From Methanotrichaceae archaeon (GTDB lineage Archaea > Halobacteriota > Methanosarcinia > Methanotrichales > Methanotrichaceae): 64,000 nucleotides of DNA. Within the stretch, counting starts at the first letter, position 1. The number at the start of each line of letters is the position of its first letter. The notes below the pieces were generated by a model. The model did not search any database and had not been told where the DNA came from. It saw only the letters and a list, made by a program, of their open reading frames with translations. A program made the position numbers and the translations under genes. Shown here one piece after another: positions 1-64,000 of the stretch. The stretch is from positions 64,001 to 128,000 of the forward strand of contig CAWDLW010000008.1 of assembly GCA_963803145.1 (NCBI GenBank). Reading direction: 5' to 3'.

Positions 1-737
1 CCATAACGGTATTCAGCCCTGATGGAAGGCTCTTTCAGGTTGAATATGCCCGTGAGGCCGTAAGGCGGGGTACAACAGCCGTAGGGATAAAGGCTGTGGA
101 TGGAGTGGCTGTGCTGGTGGATAAGAGGATAACCAGCAGGCTGATGGAACCTAAATCGATTGAGAAGATATTTCAGATTGATACGCATATAGGCGCGGCT
201 ACCTCAGGGTTGGTGGCAGATGCACGTGTTCTAATAGATCGCGCCAGGGTGGAGAGCCAGATTAATAAGCTAATCTATGACGAGCCTATAGGTGTTGAGG
301 CTCTTGCCAAGAAGATCTGCGATTTCAAGCAGCAATATACCCAATATGGTGGCGTTCGGCCTTTTGGAACGGCATTGCTCATAATCGGTGCAGAGGAAGA
401 TAAGACACGCCTCTTCGAGACGGATCCAAGTGGAGCGCTTCTTGAGTATAAGGCAACAGGGATTGGTGCTGGCCGCTCTTCTGTAATGGAAGTCTTCGAG
501 GAAAAGTATAGAGAAGATATCAATATGGATGCCGCCATAATCCTGGGCCTTGAGGCACTCAATAAGGCATCTGAGGGCAAGGTAGAGGCAGCGACTACTG
601 AAATAGGCGTAATAAAGCTTGCGGATAGAAATTTCCATAAGTTAACTGAGAAGGAAGTCGCAGAATACGTTGAAAGGATGAAGGCGCTTGTGGAGATCAG
701 CAAAGAAGGCAGCGAGGGCAAGAAAGGAGAATCCTAA
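1..737 (+). CDS. psmA: Proteasome alpha subunit (5' end outside window)
   Basis: Frame open from base 3: [23 protein letters not shown], plus RPFGTALL and ETDPSG motifs; heads exosome superoperon. Confidence 0.97.
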
Positions 738-739
738 GA

Positions 740-1438
740 ATGGTCAGACTGGATGATGCTGTTCCAGCTAGACTCAAAACTCATGGCATCACATTTGAGG
801 TACTAGTCGATCCTGATGGCGCTCTTGCCCTGAAAAGAGGGGATGATATCAAGGTTGACGATATCCTGGCTGTAGAGGATGTTTTCGAGAATGCATCAAG
901 GGGCGACCGTAGTGCAGAGGAGGACCTCAAAAAGGCATTCGGGACAACAGATCCCTTGGCCATAGCCGAGACCATAATTAAGAAGGGCGAGATTAGCCTA
1001 ACGGCAGAGCAGCGCAAGAAGTTCATAGAGAATAAGCGCAGACAGGTAATAGAGGTCATTGCCAGGAACGCTATCAATCCACAAACCAAAACGCCACATC
1101 CTCCAGCAAGGATAGAGCAGGCGATTACTGAGGCACGTGTCAACATAGATCCTGCCAAATCCGTGGATGAGCTGGTAAATATTGCTATGAAGGCCATACG
1201 TCCTCTGATACCGATAAGGTTTGAGGAGGTGGAGGTAGCTGTGAAGATACCAGCCACTTATGCACCCAAGGCATACGGCGAGATATCTGCCTTCGGCAAA
1301 GTGACCAGAGAGTCATGGCAGAATAACGGCTGCTGGATAGGCGTAGTAAAATTCCCGGCAGGAATGCAGGATGACTTCTATTCACTAGTAAACCGGCTGA
1401 CTAAAGGTGAGGCCGAGACGAAACTTCTTAAGCATTGA
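740..1438 (+). CDS. Ribosome maturation factor SBDS/Sdo1
   Basis: FEVLVDP, INPQTKTPHPPARIE, IPIRFEE motifs; canonical position after psmA. Confidence 0.95.
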   Translation: MVRLDDAVPARLKTHGITFEVLVDPDGALALKRGDDIKVDDILAVEDVFENASRGDRSAEEDLKKAFGTTDPLAIAETIIKKGEISLTAEQRKKFIENKRRQVIEVIARNAINPQTKTPHPPARIEQAITEARVNIDPAKSVDELVNIAMKAIRPLIPIRFEEVEVAVKIPATYAPKAYGEISAFGKVTRESWQNNGCWIGVVKFPAGMQDDFYSLVNRLTKGEAETKLLKH

Positions 1439-1457
1439 AGGATCTGGATAGGATCGC

Positions 1458-2123
1458 ATGGATCGCAAGGTGGTTATACCAGGTGATCTTCTCTCTGAGG
1501 ATGCAAAGAGTTCTGGCGAGGGGACGTTTGTAAAAGATGGACGAGTTTACTCCTTGCTATATGGCCTTGCGAACTACAGGGATAAGATAAATGTAATACC
1601 CCTGGCTGGGAAATATATTCCTATCTCCGGGGACAATATTATAGGTATAGTAAAGGACATAACCTTCTCAAACTGGATCGTGGACATAAACTCACCCTAT
1701 GATGGGCTGCTCCATATCTCAGAGTATCCGAAGCGGATCGACGCCGATGAGATGTCTAAACATTTGAGAGTAGGCAGTTCGATAATGACCCGCGTAAAGG
1801 ATGTGGACCCCACAATGAAGGTTGAGCTCACCCTGAATGATAGAAAACTAGGGCCTATCAAGACAGGTAGAATCATAGAGATAAGCCATACAAGAGTCCC
1901 AAGACTGATTGGGAAGGGTGGCTCCATGATCAGCATGCTGAAGAAGGAACTGGCTTGCAATATCTTCGTTGGACAGAATGGAAGGGTCTGGATCAGTGGG
2001 AATGCAGAGGATATGGATCTAGCTCTAAGAACCATTCTTCTAATAGAGAAGGAGGCCCATACCAACGGTCTGACGGATAGGATAGTCGAGTTCCTGAAGA
2101 ATGAGAAAGGGGCCCAAAGTTGA
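1458..2123 (+). CDS. rrp4: Exosome RNA-binding subunit Rrp4 (S1+KH)
   Basis: [22 protein letters not shown] loop, GQNGRVW. Confidence 0.96.
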
Positions 2124-2128
2124 TCGCT

Positions 2129-2875
2129 ATGGATGGAACTGATATATTATTCTTCAAAGATGGATTACGCCTAGACGGCCGCAGGGCGGATGAAGTTAGG
2201 CCCGTAAAGATAGAGGTAGGAGTCCTGGCGCGCGCAGATGGCTCTTGTTACATTGAAATGGGCGGAAACAAGGTTATAGCAGCGGTGTATGGACCTAGAG
2301 AGGTGCACCCAAGACATCTTCAAGAGGTGACCAGGGCGATTGTGCGATATAGATATAACATGGCATCTTTTTCTGTGGAAGAGAGAAAGCGTCCTGGGCC
2401 TGATCGAAGATCTTATGAGCTATCCAAAGTAAGTCGCGAGGCTCTGGAGCCTGTCATATTCACGTCATACTTCCCAAGATCTGTGATAGACGTCTTCGTC
2501 GAGGTTCTCCAGGCAGATGCAGGAACAAGGACTGCAGGGATTAATGCCGCTGCGGTGGCGCTCGCTGATGCCGGGATACCTATGAAGAGCATGATCAGCG
2601 CCTGTGCTGCAGGAAAAGTAGGCGACACGATTGTCCTTGATCCAATGAAGGAAGAGGACAACTTCGGCCAGGCGGATATGCCTATTGCCATGACTCCAAA
2701 TGGTGAGATTACACTTCTGCAAATGGATGGGCGAATGAGCCGGGATGAGTTTAGACAGGCCATGGAGATGGCGATGAGCGGGTGCAGACAGATTTACGAA
2801 CTTCAGAGAAAGAGCCTGGTGGATAAATATAGCCAGCTTGAGATTGAGCCGGTGCAGGAGGCCCAGACACTATGA
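2129..2875 (+). CDS. rrp41: Exosome subunit Rrp41 (RNase PH family); alternative TTG start at 2120
   Basis: RLDGRR, VYGPRE, GPDRRS, QADAGTR, LLQMDG. Confidence 0.97.
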
Positions 2876-3648
2876 CCAATGTAATCTCGGAGCTTCGGAA
2901 GGATTATATTTACAACCTAACCCTTAAAGGAGAGCGCGCCGACGGCCGGAAGTTCGATGATTATAGAGAGATAGCCATCACAAAAGATGTGATCAGCAAG
3001 GCAGAAGGATCCGCCTTGGTTAAGCTAGGCTCAAGTCAGGTCATGGTCGGAATAAAGATGCAGCCAGGCGAGCCCTTCCCTGATGCGCCCAATCGTGGAG
3101 TAATAATAACTAACGCAGAGCTTGTTCCTCTTGCATCACCCACATTTGAACCAGGTCCACCGAATGAAGTTGGGATAGAGCTCGCGCGAGTCGTTGATCG
3201 CGGAGTTCGCGAGTCAAAAGCAGTTGACCTTGAGGCGCTCTGCATAGTTCCAGGAAAACAGGTGTGGATAATATTCATAGACGTGCATATCCTTGATGAT
3301 TGCGGGAATATACTGGATGCTTCAAGCCTGGGAGCGATAGCTGCTCTGCTGACGACTAAAGTTCCGGCGAGCAGATTCGGTCTGGGAGACGACTTCCCGC
3401 TGCCAGTAAGGGATATACCCATTGCCACAACTGCTATAGAGTTTAACGATGTCCTGATGTTCGATCCGGATGTCGATGAGGAATCGATAGCGAATACAAA
3501 ATTAACCGTGATCTCCACGGCGGAAGGAAACATATGCGGGATGCAAAAAAGCGGGACAGGAACTCTGAAGGCAGATCAGACCTACCGCATTGTTGATATA
3601 GCATGTGAGAAGGCTAAGGAGATCCGGGAGAAATTTCTGGAAGTATAG
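2872..3648 (+). CDS. rrp42: Exosome subunit Rrp42
   Basis: [28 protein letters not shown]. Confidence 0.97.
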
Positions 3649-3651
3649 ATA

Positions 3652-3933
3652 ATGGTTAACCCAACTAGAAAAGGAAGGAAGAGCAGATCTGCAGCCCGGT
3701 TTGGTCCAAGGTACGGTCGCAAGTCGCGAAAGCTTGTAGCCGATATTGAGGAGAAGACCAAGGCTCATTATGATTGCCCGCAATGCGGAAGAACAAAGGT
3801 TCGAAGAATAAGCTCAGCAATCTGGAGCTGCGCCAAGTGCGGTTACACCTTTGCCGGAGGCACGTTTGTACCCGAGACTTCCCTAGGTCGATCTGCTATT
3901 CGGTCACTCAAGAGGAGCTTAGAGGTAGAGTAA
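3652..3933 (+). CDS. rpl37ae: 50S ribosomal protein L37Ae (eL43)
   Basis: RFGPRYG, CPQC..IWSCAKC zinc ribbon. Confidence 0.96.
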   Translation: MVNPTRKGRKSRSAARFGPRYGRKSRKLVADIEEKTKAHYDCPQCGRTKVRRISSAIWSCAKCGYTFAGGTFVPETSLGRSAIRSLKRSLEVE

Positions 3934-3936
3934 AAG

Positions 3937-4074
3937 ATGGCCTACAAATGCACCAGATGCAAGAAGACCGTCGAGATTGATTACGAGTACAGCGGCATAC
4001 GGTGCCCTTATTGCGGTCATAGAATATTGATGAAGGAAAGGCCGACTACGGTCAAGAGGATGAAAGCTGTCTGA
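3937..4074 (+). CDS. rpoP: RNA polymerase subunit P (Rpo12), 45 aa, absent from ORF track
   Basis: Manual translation [45 protein letters not shown]. Confidence 0.95.
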
Positions 4075-4481
4075 TGAAGGTCACGACATCGAGGGACCCA
4101 TCCGCAAAATCCAGGAGGCTAGGAAAGATCCTAGCCAGGTTTCTTTCCATCCCTTACATCAATCGGGGTAAGCTTAGCCTCGATGATGATGAGGAGCCCT
4201 GGCTTGTTGTCGTGGAGGACCACGGCAACCCCACTGGGCTTGTCAAGCGCACCGCAATGGGTGAGGAACTTCTGGCATTTAAGCTTTCATCTGATCCAGA
4301 GACTAGGCAGTTCAAGAAGCTGATACCATCTGTTACAGGCTTAGCAGAGGATGCAAGTCCAATTGCTAGCTTTTTTGAACTGAAGTGGTCACCAGAGCCG
4401 ACGAGACGGTTTATAAATGTAGCACCTGGGCATGTTGATTTCATAAATGAAGGAGAGATCATTCTCAGGCTGAAGACATGA
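4074..4481 (+). CDS. Brix/Imp4-like ribosome biogenesis protein
   Basis: TTSRDPS, YINRGK, GNP motifs; superoperon position. Confidence 0.85.
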   Translation: MKVTTSRDPSAKSRRLGKILARFLSIPYINRGKLSLDDDEEPWLVVVEDHGNPTGLVKRTAMGEELLAFKLSSDPETRQFKKLIPSVTGLAEDASPIASFFELKWSPEPTRRFINVAPGHVDFINEGEIILRLKT

Positions 4482-4705
4482 AGGGCTGTATAGAGCTTCT
4501 CTTCGAGATGGAGGAGCCTGAAAGGATATACCGAGCTCTAACCCCTGAGCTTGAGGATGAGCTTCATAGATCCAGTGTAAATCTGACATTCTGCGACGAT
4601 GGCATTGGACTTACGATGAAGGGTAGCGATATCTCCTCCCTAAGGGCAGCCCTGAACACATGGGTAAGATTGATCAAGATTGCATATGAGATGGTGAATA
4701 TATGA
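4478..4705 (+). CDS. pcc1: KEOPS complex subunit Pcc1
   Basis: DISSLRAALNTWVRLIKIA. Confidence 0.92.
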   Translation: MKGCIELLFEMEEPERIYRALTPELEDELHRSSVNLTFCDDGIGLTMKGSDISSLRAALNTWVRLIKIAYEMVNI

Positions 4706-5064
4706 GTGGTGAATTGCCCCCGCAAGTACAGAACCAGCTCGCTCAGCTCCAACAGCTCCAGCAGCAGGCACAGGCAGTAATGACCCAGAAGGGCCAAATA
4801 GAGGCTCTGACCAGGGAGATAGATGCCGCCTTGAAGGAGCTGGAAAAAAGCAGCGATGATGCGATTATATACAAGAGCGTTGGCGAGCTTCTTTTCAAAG
4901 CTGAAAAGGCAAAGCTTGTAGAGGAACTGAAAGAGAGAAAGGATATGATGGATCTCAGGCTGAAGACTATGGCCAAGCAAGAGGAGAGAATCCAGAGCAG
5001 GTTTACTCAGCTTCAGGACCAGCTTAAGCAGTCTCTCGGCCAGATGCCGCCGAAAGGCGGCTAA
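4702..5064 (+). CDS. pfdB: Prefoldin beta subunit
   Basis: LPPQVQ..Q-rich coiled coil, IYKSVGELL. Confidence 0.95.
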   Translation: MSGELPPQVQNQLAQLQQLQQQAQAVMTQKGQIEALTREIDAALKELEKSSDDAIIYKSVGELLFKAEKAKLVEELKERKDMMDLRLKTMAKQEERIQSRFTQLQDQLKQSLGQMPPKGG

Positions 5065-5188
5065 AATCCTAAAATCCTAAATTCAATAATAATCCATCCA
5101 ATAATCCGATTATAGGCGCTAAACTCAATAGCCGAATTATAGGCGCTAGATCCGAACGAAAGCCGGTTGAAAATCAATCATGTTCAGC

Positions 5189-5266
5189 GGGCCCGTGGCT
5201 TAGCCAGGATATAGCACCGGGCTTCTAACCCGGTGGTCGCGGGTTCGAGTCCCGCCGGGCCCGCCA
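5189..5266 (+). tRNA. tRNA-Arg(TCT)
   Basis: GGGCCCG/CGGGCCC acceptor stem, CCGGG-CT-TCT-AA-CCCGG anticodon arm, GGTTCGAGTCC T-arm, encoded CCA. Confidence 0.96.
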
Positions 5267-5317
5267 TAAGATTTTAAGGTAATAATAACTAATAATTATA
5301 AACGATAAAGAGGAGAT

Positions 5318-5506
5318 ATGTGCGAGCTAACGGTCTATACTGTGAGTGGCGTTAAACGTGAGAAGGTTATGGAAAGTGTCGTAAGGCTCCTTTCCCGCGA
5401 TGGAAAGGTGCTGCTCGAAGGAATTCTAGGCGATTCCATGGAGATAACTGGCAAACTCGTGGATGTTGACATCATCGCCCAGGAAGCGAGTATCGTCGTG
5501 GCATAG
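5318..5506 (+). CDS. CooT-family small nickel-binding protein
   Basis: MCE start, VMESV, ILGD pattern, 62 aa; GGAG upstream. Confidence 0.75.
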   Translation: MCELTVYTVSGVKREKVMESVVRLLSRDGKVLLEGILGDSMEITGKLVDVDIIAQEASIVVA

Positions 5507-5759
5507 GCATAAGATAGCCTATGTTTATTATTAATCGATCCATAAAATATAAATTTACTATTGGATATCCATAATCCGATATTTCAGTCGGGGCAAAATA
5601 GCATAGCAGGCTGGATTCAATTTCACTTCATTTTCTTTTAAACAGAAGCTCTCTCGCCTGAAGCCTGAAAGTTGACCCATTTTTTGGGGATCAATAGGAA
5701 GTTAAAAATTGAAAAGCATCTGGCCATACGGCTAATACGCCAGGCCATAGCAACTGGGC

Positions 5760-6203
5760 TCAGATCGGTTGGGCCTGATCTGCAGGATAAATGACATGCC
5801 AGACGCCATCAATGCCATCACCATTTGTGTCCCCTGGATGTCTATCCTTGCTATAGAGATAGAGCGGCCAGTTCTTGAAAGTGGTCTGCTTGCTGCCGTC
5901 TGTTCGAGTTATCACTCCAAAATCCGTCGAGTCCAGACCATCAGGTAACGAAACATCTGCAGCATAGAAAGGATGCCATAGGGCAGCACATTCGCCATAG
6001 CATGTGCTGGCATCGAGTTCGGCGGAATCATTCTGGAGGTAGTAGAGTGTGAAACCGCTTTGGTTGACAAGATATGTACCCGTGAACTTATTGGTGGTCG
6101 TCTTTATTGTGTAGCCTTCAGCCCAAGCTAGGGATGAGATAGAAATGAGTGAGAGGACTAGAAGGAAGATTATAAAGCTATTATCTTTTGACAAAGGATT
6201 CAC
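5760..6203 (-). CDS. Secreted protein with Yx(F/W/Y)xxD repeats (COG4315-like)
   Basis: Signal peptide; GFTLYYLQND, C.GECAALW.P, WPLYLYSKD..PGDTNG. Confidence 0.85.
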   Translation of the reverse strand: MNPLSKDNSFIIFLLVLSLISISSLAWAEGYTIKTTTNKFTGTYLVNQSGFTLYYLQNDSAELDASTCYGECAALWHPFYAADVSLPDGLDSTDFGVITRTDGSKQTTFKNWPLYLYSKDRHPGDTNGDGIDGVWHVIYPADQAQPI

Positions 6204-6385
6204 CTCTGCTTTTCAATGGTGGGATTGGTTAAAAAGGGTTTGCCTGACATCCATCATTGGATCTTGGGCTACTGTAAACGAAGTCTGAGATCAACTGATA
6301 ATAGAGTACGCTATTAAAGTACGGTATTAAGGCTATTTACATGGACCAAAAAGCTTTATGGGCTTAACGTAGTAAAGAGCCAACT

Positions 6386-6937
6386 ATGATATCGAGAAAG
6401 GCAATTTGCGTACTATTCATATCTCTAATGCTCACTGCCATATTAGGCAGTGTGGCTCAGGAGATGACAAGTTCGCTATCTGTGCCCACCAAGAACCTGC
6501 CCGAGGGATTCAAGCTAGCGGCAGTCGAGACTAAATTTACCAAGGGCATAAACATGACCGATGAGATCGAGGACTTTTATGGAGCAAAGGATATTGGCGT
6601 GGTCAACGCCACCCTCGGGAGATACTGGTGGGGCGACCCAGGTACAACTTATGTATCCAAGATTACTCTGATATCCACCAGTGATGAGGAACATGCTCAG
6701 GCTGCGATGTCAAATTACGTATCCCAGCCCGACTTCCAGATGCCGCCGTACAAGGGAATTCCCCGCTTTAGCTATGCACTTGTGAACGGCCACAATACAA
6801 CAGAGATTAGGGATGCAGTTGGCGATAACAGCCTGAGGTATCTATATCTCTGGAATAAGGGAAATATTGTTGTTCTGGTAGAGGGCAATGGAGATAGGAG
6901 CAAGAGCCTGGAGCTTGCGAGCGCCACTGGGCTCTGA
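6386..6937 (+). CDS. Secreted hypothetical protein
   Basis: N-terminal hydrophobic signal; 183 aa ORF after BRE/TATA-like sequence. Confidence 0.75.
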   Translation: MISRKAICVLFISLMLTAILGSVAQEMTSSLSVPTKNLPEGFKLAAVETKFTKGINMTDEIEDFYGAKDIGVVNATLGRYWWGDPGTTYVSKITLISTSDEEHAQAAMSNYVSQPDFQMPPYKGIPRFSYALVNGHNTTEIRDAVGDNSLRYLYLWNKGNIVVLVEGNGDRSKSLELASATGL

Positions 6938-6987
6938 GCTTTAATTTTTAAAGAATACAAGAAAAATATTAGGCAGACTTCTCCAGC

Positions 6988-8037
6988 CTATCGTTTTCCG
7001 TAACTAAGATTCAGTTCCCCGTCACTCCAATCATAAACAGGATAAGTCTTGCGCTTATGCCCGGAATCCTTCAAAGCCTGGACAACGATTGGAACTGTGA
7101 CTGTCGCATCTGAGAATACCTGGACCTTGCTCGCCTCGCTTTTCACCTTGCCCCATGAGACCGCCTCCTCAAAGGTGCAGCCTGACAGTCCTCCCCAGTG
7201 GGGAGCATCTGTGGTATACTGCAGAGCATAGCTGTGGCCGCCGGAGTAAACGCCTATCAGCTCGGCTATGACCTCTGTCTGCTGGATGAAGTTCTTGGGA
7301 ACTCCGCCGCCGATGTATATCACGCCAGTCTTAGATGACTTCTCGACAATCTGCGTTATCTCATCAACGTCTTTGATCTGGTCAACCATGACCTTGTGGC
7401 CATCGCGATACGCCATGACCATTCCTATTCCTATCGAGCTGTCCCCCAGCGCGGGCACGAAGATCGGCACTCCGGCTTTGTGAGCCGCCCCAAGGATTGT
7501 GGTCTCAGGAAGTCCCTCGCCGATCATGTACATCAGCTCCCTAGAGGAGTATCTCTTATCTGCGCTCAGCCCTTTAACGAAGTTGGATATGTGCATGTCA
7601 GCCTTGTGGAGCTCTATCTCAGAGACAAACACATCGTAGATCCTATCTATCTTGCACTCGTTGAGGTAGGCATCGTCCGCACATGCGGAGCCGCGATAGT
7701 GCACAATCCCCAGGCCCTCGCATAAATCGTGGAAGAGGTTCGCGCCGGTGCTGACAAGGCAGTCGATCATTCTCTCGCTGATGAGATATGCTATGAACTC
7801 TCCAAGCCCTGCAGGGACCATTGCGCCTGCCAGGCCGAGGAAGATAGTGACCTCCTCGTCCAGCATGTGCTCCCAGATTCTCATGGACTGGCCAAGCTGT
7901 CCGCCCTGAAATCCCATCTTGCCCATATCCCTTACCAGATCTGACACTCCCCGGGCCCTAACGGGGATAGTTGTCCTTACCTTATCGCCATCGCAGGTGA
8001 AGCCATGATCTTGACCATGATCCATGTGATCCCTCAA
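6988..8037 (-). CDS. dys: Deoxyhypusine synthase
   Basis: GLAGAMVPAG, STGAN, GGGVPK, GGLSG, EAVSWGK (catalytic Lys). Confidence 0.94.
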   Translation of the reverse strand: MRDHMDHGQDHGFTCDGDKVRTTIPVRARGVSDLVRDMGKMGFQGGQLGQSMRIWEHMLDEEVTIFLGLAGAMVPAGLGEFIAYLISERMIDCLVSTGANLFHDLCEGLGIVHYRGSACADDAYLNECKIDRIYDVFVSEIELHKADMHISNFVKGLSADKRYSSRELMYMIGEGLPETTILGAAHKAGVPIFVPALGDSSIGIGMVMAYRDGHKVMVDQIKDVDEITQIVEKSSKTGVIYIGGGVPKNFIQQTEVIAELIGVYSGGHSYALQYTTDAPHWGGLSGCTFEEAVSWGKVKSEASKVQVFSDATVTVPIVVQALKDSGHKRKTYPVYDWSDGELNLSYGKR

Positions 8038-8342
8038 ATCAGTCTTAAGCAGGGCAGAATGCTTTTAAGATTATCTTTCTTCCGCTTCTCTGCCGATATG
8101 TGTACCGGTTCTTGGAGAGAAAAAACGAAGATTGCGCGAAGGCTGATGTCTGGCTGATCCCAACGATCCCAACGATCCTAGGCTGATTCTATAGTGATTC
8201 TGTAATCCTTCCCAGTAAAATCGAAAATGCCATTGAACCAAGAGTGCTCCAATGCTCTTAGTGTTTCTCCCAGCCATCATTGGCAGCTCTTATTTTGCTA
8301 CCTTTGCAGCCTTTTAGGATAATCCCATTAATCTCGTCGGCT

Positions 8343-8750
8343 TTACGTAGGCGTATCTTTTTTATCGGTGTTTTCTTCGGAGCATTCTTGGCTTGCCCTA
8401 ATTAAAATCATCCTATCCTCTTGTAGGGTAATATTAACTGGGGCTATCATAAGCCCTTCCATTTCGCTATCCGACTCAATAGCGTCTGCAATAGCCCTTA
8501 AAGATTGGATTATATCCTCTTTAGCTAAACCAGCAGGAACAACGGCCTGGACGTTCGAGTTTTCCGTACATATGATAACTCCGGGCATGCATGGGGATCC
8601 TCCTGCAATCACTTCTCCTGTATCGGCGTTGTAGATAGTGGCTGGCACTTTGCATTTTCCGCAAACAACCGTATTGTTATTGACTTCGCTTTCGTCCACA
8701 TCTTTCTCCAAATAATCATTACAGCCGGGGCATACTATTCTTATCTTCAT
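8343..8750 (-). CDS. Hypothetical protein with N-terminal CxxC..CxxC zinc ribbon
   Basis: CPGC..CGKC; GGAG upstream. Confidence 0.65.
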   Translation of the reverse strand: MKIRIVCPGCNDYLEKDVDESEVNNNTVVCGKCKVPATIYNADTGEVIAGGSPCMPGVIICTENSNVQAVVPAGLAKEDIIQSLRAIADAIESDSEMEGLMIAPVNITLQEDRMILIRASQECSEENTDKKDTPT

Positions 8751-8932
8751 TTCAATTCATCTCCTGCACTAATCATCGTACCACTCATGGCATTTAAACT
8801 GACCTTACCTTATCTTGTTTGCAGTTACTTATGGTGAGGATATATGCCATGGTATTGGCACACGATGCCTTGTTTCTTGTTATCTCTCACTATTTGCAGC
8901 CCGCCTAGTTTGCCATTATTGGTACACTAATG

Positions 8933-9118
8933 TTAACCTCCTTTCCATGCTTTAATTAAGGTATCTGCATTTGTCTTTTCGCTCACTGTCTCTATGACAC
9001 TCCTACCGCCTTCGATATAGGAGATTACCGAACCATCTTTCACAGCAATCTTTTCCTTGCTGTTTTCATCGATGATATTCCAGCCATCTTGAACTCTCTC
9101 CACTGAATATATACTCAT
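8933..9118 (-). CDS. Small hypothetical protein
   Basis: 61 aa ATG ORF preceded by GAGG. Confidence 0.5.
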   Translation of the reverse strand: MSIYSVERVQDGWNIIDENSKEKIAVKDGSVISYIEGGRSVIETVSEKTNADTLIKAWKGG

Positions 9119-9227
9119 ATCTTAGATCCTCAATTGCGGTATATGCGCTAGTTATCTCCATTCTTGGCTCTTTCTTATGAATATAGCTATAGGAGATGAT
9201 GGCCTTATATGAATGGGGGGGGGGCGC

Positions 9228-10466
9228 AGGGGTAGAGAAGACTCCGGTCTTTAGGCCGGAGATGAATCGTACCCCGCTTCTTCTTTATGCGGCAAGGCTA
9301 TATATACTAACACAGCATAAATAAGCATATGCTTAAAGCGTACAAGTTTAGGCTCTATCCCACAAAAGCTCAAAGAACCAGGATGGAACGAACGCTAGAC
9401 TTGTGCCGATGGACATACAACCAAACTTTGGCATATCGAAAGAATGCATGGGAGAAAGAAGGCAAATCCGTATCCAAATATGAAACTCACAACCTTCTTC
9501 CTCAATGGAAAGTCGATAAGCCTGAGCTTAATGAAGTATTCTCTCAGGCTCTTCAGAATGTTCAGGAACGGGTAGATTTAGCTCTGAAAGCCTTTTTTCG
9601 TAGAGTCAAAACAGGAGAGAAATCTGGATATCCCCGATTTAGAGGCAAAGGCTGGTATGATTCTTTCAGCTATCCTCAGATGGGATTCAAAATCGAAGAT
9701 GGTAAGCTTCATCTATCCAAAATCGGAGATATCAAGATCAAGCTACATAGGCCAATTGAGGGAAGAATCAAGCGTCTAACTGTTCGGAGAGCGGCAACGG
9801 GCAAATGGTTTGCTTGCTTCTCAGTTGAACAAGAAGAAGTGCCTGTACCACCTTGGAAAAATGGATCTCACGTCGGTATAGATGTTGGCCTGGAAAGCTT
9901 CGCTACTCTCTCAAACGGAGAGAAGATCGCTAACCCTCGATTCTTCAGAGAAGAGGAACAGGAGCTCGCCAGAGTACAAAGAAAGCTCTCGAAAGCTCCC
10001 AAAGGAACACCCGAAAGAAGGAAAGCTCTCAAGGTAGTTGAAAGAGTCCATGAAAGAATCGCTAACAAGCGATGTGAGTTTGCTCACAAGATCAGTCGTG
10101 ATCTGGTAGACCGATTTGGCTTAATCGCCTTTGAAGATCTCAATATCATAGGCATGATGCATAACCACAATTTGGCTAAAAGCATCGGAGACGTAGCTTG
10201 GAATATGCTGGTGAACATAACATCCTACAAAGCTGCAAACGCTGGTTCGATGGTAATCCTAGTAGATCCAAGGAATACATCTAAGATGTGTTCAAGATGT
10301 GGCATTCTGGTTGAAAAGGCGCTTTCCGATAGAGTCCATAACTGCTCTCAGTGTGGACTTTCCCTGGACAGGGATTGGAATGCTGCTATAAATATACTCA
10401 GATTGGGATTGCAATCTGTTCGTAAAATCGATAGAAGCCCCGCTCTTTAGGGCGGGGAGCAGTCAC
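9228..10466 (+). mobile_element. IS200/IS605-family tnpB-only element (IS1341-like); left boundary approximate
   Basis: Left hairpin CTCCGGTC-TTTA-GGCCGGAG (9242-9261); right hairpin CCCCGCTC-TTTA-GGGCGGGG (10438-10457) followed by TCAC end; no tnpA. Confidence 0.88.
9329..10450 (+). CDS. tnpB: RNA-guided endonuclease TnpB
   Basis: KAYKFRLYPT HTH; RuvC GID, FED, DRDWNAAIN; CSRC/CSQC zinc finger. Confidence 0.95.
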   Translation: MLKAYKFRLYPTKAQRTRMERTLDLCRWTYNQTLAYRKNAWEKEGKSVSKYETHNLLPQWKVDKPELNEVFSQALQNVQERVDLALKAFFRRVKTGEKSGYPRFRGKGWYDSFSYPQMGFKIEDGKLHLSKIGDIKIKLHRPIEGRIKRLTVRRAATGKWFACFSVEQEEVPVPPWKNGSHVGIDVGLESFATLSNGEKIANPRFFREEEQELARVQRKLSKAPKGTPERRKALKVVERVHERIANKRCEFAHKISRDLVDRFGLIAFEDLNIIGMMHNHNLAKSIGDVAWNMLVNITSYKAANAGSMVILVDPRNTSKMCSRCGILVEKALSDRVHNCSQCGLSLDRDWNAAINILRLGLQSVRKIDRSPAL

Positions 10467-10703
10467 ATCGGCTATCTGTTTTTAAAATCCAATTTGATCT
10501 AGCAAATTAATCTACCAACCATAAACTAATCACTTACATAGTCTTAGTTGGCATAAAGCTTGCTTTACTATTATATGAGGCAACAGCAGAAATTGAAGTA
10601 GAACCAAAATGTAGGCATATGCACATATAATTTTTGATACCGAAACGAACTTCGCATAAGCCAAAAGCTTTTTACATCATAGATTTTATCCCAATCTGAG
10701 GGA

Positions 10704-11159
10704 TTGACCACGAAGATATTGGCTTTAGTATTTGTAGCAATACTTGCAGCTGCCTCCATATCAGTCTCAATGGGGATGACAAATTCTGACAAAGATGCCC
10801 TAAATGCTTCTGTTGTCCTAGCTTTGGAAAAGACAGGAAACTTTAGTTATATAATGGCTGGAGTCGATTCGAATAATAATTTAACCATATGGTCTACTTC
10901 CAAATCGACAGATCAAAATAGCACTATAACTAACCTTGGCTATATTATTGGCGTTTATTTGGGTGCGGCTAAAAGTTACTCAGACTTATCAGATTTGAAT
11001 ATCATGATTGGTACAAAAGAGAATGTCGTTGAGACAATGTACTGTAAAAGATCTTGGGTCGATGAAGTAAAAATCGATTCCGCCGGGAATATGAATGACA
11101 ACGATCTCGCAGCGTTGGTTCTGAAAGTTCTAAGCACTCTCCAGGTGAAATCCCAATAA
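10704..11159 (+). CDS. Secreted/membrane-anchored hypothetical protein
   Basis: Signal peptide; GAGG upstream; start may be TTG 10704 or ACG 10710. Confidence 0.65.
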   Translation: MTTKILALVFVAILAAASISVSMGMTNSDKDALNASVVLALEKTGNFSYIMAGVDSNNNLTIWSTSKSTDQNSTITNLGYIIGVYLGAAKSYSDLSDLNIMIGTKENVVETMYCKRSWVDEVKIDSAGNMNDNDLAALVLKVLSTLQVKSQ

Positions 11160-11263
11160 TGGCTAAGCATGGGGATCTCCATGTTTAAGTCTCTTTTTAA
11201 ATCAAAGTAAGTTCTCTGACTCCGAAGCCATATGCCGCTTGGGTAATGCTTAAAAGCGGCATT

Positions 11264-12079
11264 TTAAGTATCTCTGTTAATGATCATGGGATAGAATCCA
11301 TGAATGCTATCACGTAGAGCCTTTAAGCGTTCGTATTTGCTGCATTCCTTTCTTATTTTAGAGGCTCTTACTGGCAGGTAATTTCTATATTTTATGAAGT
11401 TAGCTATATACAGATTTCTTATCTTTCCACTATCAAGTAACCCAAGCTCGACATAGTACCTGCAAAGACCAATAGCTCCATACTCTTCAAGTCGTCTTGC
11501 GGAGGTCACTACCTTCCTTTGGACCAGGAATCGAGTCTGTCCCTCTGTTCTCAGCTCCTTATCAAAGGCGGCATCCTCAAGGGCAAACTCCTTGAAGCCT
11601 CCTATTTTCATAAATATCTTCTTCGGCACGCAGATGTTTATCCCAATGAGGCTACCATTACCCATTTTCGAATTGAGCCACCAGTAGTAATCGCTAACAT
11701 ATTCGATTATTCTTATCTTGGGGCCTTTGCCTTCAATTCCAAAACCCATTGTAAGTCCGACTACGCCGTCCTCAAGATATTTGTGAACAACTTCAAGGTA
11801 ATCTTTCTTTATCATTGTGTCAGCATCGATAAACACTAAGTACTTCCCTTTAGCAAATTTTGCACCATAATTCCTACCCCACCAAATTCCCCTTTTCTTA
11901 GATATAACAACGATATCTGCATATTTCTTAGCAATTTCAACTGTTCTATCTTCACTTGCTCCATCAGAGACGATTATCTCATACCTGTTGCGGGGAAAAG
12001 TTTGACTGGAAATTGATCTCACACAATCTTCAATATAATTTTCCTCGTTCAGCGTCGGTATAATGACTGAGAACTCCAT
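11264..12079 (-). CDS. Glycosyltransferase family 2
   Basis: SVIIPTLNEE, DGASED, RNYGA, FIDAD, LED, TSARR. Confidence 0.92.
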   Translation of the reverse strand: MEFSVIIPTLNEENYIEDCVRSISSQTFPRNRYEIIVSDGASEDRTVEIAKKYADIVVISKKRGIWWGRNYGAKFAKGKYLVFIDADTMIKKDYLEVVHKYLEDGVVGLTMGFGIEGKGPKIRIIEYVSDYYWWLNSKMGNGSLIGINICVPKKIFMKIGGFKEFALEDAAFDKELRTEGQTRFLVQRKVVTSARRLEEYGAIGLCRYYVELGLLDSGKIRNLYIANFIKYRNYLPVRASKIRKECSKYERLKALRDSIHGFYPMIINRDT

Positions 12080-12396
12080 AGATACCGACTCCCTAAATGT
12101 ATAGGTTCATTAATTAAACCTTTTGTGCTATTAAAAATCGTTTTAGATTATTCCCTAATTATTCTTCACCCTACATTTCTCATAGATTACTTTGGGGTAA
12201 TACTTTACTACATTGCTAATTAGTGCCCGGGTAAGCGTCATCCAGGATTTTGGAGTTTAGGTTTTCCTGAATCGTTTTTAATGCTCCTCCCGATGATAGA
12301 TATTGCTCAAATCACCGAGAAGCTATTTTTCCTATACAAAGACCTAGTTTCCTATATAAGGAGCGATCGGTGAAGTATCGAAAATCGCTACGTAGA

Positions 12397-12463
12397 GTGG
12401 GGATAACCAAGCCAGGCCAACGGTGATAGACTCAAGATCTATTCTCGCAGGAGTTCAAGGGTT
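12397..12463 (+). pseudogene. Truncated tRNA-Leu(CAA) copy (5' part up to the T-loop), att site
   Basis: 12383-12463 matches 19969-20049 over 81 bp with 2 mismatches, then diverges after AAGGGTT. Confidence 0.9.
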
Positions 12464-12552
12464 TGGTCTTTCCTGAACGGCGCTAAACACCGATTTTCGG
12501 AATATTTCTTCCTAAAGGCGAATAGATATTGCACAAATATCCCTAGGAAGAG

Positions 12553-13428
12553 ATGAAGATGGCAAAGATCGCCGTTGATTGGAGTATGGATAAAGAGCAG
12601 GATATTAAACCGGCTTTGACGCGATTTAAGAAATACCTGGATAGAATTGGATTTAAAGAGAATACTATTATACTCTATGTGAAGCTGATTAATGCGTATC
12701 TCCTTGAAGCAAAAACAGGTACGCCGTCTACAAAAGATGCAGAAAAGTTCTATAATTCTCTCCATGAAAGAAAGCTATCAGGTAGTGCTATCAACAATTT
12801 TGCGGCAGCTATTATTAAGTATCATAAGATGATAGACAACCCGGTTAAGCTATCTTTCCTAAAGCTGAATAATTCGCTACCTTATTACTTTGATGAAATG
12901 GATGTTCTTAAGATCTTTGGTGCATGTAATAACCTAAAGCATCATTCTATGCTGAAAGTTCTATTCTTTGGCTGTTTAAGATCAGGTGAGTTATGCAACC
13001 TTGATGTTTCTGATTATGATCCCAAAGATTTAACTCTAAGACTTAGAGAAACCAAGAACAAATCCGATGCTTTAACTTTCATCAATGATGATACTGCTAG
13101 AGTTTTGAACCAGTATTTGAGCTTAAGACCGCCTATTAAGATTGAAGGAAAAGAACCTTCATTTGTTACCGATTACGGGCATAGATACACAAATAAAGAG
13201 GTATATCGCGTATTTATGTATTATAAGAAAAAAGCGGGCATTCAGAAAAAAGGCGGGGTTTATTGTTTTTCAAGGCATTCAAGTGCAACTTTGATGGTAA
13301 CTAAAGGTTGCGATCTTAGGAGCGTACAAGCCATACTGCGCCATCGCGATATTCATACAACTCTAAGATATACCCATCTTTGCGATGCTGTAAAAAGAGA
13401 AAAGCATAGCCAATATCTTACGATTTAA
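12553..13428 (+). CDS. Tyrosine recombinase/integrase (Xer-like)
   Basis: GCLRSGE, TKNK, SRHSSAT, LRH..TTLRY. Confidence 0.93.
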   Translation: MKMAKIAVDWSMDKEQDIKPALTRFKKYLDRIGFKENTIILYVKLINAYLLEAKTGTPSTKDAEKFYNSLHERKLSGSAINNFAAAIIKYHKMIDNPVKLSFLKLNNSLPYYFDEMDVLKIFGACNNLKHHSMLKVLFFGCLRSGELCNLDVSDYDPKDLTLRLRETKNKSDALTFINDDTARVLNQYLSLRPPIKIEGKEPSFVTDYGHRYTNKEVYRVFMYYKKKAGIQKKGGVYCFSRHSSATLMVTKGCDLRSVQAILRHRDIHTTLRYTHLCDAVKREKHSQYLTI

Positions 13429-13512
13429 CCTTTATTTTTATCGACATAAATAATTGGACTTATCATATACACCGCTAGCATAAAGATAAAAATGAAAGCC
13501 ATAAGAGATGAA

Positions 13513-15048
13513 TTACTTTATGGACTTACGATAGTTTCCTTTTTTAAACTCTTTAAGCTTTTTATATTCTATTGATTTTTCAACAGCAGAATAAATTATA
13601 TCAGATCCGCCTAATATCCCTGATGTATCTATTAATTGAATCAGCAGTACTTTTAAAAATACACTTAATTTATAGTTTATTCGAGGAAGATCATCATCGC
13701 TAAACGAGTTTCTTCGATTGTTTTCGTCAAAATGTGTGTAGTAATTCCTTGTAGCTACTAATCTTTGAATGATTTTTTCTTCGCCATCGGGTTCATCATC
13801 TATAAGCATTTTAAACCATTTTAATTCTCCACGTCCACAATTGCTAAGCTCTTTTAATCTTGTAGTCAATGAAAATTCATTACTCATAGAAATTTTACTT
13901 TGGAAATTTTTAACCAAATATTCATATTTTTTTAATAATTCATCTTTTGTTATTGAAACACCATTTTCATTTGTTAGAGCTTTTATCAATTCTTCAGGAA
14001 CTGCATTAATTAGAGCATTTCTTATTGGCTTGAATTCACCTGTTTTTAAATATTTTCCCCCATAAACGCGCCTATGAAATGTCTCTATAGCTTGCATTAA
14101 AGTTAAAAAGTATATATGTGGATTCATTGATGGATTGTAAAAGGTTAAAAAGAACAAATCAATAACTGGTGCGATTATATCAGTTTCCTTAAACCAATTA
14201 TTTAGGTCTTTAGTAACAAGTTTATTTGGAAACCTAATAAGATCCTGAAAAGTTGTCTCTATCATAAAGGGGTGAAGATCTTCAATAACTCTAGGATTAG
14301 GTATAGTGTAATAAATATTAACTAGCTCATCAAAAATATTACGATCAGGTTGATGTTTGATTTGAGCGGATAGTTTAATAGGATAAACTGGATAACCCAT
14401 AAGTAACGTCAATAGATTCCCTAGATCAATGATTCTTTTTTGGAACCATTCCCAACTTTGCTCATCCATCGGTTGAATACTTATATTTGATTGATATCTA
14501 ATTTCAACTTCAGTTTGAAGATCGCCTAGAGAATTATGAATGGAAGAGATATGTAAGGTAGATTTAATAGATTCTAAATCCATTTTATAATCTATTGTTT
14601 TACATTTTATGTTATACTCATCCTTATCCCATTTATACTCAAACTTATTATTTATCCACTTATCTAAATAAGTAAAATTTGCGCTTAGGAAAATAAACCT
14701 AATATCATTCTCTTGCAAGAAATGATTGCCAAAAAAGATATACTCGCAAATGAAAATAGATTTGCCACGTTTATTGTTGTAATTTAGTCCATTAGAAACT
14801 GAGCTTTCTTCGTATATTCTAGATAAACGATAAACTGTTACTTTTTTCCCTATATTAAGACAGCCTAACATTATATCGAATTCTCTAAGATCATAATGAT
14901 GCTTCTTACTAAAAACGCCGTTTAATTCGAGTTCTATATAGTTATGCTTGAATTTAATTATTCCACTTAGTGGTTCTTCATCTTTTCCAGGTAGCCACCA
15001 TGTTCCAGAATACTCAAACTCATCTAAGAGGTTAAATTCAATATCCAT
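13513..15048 (-). CDS. ApeA-like protein (ApeA N-terminal domain + HEPN), probable anti-viral RNase
   Basis: G.WWLP N-terminus, FLTLMQAIETFHR, HEPN RxxxxH motif RNYYTH. Confidence 0.85.
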   Translation of the reverse strand: MDIEFNLLDEFEYSGTWWLPGKDEEPLSGIIKFKHNYIELELNGVFSKKHHYDLREFDIMLGCLNIGKKVTVYRLSRIYEESSVSNGLNYNNKRGKSIFICEYIFFGNHFLQENDIRFIFLSANFTYLDKWINNKFEYKWDKDEYNIKCKTIDYKMDLESIKSTLHISSIHNSLGDLQTEVEIRYQSNISIQPMDEQSWEWFQKRIIDLGNLLTLLMGYPVYPIKLSAQIKHQPDRNIFDELVNIYYTIPNPRVIEDLHPFMIETTFQDLIRFPNKLVTKDLNNWFKETDIIAPVIDLFFLTFYNPSMNPHIYFLTLMQAIETFHRRVYGGKYLKTGEFKPIRNALINAVPEELIKALTNENGVSITKDELLKKYEYLVKNFQSKISMSNEFSLTTRLKELSNCGRGELKWFKMLIDDEPDGEEKIIQRLVATRNYYTHFDENNRRNSFSDDDLPRINYKLSVFLKVLLIQLIDTSGILGGSDIIYSAVEKSIEYKKLKEFKKGNYRKSIK

Positions 15049-15279
15049 GTTATATCGGTTGTAGAGGTATATGTTATATAAACGCTTTAAGGCTTGAAAG
15101 TTTTAAAAAATCCGATTGTTTATGCATTTTTTATCGGCAAAGATATTTATCCCTTATCTATCCCGAAGGGTGAAAAGCTCAAGCTGCAAGGCAACGTAGA
15201 AATCAAAAGCTTAAAGCGATGATGGCGGCGGACATAGTCTAAGGCCCGCTTTCCTCTTTCGTCATTCCATTATATGCAT

Positions 15280-16044
15280 CTAGCAATTTACATACTTTAT
15301 GGGATTTTGCGAATTTGCGGTTAGGTAATGTTTAACCGACTTATTTACATATTTGTCGCGTATTTCCTTTTTTGCGATATTACCATCAAATTCCCACCGT
15401 TGAGGATCATATGTGTAAAGCTCATTTGCATCTGGGCGCGTTTTATAAAGTGTCGCTTGGGTTCCGGCCTTATACCACTGTTTTATTTCATATACTTCTA
15501 CAACAATACCTTTGAAAACTGAAAATGCGTATTCTGCACATTCTCGCTTTGGGCCAATTACCCATACTCCGCGTGTAACATCGTACAATGAATCCGCATC
15601 CATTCCATATCGATATAGCTGGTTAATTCTGATAAGTATTGCACGTTCCGTAATATTGGCTTGGTCTTTTGGATCTATGATTTCCCCAATTGCGTTGGTT
15701 CCCATTCCATCGATGTGCATACGGTTTGGCTCTCCATGTTTCTTCGTGCCGGGTCCACGAATGAGGTTTGTGAGCGGTGGGATTCCGATTAAATCAATCG
15801 CGGCCGCCTCTATCATCTTAGCGGTTTCATCATCTAAGTTATAGCGGAGAAATTCCTTAATTGGTTCTTTCTTTTGCGCGCGGATTTCCTCAATTTTCGC
15901 AAGGGTTTTTGCGTTACGCTCTGTATTGTTATCAATTCGTGATTTTCTTCCTTTTCCTATATAGAAAACATTTCCATCTATCGGATTCCTAAAAAGGTAA
16001 ACATAGTAATCGGAATCCTTGGATACTGTTTCCACGCTAGCCAT
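15280..16044 (-). CDS. LEM-3-like GIY-YIG nuclease domain protein
   Basis: YYVYLFRNP..VFYIGKG..R, IEAAAID, LTN; C-terminal TRGVW..NPIKY domain. Confidence 0.85.
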   Translation of the reverse strand: MASVETVSKDSDYYVYLFRNPIDGNVFYIGKGRKSRIDNNTERNAKTLAKIEEIRAQKKEPIKEFLRYNLDDETAKMIEAAAIDLIGIPPLTNLIRGPGTKKHGEPNRMHIDGMGTNAIGEIIDPKDQANITERAILIRINQLYRYGMDADSLYDVTRGVWVIGPKRECAEYAFSVFKGIVVEVYEIKQWYKAGTQATLYKTRPDANELYTYDPQRWEFDGNIAKKEIRDKYVNKSVKHYLTANSQNPIKYVNC

Positions 16045-16929
16045 TTTGGCACCCCATAGACGCTGAAATTGCAGTCCTATTATATATTATCAGTGGTTCA
16101 TTGATCCGCTGTTATCAATTATATGTAATAGCATCAAAGAGCGAAAGGGTATTGTCTAAGGCCCGCTATCCTTTCATTACCCCTATTGGATTACCTTATT
16201 TAAATCTCCAATTTACCGCTAGCTGTAAGATAACTAACCGGGTGATATTCTCTATATCACCCGTCTATTTTCGGGCCTTAAATCGCATTATAGAGCCTTT
16301 TTATGCTCCATAAACCAACGCGGATTCCGCGCCGGTTTTACCAACCTTCACCGAAAACGCAACGATCGCGTTTTCTGAAGAAACCGCAGAGAAACCCGGC
16401 AATGTGGCAACGCCGGGCGGCGCGATACCAACCTTTTTTTTTTAGCTCACCCTATAATCTATCAAGCCTTTGCCGATCCTCGCTTATAGGGCATCCTACG
16501 CAACCTACTTCTAGACAATTTCTAAAGTGTTAGGCTGCAACCCTACCCTTTCAAAGTTGTACATACAAAACCCGTAAGTTCTATATATTACTTTATACAA
16601 CTTGCAGAGCTCCGCAAAATCGGGTAAACTACCCTTCTTCCTAACCCTTCATTCCAGCGCCTATAGACACAAATTCTGCAGCTCGCCTAATATCAATCGA
16701 TCATGGCGTCAGATGGCGATTTTTACAAAATACTTTCCAGAGCGCAAAGGATGCCTTGGTGATCGGAAAAGGTATTTATAAAATACCGCTTTGATTCGAA
16801 GGTACTCAAAAATGAAATGATTTATCTGTTGGTTGTATATACTCTAGTACAAATGGAGTCTTGATCATGTTACCAATTAGGGAATCATTTGGTGAAATAC
16901 TCAAACTAACTTAATTAACTGTTATTTGC

Positions 16930-17868
16930 CTAACTTTTAATTCTAATAATTTTTGCCATTTTAATTTTATCCATAGGCACTACATATAAGAAAGACTGTG
17001 GTGGCGCTGGCTTATGCTTTTCCACCATATAATAGTTCCCATCTTGCTGAGCAACTAGGATTAAGGTGTTGTTTGAAAGCTCTGTTGATGATTCATTTAG
17101 ATCTAATTTAATCTCATAACTCCCTGGAGCCCCCTCTATCAGCTTTATGGCGTCGTAGGCACCAATTTCATTAAAGATGGATGCGTTAATATAAAATAGA
17201 GAAATTAAGGTAAAGATTATAACAAAAATCATAAACTTACTCTCTTTCATTCTATCTAGTTCTAATGAAAAAATTGTTCCACATATACATAAAATAAGGG
17301 AGACAACAGCTAATAATATCAATATAAAATATGTACTAAAAATTTGTGCGATAACGTTCACAAACGCATTCGGTGTATCCCCCAAATGAAAAATTGCAAA
17401 TATATAATCAGTATAATCAAATATAATATATTTATAACTAGTCATACAATAATAAAAAATGAAATATGATAACATAATACTGAAATACAAAACAGTTTCA
17501 TCAAACATCCGCTCATTACGATAAATTGCTCTCCTTTTTTCCAAAGTAGTAGGGCGCATTTTGCCAAAAACATTCGATTTTATATTTAGAAAAAATTTAT
17601 TAAAATTTATAGGGTTTTTACCATAAATTCTACAAATTAAAATTATAATAGATGAAAATCCTATCATAACCACAATATTTATAATAATAATTGGTATTAA
17701 TCTTAATAAAAACTTTGTGTTCAATAAATCAGAATACTGATATGGGAAGGAAAATCTGCCAAAATAAGCATCACTATAAATTAATCCAAATAAATAGAAA
17801 AAGTAAGCTAACAAAGCAAAAATTATTGCGGGTTCTATTAGCCGGTTAATTGATTTCTGATGTGGCAT
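16930..17868 (-). CDS. Multi-pass membrane hypothetical protein
   Basis: About 5 hydrophobic segments; 312 aa ORF in very AT-rich DNA. Confidence 0.7.
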   Translation of the reverse strand: MPHQKSINRLIEPAIIFALLAYFFYLFGLIYSDAYFGRFSFPYQYSDLLNTKFLLRLIPIIIINIVVMIGFSSIIILICRIYGKNPINFNKFFLNIKSNVFGKMRPTTLEKRRAIYRNERMFDETVLYFSIMLSYFIFYYCMTSYKYIIFDYTDYIFAIFHLGDTPNAFVNVIAQIFSTYFILILLAVVSLILCICGTIFSLELDRMKESKFMIFVIIFTLISLFYINASIFNEIGAYDAIKLIEGAPGSYEIKLDLNESSTELSNNTLILVAQQDGNYYMVEKHKPAPPQSFLYVVPMDKIKMAKIIRIKS

Positions 17869-18241
17869 AATACCATTTATCCAAAACTTCGCCTCTATTT
17901 CGAGCTGTTGCTATAAAAAGGTTGAGCTAAATGCGATATATTTGGAGACTTCCAGCTACTGTTCACTTATCACTATGAAGTTTTAGAGCATCGGCCCAAG
18001 TGCATTCATTGGTCTTTCGCCAGATCGACAACTTATTAGATTCTTTCTGGCATAAAGTCCTCAGAATAACCAGCTTAACAAAGTGCGAGAATCTCATCCC
18101 CTGCACATATTGGTAAATACGGAATCGGCATCAATGGACTACGCCTTGAATAGTGCGGCCTGATGGTTACCAGTAAACCTATCATAACGCTCTTTTGGCG
18201 TTAATTTTATCCTGAAGCATCAACCATAGTGTTAAGATGCC

Positions 18242-18499
18242 ATGAACCCTAAGACGACCGTACTGGCAGTTCTTCCTGACAACAAAGACGAAGCAATATC
18301 CATGAAAGAGATTGCCCTCGCGTTGGGCCTGGACATTTCTTCATATACTGCCACGGGCCGAACCAAACGCCAGCTTTCCAGAACACTCAGGGCATTAATA
18401 AAATGGGGCTGGGTGGGTTGCGACCGGAGACAGGGAGAGAACGGACATAAAGCCTGGCATAATGCTTACTGGAAAACTGAGCTGGCAGAGTCAGTATAA
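18242..18499 (+). CDS. Small winged-HTH-like protein
   Basis: ISMKEIALALG..LSRTLRALIKWGWV pattern. Confidence 0.6.
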   Translation: MNPKTTVLAVLPDNKDEAISMKEIALALGLDISSYTATGRTKRQLSRTLRALIKWGWVGCDRRQGENGHKAWHNAYWKTELAESV

Positions 18500-19080
18500 T
18501 CGATCGGATATCATATTGTCTTTATGGCTCTAGTTCCAAAAAAAATCCATCATAAGTTATAATAATATTTTTGCTCTAAAATTCCTTAGCTGATCGATAG
18601 CCGTGAAATTACCCTAAAAACGCAATCGGTAACCCACCGACTTAAGGTAGGTAGTCTTTTGAGCATACTTTCCAGCTACAATTCGCATGATGGGCGATAA
18701 GTTCAGTCTATTCGTATACCTTATGGAATTGCTAAGTTAACAAAAGCATCCCCCACTCTACACCATAAATCATCCGAATAATAACCTCTATATATCGTGA
18801 AGTATCTAAAAGTTTCCAATAAGTTAAAGCTTTAGAAATTGCCAGAAAATCTTCACGAAGAGCTTAAGCAATCCGAGGAAAACCTGATTAATGCTCGATA
18901 GGAAACCGCCAAATTTGAGCTATCCCTTAAGGGCATAAATGATGAGCTATTATTCCTTCACGACCATGTAAACCAACCTACCCAAAGCTTAGGCCAGATA
19001 GGCTTAAAACACGGCGATGAAGATATCCAGAAATGGGTACAATGGAAATTCTGGAAATAATGGGCCGTTAAAATGATTCT

Positions 19081-19302
19081 TTAGATAGCATCTTCATTGA
19101 TTTTCGTAATGGTATCAAGCGCATGGCCTTTAATATTGCCAGAGGTAGAACTATTTCCAATTTCGGCAATTGCAATTATTGCGGGTTTACCATAAGCAGC
19201 TAAAGTATTGATTGCCTTAAACTTTTCGTAATCAATTGTTGCTTCTAGAGCTAATCTTTTTATCTTTTCTATTTCTTTTGTTATTTCTTTTGTTTCATCC
19301 AT
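19081..19302 (-). CDS. Small HEAT-like helical hypothetical protein
   Basis: KAINTLAAYGKPAI.AI..I, ALDTI. Confidence 0.55.
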   Translation of the reverse strand: MDETKEITKEIEKIKRLALEATIDYEKFKAINTLAAYGKPAIIAIAEIGNSSTSGNIKGHALDTITKINEDAI

Positions 19303-19471
19303 TGTTTGTCACTATAAGATGGGTTAATATCTACACTTTATAAATCTTTCTACTTAAATTCTGAAACAAATAATATCAAAATGTACTCAAAATAATGAGT
19401 CGTTTAAATCGCTTTTAACGGCCATATCTCCTAAGCTATGAAGGGATTTATACCACCTACTTAGAGCTATC

Positions 19472-19714
19472 ATGATGAAAACATTGCGCTATAAAATCCT
19501 GCTCAGGAAAGAGGAAGACGGTACTTATACCGTGATTGTGCCATCGTTACCGGGATGTTTGACTTATGGGCGTACCGTCGTCGAAGAAGCTCTTGCGATG
19601 GCAAAAGAGGCCATTGAGGGTTTCATAGCCTGTATGATTGAGCGCGGCGAAGAAATCCCCATTGAAACCGACGATTCAATTATATGTACCGTTGCCATCG
19701 AAGCTAACGCTTAG
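19472..19714 (+). CDS. hicB: HicB-family antitoxin (no adjacent hicA seen)
   Basis: EEDGTY.V.VPSLPGC.TYG.T..EAL.MAKEAI..GEEIP. Confidence 0.88.
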   Translation: MMKTLRYKILLRKEEDGTYTVIVPSLPGCLTYGRTVVEEALAMAKEAIEGFIACMIERGEEIPIETDDSIICTVAIEANA

Positions 19715-19982
19715 TTTTAACAACTCATTTTTCCCATCAAGGTTCAAAGTGCAACGGAATCGCTTTACCTTTGACATTCGTGGCTAATTCTATTATAGAT
19801 AGATTTATTCTTTACGCTATAATGCATTAATTATATCAAAAAGACATTATGGGTATTTTTAGTTGTTATGAATGCTTTTTCGGGTAATAGATAATGCACA
19901 AATACCCGAAAACCTATTTATATAAGAACTGGTTTCTTGATGTTAGGGATAATAGGAAAATATTCGATAATCGCTACGCAGA

Positions 19983-20067
19983 GCGGGGATAACCAAGCCA
20001 GGCCAACGGTGATAGACTCAAGATCTATTCTCGCAGGAGTTCAAGGGTTCGAATCCCTTTCCCCGCA
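19983..20067 (+). tRNA. tRNA-Leu(CAA)
   Basis: GCGGGGA/TCCCCGC acceptor, ATAGA-CT-CAA-GA-TCTAT anticodon arm, long variable arm, GGTTCGAATCC. Confidence 0.95.
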
Positions 20068-20754
20068 CTCCAATCAACCAGAGAATAGTGATTCTTTAGT
20101 TTTTAGCCATCTTCGCTTTATATACCGAAAAGGCGTTCTTATATGTGAATTTTAGCGAGAAATAGATGCAATCTATTACAACATAATTCTTACATCTGTT
20201 TAATTAAGGACCTGTCGGCTGAGTCTCTTAAGGCTCATGAGATATTACATAACACTAGATGCAGATGCCTGGGCTGGGAAAGCCCTGGCACCCAAGGCAC
20301 TCGGTCAAACTGCTGAGGCCGATAGCAGCCTTCGCAAAGGCCAGAGCGCTAGGGTATCTGGGATGATCCCGATTACTTCGCAATCTTCTGACCGAAAGCT
20401 TTATTTCGACTATAGACGTAATAGTTATAGGCAAAGGTCGGACCACCTATTTTATCTGCGTCCTACATTACTGACTTTTGCCTCCCTCCTAATTCACTCT
20501 TGATTATAGACTCATTTTGCTTGTATGCCTTCATTTGCCCGCGATTCTGTTGAATATTGTGATAGTGGCCGAGGGAGTTGTTAGGCAGGCGTGTTGGGGT
20601 GCTTCGCTCTGAAGGCTACAGGCTAAGGGCTGCATAAGTTATATTGTGAGATTGTCCGGCTCGACCAATTCTCAAGAAGCCCTTGAATAGCGATGCCCTC
20701 CTCAATCAGGGATTTTGCTCAATGCGATCAGGGAGGGCTAACAAACTTTCTAGT

Positions 20755-20955
20755 CTATTTTTTCTCTGCTTTTTTGCCCTCTTCAATTAGATCTTTTACT
20801 CTTTGGCCGCCTTTATGGCCGATCTCCTCGTAGAACTCACGCCCATGAGTCTCAGCAGTCTTCTCTCCTCCCTTGCGTCCAGCCTCAGAAACAGTCATCG
20901 AACCCTTGCTTTCCCTTTCCGTTTTTTTCATAGCAGCCATTAATCTCAACTCCAT
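20755..20955 (-). CDS. KGG/Em-type general stress hydrophilin
   Basis: MTVSEAGRKGGE..HGREFYEEIGHKGG. Confidence 0.88.
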   Translation of the reverse strand: MELRLMAAMKKTERESKGSMTVSEAGRKGGEKTAETHGREFYEEIGHKGGQRVKDLIEEGKKAEKK

Positions 20956-21195
20956 TGTTTTTTCGCTGACCAGAACATATTCATTAATGAAACCGAAGAT
21001 AAGGCTAACATTAACGGCTGTTCTGGTGTTATATCTACCACTTTTTTATGGTAGGGTTATATAATATATCGCATGCATCTATATAAATTTTTTCAATATC
21101 AGTAGTACTATCCCTAAATAAGCCGATGATCAAATAGATGGCTCGTAAGGAGTATATCAGTAATAACCTGCTGTGTGGGCCTCTTTTGGAGGTAA

Positions 21196-21450
21196 TCAAA
21201 GTTGCATTATCTCTCTTTGGATGATCTTTAGGCCCCTCAATATTTCTCGCCCTTTTTCCGTAGTTTCATAAACAGTTAGATCTCCGTTTATTATATGCAG
21301 CAAGCCTTTCATGATCAATTTATCAAGGTATGGGCCTGCCGTCTTAAAATTCATGTTTGTCTTATACACGATTCTTGTCTTGCATGCGCCACCTATGCAG
21401 AGTTCAAGGATTTCAGCAATAATAGTCTCTTTGCTTCGTTTTAAGTACAT
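21196..21450 (-). CDS. Winged-helix transcriptional regulator (COG3432-like)
   Basis: RSK..IIAEILE.C..GA.KTRIVYKTNMN..YETTEKG. Confidence 0.82.
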   Translation of the reverse strand: MYLKRSKETIIAEILELCIGGACKTRIVYKTNMNFKTAGPYLDKLIMKGLLHIINGDLTVYETTEKGREILRGLKIIQREIMQL

Positions 21451-21588
21451 ATAGAGTAAACCCTCCAACCGATAATACGACTTCAATTTATAATTTGTTA
21501 TGTATTATCTCTCAATCCATATGTACTTTCTGATCCGATTCGTTAAACGTATTAAAAGTCTTTAGGATGAATATCTGGAGGCATTTTC

Positions 21589-21819
21589 ATGATCTTGTGG
21601 CGTAGACGTGAGGCCAGGCCCCTAGTGCCCAGGAAGATAGTCAACCCTAGGCTTCTGGAGCTTGAGGCCGCCAAGGAGATACTGGCCGAGATATTTCATG
21701 CCTGGCCAGTGGATATCGAGAAGATGGTCCAGAGTAGGCTTGAGGAGAGGAGCTGGGATGTGAAGCAAATGCCGGCATCCGATGGCCTATGGCCTGCATC
21801 CTTTTGCCTGGGTAAATAG
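21589..21819 (+). CDS. Small hypothetical protein
   Basis: GGAGG upstream; LLELEAAKEILAEIF helix. Confidence 0.55.
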   Translation: MILWRRREARPLVPRKIVNPRLLELEAAKEILAEIFHAWPVDIEKMVQSRLEERSWDVKQMPASDGLWPASFCLGK

Positions 21820-21821
21820 CC

Positions 21822-22040
21822 ATGGGCAGGAGCTTCGAGAGCGTGAGGATGGCCGTGAAAGAGGTCTCGGCAAGGTGGCTGAAAGGCATCCAAGGCGCTG
21901 AAAAAGGAAGACCCGATCTACGGCTGAGATGTCCAAGAAGCATTCAAGCCAGGCATTTTATTGCCTTGATGATCCTCTAGAGCGGCGGTGTTTTCGGGGA
22001 TGGTGGCGATAGGCGAAGGGATTGGCATCGAAATAGCGCC
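21822..22040 (+). pseudogene. Frameshifted small helical protein, resembles the family found beside PolB2
   Basis: Pieces in different frames: MGRSFESVRMAVKEVSARWLK / ASKALKKED / AEMSKKHSSQAFYCLDDPLE / AVFS. Confidence 0.55.
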
Positions 22041-22449
22041 TCCTAATGGTCTGTTTCGCCCCTTCGCCGCATGTAGCTTCATCGTATTGCTTTCTGTTGT
22101 ACATGTTGTAACATCGAATTAATTTGTATATTTTAAAGTGGGATAAAGAACCAAAGGAAACTACTTGCATAAATGATATACTGGCATTTCCGTCAAGTAT
22201 TCTATCTTTGAAGTTCAGTTTATGATAATTAATTCCTATGAAAGCAATTTTGATTGATATGATTATTTTGCATTAGAATTACAAACAACGGTACTTAATT
22301 CCAGTATTAACTATGTCTACTAAATTCGATTTCGCAACGTTTTATTAGAGATAAATACAAACCTATTGTAAATACAAACTTATTGTAACATTCCCGAAAG
22401 GGCTTGTCCTCCTTGAGGGATGTTGGGGAAAGCTATTCGGAGGCAAGTT

Positions 22450-23268
22450 ATGAATGATTGTATAGCAATACTCATCGTTGGCTCTTTGCTGCTGGTTTCC
22501 GCAGCTGCTGCAACGGGCAGTAACAACCAGATATCTGTTGATATCCATCAAGAGGCAGAAGGAAATTGCATCACTGGGGATGTCTATATTGCCCAGGAGA
22601 CTTATGCGATTGCTAATGTTCAGGGAAACAACAATTATGTCATCCAGCATATAGATGCATATGCCAATGATAATGACTTAACAGGCATAAACAACCCTGC
22701 CGGCATGACTCAAATCTGCAGCATTATAGGCAATATAACTGGTAATGACAACCATCTTGAGCAAAACATTGAAGTAAACTTAATAAATAATAGTATAGTC
22801 GAGAGCAACCTATCTCAGAGTGCAACTCAAATAGCTGAAATTGTCGGCTCCAATAATAGTGTTTATCAGACGACTTCTGTTGATTCATATGATAATCGTC
22901 TCACTCTGAGCAATTTAAGTCAGTTCTCATTCCTTGGAGCTTCCAGCTCAGTTGGCAGCGATAATTGGTTGGATCAACGAGTAAGCCAAAGCACGAATCA
23001 TAGCAGCTTAGTCATGTCAAAATCATGGCAGGTTGCAAGAGGCAGTGCAAACCTCTTCGGCAGCAAAAATAACGTAGATCAGCAGGCTACTATCAGTTCG
23101 GATGATGCTAGACTGACTTATGCCCTAGAATACCAGGAGATCCTCGAGAATGCAAATATTCTTGGGAGTGGCAATTCCTTAACACATGATCTAGCTTTGA
23201 ATGGATCGAACAACGATATAGTTGCAGCTTCACTTATACAGAAGGCAAATATGACAACGAATCTCTAA
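22450..23268 (+). CDS. Secreted N/Q/S-rich repeat protein (curlin-like beta-solenoid candidate)
   Basis: Signal peptide; seven ~35 aa repeats starting G(S/N)xN. Confidence 0.75.
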   Translation: MNDCIAILIVGSLLLVSAAAATGSNNQISVDIHQEAEGNCITGDVYIAQETYAIANVQGNNNYVIQHIDAYANDNDLTGINNPAGMTQICSIIGNITGNDNHLEQNIEVNLINNSIVESNLSQSATQIAEIVGSNNSVYQTTSVDSYDNRLTLSNLSQFSFLGASSSVGSDNWLDQRVSQSTNHSSLVMSKSWQVARGSANLFGSKNNVDQQATISSDDARLTYALEYQEILENANILGSGNSLTHDLALNGSNNDIVAASLIQKANMTTNL

Positions 23269-23983
23269 GCGCACGCTGCTATATCTAAAGGAAGGGTCAT
23301 AACTCCAATCCTTCCTTATTATATTAATTCGGAAGATTAATATGGAAAGGACAATTTGCTTCTCTTTTTAGGGACCTGTCTACATAAGGGTTATGTTGCA
23401 TATAGGGGTGTTGTAGCAAAAGTGGTGGTTAAAGGGTAGCGATTTTCACTGTCACCACCACCTAATGCAACAGTAAAGCGATCTCTATTGAAATGGCAAA
23501 GGAACGAAAGGCAGATGCTCCTAAATAATAGAGCCTGGCAAAGCGGAAGGTTAATGAGCTTAGAAGACTTCTTGAACATGAAAAGTTGGTGATTGTTATT
23601 GAGAACGGGTTAATATTGAAGAAGTTTATAGAGCAGCCAAAGCCGGTATTTAGAAAATCGATTACATTCGATGTATGGCAAGATGGCTTGATTAATGGAC
23701 GAAGGCGTGCAAGTCGCGCGCGGTAGATTAGAAGTCTTATAAAGTTAATGCTTTGATAGATAACGGTTCCTGTTATCAGCATTTAAATAAAAACATGTGT
23801 AGTAGTTACGCAGTTGAGCATGTGGAGGATAATTATCTTCAGAATAATGACCCAGATGAAGGCAATTATTCTGATTCAAGCTCATAATTATCTACTTTGC
23901 TTCCATAGCTCAACAATGTGAAATTCAACTATATTTAAAAAAGATATGGCTTTATCAATAAGAGCTGATGATAAGGAAAACTC

Positions 23984-24406
23984 ATGAGTCAGAAACAAGT
24001 AAGAGTTGGGGTTGGGGTGTTAGTATGGAAAGAGGGTAAAATTGCACTGATAAAGCGTGAAGGTAATTATGGTTCAGGTACATGGGCGCCACCTGGAGGT
24101 CATATTGAGTTGGGGGAATTTGCCCTTGAGGCAGCGATCCGCGAAACGATGGAAGAAATCGGAGTAAAAATAAAAAACATAGACATCCTGGGGTTCACTG
24201 AAGATCTTTCCGCTATCTATGATACTCATTATATTACTATCTGGACGAGGGCTGACTGGGCATCAGGTGAATTAAAAGAAACAGATTTGGAATTTACCGA
24301 AAGCGGTTTCTTTGATATTAATAATATGCCTAAACCATTATTTATCTCATTTAAGAATCTAGTAGATGGCAAATTACTGCCAAAGAAAGTACGACTTGTT
24401 CCATGA
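23984..24406 (+). CDS. Nudix hydrolase (NUDT15-like)
   Basis: RVGVGV, PGGH.E.GE...AA.RETMEEIG Nudix box, HYIT. Confidence 0.9.
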   Translation: MSQKQVRVGVGVLVWKEGKIALIKREGNYGSGTWAPPGGHIELGEFALEAAIRETMEEIGVKIKNIDILGFTEDLSAIYDTHYITIWTRADWASGELKETDLEFTESGFFDINNMPKPLFISFKNLVDGKLLPKKVRLVP

Positions 24407-24694
24407 GCATGTTCTAAAACCCATCTAACATCCACTAACATCGCGCCTTATAGAAAGCGAGGTATTACTCCGGCTCCAGGCGTTGAGATAAGCTTCATAG
24501 TACACTTTTTTATATACCTTACCCGTACCTGTCTACATTAAAATCTCTGATAGTGGAATCGAGAGGCAAAAAGTGTTCCATTTATCGATTATGGATTAAT
24601 TAGAAAAAGCAAAACTGGAGTTGACTATAGTCAAGGTCACACCCAGCTTTGAGTAAATAGTTTTGCCATTACCATTACTGGTTGCATTGCCTGA

Positions 24695-25273
24695 TTATTT
24701 TACATCTATCTGTAATACATCATTGAATGTTGTGGATTTACCTTGGGCAGATGCTACTAGAGTTGTATTATAGAATCCCGTCGCAATGGGAGCAGTCCAG
24801 GTCCCGATATATTCTCCTCCAGGCGTTTGATCTAGAGTCACATTGTTAACTTCGACGCCAGCGGAGTTTCTGATGATCGCATACGTGGTCATATTCGCCA
24901 TATCTCCAAGGGTCGCGGTAATCTTAACAGGGCTTCCAGGATTTGTCGGGTTGGGACTCGCACCTATATTATTAAGACTGGCGCCAAGCTCTGGCTTTTG
25001 CGCGGCACTGTTAGTCGTATCCGATTTGCTAGCATCCCCATTTTGGGCTGCACCGTTATTGAACTGTGAGTTCGTCGACCTAGCAGCTTGAGCACTAAAG
25101 ATCTGAGTAGCTCCCTGCTGAGCTGCGGGATTTCCTATCTCATCCAACTTCTGCATAGGATCCCAGTTCTCTTCGGCGCCGCAGGCTGTACACCCTGCAC
25201 TCGCTATGGCTGCAAGGCCTCCTAAGGCCACTATAATGCAAACTAAAGCCAGAATGAGTATCGATTTTGACAT
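24695..25273 (-). CDS. Secreted protein with N-terminal CxxC and C-terminal Ig-like beta domain
   Basis: Signal peptide, GCTACG, low-complexity linker, beta-rich C-terminus. Confidence 0.7.
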   Translation of the reverse strand: MSKSILILALVCIIVALGGLAAIASAGCTACGAEENWDPMQKLDEIGNPAAQQGATQIFSAQAARSTNSQFNNGAAQNGDASKSDTTNSAAQKPELGASLNNIGASPNPTNPGSPVKITATLGDMANMTTYAIIRNSAGVEVNNVTLDQTPGGEYIGTWTAPIATGFYNTTLVASAQGKSTTFNDVLQIDVK

Positions 25274-25485
25274 AATAATATCTCCTTTAGCACTTCATTG
25301 GACAATGACGAGCGCATTCTATAACGAGGCCGCCTCTGCCATCACCCACAGAAATCGGCATCCTATATATATAATCCTGTGACTGGGATGTTATGACTAC
25401 GGCTCTAGTCGATACAGCCGGAATAGCCCCGACTTAAAGATGTGTGGATGGCCTAAAGCCATCTTTCGTTCCCATTGGGTTTAGC

Positions 25486-25908
25486 CTAAAGCATATTGTT
25501 GTCGAAAATTGTGGAAGCAAGAGTTGATTGTCTCGCATCTTGTGTACCTGTGCCTCCCAATTTCACCGCAATGTTATCCGATGTCTTGTTTTCTAGATTA
25601 TCCATTACATTGTAGGTTGCAGTGTTGTTCAAACTAACATTACCTTTATTGGTTTGATTAAGGGATGAGTTTGTTGATTGAACTTCCGGCGGGATTGATA
25701 GCGTGGATAAAGGAGTTTGACCGAGATTTTCTCTGGCAAAATCATCGAATGTATCCATGTTCGGATTGAAAGATGGGTCGCCCAAGAAGTCATAAGAAGT
25801 ACCACCACTACTGATTGCGCAAGATCCTGAGCAACTCGCGTGACTCAGGCAAATAAAAGCAGGTGCAATAGTAAGAAGCAAAATCGCATGCTTAATACCA
25901 ATTTCCAT
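25486..25908 (-). CDS. Secreted hypothetical protein with N-terminal CxxxC
   Basis: Signal peptide then SCSGSC; N/T/S-rich. Confidence 0.65.
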   Translation of the reverse strand: MEIGIKHAILLLTIAPAFICLSHASCSGSCAISSGGTSYDFLGDPSFNPNMDTFDDFARENLGQTPLSTLSIPPEVQSTNSSLNQTNKGNVSLNNTATYNVMDNLENKTSDNIAVKLGGTGTQDARQSTLASTIFDNNML

Positions 25909-26172
25909 AAGAGTTCCATTTAGGGTCTGCAGTTAAAAGCTCTTCGATAGAGTTCGCCTACAGAACTAGGAGTCTCTCGTATTCTCTTGATTAACCTTAT
26001 CTACAACATGCAAGTAGCAAGCCGTGGTAGATAGGTTCATATAGCGCATTAGTTTTCTATGATCAGAAATCAGAAGGCAGATGATAGATATGGCTCTTAT
26101 ATTAGCTATTTTACATAAATGAAAAACTTCACTTATTAAAGAGGCATATCTGTGTCTATTATATAACCATTA

Positions 26173-27570
26173 CTGTACTCTCCAAGTTTCTCACCAATTT
26201 ATAATCTCCATTCTATATCAAGTCATATCTTATATCCCTGTTCTTTGATTAGATAGAGTAAACCACTATCAGGAACTGGCAAATTAAAGTATTGTAATAC
26301 ATATATAAAGGCATCAATGAATGCTTGAGCCTTTATACTATCTATCATATCTCCAATCGTTCTATTTTGTTGATTTCTTTCCACTGGTGGGTTTTTGAGT
26401 TCATATAAAACGATAGCTGTCCAGACTGAGAAAACCATCTGAATAAATCTTTCAATTGATCGTTTTCCTCTTAATTGATAATCCTTGAATCCCAATTTTT
26501 GATTTGACTCTCTATGAGCAGTCTCAATATCCCACCTATCCTCATAAATAGAAAGGATTTCTACCAAAGATAGTGAACAATTGGTGCTAATAAAGTAGTT
26601 GGCGTCACCATTTTTCTTTTTCTTTGAGATGACTAGCTTTACTTTGCCAATCTTATCTAAGATGACTTCTTTTTCGATTGCATAATATACCTTCTTCTTG
26701 CCGCGAACTTGGACTGTAGTTCTTCTATAATAAATTTCGTCAATCTGATTTGCCAAGTCCCTGACCTGAAAGGACATATCCTTATTTATCCATACCTTTT
26801 TATCAGACTTAATTTCACAAACGACTTGATGACCTAAGTTCAGGCATTTAGTTATAAAATCAGCAGAAAACCACCAGCTGTCGAAAACAACATAAAGACT
26901 CAAGCCTTTTGGTATTTTTAAGGGCTCGATGATATCTTTATAAGCGATTTCTATTTTAGTCATGAAATCTTCACTGCTGTCTATCTCTTTAGTATACATT
27001 TTTGCTTTATGTGGTATAAATATACCTCTAGATTGGAGGACTGAGGTAACAAAGTTGTTACCCATAATATAGTCATCTTTGCAATGATCGTAAAACTTGC
27101 CCACGCCATCAGTACATTTCCCTTCCTTTTCATTATATGTATCGTCTATAATTAATAATATTTTGTCGCTTGCACTTAACTGAAGAGCTTCTATAAATAG
27201 ATCCGCACTGCGCTGAGCTACTTCGTTCTCATCCCAGATTGCATCACTAAAGAACCAATTATAGGAAGAGCGTGATTTCGTACATTCTCGATCCTTTGCC
27301 ATAGCATCACTAAGGTGTGCGATGGTCTTAGATTTATCACATACGCTCAGTGCTGAAATCATATCACAGAAAGAATTATAGCTCGGTATGGTGAATAAAT
27401 CTTTAAATTCTTTTAGAAATGGCTCTAACTGTAATGGAATCTTAACTAATTTGATCATGACATAGTAAAATACTTTTATAAATAAATCTATTTTGTATCA
27501 AGAATTAATTTTAATGGTAAAAGAAAATATAGCTATAAATATAAAGCTATGAAAAAGTTGGAGAGTACAG
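26173..27570 (-). mobile_element. Complete IS701/IS4-like insertion sequence
   Basis: TIR CTGTACTCTCCAA at both ends; TAACCATTA repeated at 26164-26172 and 27571-27579. Confidence 0.93.
26223..27458 (-). CDS. DDE transposase (IS701-like)
   Basis: IIDDT, FDSWW, YEDRWDIETAHR..QKLG. Confidence 0.92.
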   Translation of the reverse strand: MIKLVKIPLQLEPFLKEFKDLFTIPSYNSFCDMISALSVCDKSKTIAHLSDAMAKDRECTKSRSSYNWFFSDAIWDENEVAQRSADLFIEALQLSASDKILLIIDDTYNEKEGKCTDGVGKFYDHCKDDYIMGNNFVTSVLQSRGIFIPHKAKMYTKEIDSSEDFMTKIEIAYKDIIEPLKIPKGLSLYVVFDSWWFSADFITKCLNLGHQVVCEIKSDKKVWINKDMSFQVRDLANQIDEIYYRRTTVQVRGKKKVYYAIEKEVILDKIGKVKLVISKKKKNGDANYFISTNCSLSLVEILSIYEDRWDIETAHRESNQKLGFKDYQLRGKRSIERFIQMVFSVWTAIVLYELKNPPVERNQQNRTIGDMIDSIKAQAFIDAFIYVLQYFNLPVPDSGLLYLIKEQGYKI

Positions 27571-27740
27571 TAACCATTAAATCGAATATCATACCGCTTA
27601 GCTTAGGGAGGCTGGCTCTATCTCGCTTTAATATTCCTGATTATAGGCAAGAATCAAGTTATGTTCTCTGAAGCTCAATAAATCACCATCTTAAAATTCT
27701 GGCATAAGATATTTACCCGTTGGAAACCTACAGTATTGCT

Positions 27741-28172
27741 ATGATTTATTCAAAAATTACGTTTGCTATTCTTCTGGTGATATCTTTATCATTATCAGCA
27801 TCTATTGCGTCAGCTGTCATCGATAATGGCACTGTACAGTATTATGCAGATATCCATAACAGCATGATCAATAATGCTCCCCAGTTCGTCAAAAACCTTG
27901 CAGGCAATGCGACGATAGATTTGAACGTCACAATGAACAATGGGAGCATATACCATACGGGGTTTGAGATGAAAAACGCCCAGGTCAACAAGATTATTGG
28001 GGGCGGGGTCAGCGATCCCCTCGTTTCAATCAATGCCACTGAAGATGCCGTAAATAAAATCACGAGCTCAAATGATCCCCTAAGCGCTTTCATGCAGGAA
28101 ATGAGTAACGGTGGCATAGCCATTCAAATGCATGATCCTCACAGTGAAGGCAAAGGCTGTCCTTTTCTTTGA
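27741..28172 (+). CDS. Secreted hypothetical protein
   Basis: Signal peptide from ATG 27741. Confidence 0.65.
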   Translation: MIYSKITFAILLVISLSLSASIASAVIDNGTVQYYADIHNSMINNAPQFVKNLAGNATIDLNVTMNNGSIYHTGFEMKNAQVNKIIGGGVSDPLVSINATEDAVNKITSSNDPLSAFMQEMSNGGIAIQMHDPHSEGKGCPFL

Positions 28173-28367
28173 CTACCTGGTTATCCTCCCTTTCGATCAA
28201 CCATCAATAGTAGGATGCCAATAATTGGGAAGTAGACCCAGCGAAAGTGGCTTCGAAATTTGATGCTGAGTACTGTGGGAGGCTCATGCAGAAAGCTTGG
28301 TTGGATGTTGCGTTTGTATTCAGAAGAAAGAGATAAATTATTTGTGTTAATATGATTATGGGGTATT

Positions 28368-29093
28368 ATGGCAACCAAAAAGAAAGAAATGAGAATTAAG
28401 ATAATCAAAGATGGCCCATATCGGGTTACAGGCGGATTGCCACTATATGAACAGGTAATTGTTACCGATGAAGCAGGCCACACCCGTGAATTAATTGATA
28501 AAAAAGAATACCCACGCCAGGAGACCTATATCTTGTGCCGTTGTGGTGCATCTAAGAACAAGCCTTTCTGTGATGGGACCCACCGGGAGATCGGTTTTAA
28601 TGGTAGTGAAGCAGCCAGTAGGAAGCCCTACTTGGAAAAAGCGGAGACATTTGAAGGCCCCGATCTAAAACTAACCGATGTCCCCGAGTTCTGTGATCAT
28701 TCCCGTTTTTGTCTCCGGTCTGGTGGCATAAGGAATCTCATACAAAAATCAGGCAATCAAGAAGCCAGGCAAACCGCCATTGAAGAGGCTATGATCTGCC
28801 CCTCAGGACGGCTGGTACTTTGGGATAAGAATACTGGCAAACCTTTTGAGAAGGAATTTGAACCATCTCTTGTGCTGGTGCACGATAAACAAAAAGGTTG
28901 TGAAGGCCCCCTCTGGGTTCGGGGCGGTGTTCTCATTGAATCAGCAGATGGCAGCATGTATGAACCCCGCAACAGGGTAACCCTCTGTCGCTGCGGAAAG
29001 TCAGATAATAAGCCCTACTGTGATGGTAGCCATTGGATGAATAGCCAAGAGAAGCTCGAGTTCAGGAAGAAATGGGGACTGGCCGAGATTTGA
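28368..29093 (+). CDS. CDGSH iron-sulfur protein (two CDGSH domains around a divergent 4Fe-4S domain)
   Basis: LCRCG.SKNKPFCDGTH and LCRCGKSDNKPYCDGSH; C.HSRFC..CPSGRL. Confidence 0.92.
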   Translation: MATKKKEMRIKIIKDGPYRVTGGLPLYEQVIVTDEAGHTRELIDKKEYPRQETYILCRCGASKNKPFCDGTHREIGFNGSEAASRKPYLEKAETFEGPDLKLTDVPEFCDHSRFCLRSGGIRNLIQKSGNQEARQTAIEEAMICPSGRLVLWDKNTGKPFEKEFEPSLVLVHDKQKGCEGPLWVRGGVLIESADGSMYEPRNRVTLCRCGKSDNKPYCDGSHWMNSQEKLEFRKKWGLAEI

Positions 29094-29327
29094 ACCATTG
29101 AGCTCAGCAAGATGATGGGCCGGCATAGGATCAAGGTCCAATTGAAGATTGCTATCCATATATCATAGCTAAAACCAGCAAGCGCTTCTGTAGTTATCAC
29201 CTACTATTAATACGAATAGGCGATTAGAATAGGTACCCTTTATCCTTTTGTCTAATTTGTGAATTCAAAATAGGAATAATCGTCTATATGGTCTAATGGG
29301 GCCATAGCAGTTTTCATGGTGAGGACG

Positions 29328-29565
29328 ATGAGATATCTGAACTTGGCCCTAATAGCAAGCTTAATAATGCTGTCTTTGAGCGCAGCCTCAGCGGCCAGCG
29401 ATGATATCTCGGATCTCAAGAAACTAATCTCAGCCAGCAATGATCCCAAGATGAGCATCCAGGACCTGGGCATTCTTCCTTGCCACCCATAATTACGATG
29501 TTAGGCCGTTGGAGAACTATGTGGGGCTTAGGCTTAATTGCCAGGTCTACAAATTAATTCTTTAG
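29328..29565 (+). pseudogene. Frameshifted small secreted protein, copy 1 (LAFFLATHNYD family)
   Basis: MRYLNLALIASLIMLSL..QDL, then AFFLATHNYDV in another frame. Confidence 0.7.
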
Positions 29566-29613
29566 CGAGACCCTCTGGGACCTTTATACCCACACCCTCA
29601 GGGATAAAAGATA

Positions 29614-29877
29614 TCATGTAAATTTATTACGAGTCATAGGCCACCTTAACGTTGCAGCAAAATCGCTGTAAGGTCTTCCGATTGCAGCCAGGTAAAGGAA
29701 TATTCCTGCCCACGCCCATACGGCAAAGGCAAACAAGATTGGTATTATCAGGAAGAATGCAAGCATCAGGAATAATCCGATAAGGAGAAGTAGGATGGCT
29801 ATGAAGACATATTTCAGACGGGTAAGGCTGCTGATTTTATTATACATATGACTCCTATAATGGCTAATTGATCTCAT
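29614..29877 (-). CDS. Small two-TM membrane protein
   Basis: Long hydrophobic stretch. Confidence 0.5.
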   Translation of the reverse strand: MRSISHYRSHMYNKISSLTRLKYVFIAILLLLIGLFLMLAFFLIIPILFAFAVWAWAGIFLYLAAIGRPYSDFAATLRWPMTRNKFT

Positions 29878-30189
29878 TTGCTCTGATATAAACCATAGCC
29901 TACCATCAAGGGGAAACCTTGATTGAACTTTATTCTTTTATTCCTTTCCAACTGTCTTAGCACGATAAAATATGGATTGCATTGATTATTTCTACTCCTG
30001 TTATTTAGATCAGCCGAATTAATAGATAGTGTGGCGTAATAGATCTCTGCTTAATAGAAGCGATTCTGAGTGACAGTGCTAAAATAATATTTTCTTGTGT
30101 TTAGACTCCACTAATATCGTTTTATACAGAAGTGTATAGTGCAAGTGTCTATTAATAATAGGACTGCGTTGTATAAGATGGAGATTATA

Positions 30190-30597
30190 ATGAGAATTAG
30201 AGTTGTAAGCGGAAGAAATGAGATACCAAATCTCAACCCCAATGAAAAAGTGATCCATCTGGCCTTCAGGGCATCTAACGTAGATTTCCTCAACCTAATG
30301 CAGAGATGTCCAAGGCTTCGAGCAATACAGACACCGTCATCCTACACAAAGACCATGTCCAACGCCATTGGTGTATTTCTAGAGATGCAAGGCGTTCAAC
30401 TTCTTGAGGGCGATGTTTGGGGCCACAGAAAGGATCTTGATGAGTACTTCACAGTTGAGGACGCGACGATGGAAGAGATTCGTACCCTTGCGGCCAGCGG
30501 TGTAAGCGCCGATGATGTTGCAGCCCAGGTCAAAAAAAATGCCCGGATTGGCTCTGATCTGATCAAGTACATAGCCAATACCAAGGTAACTGCCTGA
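30190..30597 (+). CDS. DUF1699-family protein
   Basis: MRIRVVS..EI..LNPNE..HLAFR.SN.D, LLEGDVWGHRKD. Confidence 0.85.
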   Translation: MRIRVVSGRNEIPNLNPNEKVIHLAFRASNVDFLNLMQRCPRLRAIQTPSSYTKTMSNAIGVFLEMQGVQLLEGDVWGHRKDLDEYFTVEDATMEEIRTLAASGVSADDVAAQVKKNARIGSDLIKYIANTKVTA

Positions 30598-30975
30598 GCC
30601 AGACTTCGAACTGGCTCATTTTGCCATCATCCATTGATGGTATTCTTATGATTATTATCAGAGTTCTTTAAAGTGCAATTTAAACCTTTTCAAAGAGCAT
30701 TGAGCCTTATATGCTAGCTATTTTAGAATTAGTATCACCCTTTATATAAGACTCAGCCATTTGAAAATGCATGGCCTTAATTGAGAAATCACATCACCAT
30801 ATAAACTACCGTCATAAAATTCTGAATAGAGGTATCCTTGGTACGAAAATGATGGCTAGGATGTGTTATATGTGCTCAAAGCATTTGGTTAGTCTATAAG
30901 GGATAAGATTATAGCATGGATGTGAAATGCACAAAGTATTATCTGATGTATATCGGATGCACTAAGGTGGCAGAT

Positions 30976-31899
30976 ATGAAAAAATGGCTGGAGCTAATAG
31001 CGGTAATCTTGTTGTTGAGTTCGGCGGTTCTTGTAATGCAGTCGGCTCTGGCAAAAGAGACTTCCACATCCATGACAAATACTTCACTACACACATCAAT
31101 CAATAAGACAGGACTCGTTTCATTTGTTGAATCCGCTATGACCTATGTGCAAAGGGACGGCAAAGACAAAGCCCTCAAGGAGTTTAGCAATAAGACAGGC
31201 TCATTTGTCCACGGAGACCTCTATATCTACGCCTATGACTTCAATGGAACTTGCATTGCACATCCATTTAAATCCGATTGGATCGGCAAAAATAAGATGG
31301 ACGTGACTGACTCCAATGGCGTGCCAATGCTCAAGAACATGATTGATATTGCCAAGGGGGGAAAAGGTTATGGTTACTTCATCTTTCCGAATCCAGCTCA
31401 TGGTAACAGGAATGAGTTCAAGGTTGCTTACGTAATGAAAGTGGATGACAACTGGTTCCTAGGATCTGGAATCTATTTATCCAATATGTCAGCTAACTTT
31501 AGCCAGACAGCCAGGAGCAATCTAACCAGCTTCGTTGATTCTGCTGTCAAATATGCTAACGAGAACGGGAAAGACAGAGCTCTGAGAGAATTCAATGATA
31601 AGAACGGCGCATTCTTCAAGGGAGATCTATATGTGTTCGCCTATGACATTAATGGCAATACCCTTGCACTCCCAACTCAGCCGAATCTAATAGGCACTAA
31701 TAGAATTAATATAACGGATCCCAATGGCGTTAAAATCGTTCGAAATATGGTGGATCAGGCCAAAGCCAAAGAGGGAAGCGGATTCACATATTACATCTAT
31801 CCAGATCCGGCAGAGAATATGACGGATAGGCTCAAGCTAAGTTATATCGAGAAGGTGGACGATAGCTGGTGGCTGGGTGCAGGCCTATATGCCCAATGA
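30976..31899 (+). CDS. Secreted protein with two tandem Cache domains
   Basis: Signal peptide; two copies of GKDxALxEF..F.xGDLY.(Y/F)AYD..G..D.NG..KVDD.W.LG.G.Y. Confidence 0.88.
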   Translation: MKKWLELIAVILLLSSAVLVMQSALAKETSTSMTNTSLHTSINKTGLVSFVESAMTYVQRDGKDKALKEFSNKTGSFVHGDLYIYAYDFNGTCIAHPFKSDWIGKNKMDVTDSNGVPMLKNMIDIAKGGKGYGYFIFPNPAHGNRNEFKVAYVMKVDDNWFLGSGIYLSNMSANFSQTARSNLTSFVDSAVKYANENGKDRALREFNDKNGAFFKGDLYVFAYDINGNTLALPTQPNLIGTNRINITDPNGVKIVRNMVDQAKAKEGSGFTYYIYPDPAENMTDRLKLSYIEKVDDSWWLGAGLYAQ

Positions 31900-32036
31900 A
31901 TAATATCTAAAGCAGATAGATATGGGCGTTGTACTGCTACCTTTTTTATTGTAATTCTATGAAGGCTCTCGCGCCTGGCTTTAAGTCTCCGAAGGGGTAG
32001 AAGTAGAGATGGCGATGTGCAGATACGACTTATCTT

Positions 32037-32240
32037 TTATGGTCCGAATAATCCATGTAACTCACTAGATTTTGTAGATTCTCCGTCACGCCAGTAAAAG
32101 CCCAGAGGATAGCCAGTGCCATTCACCTTGATACTGATAGTTCCTATGCCAAGACCTGTGCTTCCTTCGGGCCTGGTATCATTTGCATGTGGGCTCACAG
32201 TAGAATCAATGATTGGTATCAACACCTCATCAGTCCGCAC
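32037..32240 (-). pseudogene. Probable C-terminal fragment of a larger gene
   Basis: Protein-like IIDST.SPHANDTR..G.TGLG.G segment without a convincing start. Confidence 0.4.
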
Positions 32241-32671
32241 CGAATTTACCGAGAGCCTTTGCCGAACTCAGGTAATGGACAGAATTCATTGCAAGGAGAA
32301 ATACAAAAAATAAAGCGATCTTTTTTCGCATCGATTGATACCCGTTGGATATAGCGCAATACTATTTAAAAAGTTTATCATGACTTATGGCCTGCAACCT
32401 TCTGACTGGATGAATAGCCAATGGCCAATAGCCAATAGTCAATGGCAGAAGATTTGAGAGCGTAATAATGGATGTGCGTGAAGGATGTCTCGGCTGGACT
32501 CAGTTCTGTCGCTTTCATAAGATTATCAATGTGGCTATGACCATTCTTATTCAGGGCCTTACAAACGGTATATGCTTTCATCAATCTAGATTCAACCCTT
32601 GATTCAACCATAATAATTGAAATCCACAATTTTGTACCAAAATGCGGCAATGTAAACTCTTTTGATACCAG

Positions 32672-33130
32672 CTAAAACTGTCGATTGCACCGCTTGATCT
32701 TACATATGCACTTACTCGTGGATAGCGGCCCATACCTCTGAATGTCCTTTCCGCTAATCCCCGAATGGTATCGCCACGCTAATCTGGTATCCTCTGTGAT
32801 CTTAAATGTATCCGGAGTGCACATTGGCAGTTTCCATCCAGCTTGGTTTTTCTCAAAAATATAGTAAATCCAGAAGTGATTGATATCGACTTTGAACCCA
32901 TCGACGGCTGTAACCATAGCCCCATGATGGCCCGTAGCGCTCTCGTCTGGCGTATATTCGATATCTGCTGCTCCTTCTAAGGCATCCAGTGCATTGATCC
33001 CAGGCTCTGCTAATAGTTTCTTATGCCTGACAATATCATTGCCGTAGTTAATGTATACATCAATTTGTATTTTGTTGCGGCTGTGTATCTTGTTGCGGCT
33101 GAACAGCATTGGTCCATATCTTCGCATCAA
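32672..33130 (-). CDS. DUF4430/transcobalamin C-terminal-like domain protein
   Basis: NALDAL, MVTAVDG, FWIYY, LAWRY pattern. Confidence 0.65.
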   Translation of the reverse strand: MMRRYGPMLFSRNKIHSRNKIQIDVYINYGNDIVRHKKLLAEPGINALDALEGAADIEYTPDESATGHHGAMVTAVDGFKVDINHFWIYYIFEKNQAGWKLPMCTPDTFKITEDTRLAWRYHSGISGKDIQRYGPLSTSKCICKIKRCNRQF

Positions 33131-33498
33131 GGTTCATAAACTTTTCATGCTATCGGCATCAGACACAACACGGAGTACTACAGCAATAATATACGGCATT
33201 CAGGCAGGGGCGGCAGATGGACTACTTTAGGTACGCCGTGCCACGTATCGCCATAGCTAAGGAGATAGCCGAGAACGATTGATTTGATTATGCTTGAAAA
33301 CCTTAAGCTTGCCACGGATCATTGAGCGGCACAATAAGGCCAAAATCAGCAAGCTATTCTGTAGCTGCCACCTACTGCTAATACGGAATGGCAATTAGAA
33401 TAGAACCTTTTTATGCTTCTGTCTAATTTCTGAATCAAAAATGGGAACAATCGTCTATATGGTCTAATAGGACCCTAGTAGTTTTCATGGTGAGGGAG

Positions 33499-33785
33499 AT
33501 GAAGTATCTGGGATTGGCTGTAATAGCAAGCTTAATGAGGCAATCTCTAGGCACTGCCACCTCCTCCTCTAGCGATAGCATCTCAAATCTCAAAAAAAGC
33601 TCACTTCAGCCAACGAAGGCCATCTGATTAATTCCCAGCATCTGGCATTCTTCCTCGCCACTCATAATTACGATGTTACGCCGAAAGATGGGTATGTGGA
33701 GCTTAAGCTTGATGGACAAGCGTATAAGCTCACTCCCAATGGGAATAAGCCCGAACTTTATGAAAAGGTAAAATTAAATTCGTAG
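33499..33785 (+). pseudogene. Frameshifted small secreted protein, copy 2 (LAFFLATHNYD family)
   Basis: MKYLGLAVIASL.., shift in A7 run at ~33592, then HLAFFLATHNYDVTPKDGYVELKLDGQAYKLTPNG. Confidence 0.7.
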
Positions 33786-33797
33786 GGGTAATATAAT

Positions 33798-34067
33798 ATG
33801 TCAAATAAGAGAAATCCAAATGCGGTCACAGCTCAAATCTTAGAGTTATGCATGGATGGTGCAAACAAGACAAGAGTCATATATCAGGCGAACCTGAACT
33901 CTGTAGTAGGCAATCGCTATTTAGCGAATCTGAAAGAAAATGGATTCATAGATGCCATACCTGATGGCTCTAGGTTCATATATAAAACAACACCGAAGGG
34001 GCTGGAACTACAAGAGAAACTTGGGCAGTTCCAAAGCCTGATCGATAAGTTATACTCAAGCGTATAA
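33798..34067 (+). CDS. Winged-helix transcriptional regulator (COG3432-like)
   Basis: ILELC.DGANKTRVIYQANLN..YKTTPKG; paralogue of the 21196 gene. Confidence 0.82.
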   Translation: MSNKRNPNAVTAQILELCMDGANKTRVIYQANLNSVVGNRYLANLKENGFIDAIPDGSRFIYKTTPKGLELQEKLGQFQSLIDKLYSSV

Positions 34068-34661
34068 CCAAGTCATTGCTGCATCACGTTCATAACCAGC
34101 GCCGCAATGAAAATATGGATATGGCGCTATTTTAACCTTTAGATGGAGTGAACCGGTTTAATAAGCGATTAACTACGCCCCAACTCGACTTCGAACGACC
34201 TGAAGCAAGAATAAGAAGGGGCGATTAAGTTATCGGCTTTAGAGGGAGATACGCCCCTTCACCTATCCATTAAAGGTGATCATAGTTTAAATATTTTATG
34301 AATTTCAGATTCATATTTCGCTTTTTGTAGTGCTTCTTTCAGCCTTTTGCCTTATGCTTTCAGCCTTAGACTGCACTGTTGCGTCATGTGGTTAAAAGAT
34401 AGCGGGCTACATTATCACTTTTTGCTTCCTTGTCATAGCTACTATAATACGTAACAGGACATCCTTGGAATTCAGATGAAGCATTGGAGCAGGGATTATA
34501 GAGCATATCTGCCATCCTTCCCCTTTATGGATAGATCCTCTTTTCAATCATTGCACTTTCCCTAAGGGACGATGTTCTAGCTTTCAGTTACAGTTCTCTC
34601 CTAAGATAAAGGGTACTATTTTAAGTTATTTAGGTTACAATACATCTATGAGGGAAGAAGA

Positions 34662-35837
34662 ATGGACCGAAATGTTGCTGATGCGCTTGTTAAAGAAATT
34701 ATGCTGGATTTCGCCCGGATAACAGGACTTGAACCTGTTAATGCCCACGCTAAACGATACTTATGGACGGATGCATTCGCAGTATGCAACTACCTCGAGC
34801 TTTTTCGCCGGACGAAGGATGTCACATATCGGGATCTAGCTTTGCGACTGGTTGATCAGGTACATCACACCCTCGGTCGGCACCGTGATGACGACCCTAG
34901 ACGCGGCTGGATTAGCAGCCTTGATGAGCAGGAGGGCGAGCAGCACCCGACAATAAGGGGCCTCAGGATTGGAAAGCAGCTGAACGAGCGGAAGGTTGAC
35001 GAGCCATTTAATGAGCGTTTGGAATGGGATCAGGATGGGCAGTACTACCATTACCTGACGAAGTGGATGCATGCTCTCAACCGTGTGAGCCAGGTCACAG
35101 GAGATCCAAACTATCTCAAATGGGCGATAGAACTTGCCCAGGCGGCCCACAGCAGATTCACATATGCCTCCAAATCTGGAGGAAGAAGGAGAATGTACTG
35201 GAAAATGAGCATCGATCTGAGTTATCCTCTTGTTCCCTCAATGGGCCAGCATGATCCTCTCGACGGTCTTGTCACATATTGCGAGCTGCAGGCGACGGCA
35301 ACAAGAGATTTCAAAGAATCGTCATTGCCCAGTCTCAAGCATGAGATTGCAGATATGGCCGAAATCTGCAGAGGCATGGGATTGGCTACAGACGATCCTC
35401 TGGGAATCGGCGGACTTCTTTCGGATTCTTCACGAATTGCACAGTTGATGATGCAGTGTAGTTCAAATTACGAGAGCCTGCTTGATGCAGTCGTGAACTC
35501 TGCCCTGCTTGGAATGGAAGCATTTACAAGAAGCGGTTCACTGGAATATCCTGCAGAGTACCGACTTGCCTTCCGCGAGCTTGGGCTGTCTATTGGGCTC
35601 TCGGCGGTCGAAAAATTGCAGAAATGGACTCAGGGAAATCCGAGCCTGTTCCAAAGAGAGGGTCATCTGCATCGTCGGGTTGAAGATCTTATGGGATATG
35701 AGCCGCTTCGGGAAACGATAGAACAGTTTTGGATAGATGGCAGAAACAGAGAGGCTAGTACCTGGACAGAGCATCGTGAAATAAATATGGTCATGCTTGC
35801 GACAAGTGTTTCTCCGGATGAATTCCTGATGATCTGA
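34662..35837 (+). CDS. Conserved hypothetical alpha-helical protein (possible alpha/alpha barrel)
   Basis: RYLWTDAFAV, DGQYYHYLTKWMHAL, MGQHDPLDG, RLAFRELG, HREIN.VMLA. Confidence 0.8.
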   Translation: MDRNVADALVKEIMLDFARITGLEPVNAHAKRYLWTDAFAVCNYLELFRRTKDVTYRDLALRLVDQVHHTLGRHRDDDPRRGWISSLDEQEGEQHPTIRGLRIGKQLNERKVDEPFNERLEWDQDGQYYHYLTKWMHALNRVSQVTGDPNYLKWAIELAQAAHSRFTYASKSGGRRRMYWKMSIDLSYPLVPSMGQHDPLDGLVTYCELQATATRDFKESSLPSLKHEIADMAEICRGMGLATDDPLGIGGLLSDSSRIAQLMMQCSSNYESLLDAVVNSALLGMEAFTRSGSLEYPAEYRLAFRELGLSIGLSAVEKLQKWTQGNPSLFQREGHLHRRVEDLMGYEPLRETIEQFWIDGRNREASTWTEHREINMVMLATSVSPDEFLMI

Positions 35838-35939
35838 GTATTTGAGGTCAATATCAGAGAGTTTGATGTTAGTAATTCAAATGCATCGTTCTTTGATTGT
35901 TCTAACTATGTACAAAGAAGATCTAGGAGACGAACCCGC

Positions 35940-36148
35940 CAAGATATCCTGGTTCCAACGGTCGCTGTAGGTCTTGCCGAGATGGGCGATAAGACCCAGT
36001 TCTCTCTGTCATGGCCATTTACCTCGGCAGGTTCATTCCAGGCAAGATATATAGAAAAATGATAACAAAGGTTGCAGGTGTTGTCTTCATATTGATAGGA
36101 TTATCGTTTATAATTTCTGCAGCATCTGCATTTGCCGGTCATATTTAG
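35940..36148 (+). pseudogene. Internally deleted UPF0016 (TMEM165/GDT1) Mn/Ca transporter gene
   Basis: QDILVPTVAVGLAEMGDKTQ (ExGDKT motif) joined out of frame to LSVMAIYLGRFI..ITKVAGVVFILIGLSF. Confidence 0.8.
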
Positions 36149-36241
36149 ATAAGACCACGGCATTTGTAGAGAAACATTCTTGTAGCATAGGACCATAATG
36201 AGATACTCTAATAATAAGAGACCCGCGGAGGATAATAGTAT

Positions 36242-37195
36242 TTGATATCAATCGAGTTCCTGCTTTGGGCGATTTTTGGAGCCTCTATTTTAATTATGCT
36301 CGCCCTCGATCTGGGCATATTTCACAGAAAATCTCATGAGATAAGCATCAAGGAGGCGCTAATTTGGAGCCTCATCTGGATTGTAATTGCTGCAGCCTTC
36401 AATGTCCTCGTCTACCTATGGATGGGAACTGAGGCAGCCATCGAGTTCACAGCGGGCTATTTAGTCGAGAGAATGTTGAGCTTTGATAATTTGTTCGTCT
36501 TCCTGCTTGTATTCTCCTACTTCAAGGTTCCATCCCTTTACCAATATAAGGTGCTCTTCTGGGGAATTTTGGCGGCGCTTGTCATGAGGGGAGCATTTAT
36601 AGTCGCAGGAATCGAACTGATCGATAACTTTCACTGGATAATCTATCTATTCGGAGCATTCCTCCTTGTAACCGGCCTGAAGATGTTTGTACGAAAGGAT
36701 GAGGATGAAATAGATGTTGGAGGTAATCCAGTGCTTAAGTTATGCAGAAGGTTTTTGCCGACCACTGACAACTACAGCGATGGCAACTTCTTCATCCGAA
36801 CTGCAGGAAAGTTCTTTGCAACGCCGTTATTCATAGTACTTCTAGTTGTGGAGACAACAGACATAATCTTCGCCTTCGACTCTGTGCCTGCAATCCTAGG
36901 AATAACACTGAAGCCCTTCGTGGTTTACACATCGAATATATTCGCAATACTTGGCCTGCGTTCACTTTACTTCGCACTGGCCGGATGTATGACGATGTTC
37001 CATTACCTAGGCCACGGCGTGACACTCATACTGATATTCATCGGAACAAAGATGCTGCTCTCAGGGTTCTATGAGATAGATGCTGGGATTGCCCTGGGGG
37101 TTATCGTTCTAATTCTCGCCGGGTCAATTGGGCTATCTATACTCTTGCCGAACGGCAGATCATGCAAGGTTAAGTCCGGATCTAATTCGAAGTGA
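36242..37195 (+). CDS. TerC/Alx-family metal efflux membrane protein
   Basis: LVE..LSFDNLFVF, DIIFAFDSVPAI, SNIFAILGLRSLYF. Confidence 0.93.
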   Translation: MISIEFLLWAIFGASILIMLALDLGIFHRKSHEISIKEALIWSLIWIVIAAAFNVLVYLWMGTEAAIEFTAGYLVERMLSFDNLFVFLLVFSYFKVPSLYQYKVLFWGILAALVMRGAFIVAGIELIDNFHWIIYLFGAFLLVTGLKMFVRKDEDEIDVGGNPVLKLCRRFLPTTDNYSDGNFFIRTAGKFFATPLFIVLLVVETTDIIFAFDSVPAILGITLKPFVVYTSNIFAILGLRSLYFALAGCMTMFHYLGHGVTLILIFIGTKMLLSGFYEIDAGIALGVIVLILAGSIGLSILLPNGRSCKVKSGSNSK

Positions 37196-37373
37196 TAGCC
37201 CATGATAAAGCTCAAAGAGCACTTCGAGATGATGGAACTTTGTGTCTGTGAAAATGCATAAGCTTTTGACCACAATTGGATGAAAGAGATAAAAAGTAAA
37301 TACCAGGGAAAACGCCAATTACCTAGAGCGTCCCTCTTCAGTACCTTTATTTTAATACTGCCCTCCTATCCGC

Positions 37374-37799
37374 CTATTGTTGACTGAAGGCCGGTAAAAT
37401 GCCGAGCTGAGCCATCAAACCCAGCAGATTTGCCTCGCCCCAAAGCTCTGCGATCTTGCCGTCCTCGATCCTAAAGATCTCGATACCTGTCATAGTTATC
37501 GGCTTACCTGTTGGAGGCAGGTTCATAAAGCTACCCTTATGGACACCACGTGCTATAAATCGGGCAGTCACTTCATCTCCTTCTGCAACCAAATCTTCTA
37601 CTGCGACATTAAGGTGCTCGAAGGCCGCACGACATGTGGAGATGATATCGTTTATGCCCTGTATGCCTGGGGCAGAAGGAAGCGGCGTATGCAGTGAGAA
37701 GTTGGGAGATAAAAGCTCGGTTGCAGCTCCCAAGTTTCCTTTTGAAGGCCCTTCCTCAAAGAACCTTCGAACGATTGCCTTGTTTTCTTCTATAGACAT
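37374..37799 (-). CDS. SnoaL-like ester cyclase family protein
   Basis: EENKAIVRRF, VAEGD.V, G.H.G.F..LPPTGK, DGKIAE.W. Confidence 0.9.
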   Translation of the reverse strand: MSIEENKAIVRRFFEEGPSKGNLGAATELLSPNFSLHTPLPSAPGIQGINDIISTCRAAFEHLNVAVEDLVAEGDEVTARFIARGVHKGSFMNLPPTGKPITMTGIEIFRIEDGKIAELWGEANLLGLMAQLGILPAFSQQ

Positions 37800-37862
37800 T
37801 TATTCCTCCGTAATACATATTTACAAAAATGTGATAAAAAGATAGTTCTCTGAAATCTTTGG

Positions 37863-38201
37863 TTACTGCACCTTTGTAGCCTCTTTTGGTCTGGGTGTCT
37901 TGACCACGAGAATGCGCCCAAGGCTGTTACCTTCGTTGATTAGGCGGTGAGGTATCTTGGCAGGGCTCTCTATAAGAGTATCCGGACCCGCTACTGCCCT
38001 CTCATCGCCGATTTCGACAGTTACTTTGCCCTCCAGAATGTAAAAGAAGACATCCACTGGGGTGATATGCTTCTTTAAAGCCTGCCCGGGCTTCAAGGCT
38101 ATATGAGCTACCTGGGCATTTTTAGTATCGCTGATACTTCGTACATCAACGCCATGTGGATTCGGCTTGCTTTCAACATTTTTTACTTCAACAATCTTCG
38201 T
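37863..38201 (-). CDS. Cupin domain protein (apparent ACG start at 38201)
   Basis: Frame extends upstream of track ORF as (ACG)KIVEVKNVESKPNPHGVDVR; H.TP..FYILEG, PH.L.N. Confidence 0.78.
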   Translation of the reverse strand, partial: TKIVEVKNVESKPNPHGVDVRSISDTKNAQVAHIALKPGQALKKHITPVDVFFYILEGKVTVEIGDERAVAGPDTLIESPAKIPHRLINEGNSLGRILVVKTPRPKEATKVQ

Positions 38202-38292
38202 CTCAACACCCTCACAAGTTCATTTTACTCTCTATGATGGCGCTCGTCCTCATATTATAGTATATTAATGATACCAACCTATATAGAGTAGA

Positions 38293-38500
38293 ATGTTTCT
38301 AGAAGGATACTATGCAGGATGTGCTGTTAACCCGGCGGTCAGATATATTGCAAGGAAATGGACACTGCTGATACTCCTGGAGCTATACTAAGGAAATGAT
38401 CATGCAAAGATACTTTCAGAGCTGAATGTCTGCCTCGAATGTATTAATCAGAAAATGCTTTCTGCATGTACAGCTGAAGGAGCTGGAGAAAAGGAATAAT
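38293..38500 (+). pseudogene. HxlR-family regulator remnant, divergent from cupin
   Basis: CAVNPAVRYIARKWTLLILLELY*G..SEL..KMLS / LKELEK with stop, frameshift and truncation. Confidence 0.75.
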
Positions 38501-38558
38501 AGAGATCGGGTTGAATATAATTGAGAAGGTAGATTCTGCCTCATGTCATTTTTATCTT

Positions 38559-41500
38559 TCAAATTTTATTCTTGGGGGGGGTAATATTGCGCAGTAGCAT
38601 TGCAAGATCGTCAACTTTTACAGGCTTTGCGATGTAGTCGTCCGCGCCGGCTTCCAGGCACTTCTCACGATCGCCATCCATTGCGAAAGCCGTGATAGCT
38701 ACTACCTTCGGCCCATTTTCGGGCCAGAGCTTTCGTATCTCCCTGGTGGCAGTGAGTCCATCCATCTCTGGCATCTGTATATCCATGAATACTAGGTCGT
38801 AAGGCCGGATTTGAAGAGCTTGCAGCACTTCGCGGCCATCTGCAACAGCGTCGGGCCTGTACCCCAACCGTTTCAGCATCTCAACGAGAACCCTCTGGTT
38901 TGAAGGATTGTCTTCGGCCACAAGAATGCTCAGGGGCTTTTGGGCCGAGAGGTTCTCATACTCAACTCTATCCTTCTCATCTAAATCTAATTGCTTTCCT
39001 GGGATAGTCTCTGCCTGGATTGTGAATCTGAAAGTAGAGCCTTTGCCTTCATCGCTTTCTGCCCAGATCTCTCCACCCATAAGTTCAACAAGCTTCTTGC
39101 TTATGGCGAGTCCGAGTCCTGCGCCATCACGCTTGCGGCTTATTACATATTCAAGCTGCGTAAAGGGTAGGAAAAGTCTATCCATCTTATCCTGGGGCAT
39201 ACCTATGCCAGTATCCTTGGCTGCGAAGGTTATCTGGCGCTTATTGCCTTCGAGTGTTTTGGAGGAGACTGATACGGATATATCCCCAACATCAGTAAAC
39301 TTGACAGCATTACTAAGCAAATTGACTAGAACCTGTCGAAGCCTTCCGGGATCACTGATGATAGTATCTGGGGTCCCGTAGCTGACGGTATAAGCGAGGT
39401 TCAAGCCTTTTTTATCGGCCTGCACAGCCACCATATCCATAGACTCTTCGATGCAACGCCTGAGGCTGAGAGGCTGATGCTCCAGCGTTATCTTCTCCTT
39501 CTCTGCCCTGGAAAACTCAAGGATATCGCTGATGATTGATAGGAGAGCTTCACCACCCTTCCTGATTCTCTCAATATCCTCCTTCTGATCCTGTGTGAGA
39601 TTATCAGCCAGGAGAAGGCTAGAGAAACCGATCACTGCATTCAGGGGTGTCCTTAGCTCATGACTCATGTTTGCCAGGAAAGCTGCCTTGGCCTCGACCG
39701 CCGCTTCTGCAGCCTCCTTCGATCTTCTTAGTTCCTCTTCGGCCTTCTTGCGGTATGTGATATCCATAGTTGCGCAGGTTATGCCTTCAATCTCTCCCGT
39801 CGCATTACGCAAAGGCTCTACAGTAAGGTCGCCAAAGACTTCCACTCCATTGACCGTTACTCGGACCTCCGCTCGTTCTCCAATGCCGCGCTCCAATACC
39901 CTGCGCTTGATCTTGGTTAGTTCTGCGGCATCTTCTGGGGGGAAAATGTCTTCATCCGTCTTTCCAAGAATTATATCCGTGCTGAGCCCTGGAGTAGGAT
40001 TATACACCCAAGTATATCGAAGATCTCTATCCTGGTTGAATACCGCTATCGGAGAATTTTTAAGGCCAACCCTGAAGCGATCCTCGCTTTCTATCAGAGC
40101 CAGGTTGGCCTTCACAAGTTCAGCAGTCCTTGCCTGGACTCTCAGATCGAGTTCATCCTTTGCTTTGCGAAGCTCCTCCTCCATCTGCTTGCGCTCTGTG
40201 ATATCATGAGTTATGCCAAGGATCTGATGAACATTACCATTTTCATCGAGCAATGGAATGATGTTAATGATGATTACCTGTCCACCCATGCTTGCATGCC
40301 TAGTACGTTCAAGCATCTGAGGCGTCCTGAACTCTATAGCTTGCTTCAAGGCCGGAAGGTAAGAATCGATCAGCTCAGGCGGGAAGATCTCCTCATCTCT
40401 CCGCCCGACCACCTCCTGCTCAGAGCGGCCGATGATCTGAAGGCCCTTGGAATTGATGTATCGTATCCTTCTTTCTGAATCGTAGATCACAAGTACATTG
40501 GGAAAGCTATCTATGGCATCTTTGAACCTCTGCTCGCTCTTGTGCAATGCCTCCTCAGCCTCTTTTAGCTTCGTTAGGTCATTGCCGATAGCGAGAAGCT
40601 CGACCAGATTGCCCTGATCATCGTAGATGGGTTTGTTAGCCCAGGACATCCATACAAGCCTGCCATCTTTTCGAATATTTTGATGAGAATTCGTTGGATA
40701 ACTATCTGGACGATGCATCAAGTCTTCCGCCATCGCCGCAATGTCGTGACCTTCATCATCTTTTATTGGGATGATCGTACCAAGCGCTCTCTTGCCGATA
40801 ATCTCCTCGGGAGAATAGCCAAAGAATTGCAGCCCATACTGGTTCATAAAAGTGATACGCATATCCTTGTCAGCCAACAGAATGACGCTGCCCGAGCCTT
40901 CAACCAGTTGGCGATATTTCTCCTGGCTTTGTCGCAGCGCATCCTCGGCCCGCTTCCGCTCAGTGATATCCTTCATAGTAGCGACTACGCCCGCTATCTC
41001 GCCTTTGTTATCGTAGATCGGGGCAGCAGAGGCAAGGATTGTGAACTTTTTGTCAGAACCATGATCGGCGTCCATTTCGAGATCCCTGACCAATTCGCCT
41101 TTAATTGCCCTATTAAATGGTAGTTCTTCGCATCTGAAGGGCTCACCATTGGGAGAAACTATCGGCTTTATACGTTCGGCAAATGGACGAGTATAATCCT
41201 CCTCAGTCAACCTACTAATTTTCCTAGCTGCTTCATTCATATAGATGATATTTGCTGATTTATCGTATATCACAACGCCATCAGCTATCGATGAGAATGC
41301 TGCTTCCATTTCTCTGGCCTGGCGTTCGGCATTTTTTGCGATGTCTTCTGCTTTCAATTTTTCCAGCTTTATCTCTTCTTCCATGAGCTTACGTTCGGTT
41401 ATGTCCGTAAGGGTGATCACGCAGCCTATGATCCTGCCATTCGTACTCTTCAGAGGTCCGGCGTTCAGGAGCAAGTGAAACAGCATGCCGTCACTTCGCT

Positions 41501-42245
41501 TAAGACTTGCCTCGACCTGCAGTAGAACATCACCTCCCAGAGCCGACGAGATAGGATATAGCTTCTTGCCGACCGGGATCCGCAGGTCGAATAAGTCCTC
41601 AAAACTCTGGAGCGATGGATCACAGCCCAAGATCCTGAGTACAGCATTGCTGAAACGGATGACCTTTCCTCTCTCATCGCAGACTATGACTGCCTCAGCC
41701 GTCTGCTCGATGATGGAACGAGCCAGCTTCTCTGCAGCAACAATCTCTTCTTTTCGCTTCTGCTCTGTCAGGTCGGTGAAAACAACGCAAAAAGCTTCCT
41801 GGGATTCTGAAAGCTGGATGGAATTAATGGAGATATAAACAGGCATTATGCTTTCATCTTCAGCTTGAAGAGTCAGTTCACCCCTGCCGAGGCCCTCCTG
41901 AAGAACTCTGAATGATGCCTGATCAGACTGTGGGATGAAACGGTAGATGGACGAGCCTATCACTTTTTCCAGAGGCGACTTCGTCATATCTGCAAAATGG
42001 CGGTTGCAGTAGAGAATAGTTCCGTCTGAGGTCATGGTGACTGCGCCATCGTTCATGGCCTCAATGAGAATACGGTAGGCGCGATCTGCCCCTTCGAGAG
42101 TGAAAACCTGCTCACCTTGCGATCCGGAGATGACCAGAGCATCTACCTCACCACCTTTTATGGCTCGCAGAAGCTCCTGAGACTCAGCTAAACCTTTACG
42201 CAGCTCTTCGATCTCGGCTAAGAGTTCCTCATAAGATTCGGCCAT
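38559..42245 (-). CDS. Cytoplasmic multi-PAS hybrid histidine kinase (PAS x~6-HisKA-HATPase-REC)
   Basis: Repeated DITERK PAC ends, FLANMSHELRTP, NAVKF, DTGIG, GLGL, REC AEDN..MD..KP; no TM. Confidence 0.94.
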   Translation of the reverse strand: MAESYEELLAEIEELRKGLAESQELLRAIKGGEVDALVISGSQGEQVFTLEGADRAYRILIEAMNDGAVTMTSDGTILYCNRHFADMTKSPLEKVIGSSIYRFIPQSDQASFRVLQEGLGRGELTLQAEDESIMPVYISINSIQLSESQEAFCVVFTDLTEQKRKEEIVAAEKLARSIIEQTAEAVIVCDERGKVIRFSNAVLRILGCDPSLQSFEDLFDLRIPVGKKLYPISSALGGDVLLQVEASLKRSDGMLFHLLLNAGPLKSTNGRIIGCVITLTDITERKLMEEEIKLEKLKAEDIAKNAERQAREMEAAFSSIADGVVIYDKSANIIYMNEAARKISRLTEEDYTRPFAERIKPIVSPNGEPFRCEELPFNRAIKGELVRDLEMDADHGSDKKFTILASAAPIYDNKGEIAGVVATMKDITERKRAEDALRQSQEKYRQLVEGSGSVILLADKDMRITFMNQYGLQFFGYSPEEIIGKRALGTIIPIKDDEGHDIAAMAEDLMHRPDSYPTNSHQNIRKDGRLVWMSWANKPIYDDQGNLVELLAIGNDLTKLKEAEEALHKSEQRFKDAIDSFPNVLVIYDSERRIRYINSKGLQIIGRSEQEVVGRRDEEIFPPELIDSYLPALKQAIEFRTPQMLERTRHASMGGQVIIINIIPLLDENGNVHQILGITHDITERKQMEEELRKAKDELDLRVQARTAELVKANLALIESEDRFRVGLKNSPIAVFNQDRDLRYTWVYNPTPGLSTDIILGKTDEDIFPPEDAAELTKIKRRVLERGIGERAEVRVTVNGVEVFGDLTVEPLRNATGEIEGITCATMDITYRKKAEEELRRSKEAAEAAVEAKAAFLANMSHELRTPLNAVIGFSSLLLADNLTQDQKEDIERIRKGGEALLSIISDILEFSRAEKEKITLEHQPLSLRRCIEESMDMVAVQADKKGLNLAYTVSYGTPDTIISDPGRLRQVLVNLLSNAVKFTDVGDISVSVSSKTLEGNKRQITFAAKDTGIGMPQDKMDRLFLPFTQLEYVISRKRDGAGLGLAISKKLVELMGGEIWAESDEGKGSTFRFTIQAETIPGKQLDLDEKDRVEYENLSAQKPLSILVAEDNPSNQRVLVEMLKRLGYRPDAVADGREVLQALQIRPYDLVFMDIQMPEMDGLTATREIRKLWPENGPKVVAITAFAMDGDREKCLEAGADDYIAKPVKVDDLAMLLRNITPPKNKI

Positions 42246-42299
42246 AACGCTGCTCCATCTTCATGGGTTTGTGGAGTTTCATCTCTTGCCTAGGATTAA

Positions 42300-42698
42300 T
42301 TACTTTTGTTTCCCGATATGCAGGTCCAAGCCTACAAGGGCACGCTTTTTGTCTGACATGCTCCCAACCAATTTTCTCAGAGGCGGAGGAAGCTCTTTGA
42401 TGAGGGTTGGTACTGCAACAATCTGGCCTTCCTTGGCTAAGATAGGTTGCTGGTAGATATCGATTATATCGAGCTGGTACCGCCCAGGCATATTCGCCTC
42501 GCAGATCTTTATGGTGTTCTCAATTGCCAGGATGGATCTCGGACTCATGCCAGCAACGTAGAGATGCAGGACATACTTCTCAGTGCCCATTCTCTCCAGA
42601 GCTTTCTCGAACCGTTCAGACGCATCGGTTGATTTCTCTATCGAATCACTGTTTCCTGCCTTATCGCCATCATCCATTTGATCACCAATTAGTACCAC
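42300..42698 (-). CDS. kaiB: KaiB-family protein (third in operon)
   Basis: LHLYVAG, IDIYQQP.LA..QIVAVPTLIKELPPPLRKLVGSMS. Confidence 0.92.
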   Translation of the reverse strand: MVLIGDQMDDGDKAGNSDSIEKSTDASERFEKALERMGTEKYVLHLYVAGMSPRSILAIENTIKICEANMPGRYQLDIIDIYQQPILAKEGQIVAVPTLIKELPPPLRKLVGSMSDKKRALVGLDLHIGKQK

Positions 42699-42703
42699 GG
42701 CAT

Positions 42704-43057
42704 TCAGTTTGTTTTGGAGCAGATACCCAGGCCAGTCAGCACACGCTCTGTATTGGACATATTTCCTACAAGCCTTCTCAAAGGCAGAGGAGTCTCCTTG
42801 ATGAGGGTTGGTGCCGCTATGATCTGGTTTTCTCTGGCAAGGGCTGGACTCTGGCAGATATCGATTATATCAAGCCGGTAGTGCCCAGAGAGGTTCTTCT
42901 CGCATATATCCTCGATGTTCTCGATGGCCTGAACAGACTTGAAATTCATATTCGCTACGTAGAGATGCAAAACAAATATATCGGTGGTTTTGTTATTCAG
43001 AGTTTTTTCGGACTTGCTTTTATCAAGCCCATCTATAGGTCTATTTAATTCAACCAT
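42704..43057 (-). CDS. kaiB: KaiB-family protein (second in operon)
   Basis: LHLYVA, IDICQSPALA..QIIAAPTLIKETPLPLRRLVGNMS. Confidence 0.9.
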   Translation of the reverse strand: MVELNRPIDGLDKSKSEKTLNNKTTDIFVLHLYVANMNFKSVQAIENIEDICEKNLSGHYRLDIIDICQSPALARENQIIAAPTLIKETPLPLRRLVGNMSNTERVLTGLGICSKTN

Positions 43058-43079
43058 TGCATATCATCTTGAACCACCC

Positions 43080-43418
43080 TTAATCAGCAGGACGCAAATC
43101 GAGACCTATCAGCACCTTCTCGGTATTCGAGAGATCGCCTATGATCTTTTTGATTGGTGGAGGAAGCCTCCGTACAAGCGTAGGAATAGCGAGGATCTGG
43201 TCGCCCTTCGCGAGCTGTGGATGCTCCAGAAGATCGATGACCTCGATTGTGTACTTGCCCTTCAGATGCTCATCACTTATCTTCTTGAGATTTGCGAAGG
43301 CTGCCATGCTCTTCTTAGTCTGGCCTGCCACGTAGAGACGCAGGATGTAAATTTGGTCGTCCTGCAAGTAGCCGGAAGTTTCCATATCTTCTTCAGTACT
43401 TTCATCCATCGTATCCAT
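43080..43418 (-). CDS. kaiB: KaiB-family protein (first in operon, most canonical)
   Basis: [44 protein letters not shown]. Confidence 0.95.
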
Positions 43419-43424
43419 CCGAAT

Positions 43425-45161
43425 TTAAGAGGTGTCGGCCTTTCTGAGCCTGGCTATATCTCTTCTGCCATTCGCCATGGCCTTATTCCGTTGCTCATCC
43501 TCCGATAGGAGCTTACTTAGCTCATCCTCGCCGGTCTCGCAATCCAGGCGAAGCATATCCATCTGGGCCTTCAGAGACTGGAGCTTGCTCTCAAGCTCTC
43601 TCCTCCTGCGCTCGATTTCCTGCTGATTGGTAATAGCGTCTGCATTCTCCTTTGACTCCTGAGTAATGCGCTCAGTACCCATGAGCAGCCCTCCCTGCGG
43701 GCCAAGGTAGACATCCAGAATCTTCACACCATCATCTGTAATCTGGTACTCTCGTGTCTGGTTCGAGTGCTCCATGCCCCTTGATTTGACTATCGTCATT
43801 CCGCGGTTGCGTTCATTTCCATTATCGAACATGCGCAGCCATAGCCATGTATCCATCAGGGATGAGACGCTCTCGGATGTATGCCCTTTTGCCTCATCCT
43901 CTATCAGGCTGGTGCAGAAAGATGTTATACCCATCATCTTGAGGTAATCTATCAGCCTAGTAAGCATGAACCTGACATCGCCCGAAGTTCCCACGCTCAC
44001 CAGGTTCGAGGTTGGATCGATGACCACTGCATTTGGCTTGATCTCTTCGATCAGTTTGTGCATCCCCAGCAGGTGCATCTCAAGGCCATGGGCCATCGGC
44101 CGTCCGGAAAAGATGTGCAGTAGACCTGCATCCATCCACTTAGTGAGATTGATTCCGATCGAACTCATGTTGCGGCATATCTGGCTTGGCGACTCCTCGA
44201 AGGCAAAGTAAATGCATCGCTCGCCGCGGCTGCATGCAGCATCTACAAAATGGGCCGCGAAGCTGCTCTTGCCCGTTCCGGCAGTTCCCGTGAGAAGGAT
44301 GCTGCTTCCGCGGAAGAAGCCCTGGCCGCCCATCATCATATCAAGCCGCTCAATGCCTGAAGATATCCTCTCAGCGGAAGCGATATGGTCCAACCCGACA
44401 GATGTAATGGGCAGGACAGAGATGCCATCATCTTCTATCAGGAAAGGATACTCGTTTGTGCCATGCGAGGAGCCGCGGTACTTGATTATGCGCATCCTTC
44501 GGGTGGCAATCTGGTTCTCCATGCGGTTATCGAGGACTATAACACAGTCTGCGACGTACTCCTCAAGGCCATACCTGGTTAAAGTTTTCTCGCCCTTCTC
44601 ACCAGTAACAATGGCTGTTACTCCCTTGCTCTTCAGCCAGCGGAATAACCTTTGAAGCTCTGAGCGCAGAATAGCAGTGTTATGGAATCCTGAAAAGAGT
44701 ACCTCGATTGTATCTAAGACAACACGTTTTGCTCCAATGGCATCGATAGCGCTTCCTAACCGAATGAACAGCCCTTCTAGATCATAATCGCCCGTCTCCT
44801 CGATCTCACTTGCATCGATGTAGATGTAGTCGATGAGGATCTTGTTCATCTCCTGAAGCCTCTTGAGGTCAAAGCCCAATGAGCTGAAGTTTTTTGTAAG
44901 TTCATCAGGGGTTTCCTCGAAGGCCACGAAAACTCCAGGCTCATCGTACTGTATGGCGCCCTGAGCGAGAAACTGCATTGAGAGTAGTGTCTTTCCAGAT
45001 CCCGCGCTGCCGCAAACAAGTGTTGGGCGACCTTTTGGAAGACCGCCATCTGTGATCTCATCCAGGCCCTTTATGCCAGTTGGCGACTTTTCTAACCAAT
45101 TTGCATTAGAACTAATATCATTAACAGCTACGTCTGTTTCTGTCATGGACTTTACTTCCAT
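43425..45161 (-). CDS. kaiC: Double-domain KaiC ATPase with C-terminal coiled coil
   Basis: Walker A GSAGSGKT and GTAGTGKS, FEE twice, KYRGS/KSRGM, VSSLMDTW. Confidence 0.96.
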   Translation of the reverse strand: MEVKSMTETDVAVNDISSNANWLEKSPTGIKGLDEITDGGLPKGRPTLVCGSAGSGKTLLSMQFLAQGAIQYDEPGVFVAFEETPDELTKNFSSLGFDLKRLQEMNKILIDYIYIDASEIEETGDYDLEGLFIRLGSAIDAIGAKRVVLDTIEVLFSGFHNTAILRSELQRLFRWLKSKGVTAIVTGEKGEKTLTRYGLEEYVADCVIVLDNRMENQIATRRMRIIKYRGSSHGTNEYPFLIEDDGISVLPITSVGLDHIASAERISSGIERLDMMMGGQGFFRGSSILLTGTAGTGKSSFAAHFVDAACSRGERCIYFAFEESPSQICRNMSSIGINLTKWMDAGLLHIFSGRPMAHGLEMHLLGMHKLIEEIKPNAVVIDPTSNLVSVGTSGDVRFMLTRLIDYLKMMGITSFCTSLIEDEAKGHTSESVSSLMDTWLWLRMFDNGNERNRGMTIVKSRGMEHSNQTREYQITDDGVKILDVYLGPQGGLLMGTERITQESKENADAITNQQEIERRRRELESKLQSLKAQMDMLRLDCETGEDELSKLLSEDEQRNKAMANGRRDIARLRKADTS

Positions 45162-45409
45162 ATAAAGCAGCAGATGCTTAGGGCGTTTTTCACAATTAGC
45201 AACCTAAGCCCTGCATCTAACTTTCGCAATTGCGTAGACGGCGTTCGTGCTTATAAATCCGATCGTATTTATATAATATTTATCCATGAGAATTATAATG
45301 CAATCTCTCAACCACGCAGAGGATATCATCAGAAGCCAGAATGATCTGAATTTTGCATCACACTACATGGCCCGTGAAATCTAAGCATTCAAATTCCTGC
45401 CTATTTCAA

Positions 45410-45535
45410 AGGTGTGAAAATATTCTTCAAAACATTTTTCTGGACCCTCAATCCTCACAGGCTTGGCGATGTAATCATTCAGCCTGCCTCAAGACACTTT
45501 TCCTGGTCACCATCAAGGGGATAGGCTGTGATAGA
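45410..45535 (-). pseudogene. Degenerate fragment of a receiver-domain C-terminus
   Basis: Minus strand ITAYPLDGDQEKCLEAG / NDYIAKPVRIE, homologous to the ends of both kinases. Confidence 0.75.
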
Positions 45536-48521
45536 TTTTGCTAATAGTAGATACCGCCAAATACCATTTTTATTTCCTAAATTTTATTCTTGGGGGGGTA
45601 CTTGCTAAGAGTATCTGCCAGCTCATTTATCTTCACCGGTTTGCTGATATAATCATCCATACCAGCAGCAAGGCACTTTTCCCGATCACTATCAAGGGCA
45701 TAGGTCGTGATGGCTATAACTTTTGGTCCATTATTCGGCCAGAGCTGACGGATCTGTCTGGTGGCCTCGAAGCCATTCATCTCAGGCATTTTGATATCCA
45801 TCAACACGACATCGTATGGCTGGCGTTCCAGAGCTTGAATTACCTCTACTCCGGTGGCTGCCAGGTCTGCCCTATAGCCTAGCTTCCCAAGCATCCTCAG
45901 GGTCACCTTCTGGCTTGATACGTTATCCTCTGCCAGAAGGATTCGAAGAGGGCTAATGCTCGTCGGATTCGATGCTGAAGCCTGGTATTTGGCCTGGATG
46001 GGTCGTCCATCCAATACACTCGTGAGGGTATCGTATAGCTGTGCAGGCTTGATCGGCTTCTCCAGGCTGGCAGCAGAGAGATCCGGAGGAATATGCTGTC
46101 CTACGGATGTGAGCATAATTATGGGCAAATCCCTTTGGTTTCTGTGAATCGTCTCTGCCAGGGTTATACCATCCATATCAGGCATACCCACGTCCAGAAT
46201 GGCAACGTCTGGAATGATTCCCTTTTGAACCCGGTCTAGGACCTCGTAGCCGGATGAAGCGATGATAGGAATCATGCCCCAGGATTGAGTCTGACGGGCC
46301 AGGATTCTTCTGATGGTCTTGTTATCATCCACAATGAGAACGCTTCTTTTAGCTAGCTCGGGCTGAGGTCCAGCAGGAACTTTCCCATTTCCTGATTCGG
46401 AGTCAGCCATAGCCTTGATCGTGAAATGGAATGTCGAGCCCTTGCCCTCCTCGCTCTCAACCCAGATTCTGCCGCCCATAAGTTCAACAAGTTTTTTACT
46501 GATAGCAAGACCAAGCCCTGTGCCCTCGTTAAGCCTTGAGGTCGAGGTGTTGACCTGGCTGAATGGCTGGAAGAGCTTTCTCATCTGGTTTTGGGGTATG
46601 CCTATGCCGGTATCTTGAACAGCGAAATGGATCTCATGGCCTTCCTCATCGGGCTTCGAAGAGACAGAAATAACAACATCACCTTTATCAGTATATTTAA
46701 CAGCGTTACTGAGCAGATTAGCCAGTACCTGACGGAGCCTCCCTGAATCGGTGATGATTGTTTCAGGGACGTTGCTATCGATCGTATAGGCCAGATCGAG
46801 CCCCTTCTCAGCCGCCTTTGTAGACACCAGATCTAGGGACTCCTCAATGCGCTGACGAAGGTCGTTGGGATGAATCTCAAGCTCTATCTTCTCCTTCTCC
46901 ATCTTCGAGAAGTCAAGAATATCGTTGATCAGGGCCAGGAGTGCCTCGCCGTTCATCCTCATGGTATCAAGCCAGTCCTTGTACTCAGGCGACAAAGGCT
47001 CCTCAAGCAGAATGCTTGTGAAACCGATTATCGAGTTCATGGGCGTCCTAAGCTCATGGGACATGTTGGCCAGGAATGCTGCCTTTGCCCTGATTGCCTC
47101 TTCGGCGGCATCTTTCGCTGCCATAAGCTCCTCATTGGCTTTTAGTAGATCGGCAGTCCTTTCATCGACCCGAAGCTCTAACTCATCATGCGCTTTTTGC
47201 AGCGCCTCCTCGGCCTGCTTGCGCTCGGTGATGTCGCGGTTAACAGCAACGAAGCCGACTACCTTTCCCCCGGTATCACGTATAAGCATCGTCTTCGATT
47301 CAAAAGTGACGCGTTTTCCCGACCTGGTCGTATGCTCAATCTCAGCCGTGACCGATTCCGTTTCTTCCAGAGTCTTGGCCAATCGGGACCTCATTTCAGG
47401 ATCGAACTTCGAGCCGGTCACTTCGACGATGTTTCTTCCCAGGACTTCCTCCTCCTTCCACCCGTACACCCTTTCCGCCTCATGGTTCCAGGATGTAAGC
47501 CGCAATTGCTCGTCAGTAGAATAGATTACCTCCGTGATATTCGTGAGCAGATTGGCCTGGTACGTCAGGCGTTCTTCCGCTCGCTTGCGCTCTGTAATGT
47601 CAACGATCGAATTGAAGAGCACTTTCTCGCCATGTACAGTGCTGAGTTGTGAGGATAATATGCCAATCCACTCTTCACCATTCTTTCTCACAAAGGTGTA
47701 CTCTCGATTGTAGATCAAACCGTTTCGCTCAAGCTCAAGCGCCCCTTGAGTGCGTTCTTCTACATGCTTCCAGAGGTTGATTTCAAGTGTAGTTTTTCCG
47801 ATTGCTTCTTCACGGGAGAAACCCATCAACTCGCACCATCGATCGTTAACTTCCAGAATCAATCCGTCATAAAGACGTGTGATAGACATCGCTGCGGTGT
47901 TCCCATAGAATGCTTTCGAGAACTTTTCTTCCGAAAGGCGCAGCGCCTCCTCGGCCCGCTTTCGAACAGTCATTTCTTTCTCAAGATCCGCTTTGGAAGC
48001 GGTGACTGTTTTCAAATTGGCCGTCATCTGGTTGAAGGCCTTAGCTAGCTCACCGATCTCATCGCCCTTTCTTTCGACGATTGAATAATCGAGGTTGCCG
48101 GAGCCGATAACTCCTGCTCCTGCCTGAAGATTCGATATTGATGTTAGCGTGCGCCGATAAATCAGGAGGTAATCGGTAAGGAGAAATGCTATGAAGGCTC
48201 CAATAAGTGCAAAGATGAAAAGGTTATTTTGCTGCTTAGTCTGATCTGCCTGCTCGCCCAGCATCTGGGATAGCCGTGAAGCATCAAAGACCATTCCCTG
48301 GGTTTGGACTCCAATTCTGCTGCCCGAAACCTGAACAAATGTCATGTCAGCCGTATTGCTCTGAGCATTCGGCGTGCTCTCAGTTCTCGATACTATATCG
48401 CCAAATACTTCCTTCAATCGCTGCTGGCTGTTCTTGATATTATTGACAAGCACCTGCTGCTCAGGCTGATCAACAGTCAGATTCGAGATATCGGCTGAGA
48501 TCGAAGAATATAGTTAATCTC

Positions 48522-49049
48522 CTAGCTTTTTGCACTAAGAAATCGCTCCACCCAGGACTTTGAATATCCATCCTTTTTGGAATAAAATATTTCTAAAGCG
48601 CAATCTTGGCTAGCTATAATAGCTTCATCGAAATCAGTGTATTTGGCGATCTCTCTTTTGAAATCCTTCCAACCGAATTCTATAGGATTCAAATCTGGTG
48701 AATAGGGGATATTATAAATTAAGTGAATATCGATTTCCTCAGCTAGTTTTCTAAATTTCTTGGCCAAATGAATTCTAGCATTATCTAAAAGTATACAAAT
48801 TGGCCTCATAATATTATTATTTCTTATATTTTGAGCAAATGCCATCAACGCTTCCTTCTTAGAGGAGTTGGAAACCATAACCTCATCATTGCCATTTAAT
48901 GCTATAAATCCAAAAATAGTTCTTGATCTAACCTTTCCAGGTTTATAATTTATTAAATGAGTGTTTAAGACTCTACGTGTATTAGGGCGCTGTTGTAAAG
49001 AGCTTTCATCAAGAAATCCTATAACAGGATCAGTAACAGTGGTCAGCAC
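48522..49049 (-). CDS. IS630 transposase OrfB (DDE)
   Basis: FLDES, LDNARIH, PYSPDLNPIE.GW. Confidence 0.9.
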   Translation of the reverse strand: MLTTVTDPVIGFLDESSLQQRPNTRRVLNTHLINYKPGKVRSRTIFGFIALNGNDEVMVSNSSKKEALMAFAQNIRNNNIMRPICILLDNARIHLAKKFRKLAEEIDIHLIYNIPYSPDLNPIEFGWKDFKREIAKYTDFDEAIIASQDCALEIFYSKKDGYSKSWVERFLSAKS

Positions 49050-49527
49050 TGATTTTATCCTTTTTTAAAAAACTTTCTGCATCTGCAGGCCTCTTTTCAT
49101 TTCTGATGTATGGTTTCCCATACTTAACTTTTTTCACTACTCTTAAAATTCGCCAGCCATATTTATATGAAAAATCTATACCTCTTGTATCCCTTACATA
49201 TTTTAATACGTCTTTTATCGTCATTCCTTTGTCTTCAATTTCTTTAATAACTCTATCCCATTCATCAAGAGACATCTTTGGCTTTTTGCCATTTCTATTC
49301 TTTGGTGTCAATCCATTATAGCCTTGATTATTCCATCTGCTTAACCAATATTTTATTGTCCTCTCGCCCCTTTTTAAAATATCAGCTACCTCATATACGT
49401 TTTTCCCTTCATATAAATGTATTATTGCCAATAACCGTTCCTTAATCCTTAGATCAGTCTCTTTTTTATATAATTTATCAAGGTCTATCTTTGATATATG
49501 CCTAATTATTATAGGTTTTCTACCCAT
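49030..49527 (-). CDS. IS630 transposase OrfA (HTH)
   Basis: ERLLAI..G..EVA.IL..TI.YW..RWN..G..GL; overlaps OrfB near a T6A6 run. Confidence 0.88.
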   Translation of the reverse strand: MGRKPIIIRHISKIDLDKLYKKETDLRIKERLLAIIHLYEGKNVYEVADILKRGERTIKYWLSRWNNQGYNGLTPKNRNGKKPKMSLDEWDRVIKEIEDKGMTIKDVLKYVRDTRGIDFSYKYGWRILRVVKKVKYGKPYIRNEKRPADAESFLKKDKISADHCY

Positions 49528-49827
49528 GCCTATGTATTTTCACGCATTAATTATTAAATGTATCTATAGGGCAATAAGCTCAATGATTAACTATATTTGG
49601 ACTCCCACCGATCGGTCTGCTGGCTTTCATGGTACAGAAGATAATTATTCGATAGATAGTTGAGCTCACCGACTTCTAGTTCGATATTTCTGGCGAGCTC
49701 TTCCTGCTTATTCAGCCGTTCTACCTGTTGATTTGTGGTAATTACCGAGGCTGAGATAATCGCCAGGGCTACGCCGAAGAAAACCATGCTGATGATCAAC
49801 TGAGTCCTGATTTTCATGATCCTCAAT

Positions 49828-50838
49828 TCACCAAATATTCACCGCATCTGGCTTAACTTCCTCAAGGCCATTTGTGTAGATGTAATCCCTGAAATCGGGC
49901 ACATTCTTCCCTGTGGTGAGGTTGTTACTGATCATCCATCGAGCCTCGTCTTCCATTGCAGCGATAAGCGACTGGTCGAGCGTGAGTGAATATTGATGTT
50001 CAGGCCAGATAGCCGCCATATATGCATCAGTATAATTAAACTTTTTTTGTATGATCGCCTTTGCTTGCGCCGGATGATTGATAGTATAATCTTGTGCCAG
50101 AGCAAGCGATTTCAGGAGCCTGTTGATCTGCTCAGGATGATTGGCTGACCAGTCTCCCCTGCAAGTTATGACCCAATTACTGGGCTGCCTACTTTGAACG
50201 GGCCATGATACAAGATTACTACCTAAACGCTTCTGAATCTGATCGATATATAACGTGCTAACGAGCGCATCTACGCTGCCATTTGCAATTGCGTCCACGT
50301 ATTGTGGGGGAGTCAAACCCACAAGGATTACATCGTGTATGCTCATGCCGTGCAGATCGAGGAACCGACCAAGGAAGAACTCTAACATTACACCACGTGT
50401 AACGCCTATTTTTTTACCCTTAAGGTCCGAAACGTTTTCAATTCCCCTATCCTTCCGGCATAAAATTAATGCTGTATCAAACTTATCTATGCTCGCAATC
50501 ATGCTAATATTTTCTTTTTTAAGCGCTTCTCCAACCAAATTGAATTCCGTCGATTCTGAAATATCCGTTTCACCATTTTCCAAACCATGTATTGCTGTAA
50601 TCCCCGAAATATAATCACGAAGGGTCACATTTAGACCGTTCCTGGAAAAATAGCCCAGATCTTCTGCAATATATATAAGTGCGGGATTCTCATTGGGCGT
50701 GTTACCAATTGTGATTAACTCAGGAATCTCTTCACCGCTTTTCTGGGAATTCTGGAGGAACCATATGCTAGCTCCTATCAGCGCTACCATAGCGATGACT
50801 GCCATCACAGCTATATTCTTTTTCATGGTCCTACTCAT
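49828..50838 (-). CDS. SsuA/NMT1(THI5)-like solute-binding protein
   Basis: N-terminal TM, IYIAEDLGYF..NGL.V, DLKGKKIG, G.VDA. Confidence 0.88.
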   Translation of the reverse strand: MSRTMKKNIAVMAVIAMVALIGASIWFLQNSQKSGEEIPELITIGNTPNENPALIYIAEDLGYFSRNGLNVTLRDYISGITAIHGLENGETDISESTEFNLVGEALKKENISMIASIDKFDTALILCRKDRGIENVSDLKGKKIGVTRGVMLEFFLGRFLDLHGMSIHDVILVGLTPPQYVDAIANGSVDALVSTLYIDQIQKRLGSNLVSWPVQSRQPSNWVITCRGDWSANHPEQINRLLKSLALAQDYTINHPAQAKAIIQKKFNYTDAYMAAIWPEHQYSLTLDQSLIAAMEDEARWMISNNLTTGKNVPDFRDYIYTNGLEEVKPDAVNIW

Positions 50839-50867
50839 TCTCCATCATGATCTCCGTGACTCCCAAT

Positions 50868-51971
50868 TCACCAAATATTCACAGCGTCCGGCTTTACTTC
50901 CTCAAGGCCTTTTGTGTTGATGTAATCTGTAAAATCGGGCACAGTCCTCTCGGTGGTGAGGTTGTTACTGATCATCCATCGCGCCTCGTCCTCCATGGCA
51001 GTAATGAGCGATTGATCCAAAGAAAGCGAAAATCGGTTCTCTGGCCAGATTGCAGCAATATATGTGTCACTAAGGTTGAGCTGTCTTTGCACGATGGCTT
51101 TTGCTTCGGTTGGATGTTGTACAGCATACTCTTCCGCCCGGGCGAGAGATTCCAGGAAACGGTTGACCGTCTCCGGATGCCCTGCTATCCAATCGTCTTG
51201 ACCGACGATAACCTCATACATCGCTTGGCTGCTTTGGACTGGCCAGATAACCGCATTATCGCCCAATCGATTCTCAACTATGTTTACATAAGGCCGTCTG
51301 GTTATTGCAGCATCGATGCTCCCGTTAATGATGGCATCATCGAGTGAATCTCCAGTGATGTTGACGAGGGAAACCTGCTGAATGCTCATGCCGTGCAGAT
51401 CAAAGAATCTTCCTAGATAGAATTCTGTTATTGTCCCCCGAGTGATGCCTATCTTTTTCCCTTTTAAATCTGAAATATTCCTTATGCCCCTGTCTTTGCG
51501 GCCTATGATAGAATGCATAAACGCATTCTTGTCAATGTTTGCGATAGTCTGAATCTTGCTTTTCTCAAATGCCTTTCCGACAACTGGATACTCAGTTGCT
51601 GCTGCCATGTCCACTTCACCGTTGAGCATCCCAGTGATAGCAGCAATGCCGCTATCGTAATCTCGTATGGTTACGTTAAGGCCGTTCTCCGAAAAGAAGT
51701 TTTGCTCTTGGGCGATATAGATTAGCGCAGACGATTCAGTAGGAACGTTGCCAAAAATGATTGATTCATCTTTCACTGGATGGCTGCTTGTTGGCCCAAG
51801 GAAATACCATGCGCCAAATCCCATCAACATTATTGCAGCGACCATGGCTACAGCAGTTCTTTGCATCATTCTACTCCTGGGGTATTTGTAGTTCATAAGG
51901 GCTGACCTGCAAATCGTTGCAGAATTTTGTCTGCTGCTTTGATCGCCTGGAAGCATCCGAAAGACATACAC
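50868..51971 (-). CDS. SsuA/NMT1(THI5)-like solute-binding protein, paralogue (true start probably further in)
   Basis: Same motifs; near-identical C-terminus AMEDEARWMISNNLTT..GLEEVKPDAVNIW. Confidence 0.88.
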   Translation of the reverse strand: MYVFRMLPGDQSSRQNSATICRSALMNYKYPRSRMMQRTAVAMVAAIMLMGFGAWYFLGPTSSHPVKDESIIFGNVPTESSALIYIAQEQNFFSENGLNVTIRDYDSGIAAITGMLNGEVDMAAATEYPVVGKAFEKSKIQTIANIDKNAFMHSIIGRKDRGIRNISDLKGKKIGITRGTITEFYLGRFFDLHGMSIQQVSLVNITGDSLDDAIINGSIDAAITRRPYVNIVENRLGDNAVIWPVQSSQAMYEVIVGQDDWIAGHPETVNRFLESLARAEEYAVQHPTEAKAIVQRQLNLSDTYIAAIWPENRFSLSLDQSLITAMEDEARWMISNNLTTERTVPDFTDYINTKGLEEVKPDAVNIW

Positions 51972-52440
51972 TCAACGAAAACGTTCTGCGCTGCTTCTGT
52001 CGTGCCCCCCCTCCCCCAAGGTAGTTAGCCCTTCCAGACAGATCTATCATAGTCCGAATCTCTCCAGAAGTACCTCTGCGCTATTATCGGGACGGCCCAG
52101 GCCTTTTGCATGAAGAATTTCTTTACAAATCGAAATTCCAGGGATTCTTTGAGATGGATTATTGCGAGGCATGCGTTATTACTCCTGTCGCAGTTCCGAG
52201 CATATTATTCGTAATAGTTCAAGAACTTATTGCAGGTTAGAATATTTTTACATGATCACATGCCACTTCCTAATATCAAGGACTGGTGGCTAGCACTTGC
52301 TCACACTATCTATAGGTAATCTCTCAGTTACGGCTATTTGGCCAGTGCCAAATTAGGAATAGAATTTAGGTGACTCTACAAACGTATTCATACGTTGAAA
52401 TCCTAAAAAAAGTCATACAAAAAACTAAGAATAATTTGCG

Positions 52441-53235
52441 CTAAATACCGTCCAGAAGCGGAGCAATCTCTTTTGGATCTATCCTTGATGTCGAGTCCAA
52501 TGTTAGCGGAGTAATGGATATCTTCTTTTCCTGATAGACCGCCTGCACATCGGTCCCCTCGGCATCTGAGTATATCAGCTCGCCATCTATCCAATAGTAT
52601 GGCCTGCCTCTTGGATCAAACCTCTCCTGAACAGATGTCTTGAAGATCTTGCGGGCAAGCCTTGTGATTACAATGTCTGTGTCCTCTGTTGCACCATCAG
52701 GCACGTTTAGGTTCAGCACATCCACGCCTTTAGGCAGGCCGTGCTCCAGCACTTTAGAGGCTAATCTTCTGACTAAATTTATCGCAACATCGAAATTGTA
52801 TTTTGTTCCATGGTGAGTATCGAACTTGTCACCCTGATCAACCACCTGGATGGATGCAGCTATCGCAGGAATGCCGTAGCTTGCAGCCTCGAGTGCAGCA
52901 CCGATTGTCCCGCTGGTAGTTACAGTATCGGTGCTGATGTTCTCTCCAACGTTGATGCCAGATACCACAAGATCCGGCAGGCACTTCATTATGGCGAAGA
53001 TGCCCATGATGACAGAATCAGTCGGAGTTCCCGTGACCGCATAGGCCCTTTGGCTATCCAGGTTCACAGAAGCAAAGCGCAAAGGCTCGAAGACGGATAC
53101 GGATCTTCCAACACCACTCTTCTGCCCTGTTGGTGCTACAACGGTTACTTCGCCCAGCCCCTCAACGCTTCTAGCCACAGCCCTGAGGCCTGAAGCATAA
53201 ATGCCGTCATCATTTGTGACAAGTATCCTGTACAT
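52441..53235 (-). CDS. surE: 5'/3'-nucleotidase SurE
   Basis: ILVTNDDG, GTPTD, VVSGINVGEN, SGTIGAALE, DPRGRPYYW. Confidence 0.96.
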   Translation of the reverse strand: MYRILVTNDDGIYASGLRAVARSVEGLGEVTVVAPTGQKSGVGRSVSVFEPLRFASVNLDSQRAYAVTGTPTDSVIMGIFAIMKCLPDLVVSGINVGENISTDTVTTSGTIGAALEAASYGIPAIAASIQVVDQGDKFDTHHGTKYNFDVAINLVRRLASKVLEHGLPKGVDVLNLNVPDGATEDTDIVITRLARKIFKTSVQERFDPRGRPYYWIDGELIYSDAEGTDVQAVYQEKKISITPLTLDSTSRIDPKEIAPLLDGI

Positions 53236-53440
53236 CTGAAGGATCTACTTAGGTCCAAGATATAAAAATCGATCTCATGAAGATGACGGCTTTTTCCAAG
53301 TATTAGCATTCGTATTAGTATTATAGTGTTTTACCCAAAGAATTACACTTAACAAACCACAAGAGCATGCTATGCATGTCGATAATAAGTTTTAGATTTT
53401 CAGTAAAACACTATAATAGCGGCCTTCCGGCCGCCATTTT

Positions 53441-54646
53441 TCAAACGTTCTCAAGCCCAAGCAATAGATACTGAGGCCCATTCCATCTGCGATCTAATCC
53501 CGAGTCACGCCAGAAGAATGCCAGCTGGTTATCAATCTGTGCCACAAGCTCAAGGTTGCCCTTCTCCCCGAAATCACTCTGAATGAGGCTGACCGCATCA
53601 ATCTTGCCCGTATTCATGGCGAACATGAATGGCCCATACCAATGCAGATGAGGATCCTCGTTATCGCGCCAGTAATATCCAAGGCCGCCAGATCTTAAGG
53701 GTGTCACAAGCTCGAAGTTGCCAATGCCTTCACTGCTGCTCTGTATCATCGAGGGCGTCCCGGTTACGCCGGTTGCAATCAGTTCTGTGTCGTGCCATTC
53801 TGATTCAGTATCAGACCCGCGCCAGAAGAAGAACAGCTCGTCGCTTGAGCGTGCCACCATTTCCAGGTGATCCTCAAAGTTGCTCTGAATCATTGTTGCT
53901 GCATTGAATATCCCTGCATCTGTGGCAAAATCAATAGGCCCGTGCCAAGTCAGCTCAGCATCATCGTTGTCACGCCAGTAATAAGAGAAGCCGCCCTCTA
54001 CTTTCGGCACAACAACCTCGAAGTTGCCTCTTTGCCCAGATCTGCTCTGGATCAGGGCGGGGTTGCCTGAAAACAGAGGAACAAGAGAGTCCTTTGAGAT
54101 TTTATTAGGTCCATGCCAGTCAAAGCTCGGGCCCGAGTCGCGCCAGAAGTGCATAAGATTTTTGCCGCCGACATCAACTGCCACAAGCTCAAGGTTGCCC
54201 TGCTCACCGAAGTTGCTCTGTATTATAGAGACTCCTTGAATCATCCCTGCCTCACGGCCGAAAACCTCAGGCCCATTCCAAGGAAGCGTCTCATTATCAT
54301 TATCACGCCAGTAACGAGCCATGCCGCCATTAGCCAGAGGCACGACCAGCTCAAAGTTGCCTCTGTTTCCATAGGTGCTCCAGATCATGGAAGGAACTCC
54401 TGCGAAAGGTCCTTGAGCAACCATCTCTTTTGCAACACCCTTTCTTTTCGGAAGCTCTTTTGTCCTGTCTTCAACTGCTTTTTCAGGCCCTATTTTAACT
54501 ATGGTCTCTTCTTCTTTTATTGCTATTATCTCCTTAGGCCCGATATCTTCAGCCTTCATCGCCTTTTCCTTCCTAGATCTCACGCTTCTCTTTGATGTTT
54601 TGGGTTTTTTTGGTTCGTCCGTTTCTTTTCGAGTATTCCTAGCCAT
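53441..54646 (-). CDS. Six-repeat beta-propeller (lectin-like) protein with K/E-rich N-terminal tail
   Basis: Six IQS..GN(F/L)ELV..(Y/F)WRD..W.GP-type repeats. Confidence 0.78.
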   Translation of the reverse strand: MARNTRKETDEPKKPKTSKRSVRSRKEKAMKAEDIGPKEIIAIKEEETIVKIGPEKAVEDRTKELPKRKGVAKEMVAQGPFAGVPSMIWSTYGNRGNFELVVPLANGGMARYWRDNDNETLPWNGPEVFGREAGMIQGVSIIQSNFGEQGNLELVAVDVGGKNLMHFWRDSGPSFDWHGPNKISKDSLVPLFSGNPALIQSRSGQRGNFEVVVPKVEGGFSYYWRDNDDAELTWHGPIDFATDAGIFNAATMIQSNFEDHLEMVARSSDELFFFWRGSDTESEWHDTELIATGVTGTPSMIQSSSEGIGNFELVTPLRSGGLGYYWRDNEDPHLHWYGPFMFAMNTGKIDAVSLIQSDFGEKGNLELVAQIDNQLAFFWRDSGLDRRWNGPQYLLLGLENV

Positions 54647-55108
54647 TATCTTTCAGCTCCTAAGCCCGAGACCGAAAAATGGGAGTCAAGATATAACATT
54701 CCATTTAAACAGAGAATGCCCCTGAATTAATGCTAAGCGGCACAGAGCCAAGGGGCATAGTAATTTCCAACTTCGCCCATGTTAGCAGCAGGTCTTCCTC
54801 CGGATGCTTTCAATCTCTTAACCAATATTAGTAATGTTTCTTACTACTATTAGTAATGTTTCTTGCTACTTTAAAATTCTGTCGTAAATTTGAGCCTTAA
54901 CACTAAGCAAGATTAAATATAATTTGCATTATGTTCCGTGTTTGGCTAAGACGATGGTTATTTAGCATCATAAGCACAGTTGTTTCAAGAGCGTCCGCGG
55001 TGACTATAGCCTAATTGGGGTTCACTCCATCATCTATCTAACATTTTGGCCGCAATCTCTTAACATCATTTTGACTGCGATTGAAGAGTTCAGTCTCTGC
55101 TAATGAAA

Positions 55109-55759
55109 TCAGTATCCGTTAAAGACATTTGACATAATCCGTGCTTCAGCCTTTCTCAGGTGCTCTATTGTTGCAGCCTTGCTAATTCCTATTTTCCCAG
55201 CCAATTGCTCACCGTTTATTCTGCGTGGATACTCGTAATATCCACTCCTTTTCGCCTCTAAGATAACTTCCCTTTGCCTATCGGTAAGGCAAGATAAAAC
55301 ATTATAATTCATGAAGGCTGTTTGTGAATATGATATGCTCTCGATCTTCCCGACAGTCCTGATGACATCGAGGAACCTTTTCAAGCTGTCTCTATCTCCG
55401 ATTACGCTTATGACCAATTTGTCATGAGTAATTATAGTGGGAGTATCCCATATCAGATCTAGATCAAGACTTTTCATGAATGCTACATGCTCTTTAGGAA
55501 CTTTTACTTTGATAAAGCAGGTATACTTGTTTGCCTCGGCTTTTATTACATCAAGTATTTCCACTCTGTCTGAATTCTTCAACTCCTCCAACGAAAATCC
55601 ATCTTCCAAAGTGCATATGCCAATTCCGAGTCTCACACCTTTATCAAAATCCGTCTTTAAGATCTGTAGAGCTTCTATCGATTTAATTTTATTAAATATA
55701 TCATCCTTCATCTGGGTAGTTTCAGAATTAGGAATCAATATGATTGTGACTTTTCTCAT
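55109..55759 (-). CDS. Bat-type (HTH_10) transcriptional regulator
   Basis: LTDRQREV..A..GYYEYPR..LA..GISKA..EHLRKAE. Confidence 0.9.
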   Translation of the reverse strand: MRKVTIILIPNSETTQMKDDIFNKIKSIEALQILKTDFDKGVRLGIGICTLEDGFSLEELKNSDRVEILDVIKAEANKYTCFIKVKVPKEHVAFMKSLDLDLIWDTPTIITHDKLVISVIGDRDSLKRFLDVIRTVGKIESISYSQTAFMNYNVLSCLTDRQREVILEAKRSGYYEYPRRINGEQLAGKIGISKAATIEHLRKAEARIMSNVFNGY

Positions 55760-55941
55760 ACTACTCTCAGATTCAGCTCCCGCAATATAAATGCCTTACA
55801 TGGCAGGCACAATCTAATTAATTATGGAGTTGGCAGTATTGATGGCTTAAGTGTCTCGGGCAGGGATAATATGAAGGATGATATAGTTCAAAATATGCCA
55901 TATGATAGAGATGATTTGAAAAATAACCCTTTAAGGACCCA

Positions 55942-57120
55942 ATGCAGGAGCTGATAGAGTTGTTATACCGTGAGAACCATCGCATGTATGCCGATTTTAA
56001 GCATTCATTTGCGTTTATAATCCTTCTGGCTGTAGTGACTATTGCCTTAGCTTTCCCTGTCTCATGCCAGACCCTTCCAGTCCAGACAACTCAAGGGCCA
56101 ACGACACCGCCTGCATATATGCAAGGACCCCCAACCATACCAGCCGATTTTTCAGGCAATTGGTACTCTGTCGAGGGCGGACCGAATCTGCAGATTACGC
56201 TAGCGCGCTCTAGCATATACCGAAATCAGAATACTTCTCTTTATCTGACAGTGACGAACAATGGCCGCGTCACATCCTTCAAAGTAGTAACACAGCCTAA
56301 TCCCACCCGTCCTGATGAGGTCTTCGCTGCCCAACAAGAGCTGCAGCTTGAAGCTCTCAGATCTACGGCCCAGGATATATCGGTCAAGCTCGTTACAGTG
56401 AACAGCAGTGCCATGGACCTGAAGCGTGAGGTGGCATATGCAGGATCACTGCGGGAAGGCCAGGTATCACAGCCGCTTGTGTATCCAATCGAAGTTTACG
56501 AAAATACAGTGCCTGGAGACTATACGCTTTATGCTATAGCCAATTACACTTACCAGCAGGATGTGGCGGTAAAGCCTCACAGTGATAGCCCACAGAATCC
56601 TGATGTCTATTACTGGTATAACACCGCCAGCCAAACCATTCCTATAACCTTGAATGTGCAGAAGCTGAGCCTCGTTGATCTAAAGGCTCTGAGCATATCC
56701 CCTGGAGCCCTCGACATCGGCTCGAAGAATAATGTAGTGAAGGTAGTAATCCAGAACCAAGGAACTGATATCGCAAAGGATGTTGTTGCTAGGCTCAGGC
56801 CCGAGACAGGCGTCTACGTAGATATGGATGAGTCGCCAATTCCGCTTCTCCGGCCGGGCGAAAAGGCCGAGCTTATTTACAAAGTGGATATATCAAAAGA
56901 TGCAATCGCCGGCAAGTCGTACAGGTTCACGCTGCTCTTTGATTACTCGGACACATATAGAAAGAACCTTGAAGATACCGATTATGTTTACATGTCAATT
57001 CAGCCCAGCCTCTCCGGCCTTATCCTTCAATATTGGTGGGCTGCGATAATCGTCTTGGCCATCATAGCTGTAGCAGCAGTCTCTATAATCAGGCGCAGGA
57101 GGAGTGCACCTGGCCAATAA
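55942..57120 (+). CDS. COG1361-like S-layer domain protein
   Basis: Signal peptide, Ig-like repeats (N.G..A..V, L.PGE), C-terminal TM + RRRR. Confidence 0.82.
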   Translation: MQELIELLYRENHRMYADFKHSFAFIILLAVVTIALAFPVSCQTLPVQTTQGPTTPPAYMQGPPTIPADFSGNWYSVEGGPNLQITLARSSIYRNQNTSLYLTVTNNGRVTSFKVVTQPNPTRPDEVFAAQQELQLEALRSTAQDISVKLVTVNSSAMDLKREVAYAGSLREGQVSQPLVYPIEVYENTVPGDYTLYAIANYTYQQDVAVKPHSDSPQNPDVYYWYNTASQTIPITLNVQKLSLVDLKALSISPGALDIGSKNNVVKVVIQNQGTDIAKDVVARLRPETGVYVDMDESPIPLLRPGEKAELIYKVDISKDAIAGKSYRFTLLFDYSDTYRKNLEDTDYVYMSIQPSLSGLILQYWWAAIIVLAIIAVAAVSIIRRRRSAPGQ

Positions 57121-57162
57121 GCATTCGAATTATGCCACTGCAGCCATAGCTACGGAGGATCG

Positions 57163-58086
57163 ATGAATGCCGAGCTTATGCAGGCGCGAGATTTGGATAA
57201 GTTCGCAGTGATTGGGCAGGGAGTCACCAAGAGCTTTGATAGCCTGCGCGTTTTGCAGAATATGTCGGTCAATATCCCCCGTGGAGTTACCTATTGTCTC
57301 TTGGGCCCAAACGGATCCGGGAAGACTACTTTGATGAGAGCGATTATGGGCCTTGTAAAGCTGGACTCAGGGGATATCTATGTGCTGGATGAGCCTTTGG
57401 ATCAGATAAGCAAGGTATATCCAAGGCTAGGATATATGCCTCAGCAGAGGCCGCTATATCCCGATATCACAGTTAAGGAAAATCTTGAGTTCTTCGCCGG
57501 GCTCTATGGAATTCAGGGCCGGGAGCGGGATATGAGGATCGATGATGTTCTGAAGATCGTGGATCTATCCGAGACCAAAAACAGGATAACAGGCACGCTA
57601 AGCGGAGGAATGTATCAAAGGATTTCGCTCGCCTGCACCCTGATCCATAGCCCGGATCTGCTGCTGCTGGATGAGCCCACTGTCGGAATTGATCCTGTGA
57701 CCAAGCAAACCTTCTGGGGATATTTCAGGGATCTTGCCAAAGAGGGCAAGACAATCGTCATCACCACCCATATTATGGAAGAGGCAGAAAAATGTGATTT
57801 GGTGGGGTTCATGCGAGATGGGCGGATGCTGGCAGAGAGCAGCCCTGATGAGCTAAAAAAGTTTGCAGGTCTGAAGAAACAACTCCGGATGAGGGTAGAA
57901 AACCCTGAGCAAGAGATGGCAAGGCTGGTTGGAGAAGGCGTGGAAGTACATAGGGATGGAGATATGCTTGTTGCTGACATTGCTGATACCTCTAAGATGA
58001 GGGATATACTCGACCAGGTGAAGCCTATTGACTTCAATGTCATCGAACCCACCCTGGAGGATGCTTTCCTCAAGCTTGCAGTCTGA
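57163..58086 (+). CDS. ABC-2 exporter ATP-binding subunit
   Basis: GPNGSGKTT, LSGG, LLLLDEPTVGIDP, TTH. Confidence 0.94.
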   Translation: MNAELMQARDLDKFAVIGQGVTKSFDSLRVLQNMSVNIPRGVTYCLLGPNGSGKTTLMRAIMGLVKLDSGDIYVLDEPLDQISKVYPRLGYMPQQRPLYPDITVKENLEFFAGLYGIQGRERDMRIDDVLKIVDLSETKNRITGTLSGGMYQRISLACTLIHSPDLLLLDEPTVGIDPVTKQTFWGYFRDLAKEGKTIVITTHIMEEAEKCDLVGFMRDGRMLAESSPDELKKFAGLKKQLRMRVENPEQEMARLVGEGVEVHRDGDMLVADIADTSKMRDILDQVKPIDFNVIEPTLEDAFLKLAV

Positions 58087-58100
58087 TCTCATAAGGAGCT

Positions 58101-59210
58101 ATGGATATGGAACACATCAAGGGTGGTACACAAAGTCTGCACAGGATATGGGCCGTAGGGCTAAGAGTGATCCGTCAGATTAAGCGAGATCGGCGCACAA
58201 TAGTTACCATGATCGTTAACCCTATAATACTGATGATTATCCTGGGTTATTCGCTCTCTGCAACCTTGACTGGGATAAACCTTGGCGTCGTGGATCAACA
58301 AAATGGACCTATTCAGGGAGGTGTTCTAGCCCATCTCCAGGCATCGGATGCATTTTCGATCACCTACCTTGCCTCTGAGTCCGAGGCTCGAAGGCTGATC
58401 ACTGAAGGAAGGATTAATGGCGCAGTAGTCCTGAGTGGGAATGAAATAAGAATGCTACTTGATGGAACCAGCCCTCAAGTGGCGGGCACTATTACAGGAA
58501 ATGTAGCAGCAGGAATGCAAGTGGGGGCCGTGCAGATTCTAAGCAGCCTGCCAATCCCAAGTCAGCTCCCAGCAGTCACTACTTATTATGTCTATGGCTA
58601 TGATCTTGAGGCAAAGGATGCGCTTGGTGCATCTCTACTTGGCATCTCCATATTCTTCTTCGCATTCCTCAATACAGCAATCGCATTTCTCCGGGAGAGG
58701 ACTCAGGGCACACTGGAGAAGGTTCTGGTATCACCTCTGGATAGGATTGAGCTCGTCTCCGGCTATATCCTGGGATTCAGCTTTGTGGCTATCGCCCAGG
58801 CTGCAATCACCTTCACTCTTCTAGTGGTGGTATTCAGGGTACCCATCCAGGGCAGCTGGCTGGCGGTTCTCGTCATAGTCATACTTCTCAGTGCCGGATC
58901 GCTCAGCTTCGGGGCGTTTCTGTCCAACTTCGTCACCTCTGAGTATCAGGTAATGCAGCTAAATCCAGTAGTATCATTTCCCCAAATATTACTTTCTGGT
59001 GCTTGGTTCCCCCTTAATTCGGTGCCGGATTGGCTGAGGCCTCTGGCGTACATCTTCCCCATCACTTACTCTACAGATGCCTTGAAAATGGTGCTGCTGA
59101 AAGGAGCAACTTTGGGCGATATCCTTTATCCCGATGTATTTGCGCTATTGCTGTTCTTCTTGCTGACCTTCTTTATGGCTACATTTATGCTAAGGAAGGA
59201 GATCGCCTGA
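58101..59210 (+). CDS. ABC-2 exporter permease
   Basis: RDRRT, RERTQGTLE..VSP, LSGAWFP..PDWL. Confidence 0.92.
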   Translation: MDMEHIKGGTQSLHRIWAVGLRVIRQIKRDRRTIVTMIVNPIILMIILGYSLSATLTGINLGVVDQQNGPIQGGVLAHLQASDAFSITYLASESEARRLITEGRINGAVVLSGNEIRMLLDGTSPQVAGTITGNVAAGMQVGAVQILSSLPIPSQLPAVTTYYVYGYDLEAKDALGASLLGISIFFFAFLNTAIAFLRERTQGTLEKVLVSPLDRIELVSGYILGFSFVAIAQAAITFTLLVVVFRVPIQGSWLAVLVIVILLSAGSLSFGAFLSNFVTSEYQVMQLNPVVSFPQILLSGAWFPLNSVPDWLRPLAYIFPITYSTDALKMVLLKGATLGDILYPDVFALLLFFLLTFFMATFMLRKEIA

Positions 59211-59237
59211 GCGAGAAGCTTCTTTAATCCTTTCTAT

Positions 59238-59460
59238 TGGGGCTAACACTAACATCTATAATAGCGCACTGTAGTCGCCGTGCAGGCTTATTGATCGATA
59301 ATTCTTGAAATAGCGTTCTTCAAGAGATTACGATTCAAGAGCGTACATTCAAGAACAACTTTAGCTTTGCGTTTGGGGCTGCTACCAATTTAAGAGACTA
59401 TACCTTCTTCTGGGGCTAATACTAACTACACTCTAGCGCGCTCAGTCGCCGCGCGGGCTT
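59238..59460 (+). repeat. Imperfect ~50 bp direct repeat (59238-59289, 59411-59460) enclosing TTCAAGA repeats
   Basis: TGGGGCTAAYACTAAC..TAGCGC..AGTCGCCGYGCRGGCTT twice. Confidence 0.7.
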
Positions 59461-59620
59461 CCCCTGACCCCTCTCCGGGGGAAGGTTTTGGAAATATATG
59501 TTGTAAGGTTGAATAAAATAGAATCAGCTAGCTCTACTATCATAAATTTTGAATCGATATCTCATCATCATTATTGTACAGCTGCTTGCGACACTCCTGC
59601 TGGCAGCCCTGCAGCCACCC

Positions 59621-60184
59621 TTATTGTAGAGCCTCCAGTGCCTTAGTTAAAGCCGCTAGATCGCCTTCAAGCTTCTCTTTGAGGATAACCATTGATGATG
59701 CCTCACCAATAACCTTTATCAAGCCCTTTGAAATTGCCGCGAAACCGAATGCAATTATAGCTGCCTCAGATGTAAGCACATCCTCATCCGTATTCTCCCA
59801 TCCCAGGTGCAGACTTTCCGACCATTCGCCATAGCGATGTGTCCTTGCCAGGAGGCCGTTCTCATAGAGAATCAGCCTGTACTCGCTGAAAAAGCCTAAA
59901 CTCCCCTCAAGCTGTACCCTTTCTTCTCTTGTCAGAATGACGATCTCACGGCGGTAAAGCTGCTCACAGTCTTCACTCAGCAGAGGCACCAGAGGTGTGG
60001 CCTTCTCCAGGATTGCTTTCAGGACTACTGCTTCTCTCTCCAGGGTTTCCTTTTTCAGATCTGCAATCTTGAAGGCCAGCGGCTGAAGCTCATCCAGTGC
60101 TGTACTCAGCCCTGATAACATGTCTGTGGTTATTGAATCGGTAGATGCCAGAACAGCGTTTTCAGAATGGTTTGGGGCGGCCAT
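59621..60184 (-). CDS. Hypothetical protein with coiled-coil ends
   Basis: 187 aa ORF abutting the upstream gene's stop. Confidence 0.7.
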   Translation of the reverse strand: MAAPNHSENAVLASTDSITTDMLSGLSTALDELQPLAFKIADLKKETLEREAVVLKAILEKATPLVPLLSEDCEQLYRREIVILTREERVQLEGSLGFFSEYRLILYENGLLARTHRYGEWSESLHLGWENTDEDVLTSEAAIIAFGFAAISKGLIKVIGEASSMVILKEKLEGDLAALTKALEALQ

Positions 60185-60400
60185 TTAGACCGCCTCTGCT
60201 TCAGTGATCTCCTGAGAGGAGCTTCGGATGGAGCCTTTGCAGCCATCGATGCTTATTGTGGCGAATTCGAAAGGGAGTTCCAAGTTAAAGATGTGCATGG
60301 CCTCAGAGAAATCGCCAACATCTGGGCCCATATTCTCCAACTCCTCAGCCGCTTCCTGGATGCTCAGGACTTTTCCACCGATATGACCTATGCCGCTCAT
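60185..60400 (-). CDS. Small acidic hypothetical protein
   Basis: ATG at 60400 after GAGGTG. Confidence 0.55.
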   Translation of the reverse strand: MSGIGHIGGKVLSIQEAAEELENMGPDVGDFSEAMHIFNLELPFEFATISIDGCKGSIRSSSQEITEAEAV

Positions 60401-60543
60401 ACGCCACACCTCTATACCACGTGTTGGTGGTAAACATATATATACTTTGTCCCACTTTAAGACATAATGCATAAATACGATTGGGATTAATATGGGCGAT
60501 TATGGATAAGCTATTAATAAATCAAACCCCGATAATATCGAAT

Positions 60544-60684
60544 ATGGGAGAGACGTTCATTGCGGAATTAGATGAGAAAGGCAGAATACGTTTTACTCGC
60601 CCAATGCTTAAGGCATTGGGTCTCAAGCCAGGTGAACTAGTTAGAATAACTGCGGAGAAAGTAAAGCCCAATGAGGCTTCCTGA
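60544..60684 (+). CDS. AbrB/MazE/SpoVT-like DNA-binding protein
   Basis: LDEKGRI.F..MLKALGLKPGELV.I. Confidence 0.75.
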   Translation: MGETFIAELDEKGRIRFTRPMLKALGLKPGELVRITAEKVKPNEAS

Positions 60685-60747
60685 AATCCCTAAACTCAAC
60701 CAAAAGCTTTTTCGCCTGAGACCTTGGCCCTATCTTAGGGATTGATC

Positions 60748-61353
60748 ATGAAGATATGGCCGATTTTGCTTTTGCTCCTATTGATAGGATTTACTTATGG
60801 AGAGACTTATCAGCTTGGAAACTACGAAATAAGTTTTAATTTGAGTGCTCCAGCTAACTTTGTTCTAGAAACTCCTATTCATCAGATTACTACAGTAGAT
60901 GCTTGGATGTACGGCCTCAATATCACCCCTTCAAGTGGCGGCTGGATAAAAATAAGCACCGAGGAAAGTTCGCAGCCAATACGACAAGAAGGATTACAAA
61001 ATATGGCAGCAATGCGCCGCGTAGAATTGATGAATTTAGGCATTGAATGATATCAGGATCGATTAATAGATTATAAGGGGCATGCAGCTGTCAGTAGTTA
61101 CTTACCAACTCAACGCCTCATGGCCAATGGCAAGATTCTAGGACAAATGCCAGAGATTTATACTCTGACATATTCACAGGATAATTATACCCTAGTAATT
61201 GTAGAAGCACATGATGTAAATGAGACGATATATTCGGACCTTCTAGATTCAATGAATTTGATTAAATCAAGCTCTCAGAATCAATGGCATAAGGAGCCCT
61301 ACATAGGCCCCAAGGATCAGGCTGGTCCCAATTATCTCGATACAGCCAAGTAG
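60748..61353 (+). pseudogene. Secreted paralogue 1, split by in-frame TGA at 61048-61050
   Basis: Both track ORFs share a frame; YKGH after the stop aligns with YQGH of paralogues. Confidence 0.8.
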
Positions 61354-61457
61354 CAACCGAGAAAGTCAGGACTCGAAGGAATATTGCAGGATTGGCTGAA
61401 TTGCCCCAATCTAAGACCAAAAGCTTTTTCGCCTGATGACATACTTAAGCATCGATC

Positions 61458-61988
61458 ATGAAGATATGGCTTGTATTAGTTTTGCTATTACTGATAGGAC
61501 CTGTTCATGGGGCCACTTATCAGCTCGGGTCGCATAATGTAAGCATAAACTTAGATATCCCTGCAAACTATACCCAGGAATTACCAACTTACCTAAAGGA
61601 TATTGGAACATGGGGGTATATGTTAAACGTGACCCCCAAATCAGGTGGATATATATTAATTTACTTGTCAGATAATGCCGTACCTGTTTATGGAAGCAAA
61701 ATAATTGACGAGGCTGGAAATGCTCTTGTAAATAATTCTATTCAGGCTGGCATAGGTGGGCTCAAATACGGAACTCGTACTTACCAAGGACACGATGCAT
61801 TCGAAATATCGGCACCCGCGCAGAGGATAGCAGCTAACGGAGGGTATTGGAATTGGCCAGAGTTTTTTTCGCTGATTTATCTACAAGACGAAATGACATT
61901 TGTAAGGATAACTGCGATAAATACTGGCGAATCAATTTTCAGGAAAGTCCTCAACTCTACAACTATCACAAAAATCTCCCAGAGGTGA
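61458..61988 (+). CDS. Secreted paralogue 2
   Basis: MKIW signal; YQLGSHNVSINL, LNVTP.SGG, TYQGHDAFEIS. Confidence 0.8.
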   Translation: MKIWLVLVLLLLIGPVHGATYQLGSHNVSINLDIPANYTQELPTYLKDIGTWGYMLNVTPKSGGYILIYLSDNAVPVYGSKIIDEAGNALVNNSIQAGIGGLKYGTRTYQGHDAFEISAPAQRIAANGGYWNWPEFFSLIYLQDEMTFVRITAINTGESIFRKVLNSTTITKISQR

Positions 61989-61993
61989 TTAAA

Positions 61994-62566
61994 ATGAAGA
62001 TTAGCCTATTTATCTTGCTTCTCCTCATCGGAGTTGTGTCCGCCAATACCAGTGTTTTAGGATCGCATGATGTAAGTGTTAACCTAAGTGTTCCAGCTGT
62101 TTATGCCGTAGAGACTCCAATATATGATTCAACCTCCGATATGTGGACATACATATTAAACATAACTCCAAATACCGGCGGCTCTGCGTATATAACTTTA
62201 AATGAGCTAAACAGCCCTGTGTATAACTCTGCAATGGTGAAGAACTTTGCGGATTATGCGGTCAAGAGCACCAGCGGATTCGGGAACGTAAAATATGGGA
62301 TGATAACTTACCAAGGGCATGACGCTTTTGAAATATCATATCCGGCGCAAGTAGTAGCGCAAAGCGATGGATCAAGTGAAACCCTTGCTGAGTTTCATGG
62401 ACTAGTATTCATGCCAGACCCAGTGTCTAGAGTCTTATTAGACACGTTAAATACTGGCGATGCAGTGTATAAGGAAATTTTTAACTCGCTTAAAATATCC
62501 AAGAATATGACGAAATCCACCAACGCCAAAGAATCTTTGAATCCTCTGCCCATAAATCCGCCTTGA
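61994..62566 (+). CDS. Secreted paralogue 3
   Basis: ATG 61994 after GAGGTGA; LGSHDVSVNL, LNITPNTGG, TYQGHDAFEIS. Confidence 0.8.
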   Translation: MKISLFILLLLIGVVSANTSVLGSHDVSVNLSVPAVYAVETPIYDSTSDMWTYILNITPNTGGSAYITLNELNSPVYNSAMVKNFADYAVKSTSGFGNVKYGMITYQGHDAFEISYPAQVVAQSDGSSETLAEFHGLVFMPDPVSRVLLDTLNTGDAVYKEIFNSLKISKNMTKSTNAKESLNPLPINPP

Positions 62567-62663
62567 AGGCCAAAACCTTTTTCGTTTGATCCGTTATTCC
62601 TCCTAATCCGAGGGATTGATCGTGAGGAAGGGCTGGTGATGATTCTGGAAGCAGGCGAGTATT

Positions 62664-63134
62664 GTGGTTGGTAGCATTAGCCCTGTTGCTAGCTCATTAA
62701 TTCAACTCGGCGGAGCCACAATTACATTGTCGCCCCAAGATCCGTGGGCATCGCTTCCAGTTACTATACTGGGAGTATTCATTGGCGGTCTAATTACTTT
62801 GATAGTAAGTTATGTTCTTCAAAATCGCCTCTTTAATGAACAGCGCAAAGCTGGAGAGATGGATCGACGCTTAGGTGCTTATAAGGATTTATTGCATGAA
62901 ATATGGGAATACGAGGGACCAAGGCGTATAGGCCAGGATCTAAAATTTAGTATGGCCCAGGTTATTCATTATGGCAGTGATGAAGTAAAGAACATAATAG
63001 AACCTAGCTATGACAAGCTGGTGGGTAGTAGTTCTGATGGTTTGGACGAGGCACTAAAAAAGGCAAAGGAAACAATGAATAATGAAATTGCGGATAGGCC
63101 GCGGTATAATAGGCCTCGGTGGCAATTCTGGTGA
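62664..63134 (+). CDS. Single-TM hypothetical protein
   Basis: ILGVFIGGLITLIVSY TM, R..AY..LL, C-terminal WQFW. Confidence 0.65.
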   Translation: MVGSISPVASSLIQLGGATITLSPQDPWASLPVTILGVFIGGLITLIVSYVLQNRLFNEQRKAGEMDRRLGAYKDLLHEIWEYEGPRRIGQDLKFSMAQVIHYGSDEVKNIIEPSYDKLVGSSSDGLDEALKKAKETMNNEIADRPRYNRPRWQFW

Positions 63135-63317
63135 ATCTAGGCCTTAGGATGGCCACATATTACCTTTTTCCCTGCATAAGCTAGCAGGCTATGTGCCATG
63201 TGGGAGATATCATCCGCTTTAAGTACAACTATCCTCGAAATGGGTTAGAACTAATTAAGAATCCAATACTTCAAACCACCCAAACATTTTTCGTTAGAAC
63301 TTATAATAGCCGCCTTT

Positions 63318-64000
63318 ATGGAAAGCCCTGAGGATGAGAATGAAACGGAGAAAAGACAAGAATTGGCAGAATTAGCATTGAATTTCCTCAAAGCCGTAGC
63401 AAATATGGCAAAGGCCGAACTAGGTGACAATTTAATGCAGAGACAACGTAGCTCATGGATTGTACGTACTGAACCTGGTTTCTGGGGTAGTAAAGATTTT
63501 GAACGTGGAATCTTAAATAGCACAATCGTCTCCCAAATGTATGTGAGGGTATGGCAGCGCAATAGTTTTCGTGAGCAGCAGCGGTTAGAAGAAGCCCTAA
63601 GCAAAGCTAATATCCCAGCCACCAGTCATTTAGCTGGATTCTGTCTTCCTCTGTTAAATAATTGGCTCCGCATGCCTGAATCCCTTGCGTTCGAGAAATC
63701 AGTTATTTCAAGTTTGCTGGATGAGTTCGCGGATGCTGTATTGAAACGCCTAGGGATTTTAAGATCGCGTTTCGTAATTGATAATTTCGATCCAGAGATT
63801 TTGCCCATTTCCCTTGAAAAGGGCGTAATCATTCGTCAGATCACTAATGATGAGTTATGGGAGTTTGGAGATATTGAAAGATCGATGCGCTATATAGCTA
63901 AGAATCCATTTTATTACCCTAATGAATCATGGAAGATATTAGATATTAAGCTGCAATATAGAATCCCTTTTGAAATTAGGGAGTTATTGGATTTTGGACT
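63318..64000 (+). CDS. Hypothetical protein running off the window, possibly ApeA-like HEPN N-terminal part
   Basis: Open frame MESPEDENE..ISLEKGVIIRQITNDELW..; catalytic region not visible. Confidence 0.55.
   Translation, partial: MESPEDENETEKRQELAELALNFLKAVANMAKAELGDNLMQRQRSSWIVRTEPGFWGSKDFERGILNSTIVSQMYVRVWQRNSFREQQRLEEALSKANIPATSHLAGFCLPLLNNWLRMPESLAFEKSVISSLLDEFADAVLKRLGILRSRFVIDNFDPEILPISLEKGVIIRQITNDELWEFGDIERSMRYIAKNPFYYPNESWKILDIKLQYRIPFEIRELLDFG

Follow-up and report, generated by a model that had tools for sequence, protein, structure and literature searches.

SasA, the output kinase of the cyanobacterial clock, carries an N-terminal KaiB-like domain, and CikA feeds that clock. 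Beyond cyanobacteria and purple bacteria, we know of hardly any function assigned to Kai proteins. The Methanotrichaceae are the family to which the principal acetate-using methanogens belong. Among archaea, one source reports KaiB in a handful of genera only (PMC5520375). The mechanism of the KaiBC hourglass of Rhodobacter (Cereibacter) sphaeroides is described by Pitsawong et al. (10.1101/2022.11.28.518275; KaiC in 8dba and 8fwi, KaiB in 8fwj), in whose account a C-terminal coiled coil of KaiC joins two hexamers. In Rhodopseudomonas palustris and R. sphaeroides, kaiC, kaiB and a PAS/HK gene form an operon thought to have one promoter (Ma et al., 2016, PMC4794148). [quoted passage not shown] For the KaiC homologues of Legionella and Pseudomonas, a steady-state stress or energy switch has been proposed.

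Here we describe a kai locus in a window of 64,000 nucleotides (the whole stretch of DNA analyzed) from a McrA-positive relative of Methanotrichaceae. Like the R. sphaeroides KaiBC system, it has no KaiA, a Ser-Ser site and a C-terminal extension on KaiC (approximately 50 aa in R. sphaeroides), and its KaiB1, KaiB2 and KaiB3 match R. sphaeroides KaiB at 99.8, 82.9 and 99.6 bits. In contrast to R. sphaeroides, a phototroph with one KaiB, the host is a methanogenic archaeon with three cassettes in its genome and three KaiBs of three types at this locus; the dodecamer and the ATP/ADP control are features of the R. sphaeroides system and would be predictions here. The gene order KaiC, KaiB, PAS histidine kinase is that of the R. 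palustris and R. sphaeroides operon, which has a single KaiB. A kaiC-kaiB-kaiB'-module effector cassette of anaerobic bacteria and archaea has the same order and short gaps; here, however, KaiB2 is inserted between KaiB1 and KaiB3 and the cassette occurs three times in the genome. As with SasA, a histidine kinase is genetically tied to KaiC and KaiB, but this one lacks a KaiB-like domain, begins with a helix and a PAS domain, and is a hybrid with a receiver. The likeness to KidA lies in an N-terminal PAS region as the putative Kai-binding part, and a relative of the kinase N-terminal module sits on a multi-PAS GGDEF-EAL protein beside kaiBC (locus L135); this likeness is one of architecture. 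Of 1476 matches to the module profile, the best 120 include no cyanobacterial name.

Gene layout, host genome and KaiC

We found five open reading frames in one operon-like run on the minus strand, in the order KaiC, KaiB1, KaiB2, KaiB3 and kinase, with gaps of 6, 22, 5 and 54 bp. An earlier note on this DNA had described a co-oriented kaiC-kaiB-kaiB-kaiB-kinase run with gaps of about 5–55 bp, and this description holds. The features are as follows.

43425..45161, minus strand: KaiC, two-domain, assigned to the Rhodobacter/KaiC2 type, 578 aa (Pfam, NCBIfam, 8dba alignment, motifs)
43080..43418, minus strand: KaiB1, canonical-type, 112 aa (PF07689, NF006798, ground-state fold model)
42704..43057, minus strand: KaiB2, lineage-restricted offshoot of the KaiB3 type, 117 aa (PF07689, hallmark residues, dN/dS)
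42300..42698, minus strand: KaiB3, widespread second-KaiB subfamily, 132 aa from GTG (PF07689, family profile)
38559..42245, minus strand: soluble hybrid histidine kinase, 1228 aa (Pfam, NCBIfam, motifs)
41730..42233, minus strand: Kai-linked N-terminal module of the kinase, including the first PAS domain (profile searches)
39498-39689, minus strand: HisKA of the kinase, with the His in SHELRTP (kinase residue 862)
39012-39353, minus strand: HATPase_c of the kinase (Pfam)
38598-38927, minus strand: receiver domain of the kinase, with the Asp in DLVFMDIQMP

The start of KaiB3 is uncertain, at the GTG at 42698 or an ATG at 42677. The host genome is a bin with a completeness of 99.34% and a contamination of 6.77%. 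The earlier note had called the locus kaiA-less and had named a kaiA elsewhere in the genome as a finding that would overturn its reading; we found zero matches to KaiA (PF07688) at E≤0.01 in the whole host genome, and the Synechococcus elongatus control was matched in the same search. The KaiA of a self-sustained KaiABC circadian oscillator was not found in a 99.34%-complete genome. A search of sequencing runs returned two DNA runs of one study, with shares of 0.10 and 0.05, and no RNA run was listed.

KaiC matches PF06745 in two stretches (390 bits) and NCBIfam NF006799 at 718.6 bits (cut-off 408). Its closest solved structure is 8dba (604.9 bits, aligned residues 23–560), and the alignment extends to residue 560, within a C-terminal extension of approximately 75 aa of which 44% is charged. 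The Walker A motifs (GSAGSGKT at 51, GTAGTGKS at 292) and the catalytic Glu pairs (FEET at 81, FEES at 321) are the same in all three paralogues of the host genome, and 3/3 cassette copies retain every catalytic and phospho-acceptor motif. In VSSLMD, where the earlier note had placed the phosphorylation sites, Ser433 and Ser434 do fall opposite the EE in chain 8fwi, the S413E/S414E phosphomimetic. With 8dba as its best solved relative, the Ser-Ser pair and no KaiA, the protein is assigned to the Rhodobacter/KaiC2 type, as had been proposed.

Three cassettes in one genome

The five-gene cassette is present in three copies in the host genome, two on contig C8 and the third on contig C23, which is tied to the genome by binning alone. 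Contamination of the bin was considered as the origin of the third copy. A strain duplicate was rejected, since two of the cassettes are on a single contig and the remaining one is unlike both of them in sequence and flanks. In the KaiC tree the three paralogues group in a single clade (support 0.987), each KaiB has its counterpart at the same position in the other cassettes (KaiB1 with KaiB1, and so on), and the PAS arrays of the kinases differ. Downstream of the kinase, the three cassettes share no conserved gene for a dedicated response regulator or an Hpt protein. Between cassettes, dN/dS is 0.11–0.13 for KaiC, 0.13–0.25 for KaiB1, 0.26–0.48 for KaiB2 and 0.21–0.27 for KaiB3; none of the nine kaiB genes is disrupted, and their dN/dS stays <0.5 at dS 0.26–0.60. 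These ratios indicate purifying selection on each of these genes, KaiB2 included.

The three KaiB proteins

All three KaiBs exceed the PF07689 cut-off of 27 bits (KaiB1 96.3, KaiB2 83.0, KaiB3 79.6), and only KaiB1 exceeds the cut-off of 110 of the NCBIfam KaiB equivalog NF006798 (KaiB1 113.9, KaiB2 80.0, KaiB3 89.1); KaiB1 is the most canonical copy. It carries IIGDLS, and G89 and D91 of T. elongatus KaiB have their counterparts in its G105 and D107. The AlphaFold2 model of KaiB1 (pLDDT 76.6) takes the ground-state KaiB fold, with TM scores of 0.76–0.88 to ground-state crystal structures and 0.43–0.51 to fold-switched ones. The proposal that the first KaiB is the fold-switching partner thus stands as far as canonical type is concerned. 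The residue on which it was based does not: a gapless alignment to 2qke puts the Asp of IIGDLS at position 79, away from the fold-switch residues G89 and D91, and an Asp of this kind is present in 43/89 KaiB3-type proteins.

The earlier note had also treated the two variant KaiBs alike, and here we found two different proteins. KaiB3 (LVGSMS) keeps G123 and D125, the equivalents of G89 and D91, which are conserved in 88 and 85 of 89 KaiB3-type proteins, respectively, and it belongs to a widespread type whose N-terminal extension carries an FExA(L) motif (F in 76/89, E in 78/89, A in 80/89 sequences). The KaiB3 model is closer to fold-switched forms (TMt 0.60–0.68 vs 0.38–0.45) at low confidence (pLDDT 59.2), so that a leaning of KaiB3 to the fold-switched form is only a lead. 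In KaiB2, G109 is kept but Gly111 replaces the D91-equivalent Asp, as in 14/16 KaiB2-type sequences, so the fold-switch pair is incomplete; the VAG Gly is Asn, which makes two otherwise invariant residues lost. KaiB2 is 52–64% identical to KaiB3 and 37–40% to KaiB1, and is a lineage-restricted offshoot of the KaiB3 type. Searching genome contigs with a KaiB2-only alignment gave 168 pattern matches and 0 relatives, and a metagenome scan with the KaiB2-type alignment retained 80 loci (≤60% identical) with KaiB1- and KaiB3-type genes, none KaiB2-type. KaiB2-type proteins were found in other metagenome and MAG records at 59–75% identity with the same hallmark residues, so the type predates the triplication and is maintained. 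KaiB2 as a decaying copy was rejected on dN/dS and on this conservation; decay of the extra kaiB copies, which would have told against the earlier reading, was not seen (dN/dS 0.21–0.48).

The kinase and its N-terminal module

The kinase has six PAS_4 stretches, HisKA, HATPase_c and Response_reg by Pfam, and no transmembrane-like segment: its top 19-residue Kyte-Doolittle mean is 1.02, compared to 2.36 in the upstream HAMP kinase. It had been described as a multi-PAS hybrid kinase free of transmembrane segments, and it is one. Its N-terminal module consists of a helix, a GEVDALV motif and a short stretch ending in YR (residues 11–62, 42060-42215), followed by the first PAS domain. In relatives this helix-GEVDALV-PAS module is the sole constant part of the effector, and the rest varies (HisKA, HisKA_2, HisKA_3, GGDEF-EAL, HD-GYP, sigma-54 activators). 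Pfam found no KaiB-like domain in the kinase, and so no fused N-terminal thioredoxin-fold domain of the SasA kind. As a candidate link to KidA we considered PF24820 ('Diguanyl_cycl_sensor'), which matches the first PAS at 30.9 bits, and dropped it as not specific: in the host genome this family matches other PAS proteins and not the kai-linked kinases, and the S. elongatus control was unmatched. A predicted complex of KaiB3 with kinase residues 5–172, run without controls, scored 0.23 against a mark of 0.32 and speaks neither for nor against binding.

The cassette and the module in other genomes

To survey the cassette we used a KaiB3-type profile, which gave 80 loci in genome contigs; the counts are lower bounds over loci with enough flank. 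The KaiB3-type gene is followed by a module gene in at least 72/78 loci, and preceded by a KaiB1-type gene in at least 69/77 and by KaiC in at least 67/75; KaiC, KaiB1-type and module genes are all present in at least 60 of the 74 loci with sufficient flank. Three KaiB open reading frames occur in 7/79 surveyed loci, where the extra copies are never KaiB2-type. KaiB1, KaiB3, KaiC and a module kinase form a four-gene cassette that is widespread in archaea and bacteria, in which KaiB1 and KaiB3 are two old KaiB subfamilies travelling with KaiC and a kinase-type effector.

The module adjoins kaiB almost without exception in three genome samples. Of the dozens of PAS proteins in the host's own genome, only the three kai-linked kinases match the module profile at E≤1. 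In a sample of the order, we found 23 strong matches in 14/105 genomes, 21 of them within approximately 270 bp of a PF07689 match and two beside a short or decayed KaiB-like open reading frame. In a phylum sample of 401 genomes, 37 have KaiB and include all 21 module-bearing genomes, and 28/29 module matches lie in a kai cluster; one orphan module protein (G471:C1) is far from any KaiB. In a bacterial order the module occurs in 11/251 genomes, each time 48–154 bp from a KaiB match, and in 6/11 genomes it is beside a single KaiB. No other feature is linked to kaiB as tightly as the module, and the co-occurrence of this kinase N-terminus with kaiBC, whose lack would have counted against the earlier note, is nearly without exception. 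Decayed kaiB copies also exist in relatives.

When we compared distance matrices over 54 cassettes (mirror-tree, 500 permutations), module and KaiB1 co-varied weakly (partial r 0.18, reached by 9/500 permutations), and extra co-variation of the module with KaiB3 was not found (partial r 0.05, reached by 118/500).

Discussion

In its basic form the cassette occurs widely and was in part known before; what is new is the three-copy five-gene cassette, KaiB2 and the conserved kinase N-terminal module. The second KaiB and the module are conserved across many phyla, and in the literature searched we found a description neither of this nor of the tight link between module and kaiB. With this locus, a full Rhodobacter-type KaiBC device that has its own kinase is placed among the Methanotrichaceae, and its three KaiB types in three cassettes are a natural series. 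Two questions become accessible: by what route a Kai system signals when it lacks KaiA, and what purpose is served by an additional KaiB, be it the second or the third.

We judge it somewhat better than an even chance that the locus is one of three paralogous, KaiA-independent, Rhodobacter-type KaiC-KaiB signalling cassettes with the soluble PAS hybrid kinase as output. By analogy to the R. sphaeroides hourglass, KaiC would autophosphorylate on Ser433/Ser434 without KaiA, possibly because the coiled-coil tail holds the A-loop exposed, and at a falling ATP/ADP ratio KaiB would bind the ADP-bound CI ring and drive dephosphorylation. The N-terminal module may read the KaiB/KaiC state, as the KidA PAS domains do with fold-switched KaiB, and would then set the kinase and a phosphorelay output to which the remaining PAS domains add further signals. 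More tentatively, KaiB1 could be a slow fold switcher with a stable ground state, KaiB3, which has the N-terminal extension, and KaiB2, where D91 is G, could lean to the KaiC-binding fold and tune the speed or duration of KaiB ring formation, and the three cassettes, each with a PAS array of its own, would act as three channels in parallel. The timer function is carried over from a bacterial phototroph, and the host is a dark-living methanogen with no obvious daily ATP cycle.

In the earlier note, a split SasA was proposed: KaiB1 as the fold-switching regulator, and KaiB2 and KaiB3 as adaptors on KaiC that grip the kinase N-terminal helix and so replace SasA. The genetic tie of the kinase to kaiB stands, and without a KaiB-like domain in the kinase the comparison with SasA is an analogy only. 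The adaptor idea draws on the position of KaiB3 directly 5' of the module gene, on its conserved N-terminal extension, which could pair with the kinase helix, on the low-confidence leaning of its model to the KaiC-binding fold, and on KaiB2, since mutating the D91 position in cyanobacterial KaiB is reported to stabilize the fold-switched form (PMC11665890, PMC9478674). However, a module next to a single KaiB, as in the bacterial order, means that no variant KaiB is needed; KaiB3-specific co-variation with the module is absent, the copies had been told apart by an Asp other than that of the fold switch, and the KaiB3 type keeps both fold-switch residues. We consider the adaptor reading unlikely. 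To a similar degree we doubt that signals run the other way, with the multi-PAS kinase as an input of redox, ligands or energy on KaiC/KaiB (a parallel would be CikA), or that the cassette works in steady state, as a switch for stress or energy that keeps no time. Six PAS domains and PAS arrays that differ between cassettes fit sensing, the missing conservation of a response regulator or Hpt gene after the kinase agrees with it, and stress roles of KaiC homologues and a neighbouring kinase have been described (10.1101/2022.01.26.477890). Relatives, in contrast, swap the effector and keep the Kai-side module constant, as would be expected if a common upstream device had interchangeable outputs.

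A bolder form of the hourglass reading, to which we give only a slim chance, is that the three KaiB types split the fold-switch cycle and three insulated cassettes act as parallel Kai hourglasses timing energy supply. KaiB1 would be the slow ground-state timer element, KaiB3 a nucleator or adaptor leaning to the fold switch with its own N-terminal helix, and KaiB2, with neither the VAG Gly nor the D91 equivalent, constitutively KaiC-competent and setting a delay or threshold; the hourglasses would time how long ATP/ADP stays up or down, for example in feast and famine on acetate. If true, archaea, and dark, non-phototrophic life, would have their first working Kai timer. Least probable of all, and very unlikely, is that the extra KaiBs and cassettes arose by recent duplication and are redundant, serving no function of their own. 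The single clade of the three KaiCs within the lineage, the dN/dS of KaiB2, highest of the cassette genes, and the decayed copies in relatives would fit redundancy, but the intact and constrained state of nine out of nine kaiB genes, the positional match of the KaiBs across cassettes and the KaiB2-type proteins with the same hallmarks in other records argue against it.

An intact Kai cassette of Rhodobacter type

The cassette comprises five ORFs, in which KaiB1, KaiB2 and KaiB3 denote the first, second and third KaiB after KaiC:

45161..43425, minus strand, KaiC (578 aa)
43418..43080, minus strand, KaiB1 (112 aa)
43057..42704, minus strand, KaiB2 (117 aa)
42698..42300, minus strand, KaiB3 (132 aa)
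42245..38559, minus strand, kinase (1228 aa)

We found that these gene names are borne out by Pfam and NCBIfam, and the earlier note's observation of a kaiC with three kaiB genes and a hybrid kinase stands. From kaiC to the kinase gene, the intergenic spacings in the window are 6, 22, 5 and 54 bp. KaiB1, KaiB2 and KaiB3 alike clear the PF07689 cut-off, and KaiB1 alone clears the NCBIfam KaiB equivalog cut-off of 110 (113.9; KaiB2 80.0, KaiB3 89.1). No membrane segment was found in the 1228 aa of the kinase, which combines six PAS stretches with HisKA, HATPase_c and a receiver domain. The His box and receiver Asp of the kinase are intact in the window cassette and in both paralogous cassettes, as are both Walker A motifs and both catalytic Glu pairs of KaiC.

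The window KaiC matches NF006799 at 718.6 bits (cut-off 408); among solved structures, its best match is R. sphaeroides KaiC (8dba, 604.9 bits), with which residues 23 to 560 align, reaching the C-terminal extension. In the alignment, the Glu-Glu of the phosphomimetic chain 8fwi corresponds to Ser433/Ser434 of the window KaiC. The available excerpt of Pitsawong et al. (10.1101/2022.11.28.518275) describes a kaiC2 subgroup with a C-terminal extension and two Ser sites, and a Rhodobacter KaiC whose phosphorylation is KaiA-independent and takes its cue from the ATP-to-ADP ratio; the earlier note's account of this biology agrees with that excerpt. The earlier note's point that kaiA is missing, made for the window, extends to the 99.34%-complete genome, in which KaiA (PF07688) had no match while the same search matched S. 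elongatus. The Kai cassette at this locus is genuine, intact and under selection, and it is of Rhodobacter type. About 105–120 bp upstream of the kaiC start, an AT-rich TATA-like stretch seen by eye only (ATAAATATTATATAAATA, 45262-45285, minus strand) may be the archaeal promoter of the operon.

Three cassettes in a methanogen genome

The host genome, in which McrA is present, has nine KaiB genes by PF07689, grouped three by three, and three two-domain KaiCs by PF06745, each beside a KaiB group. Two groups are on contig C8 and one is on C23, which is assigned to this genome by binning only (bin contamination 6.77%). The order in each is KaiC, KaiB, KaiB, KaiB and PAS hybrid kinase, and the KaiBs are alike by position, first with first, second with second and third with third. 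The three KaiCs group in a single clade (support 0.987) whose sister is the KaiC of a same-genus genome. Among the paralogues, dN/dS (taken at dS 0.26-0.66) is 0.11-0.13 for KaiC, 0.13-0.25 for KaiB1, 0.26-0.48 for KaiB2 and 0.21-0.27 for KaiB3. There is no decay in the cassette genes, and the extra kaiB copies, for which the earlier note had considered decay, are intact at these ratios. The three kinases are unlike in length (1228, 844 and 995 aa) and in PAS content.

A kaiC-kaiB-PAS/HK operon is already in print in the available text of PMC4794148, and that of PMC5520375 describes KaiB as rare in archaea, in four archaeal genera. Three features set the window's locus apart: its host is an archaeal methanogen, it has a third KaiB, and the cassette is present in triplicate. 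In the article texts searched, we found no description of a conserved tandem KaiB pair or third KaiB, of a kinase N-terminal module linked to kai, or of Kai proteins of Methanothrix or Methanosaeta.

The cassette in other genomes

KaiB is present in 18 of the 105 genomes of the host's order, where the common layout is KaiC, KaiB1-type, KaiB3-type and kinase, and the first 170 residues of these kinases are 53-80% identical to those of the window's cassette kinase. A KaiB3-type profile search of species-representative genomes returned at least 505 relatives, and 80 loci among the matches listed were kept for survey. Archaeal loci bear the titles Methanosarcina, Methanoperedens, Methanobacterium and Bathyarchaeota; bacterial titles include Geobacteraceae, Desulfuromonadales, Methylococcaceae, Chloroflexales, Omnitrophota, Lentisphaerae and Planctomycetota. 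Among loci with enough flank, a gene with the kinase N-terminal module follows the KaiB3-type gene in at least 72/78, a KaiB1-type gene precedes it in at least 69/77, KaiC precedes it in at least 67/75, and KaiC, KaiB1-type and module gene occur together in at least 60/74; these counts are lower bounds, as the ORF caller omits contig-edge ORFs and sometimes over-extends starts. A metagenome scan, on mostly short contigs, gave the same pattern at lower counts (for example, all three parts in 17/28 loci). Three KaiB ORFs were found in 7/79 surveyed loci, and the extra copy there is never KaiB2-type.

Relatives in the host's order also have a second type of Kai cassette (loci L040 7106-9141, L050 264-2266 and L059 6579-8579), with a KaiC only 38-41% identical to the window KaiC, one KaiB that is divergent, and a kinase that lacks the module; the window's own genome has no cassette of this type. 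Genome G008, of the same family, has 14 KaiB and 6 module matches over contigs C10, C26, C58, C244, C292, C369 and C397, including KaiC-KaiB-KaiC-KaiB-KaiB-kinase strings and, on C58, a decayed KaiB remnant preceding a module kinase.

A kai-linked module at the kinase N-terminus

Over all loci, the gene next downstream of the last KaiB starts with a helix (consensus RLEEAEETLRAI), followed by GEVDALVV, then G-QVFTL-GA--YR and then a PAS domain. Behind this module the remainder of the protein varies: HisKA hybrid, HisKA_2 and HisKA_3 kinases, GGDEF-EAL and HD-GYP are found, and some module proteins carry the name sigma-54 activators. In Methanosarcina, a cassette of KaiB1, KaiB3 and module gene has an effector of the HisKA_2 class. 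The module profile was built from kai-linked proteins; none of the bacterial-order genomes was used in building it except G493, the centre genome of that sample, which contributed its locus L135 as a profile row.

Occurrence of the module by genome sample
Own genome: 3 ORFs, all kai-linked kinases adjoining kaiB (profile of the 52 pre-PAS residues, E<=1)
Host order: 14/105 genomes, 23 strong matches
Phylum sample: 21/401 genomes, all among the 37 with KaiB
Bacterial order: 11/251 genomes, all 11 matches 48-154 bp after a KaiB match

In the own genome, dozens of other PAS proteins match solely the PAS part of the module. Within the host order, 21 of the 23 strong matches are no more than about 270 bp from a PF07689 match and 2 adjoin a short or decayed KaiB-like ORF; one further match is weak and partial. 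The co-occurrence of this N-terminus with kaiBC, raised in the earlier note, is seen in 28/29 module matches of the phylum sample, which lie inside a kai cluster (1 is an orphan), and in 11/11 of the bacterial order. These tallies are counts, not statistics, because related genomes are not independent. Two consecutive module-bearing effector genes follow one KaiB pair at L083, L089, L123 and G221:C1:933449-935145, and in G198 and G247 a second such gene is divergent from kaiC; the doubled effectors at one KaiB pair suggest that several effectors share one Kai core.

The strongest inference the data allow is that an exchangeable effector is joined to the Kai side through this module. This fits the remark, in the available text of PMC9478674, that PAS genes often share an operon with kaiBC in organisms other than cyanobacteria. 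The earlier note had proposed that KaiB2 and KaiB3 are adaptors docking KaiC onto the kinase N-terminal helix. Module loci of the bacterial order, a sample that includes some short contigs and comes without completeness values, have a single KaiB in 6/11 genomes and two in 5/11, and the single-KaiB loci show that a variant KaiB is not required. Among 54 cassettes (57 had all four parts before duplicates were taken out), the module-KaiB3 distance correlation was no better than shared history (partial r given KaiC 0.05, reached by 118/500 permutations), and module-KaiB1 was slightly better (0.18, reached by 9/500); the test is weak for both pairs. Weak as it is, this comparison does not favour the earlier note's assignment. 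The adaptor mechanism is possible and not the best-supported reading.

Three types of KaiB

KaiB1-type sequences are very uniform (mean column identity 74%, 41 sequences passing filters), and KaiB3-type sequences are more varied (58%, 89 sequences), with an N-terminal extension in which F is found in 76/89, E in 78/89 and A in 80/89. The equivalents of T. elongatus KaiB G89 and D91, where the mutations G89A and D91R shift KaiB to the KaiC-binding fold (available text of PMC11665890 and PMC9478674), are kept in both types. The Asp of IIGDLS, by which the earlier note had divided the KaiB copies, is position 79 (gapless alignment to 2qke) and is found in 41/41 KaiB1-type, 43/89 KaiB3-type and 0/16 KaiB2-type sequences; since so many KaiB3-type sequences keep it, it is no defining mark of a second KaiB. 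Rhodobacter KaiB is equally near KaiB1 (99.8 bits) and KaiB3 (99.6 bits).

With a KaiB1-only alignment, AlphaFold2 gave the ground-state KaiB fold (pLDDT 76.6), and in Foldseek this model had TM 0.76-0.88 to ground-state crystal structures as compared to 0.43-0.51 to fold-switched KaiB. The KaiB3-only alignment gave a model with an uncertain C-terminal half (pLDDT 59.2) and TMt of 0.60-0.68 to fold-switched forms as compared to 0.38-0.45 to ground-state forms. That KaiB3 may lean to the fold-switched form is a lead from modelling, not a finding.

Within the same cassette, KaiB2 is 52-64% identical to KaiB3 as compared to 37-40% to KaiB1, and thus derives from KaiB3. The protein collection holds KaiB2-like proteins on other contigs (59-75% identity), one of them named Methanotrichaceae archaeon. 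In an alignment of 16 rows (the host's three paralogues and 13 collection proteins), the invariant VAG has lost its Gly, with Asn there in 11, Asp in 4 and Ser in 1, and Gly stands at the D91 equivalent in 14/16. The KaiB2 type predates the triplication and is maintained. One 124-aa KaiB of the collection, P0007, has a KaiB2-like N-terminal half (LYVAN...) and a KaiB3-like C-terminal half (ELPPPISKLVGSMS...GLDL); it looks like a KaiB2/KaiB3 chimera, as expected from a deletion between neighbouring genes.

Surroundings of the cassette

Upstream of the cassette is a HAMP-PAS-kinase-REC-REC gene (45577-48453). Between it and kaiC, an 83-bp stretch (45451-45532) shares 77% identity with the 3' coding end of this gene; the matched part is the receiver-domain tail, and a stop and a change of frame interrupt the copy. 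Over 296 bp, the HAMP-PAS kinase and cassette kinase genes share 71% identity at their 3' ends. The 83-bp stretch resembles what a duplication or recombination event would leave behind at the border of the cassette. Just upstream of the HAMP-PAS kinase gene, two adjacent ORFs (48522-49527, minus strand), the first with HTH_23/HTH_32 and the second with DDE_3, resemble an IS630-type transposase that has been split. GC drops to 0.34-0.35 at 12001-18000 and 26001-28000 of the window, as compared to about 0.45-0.50 elsewhere, and these low-GC stretches are a possible foreign island.
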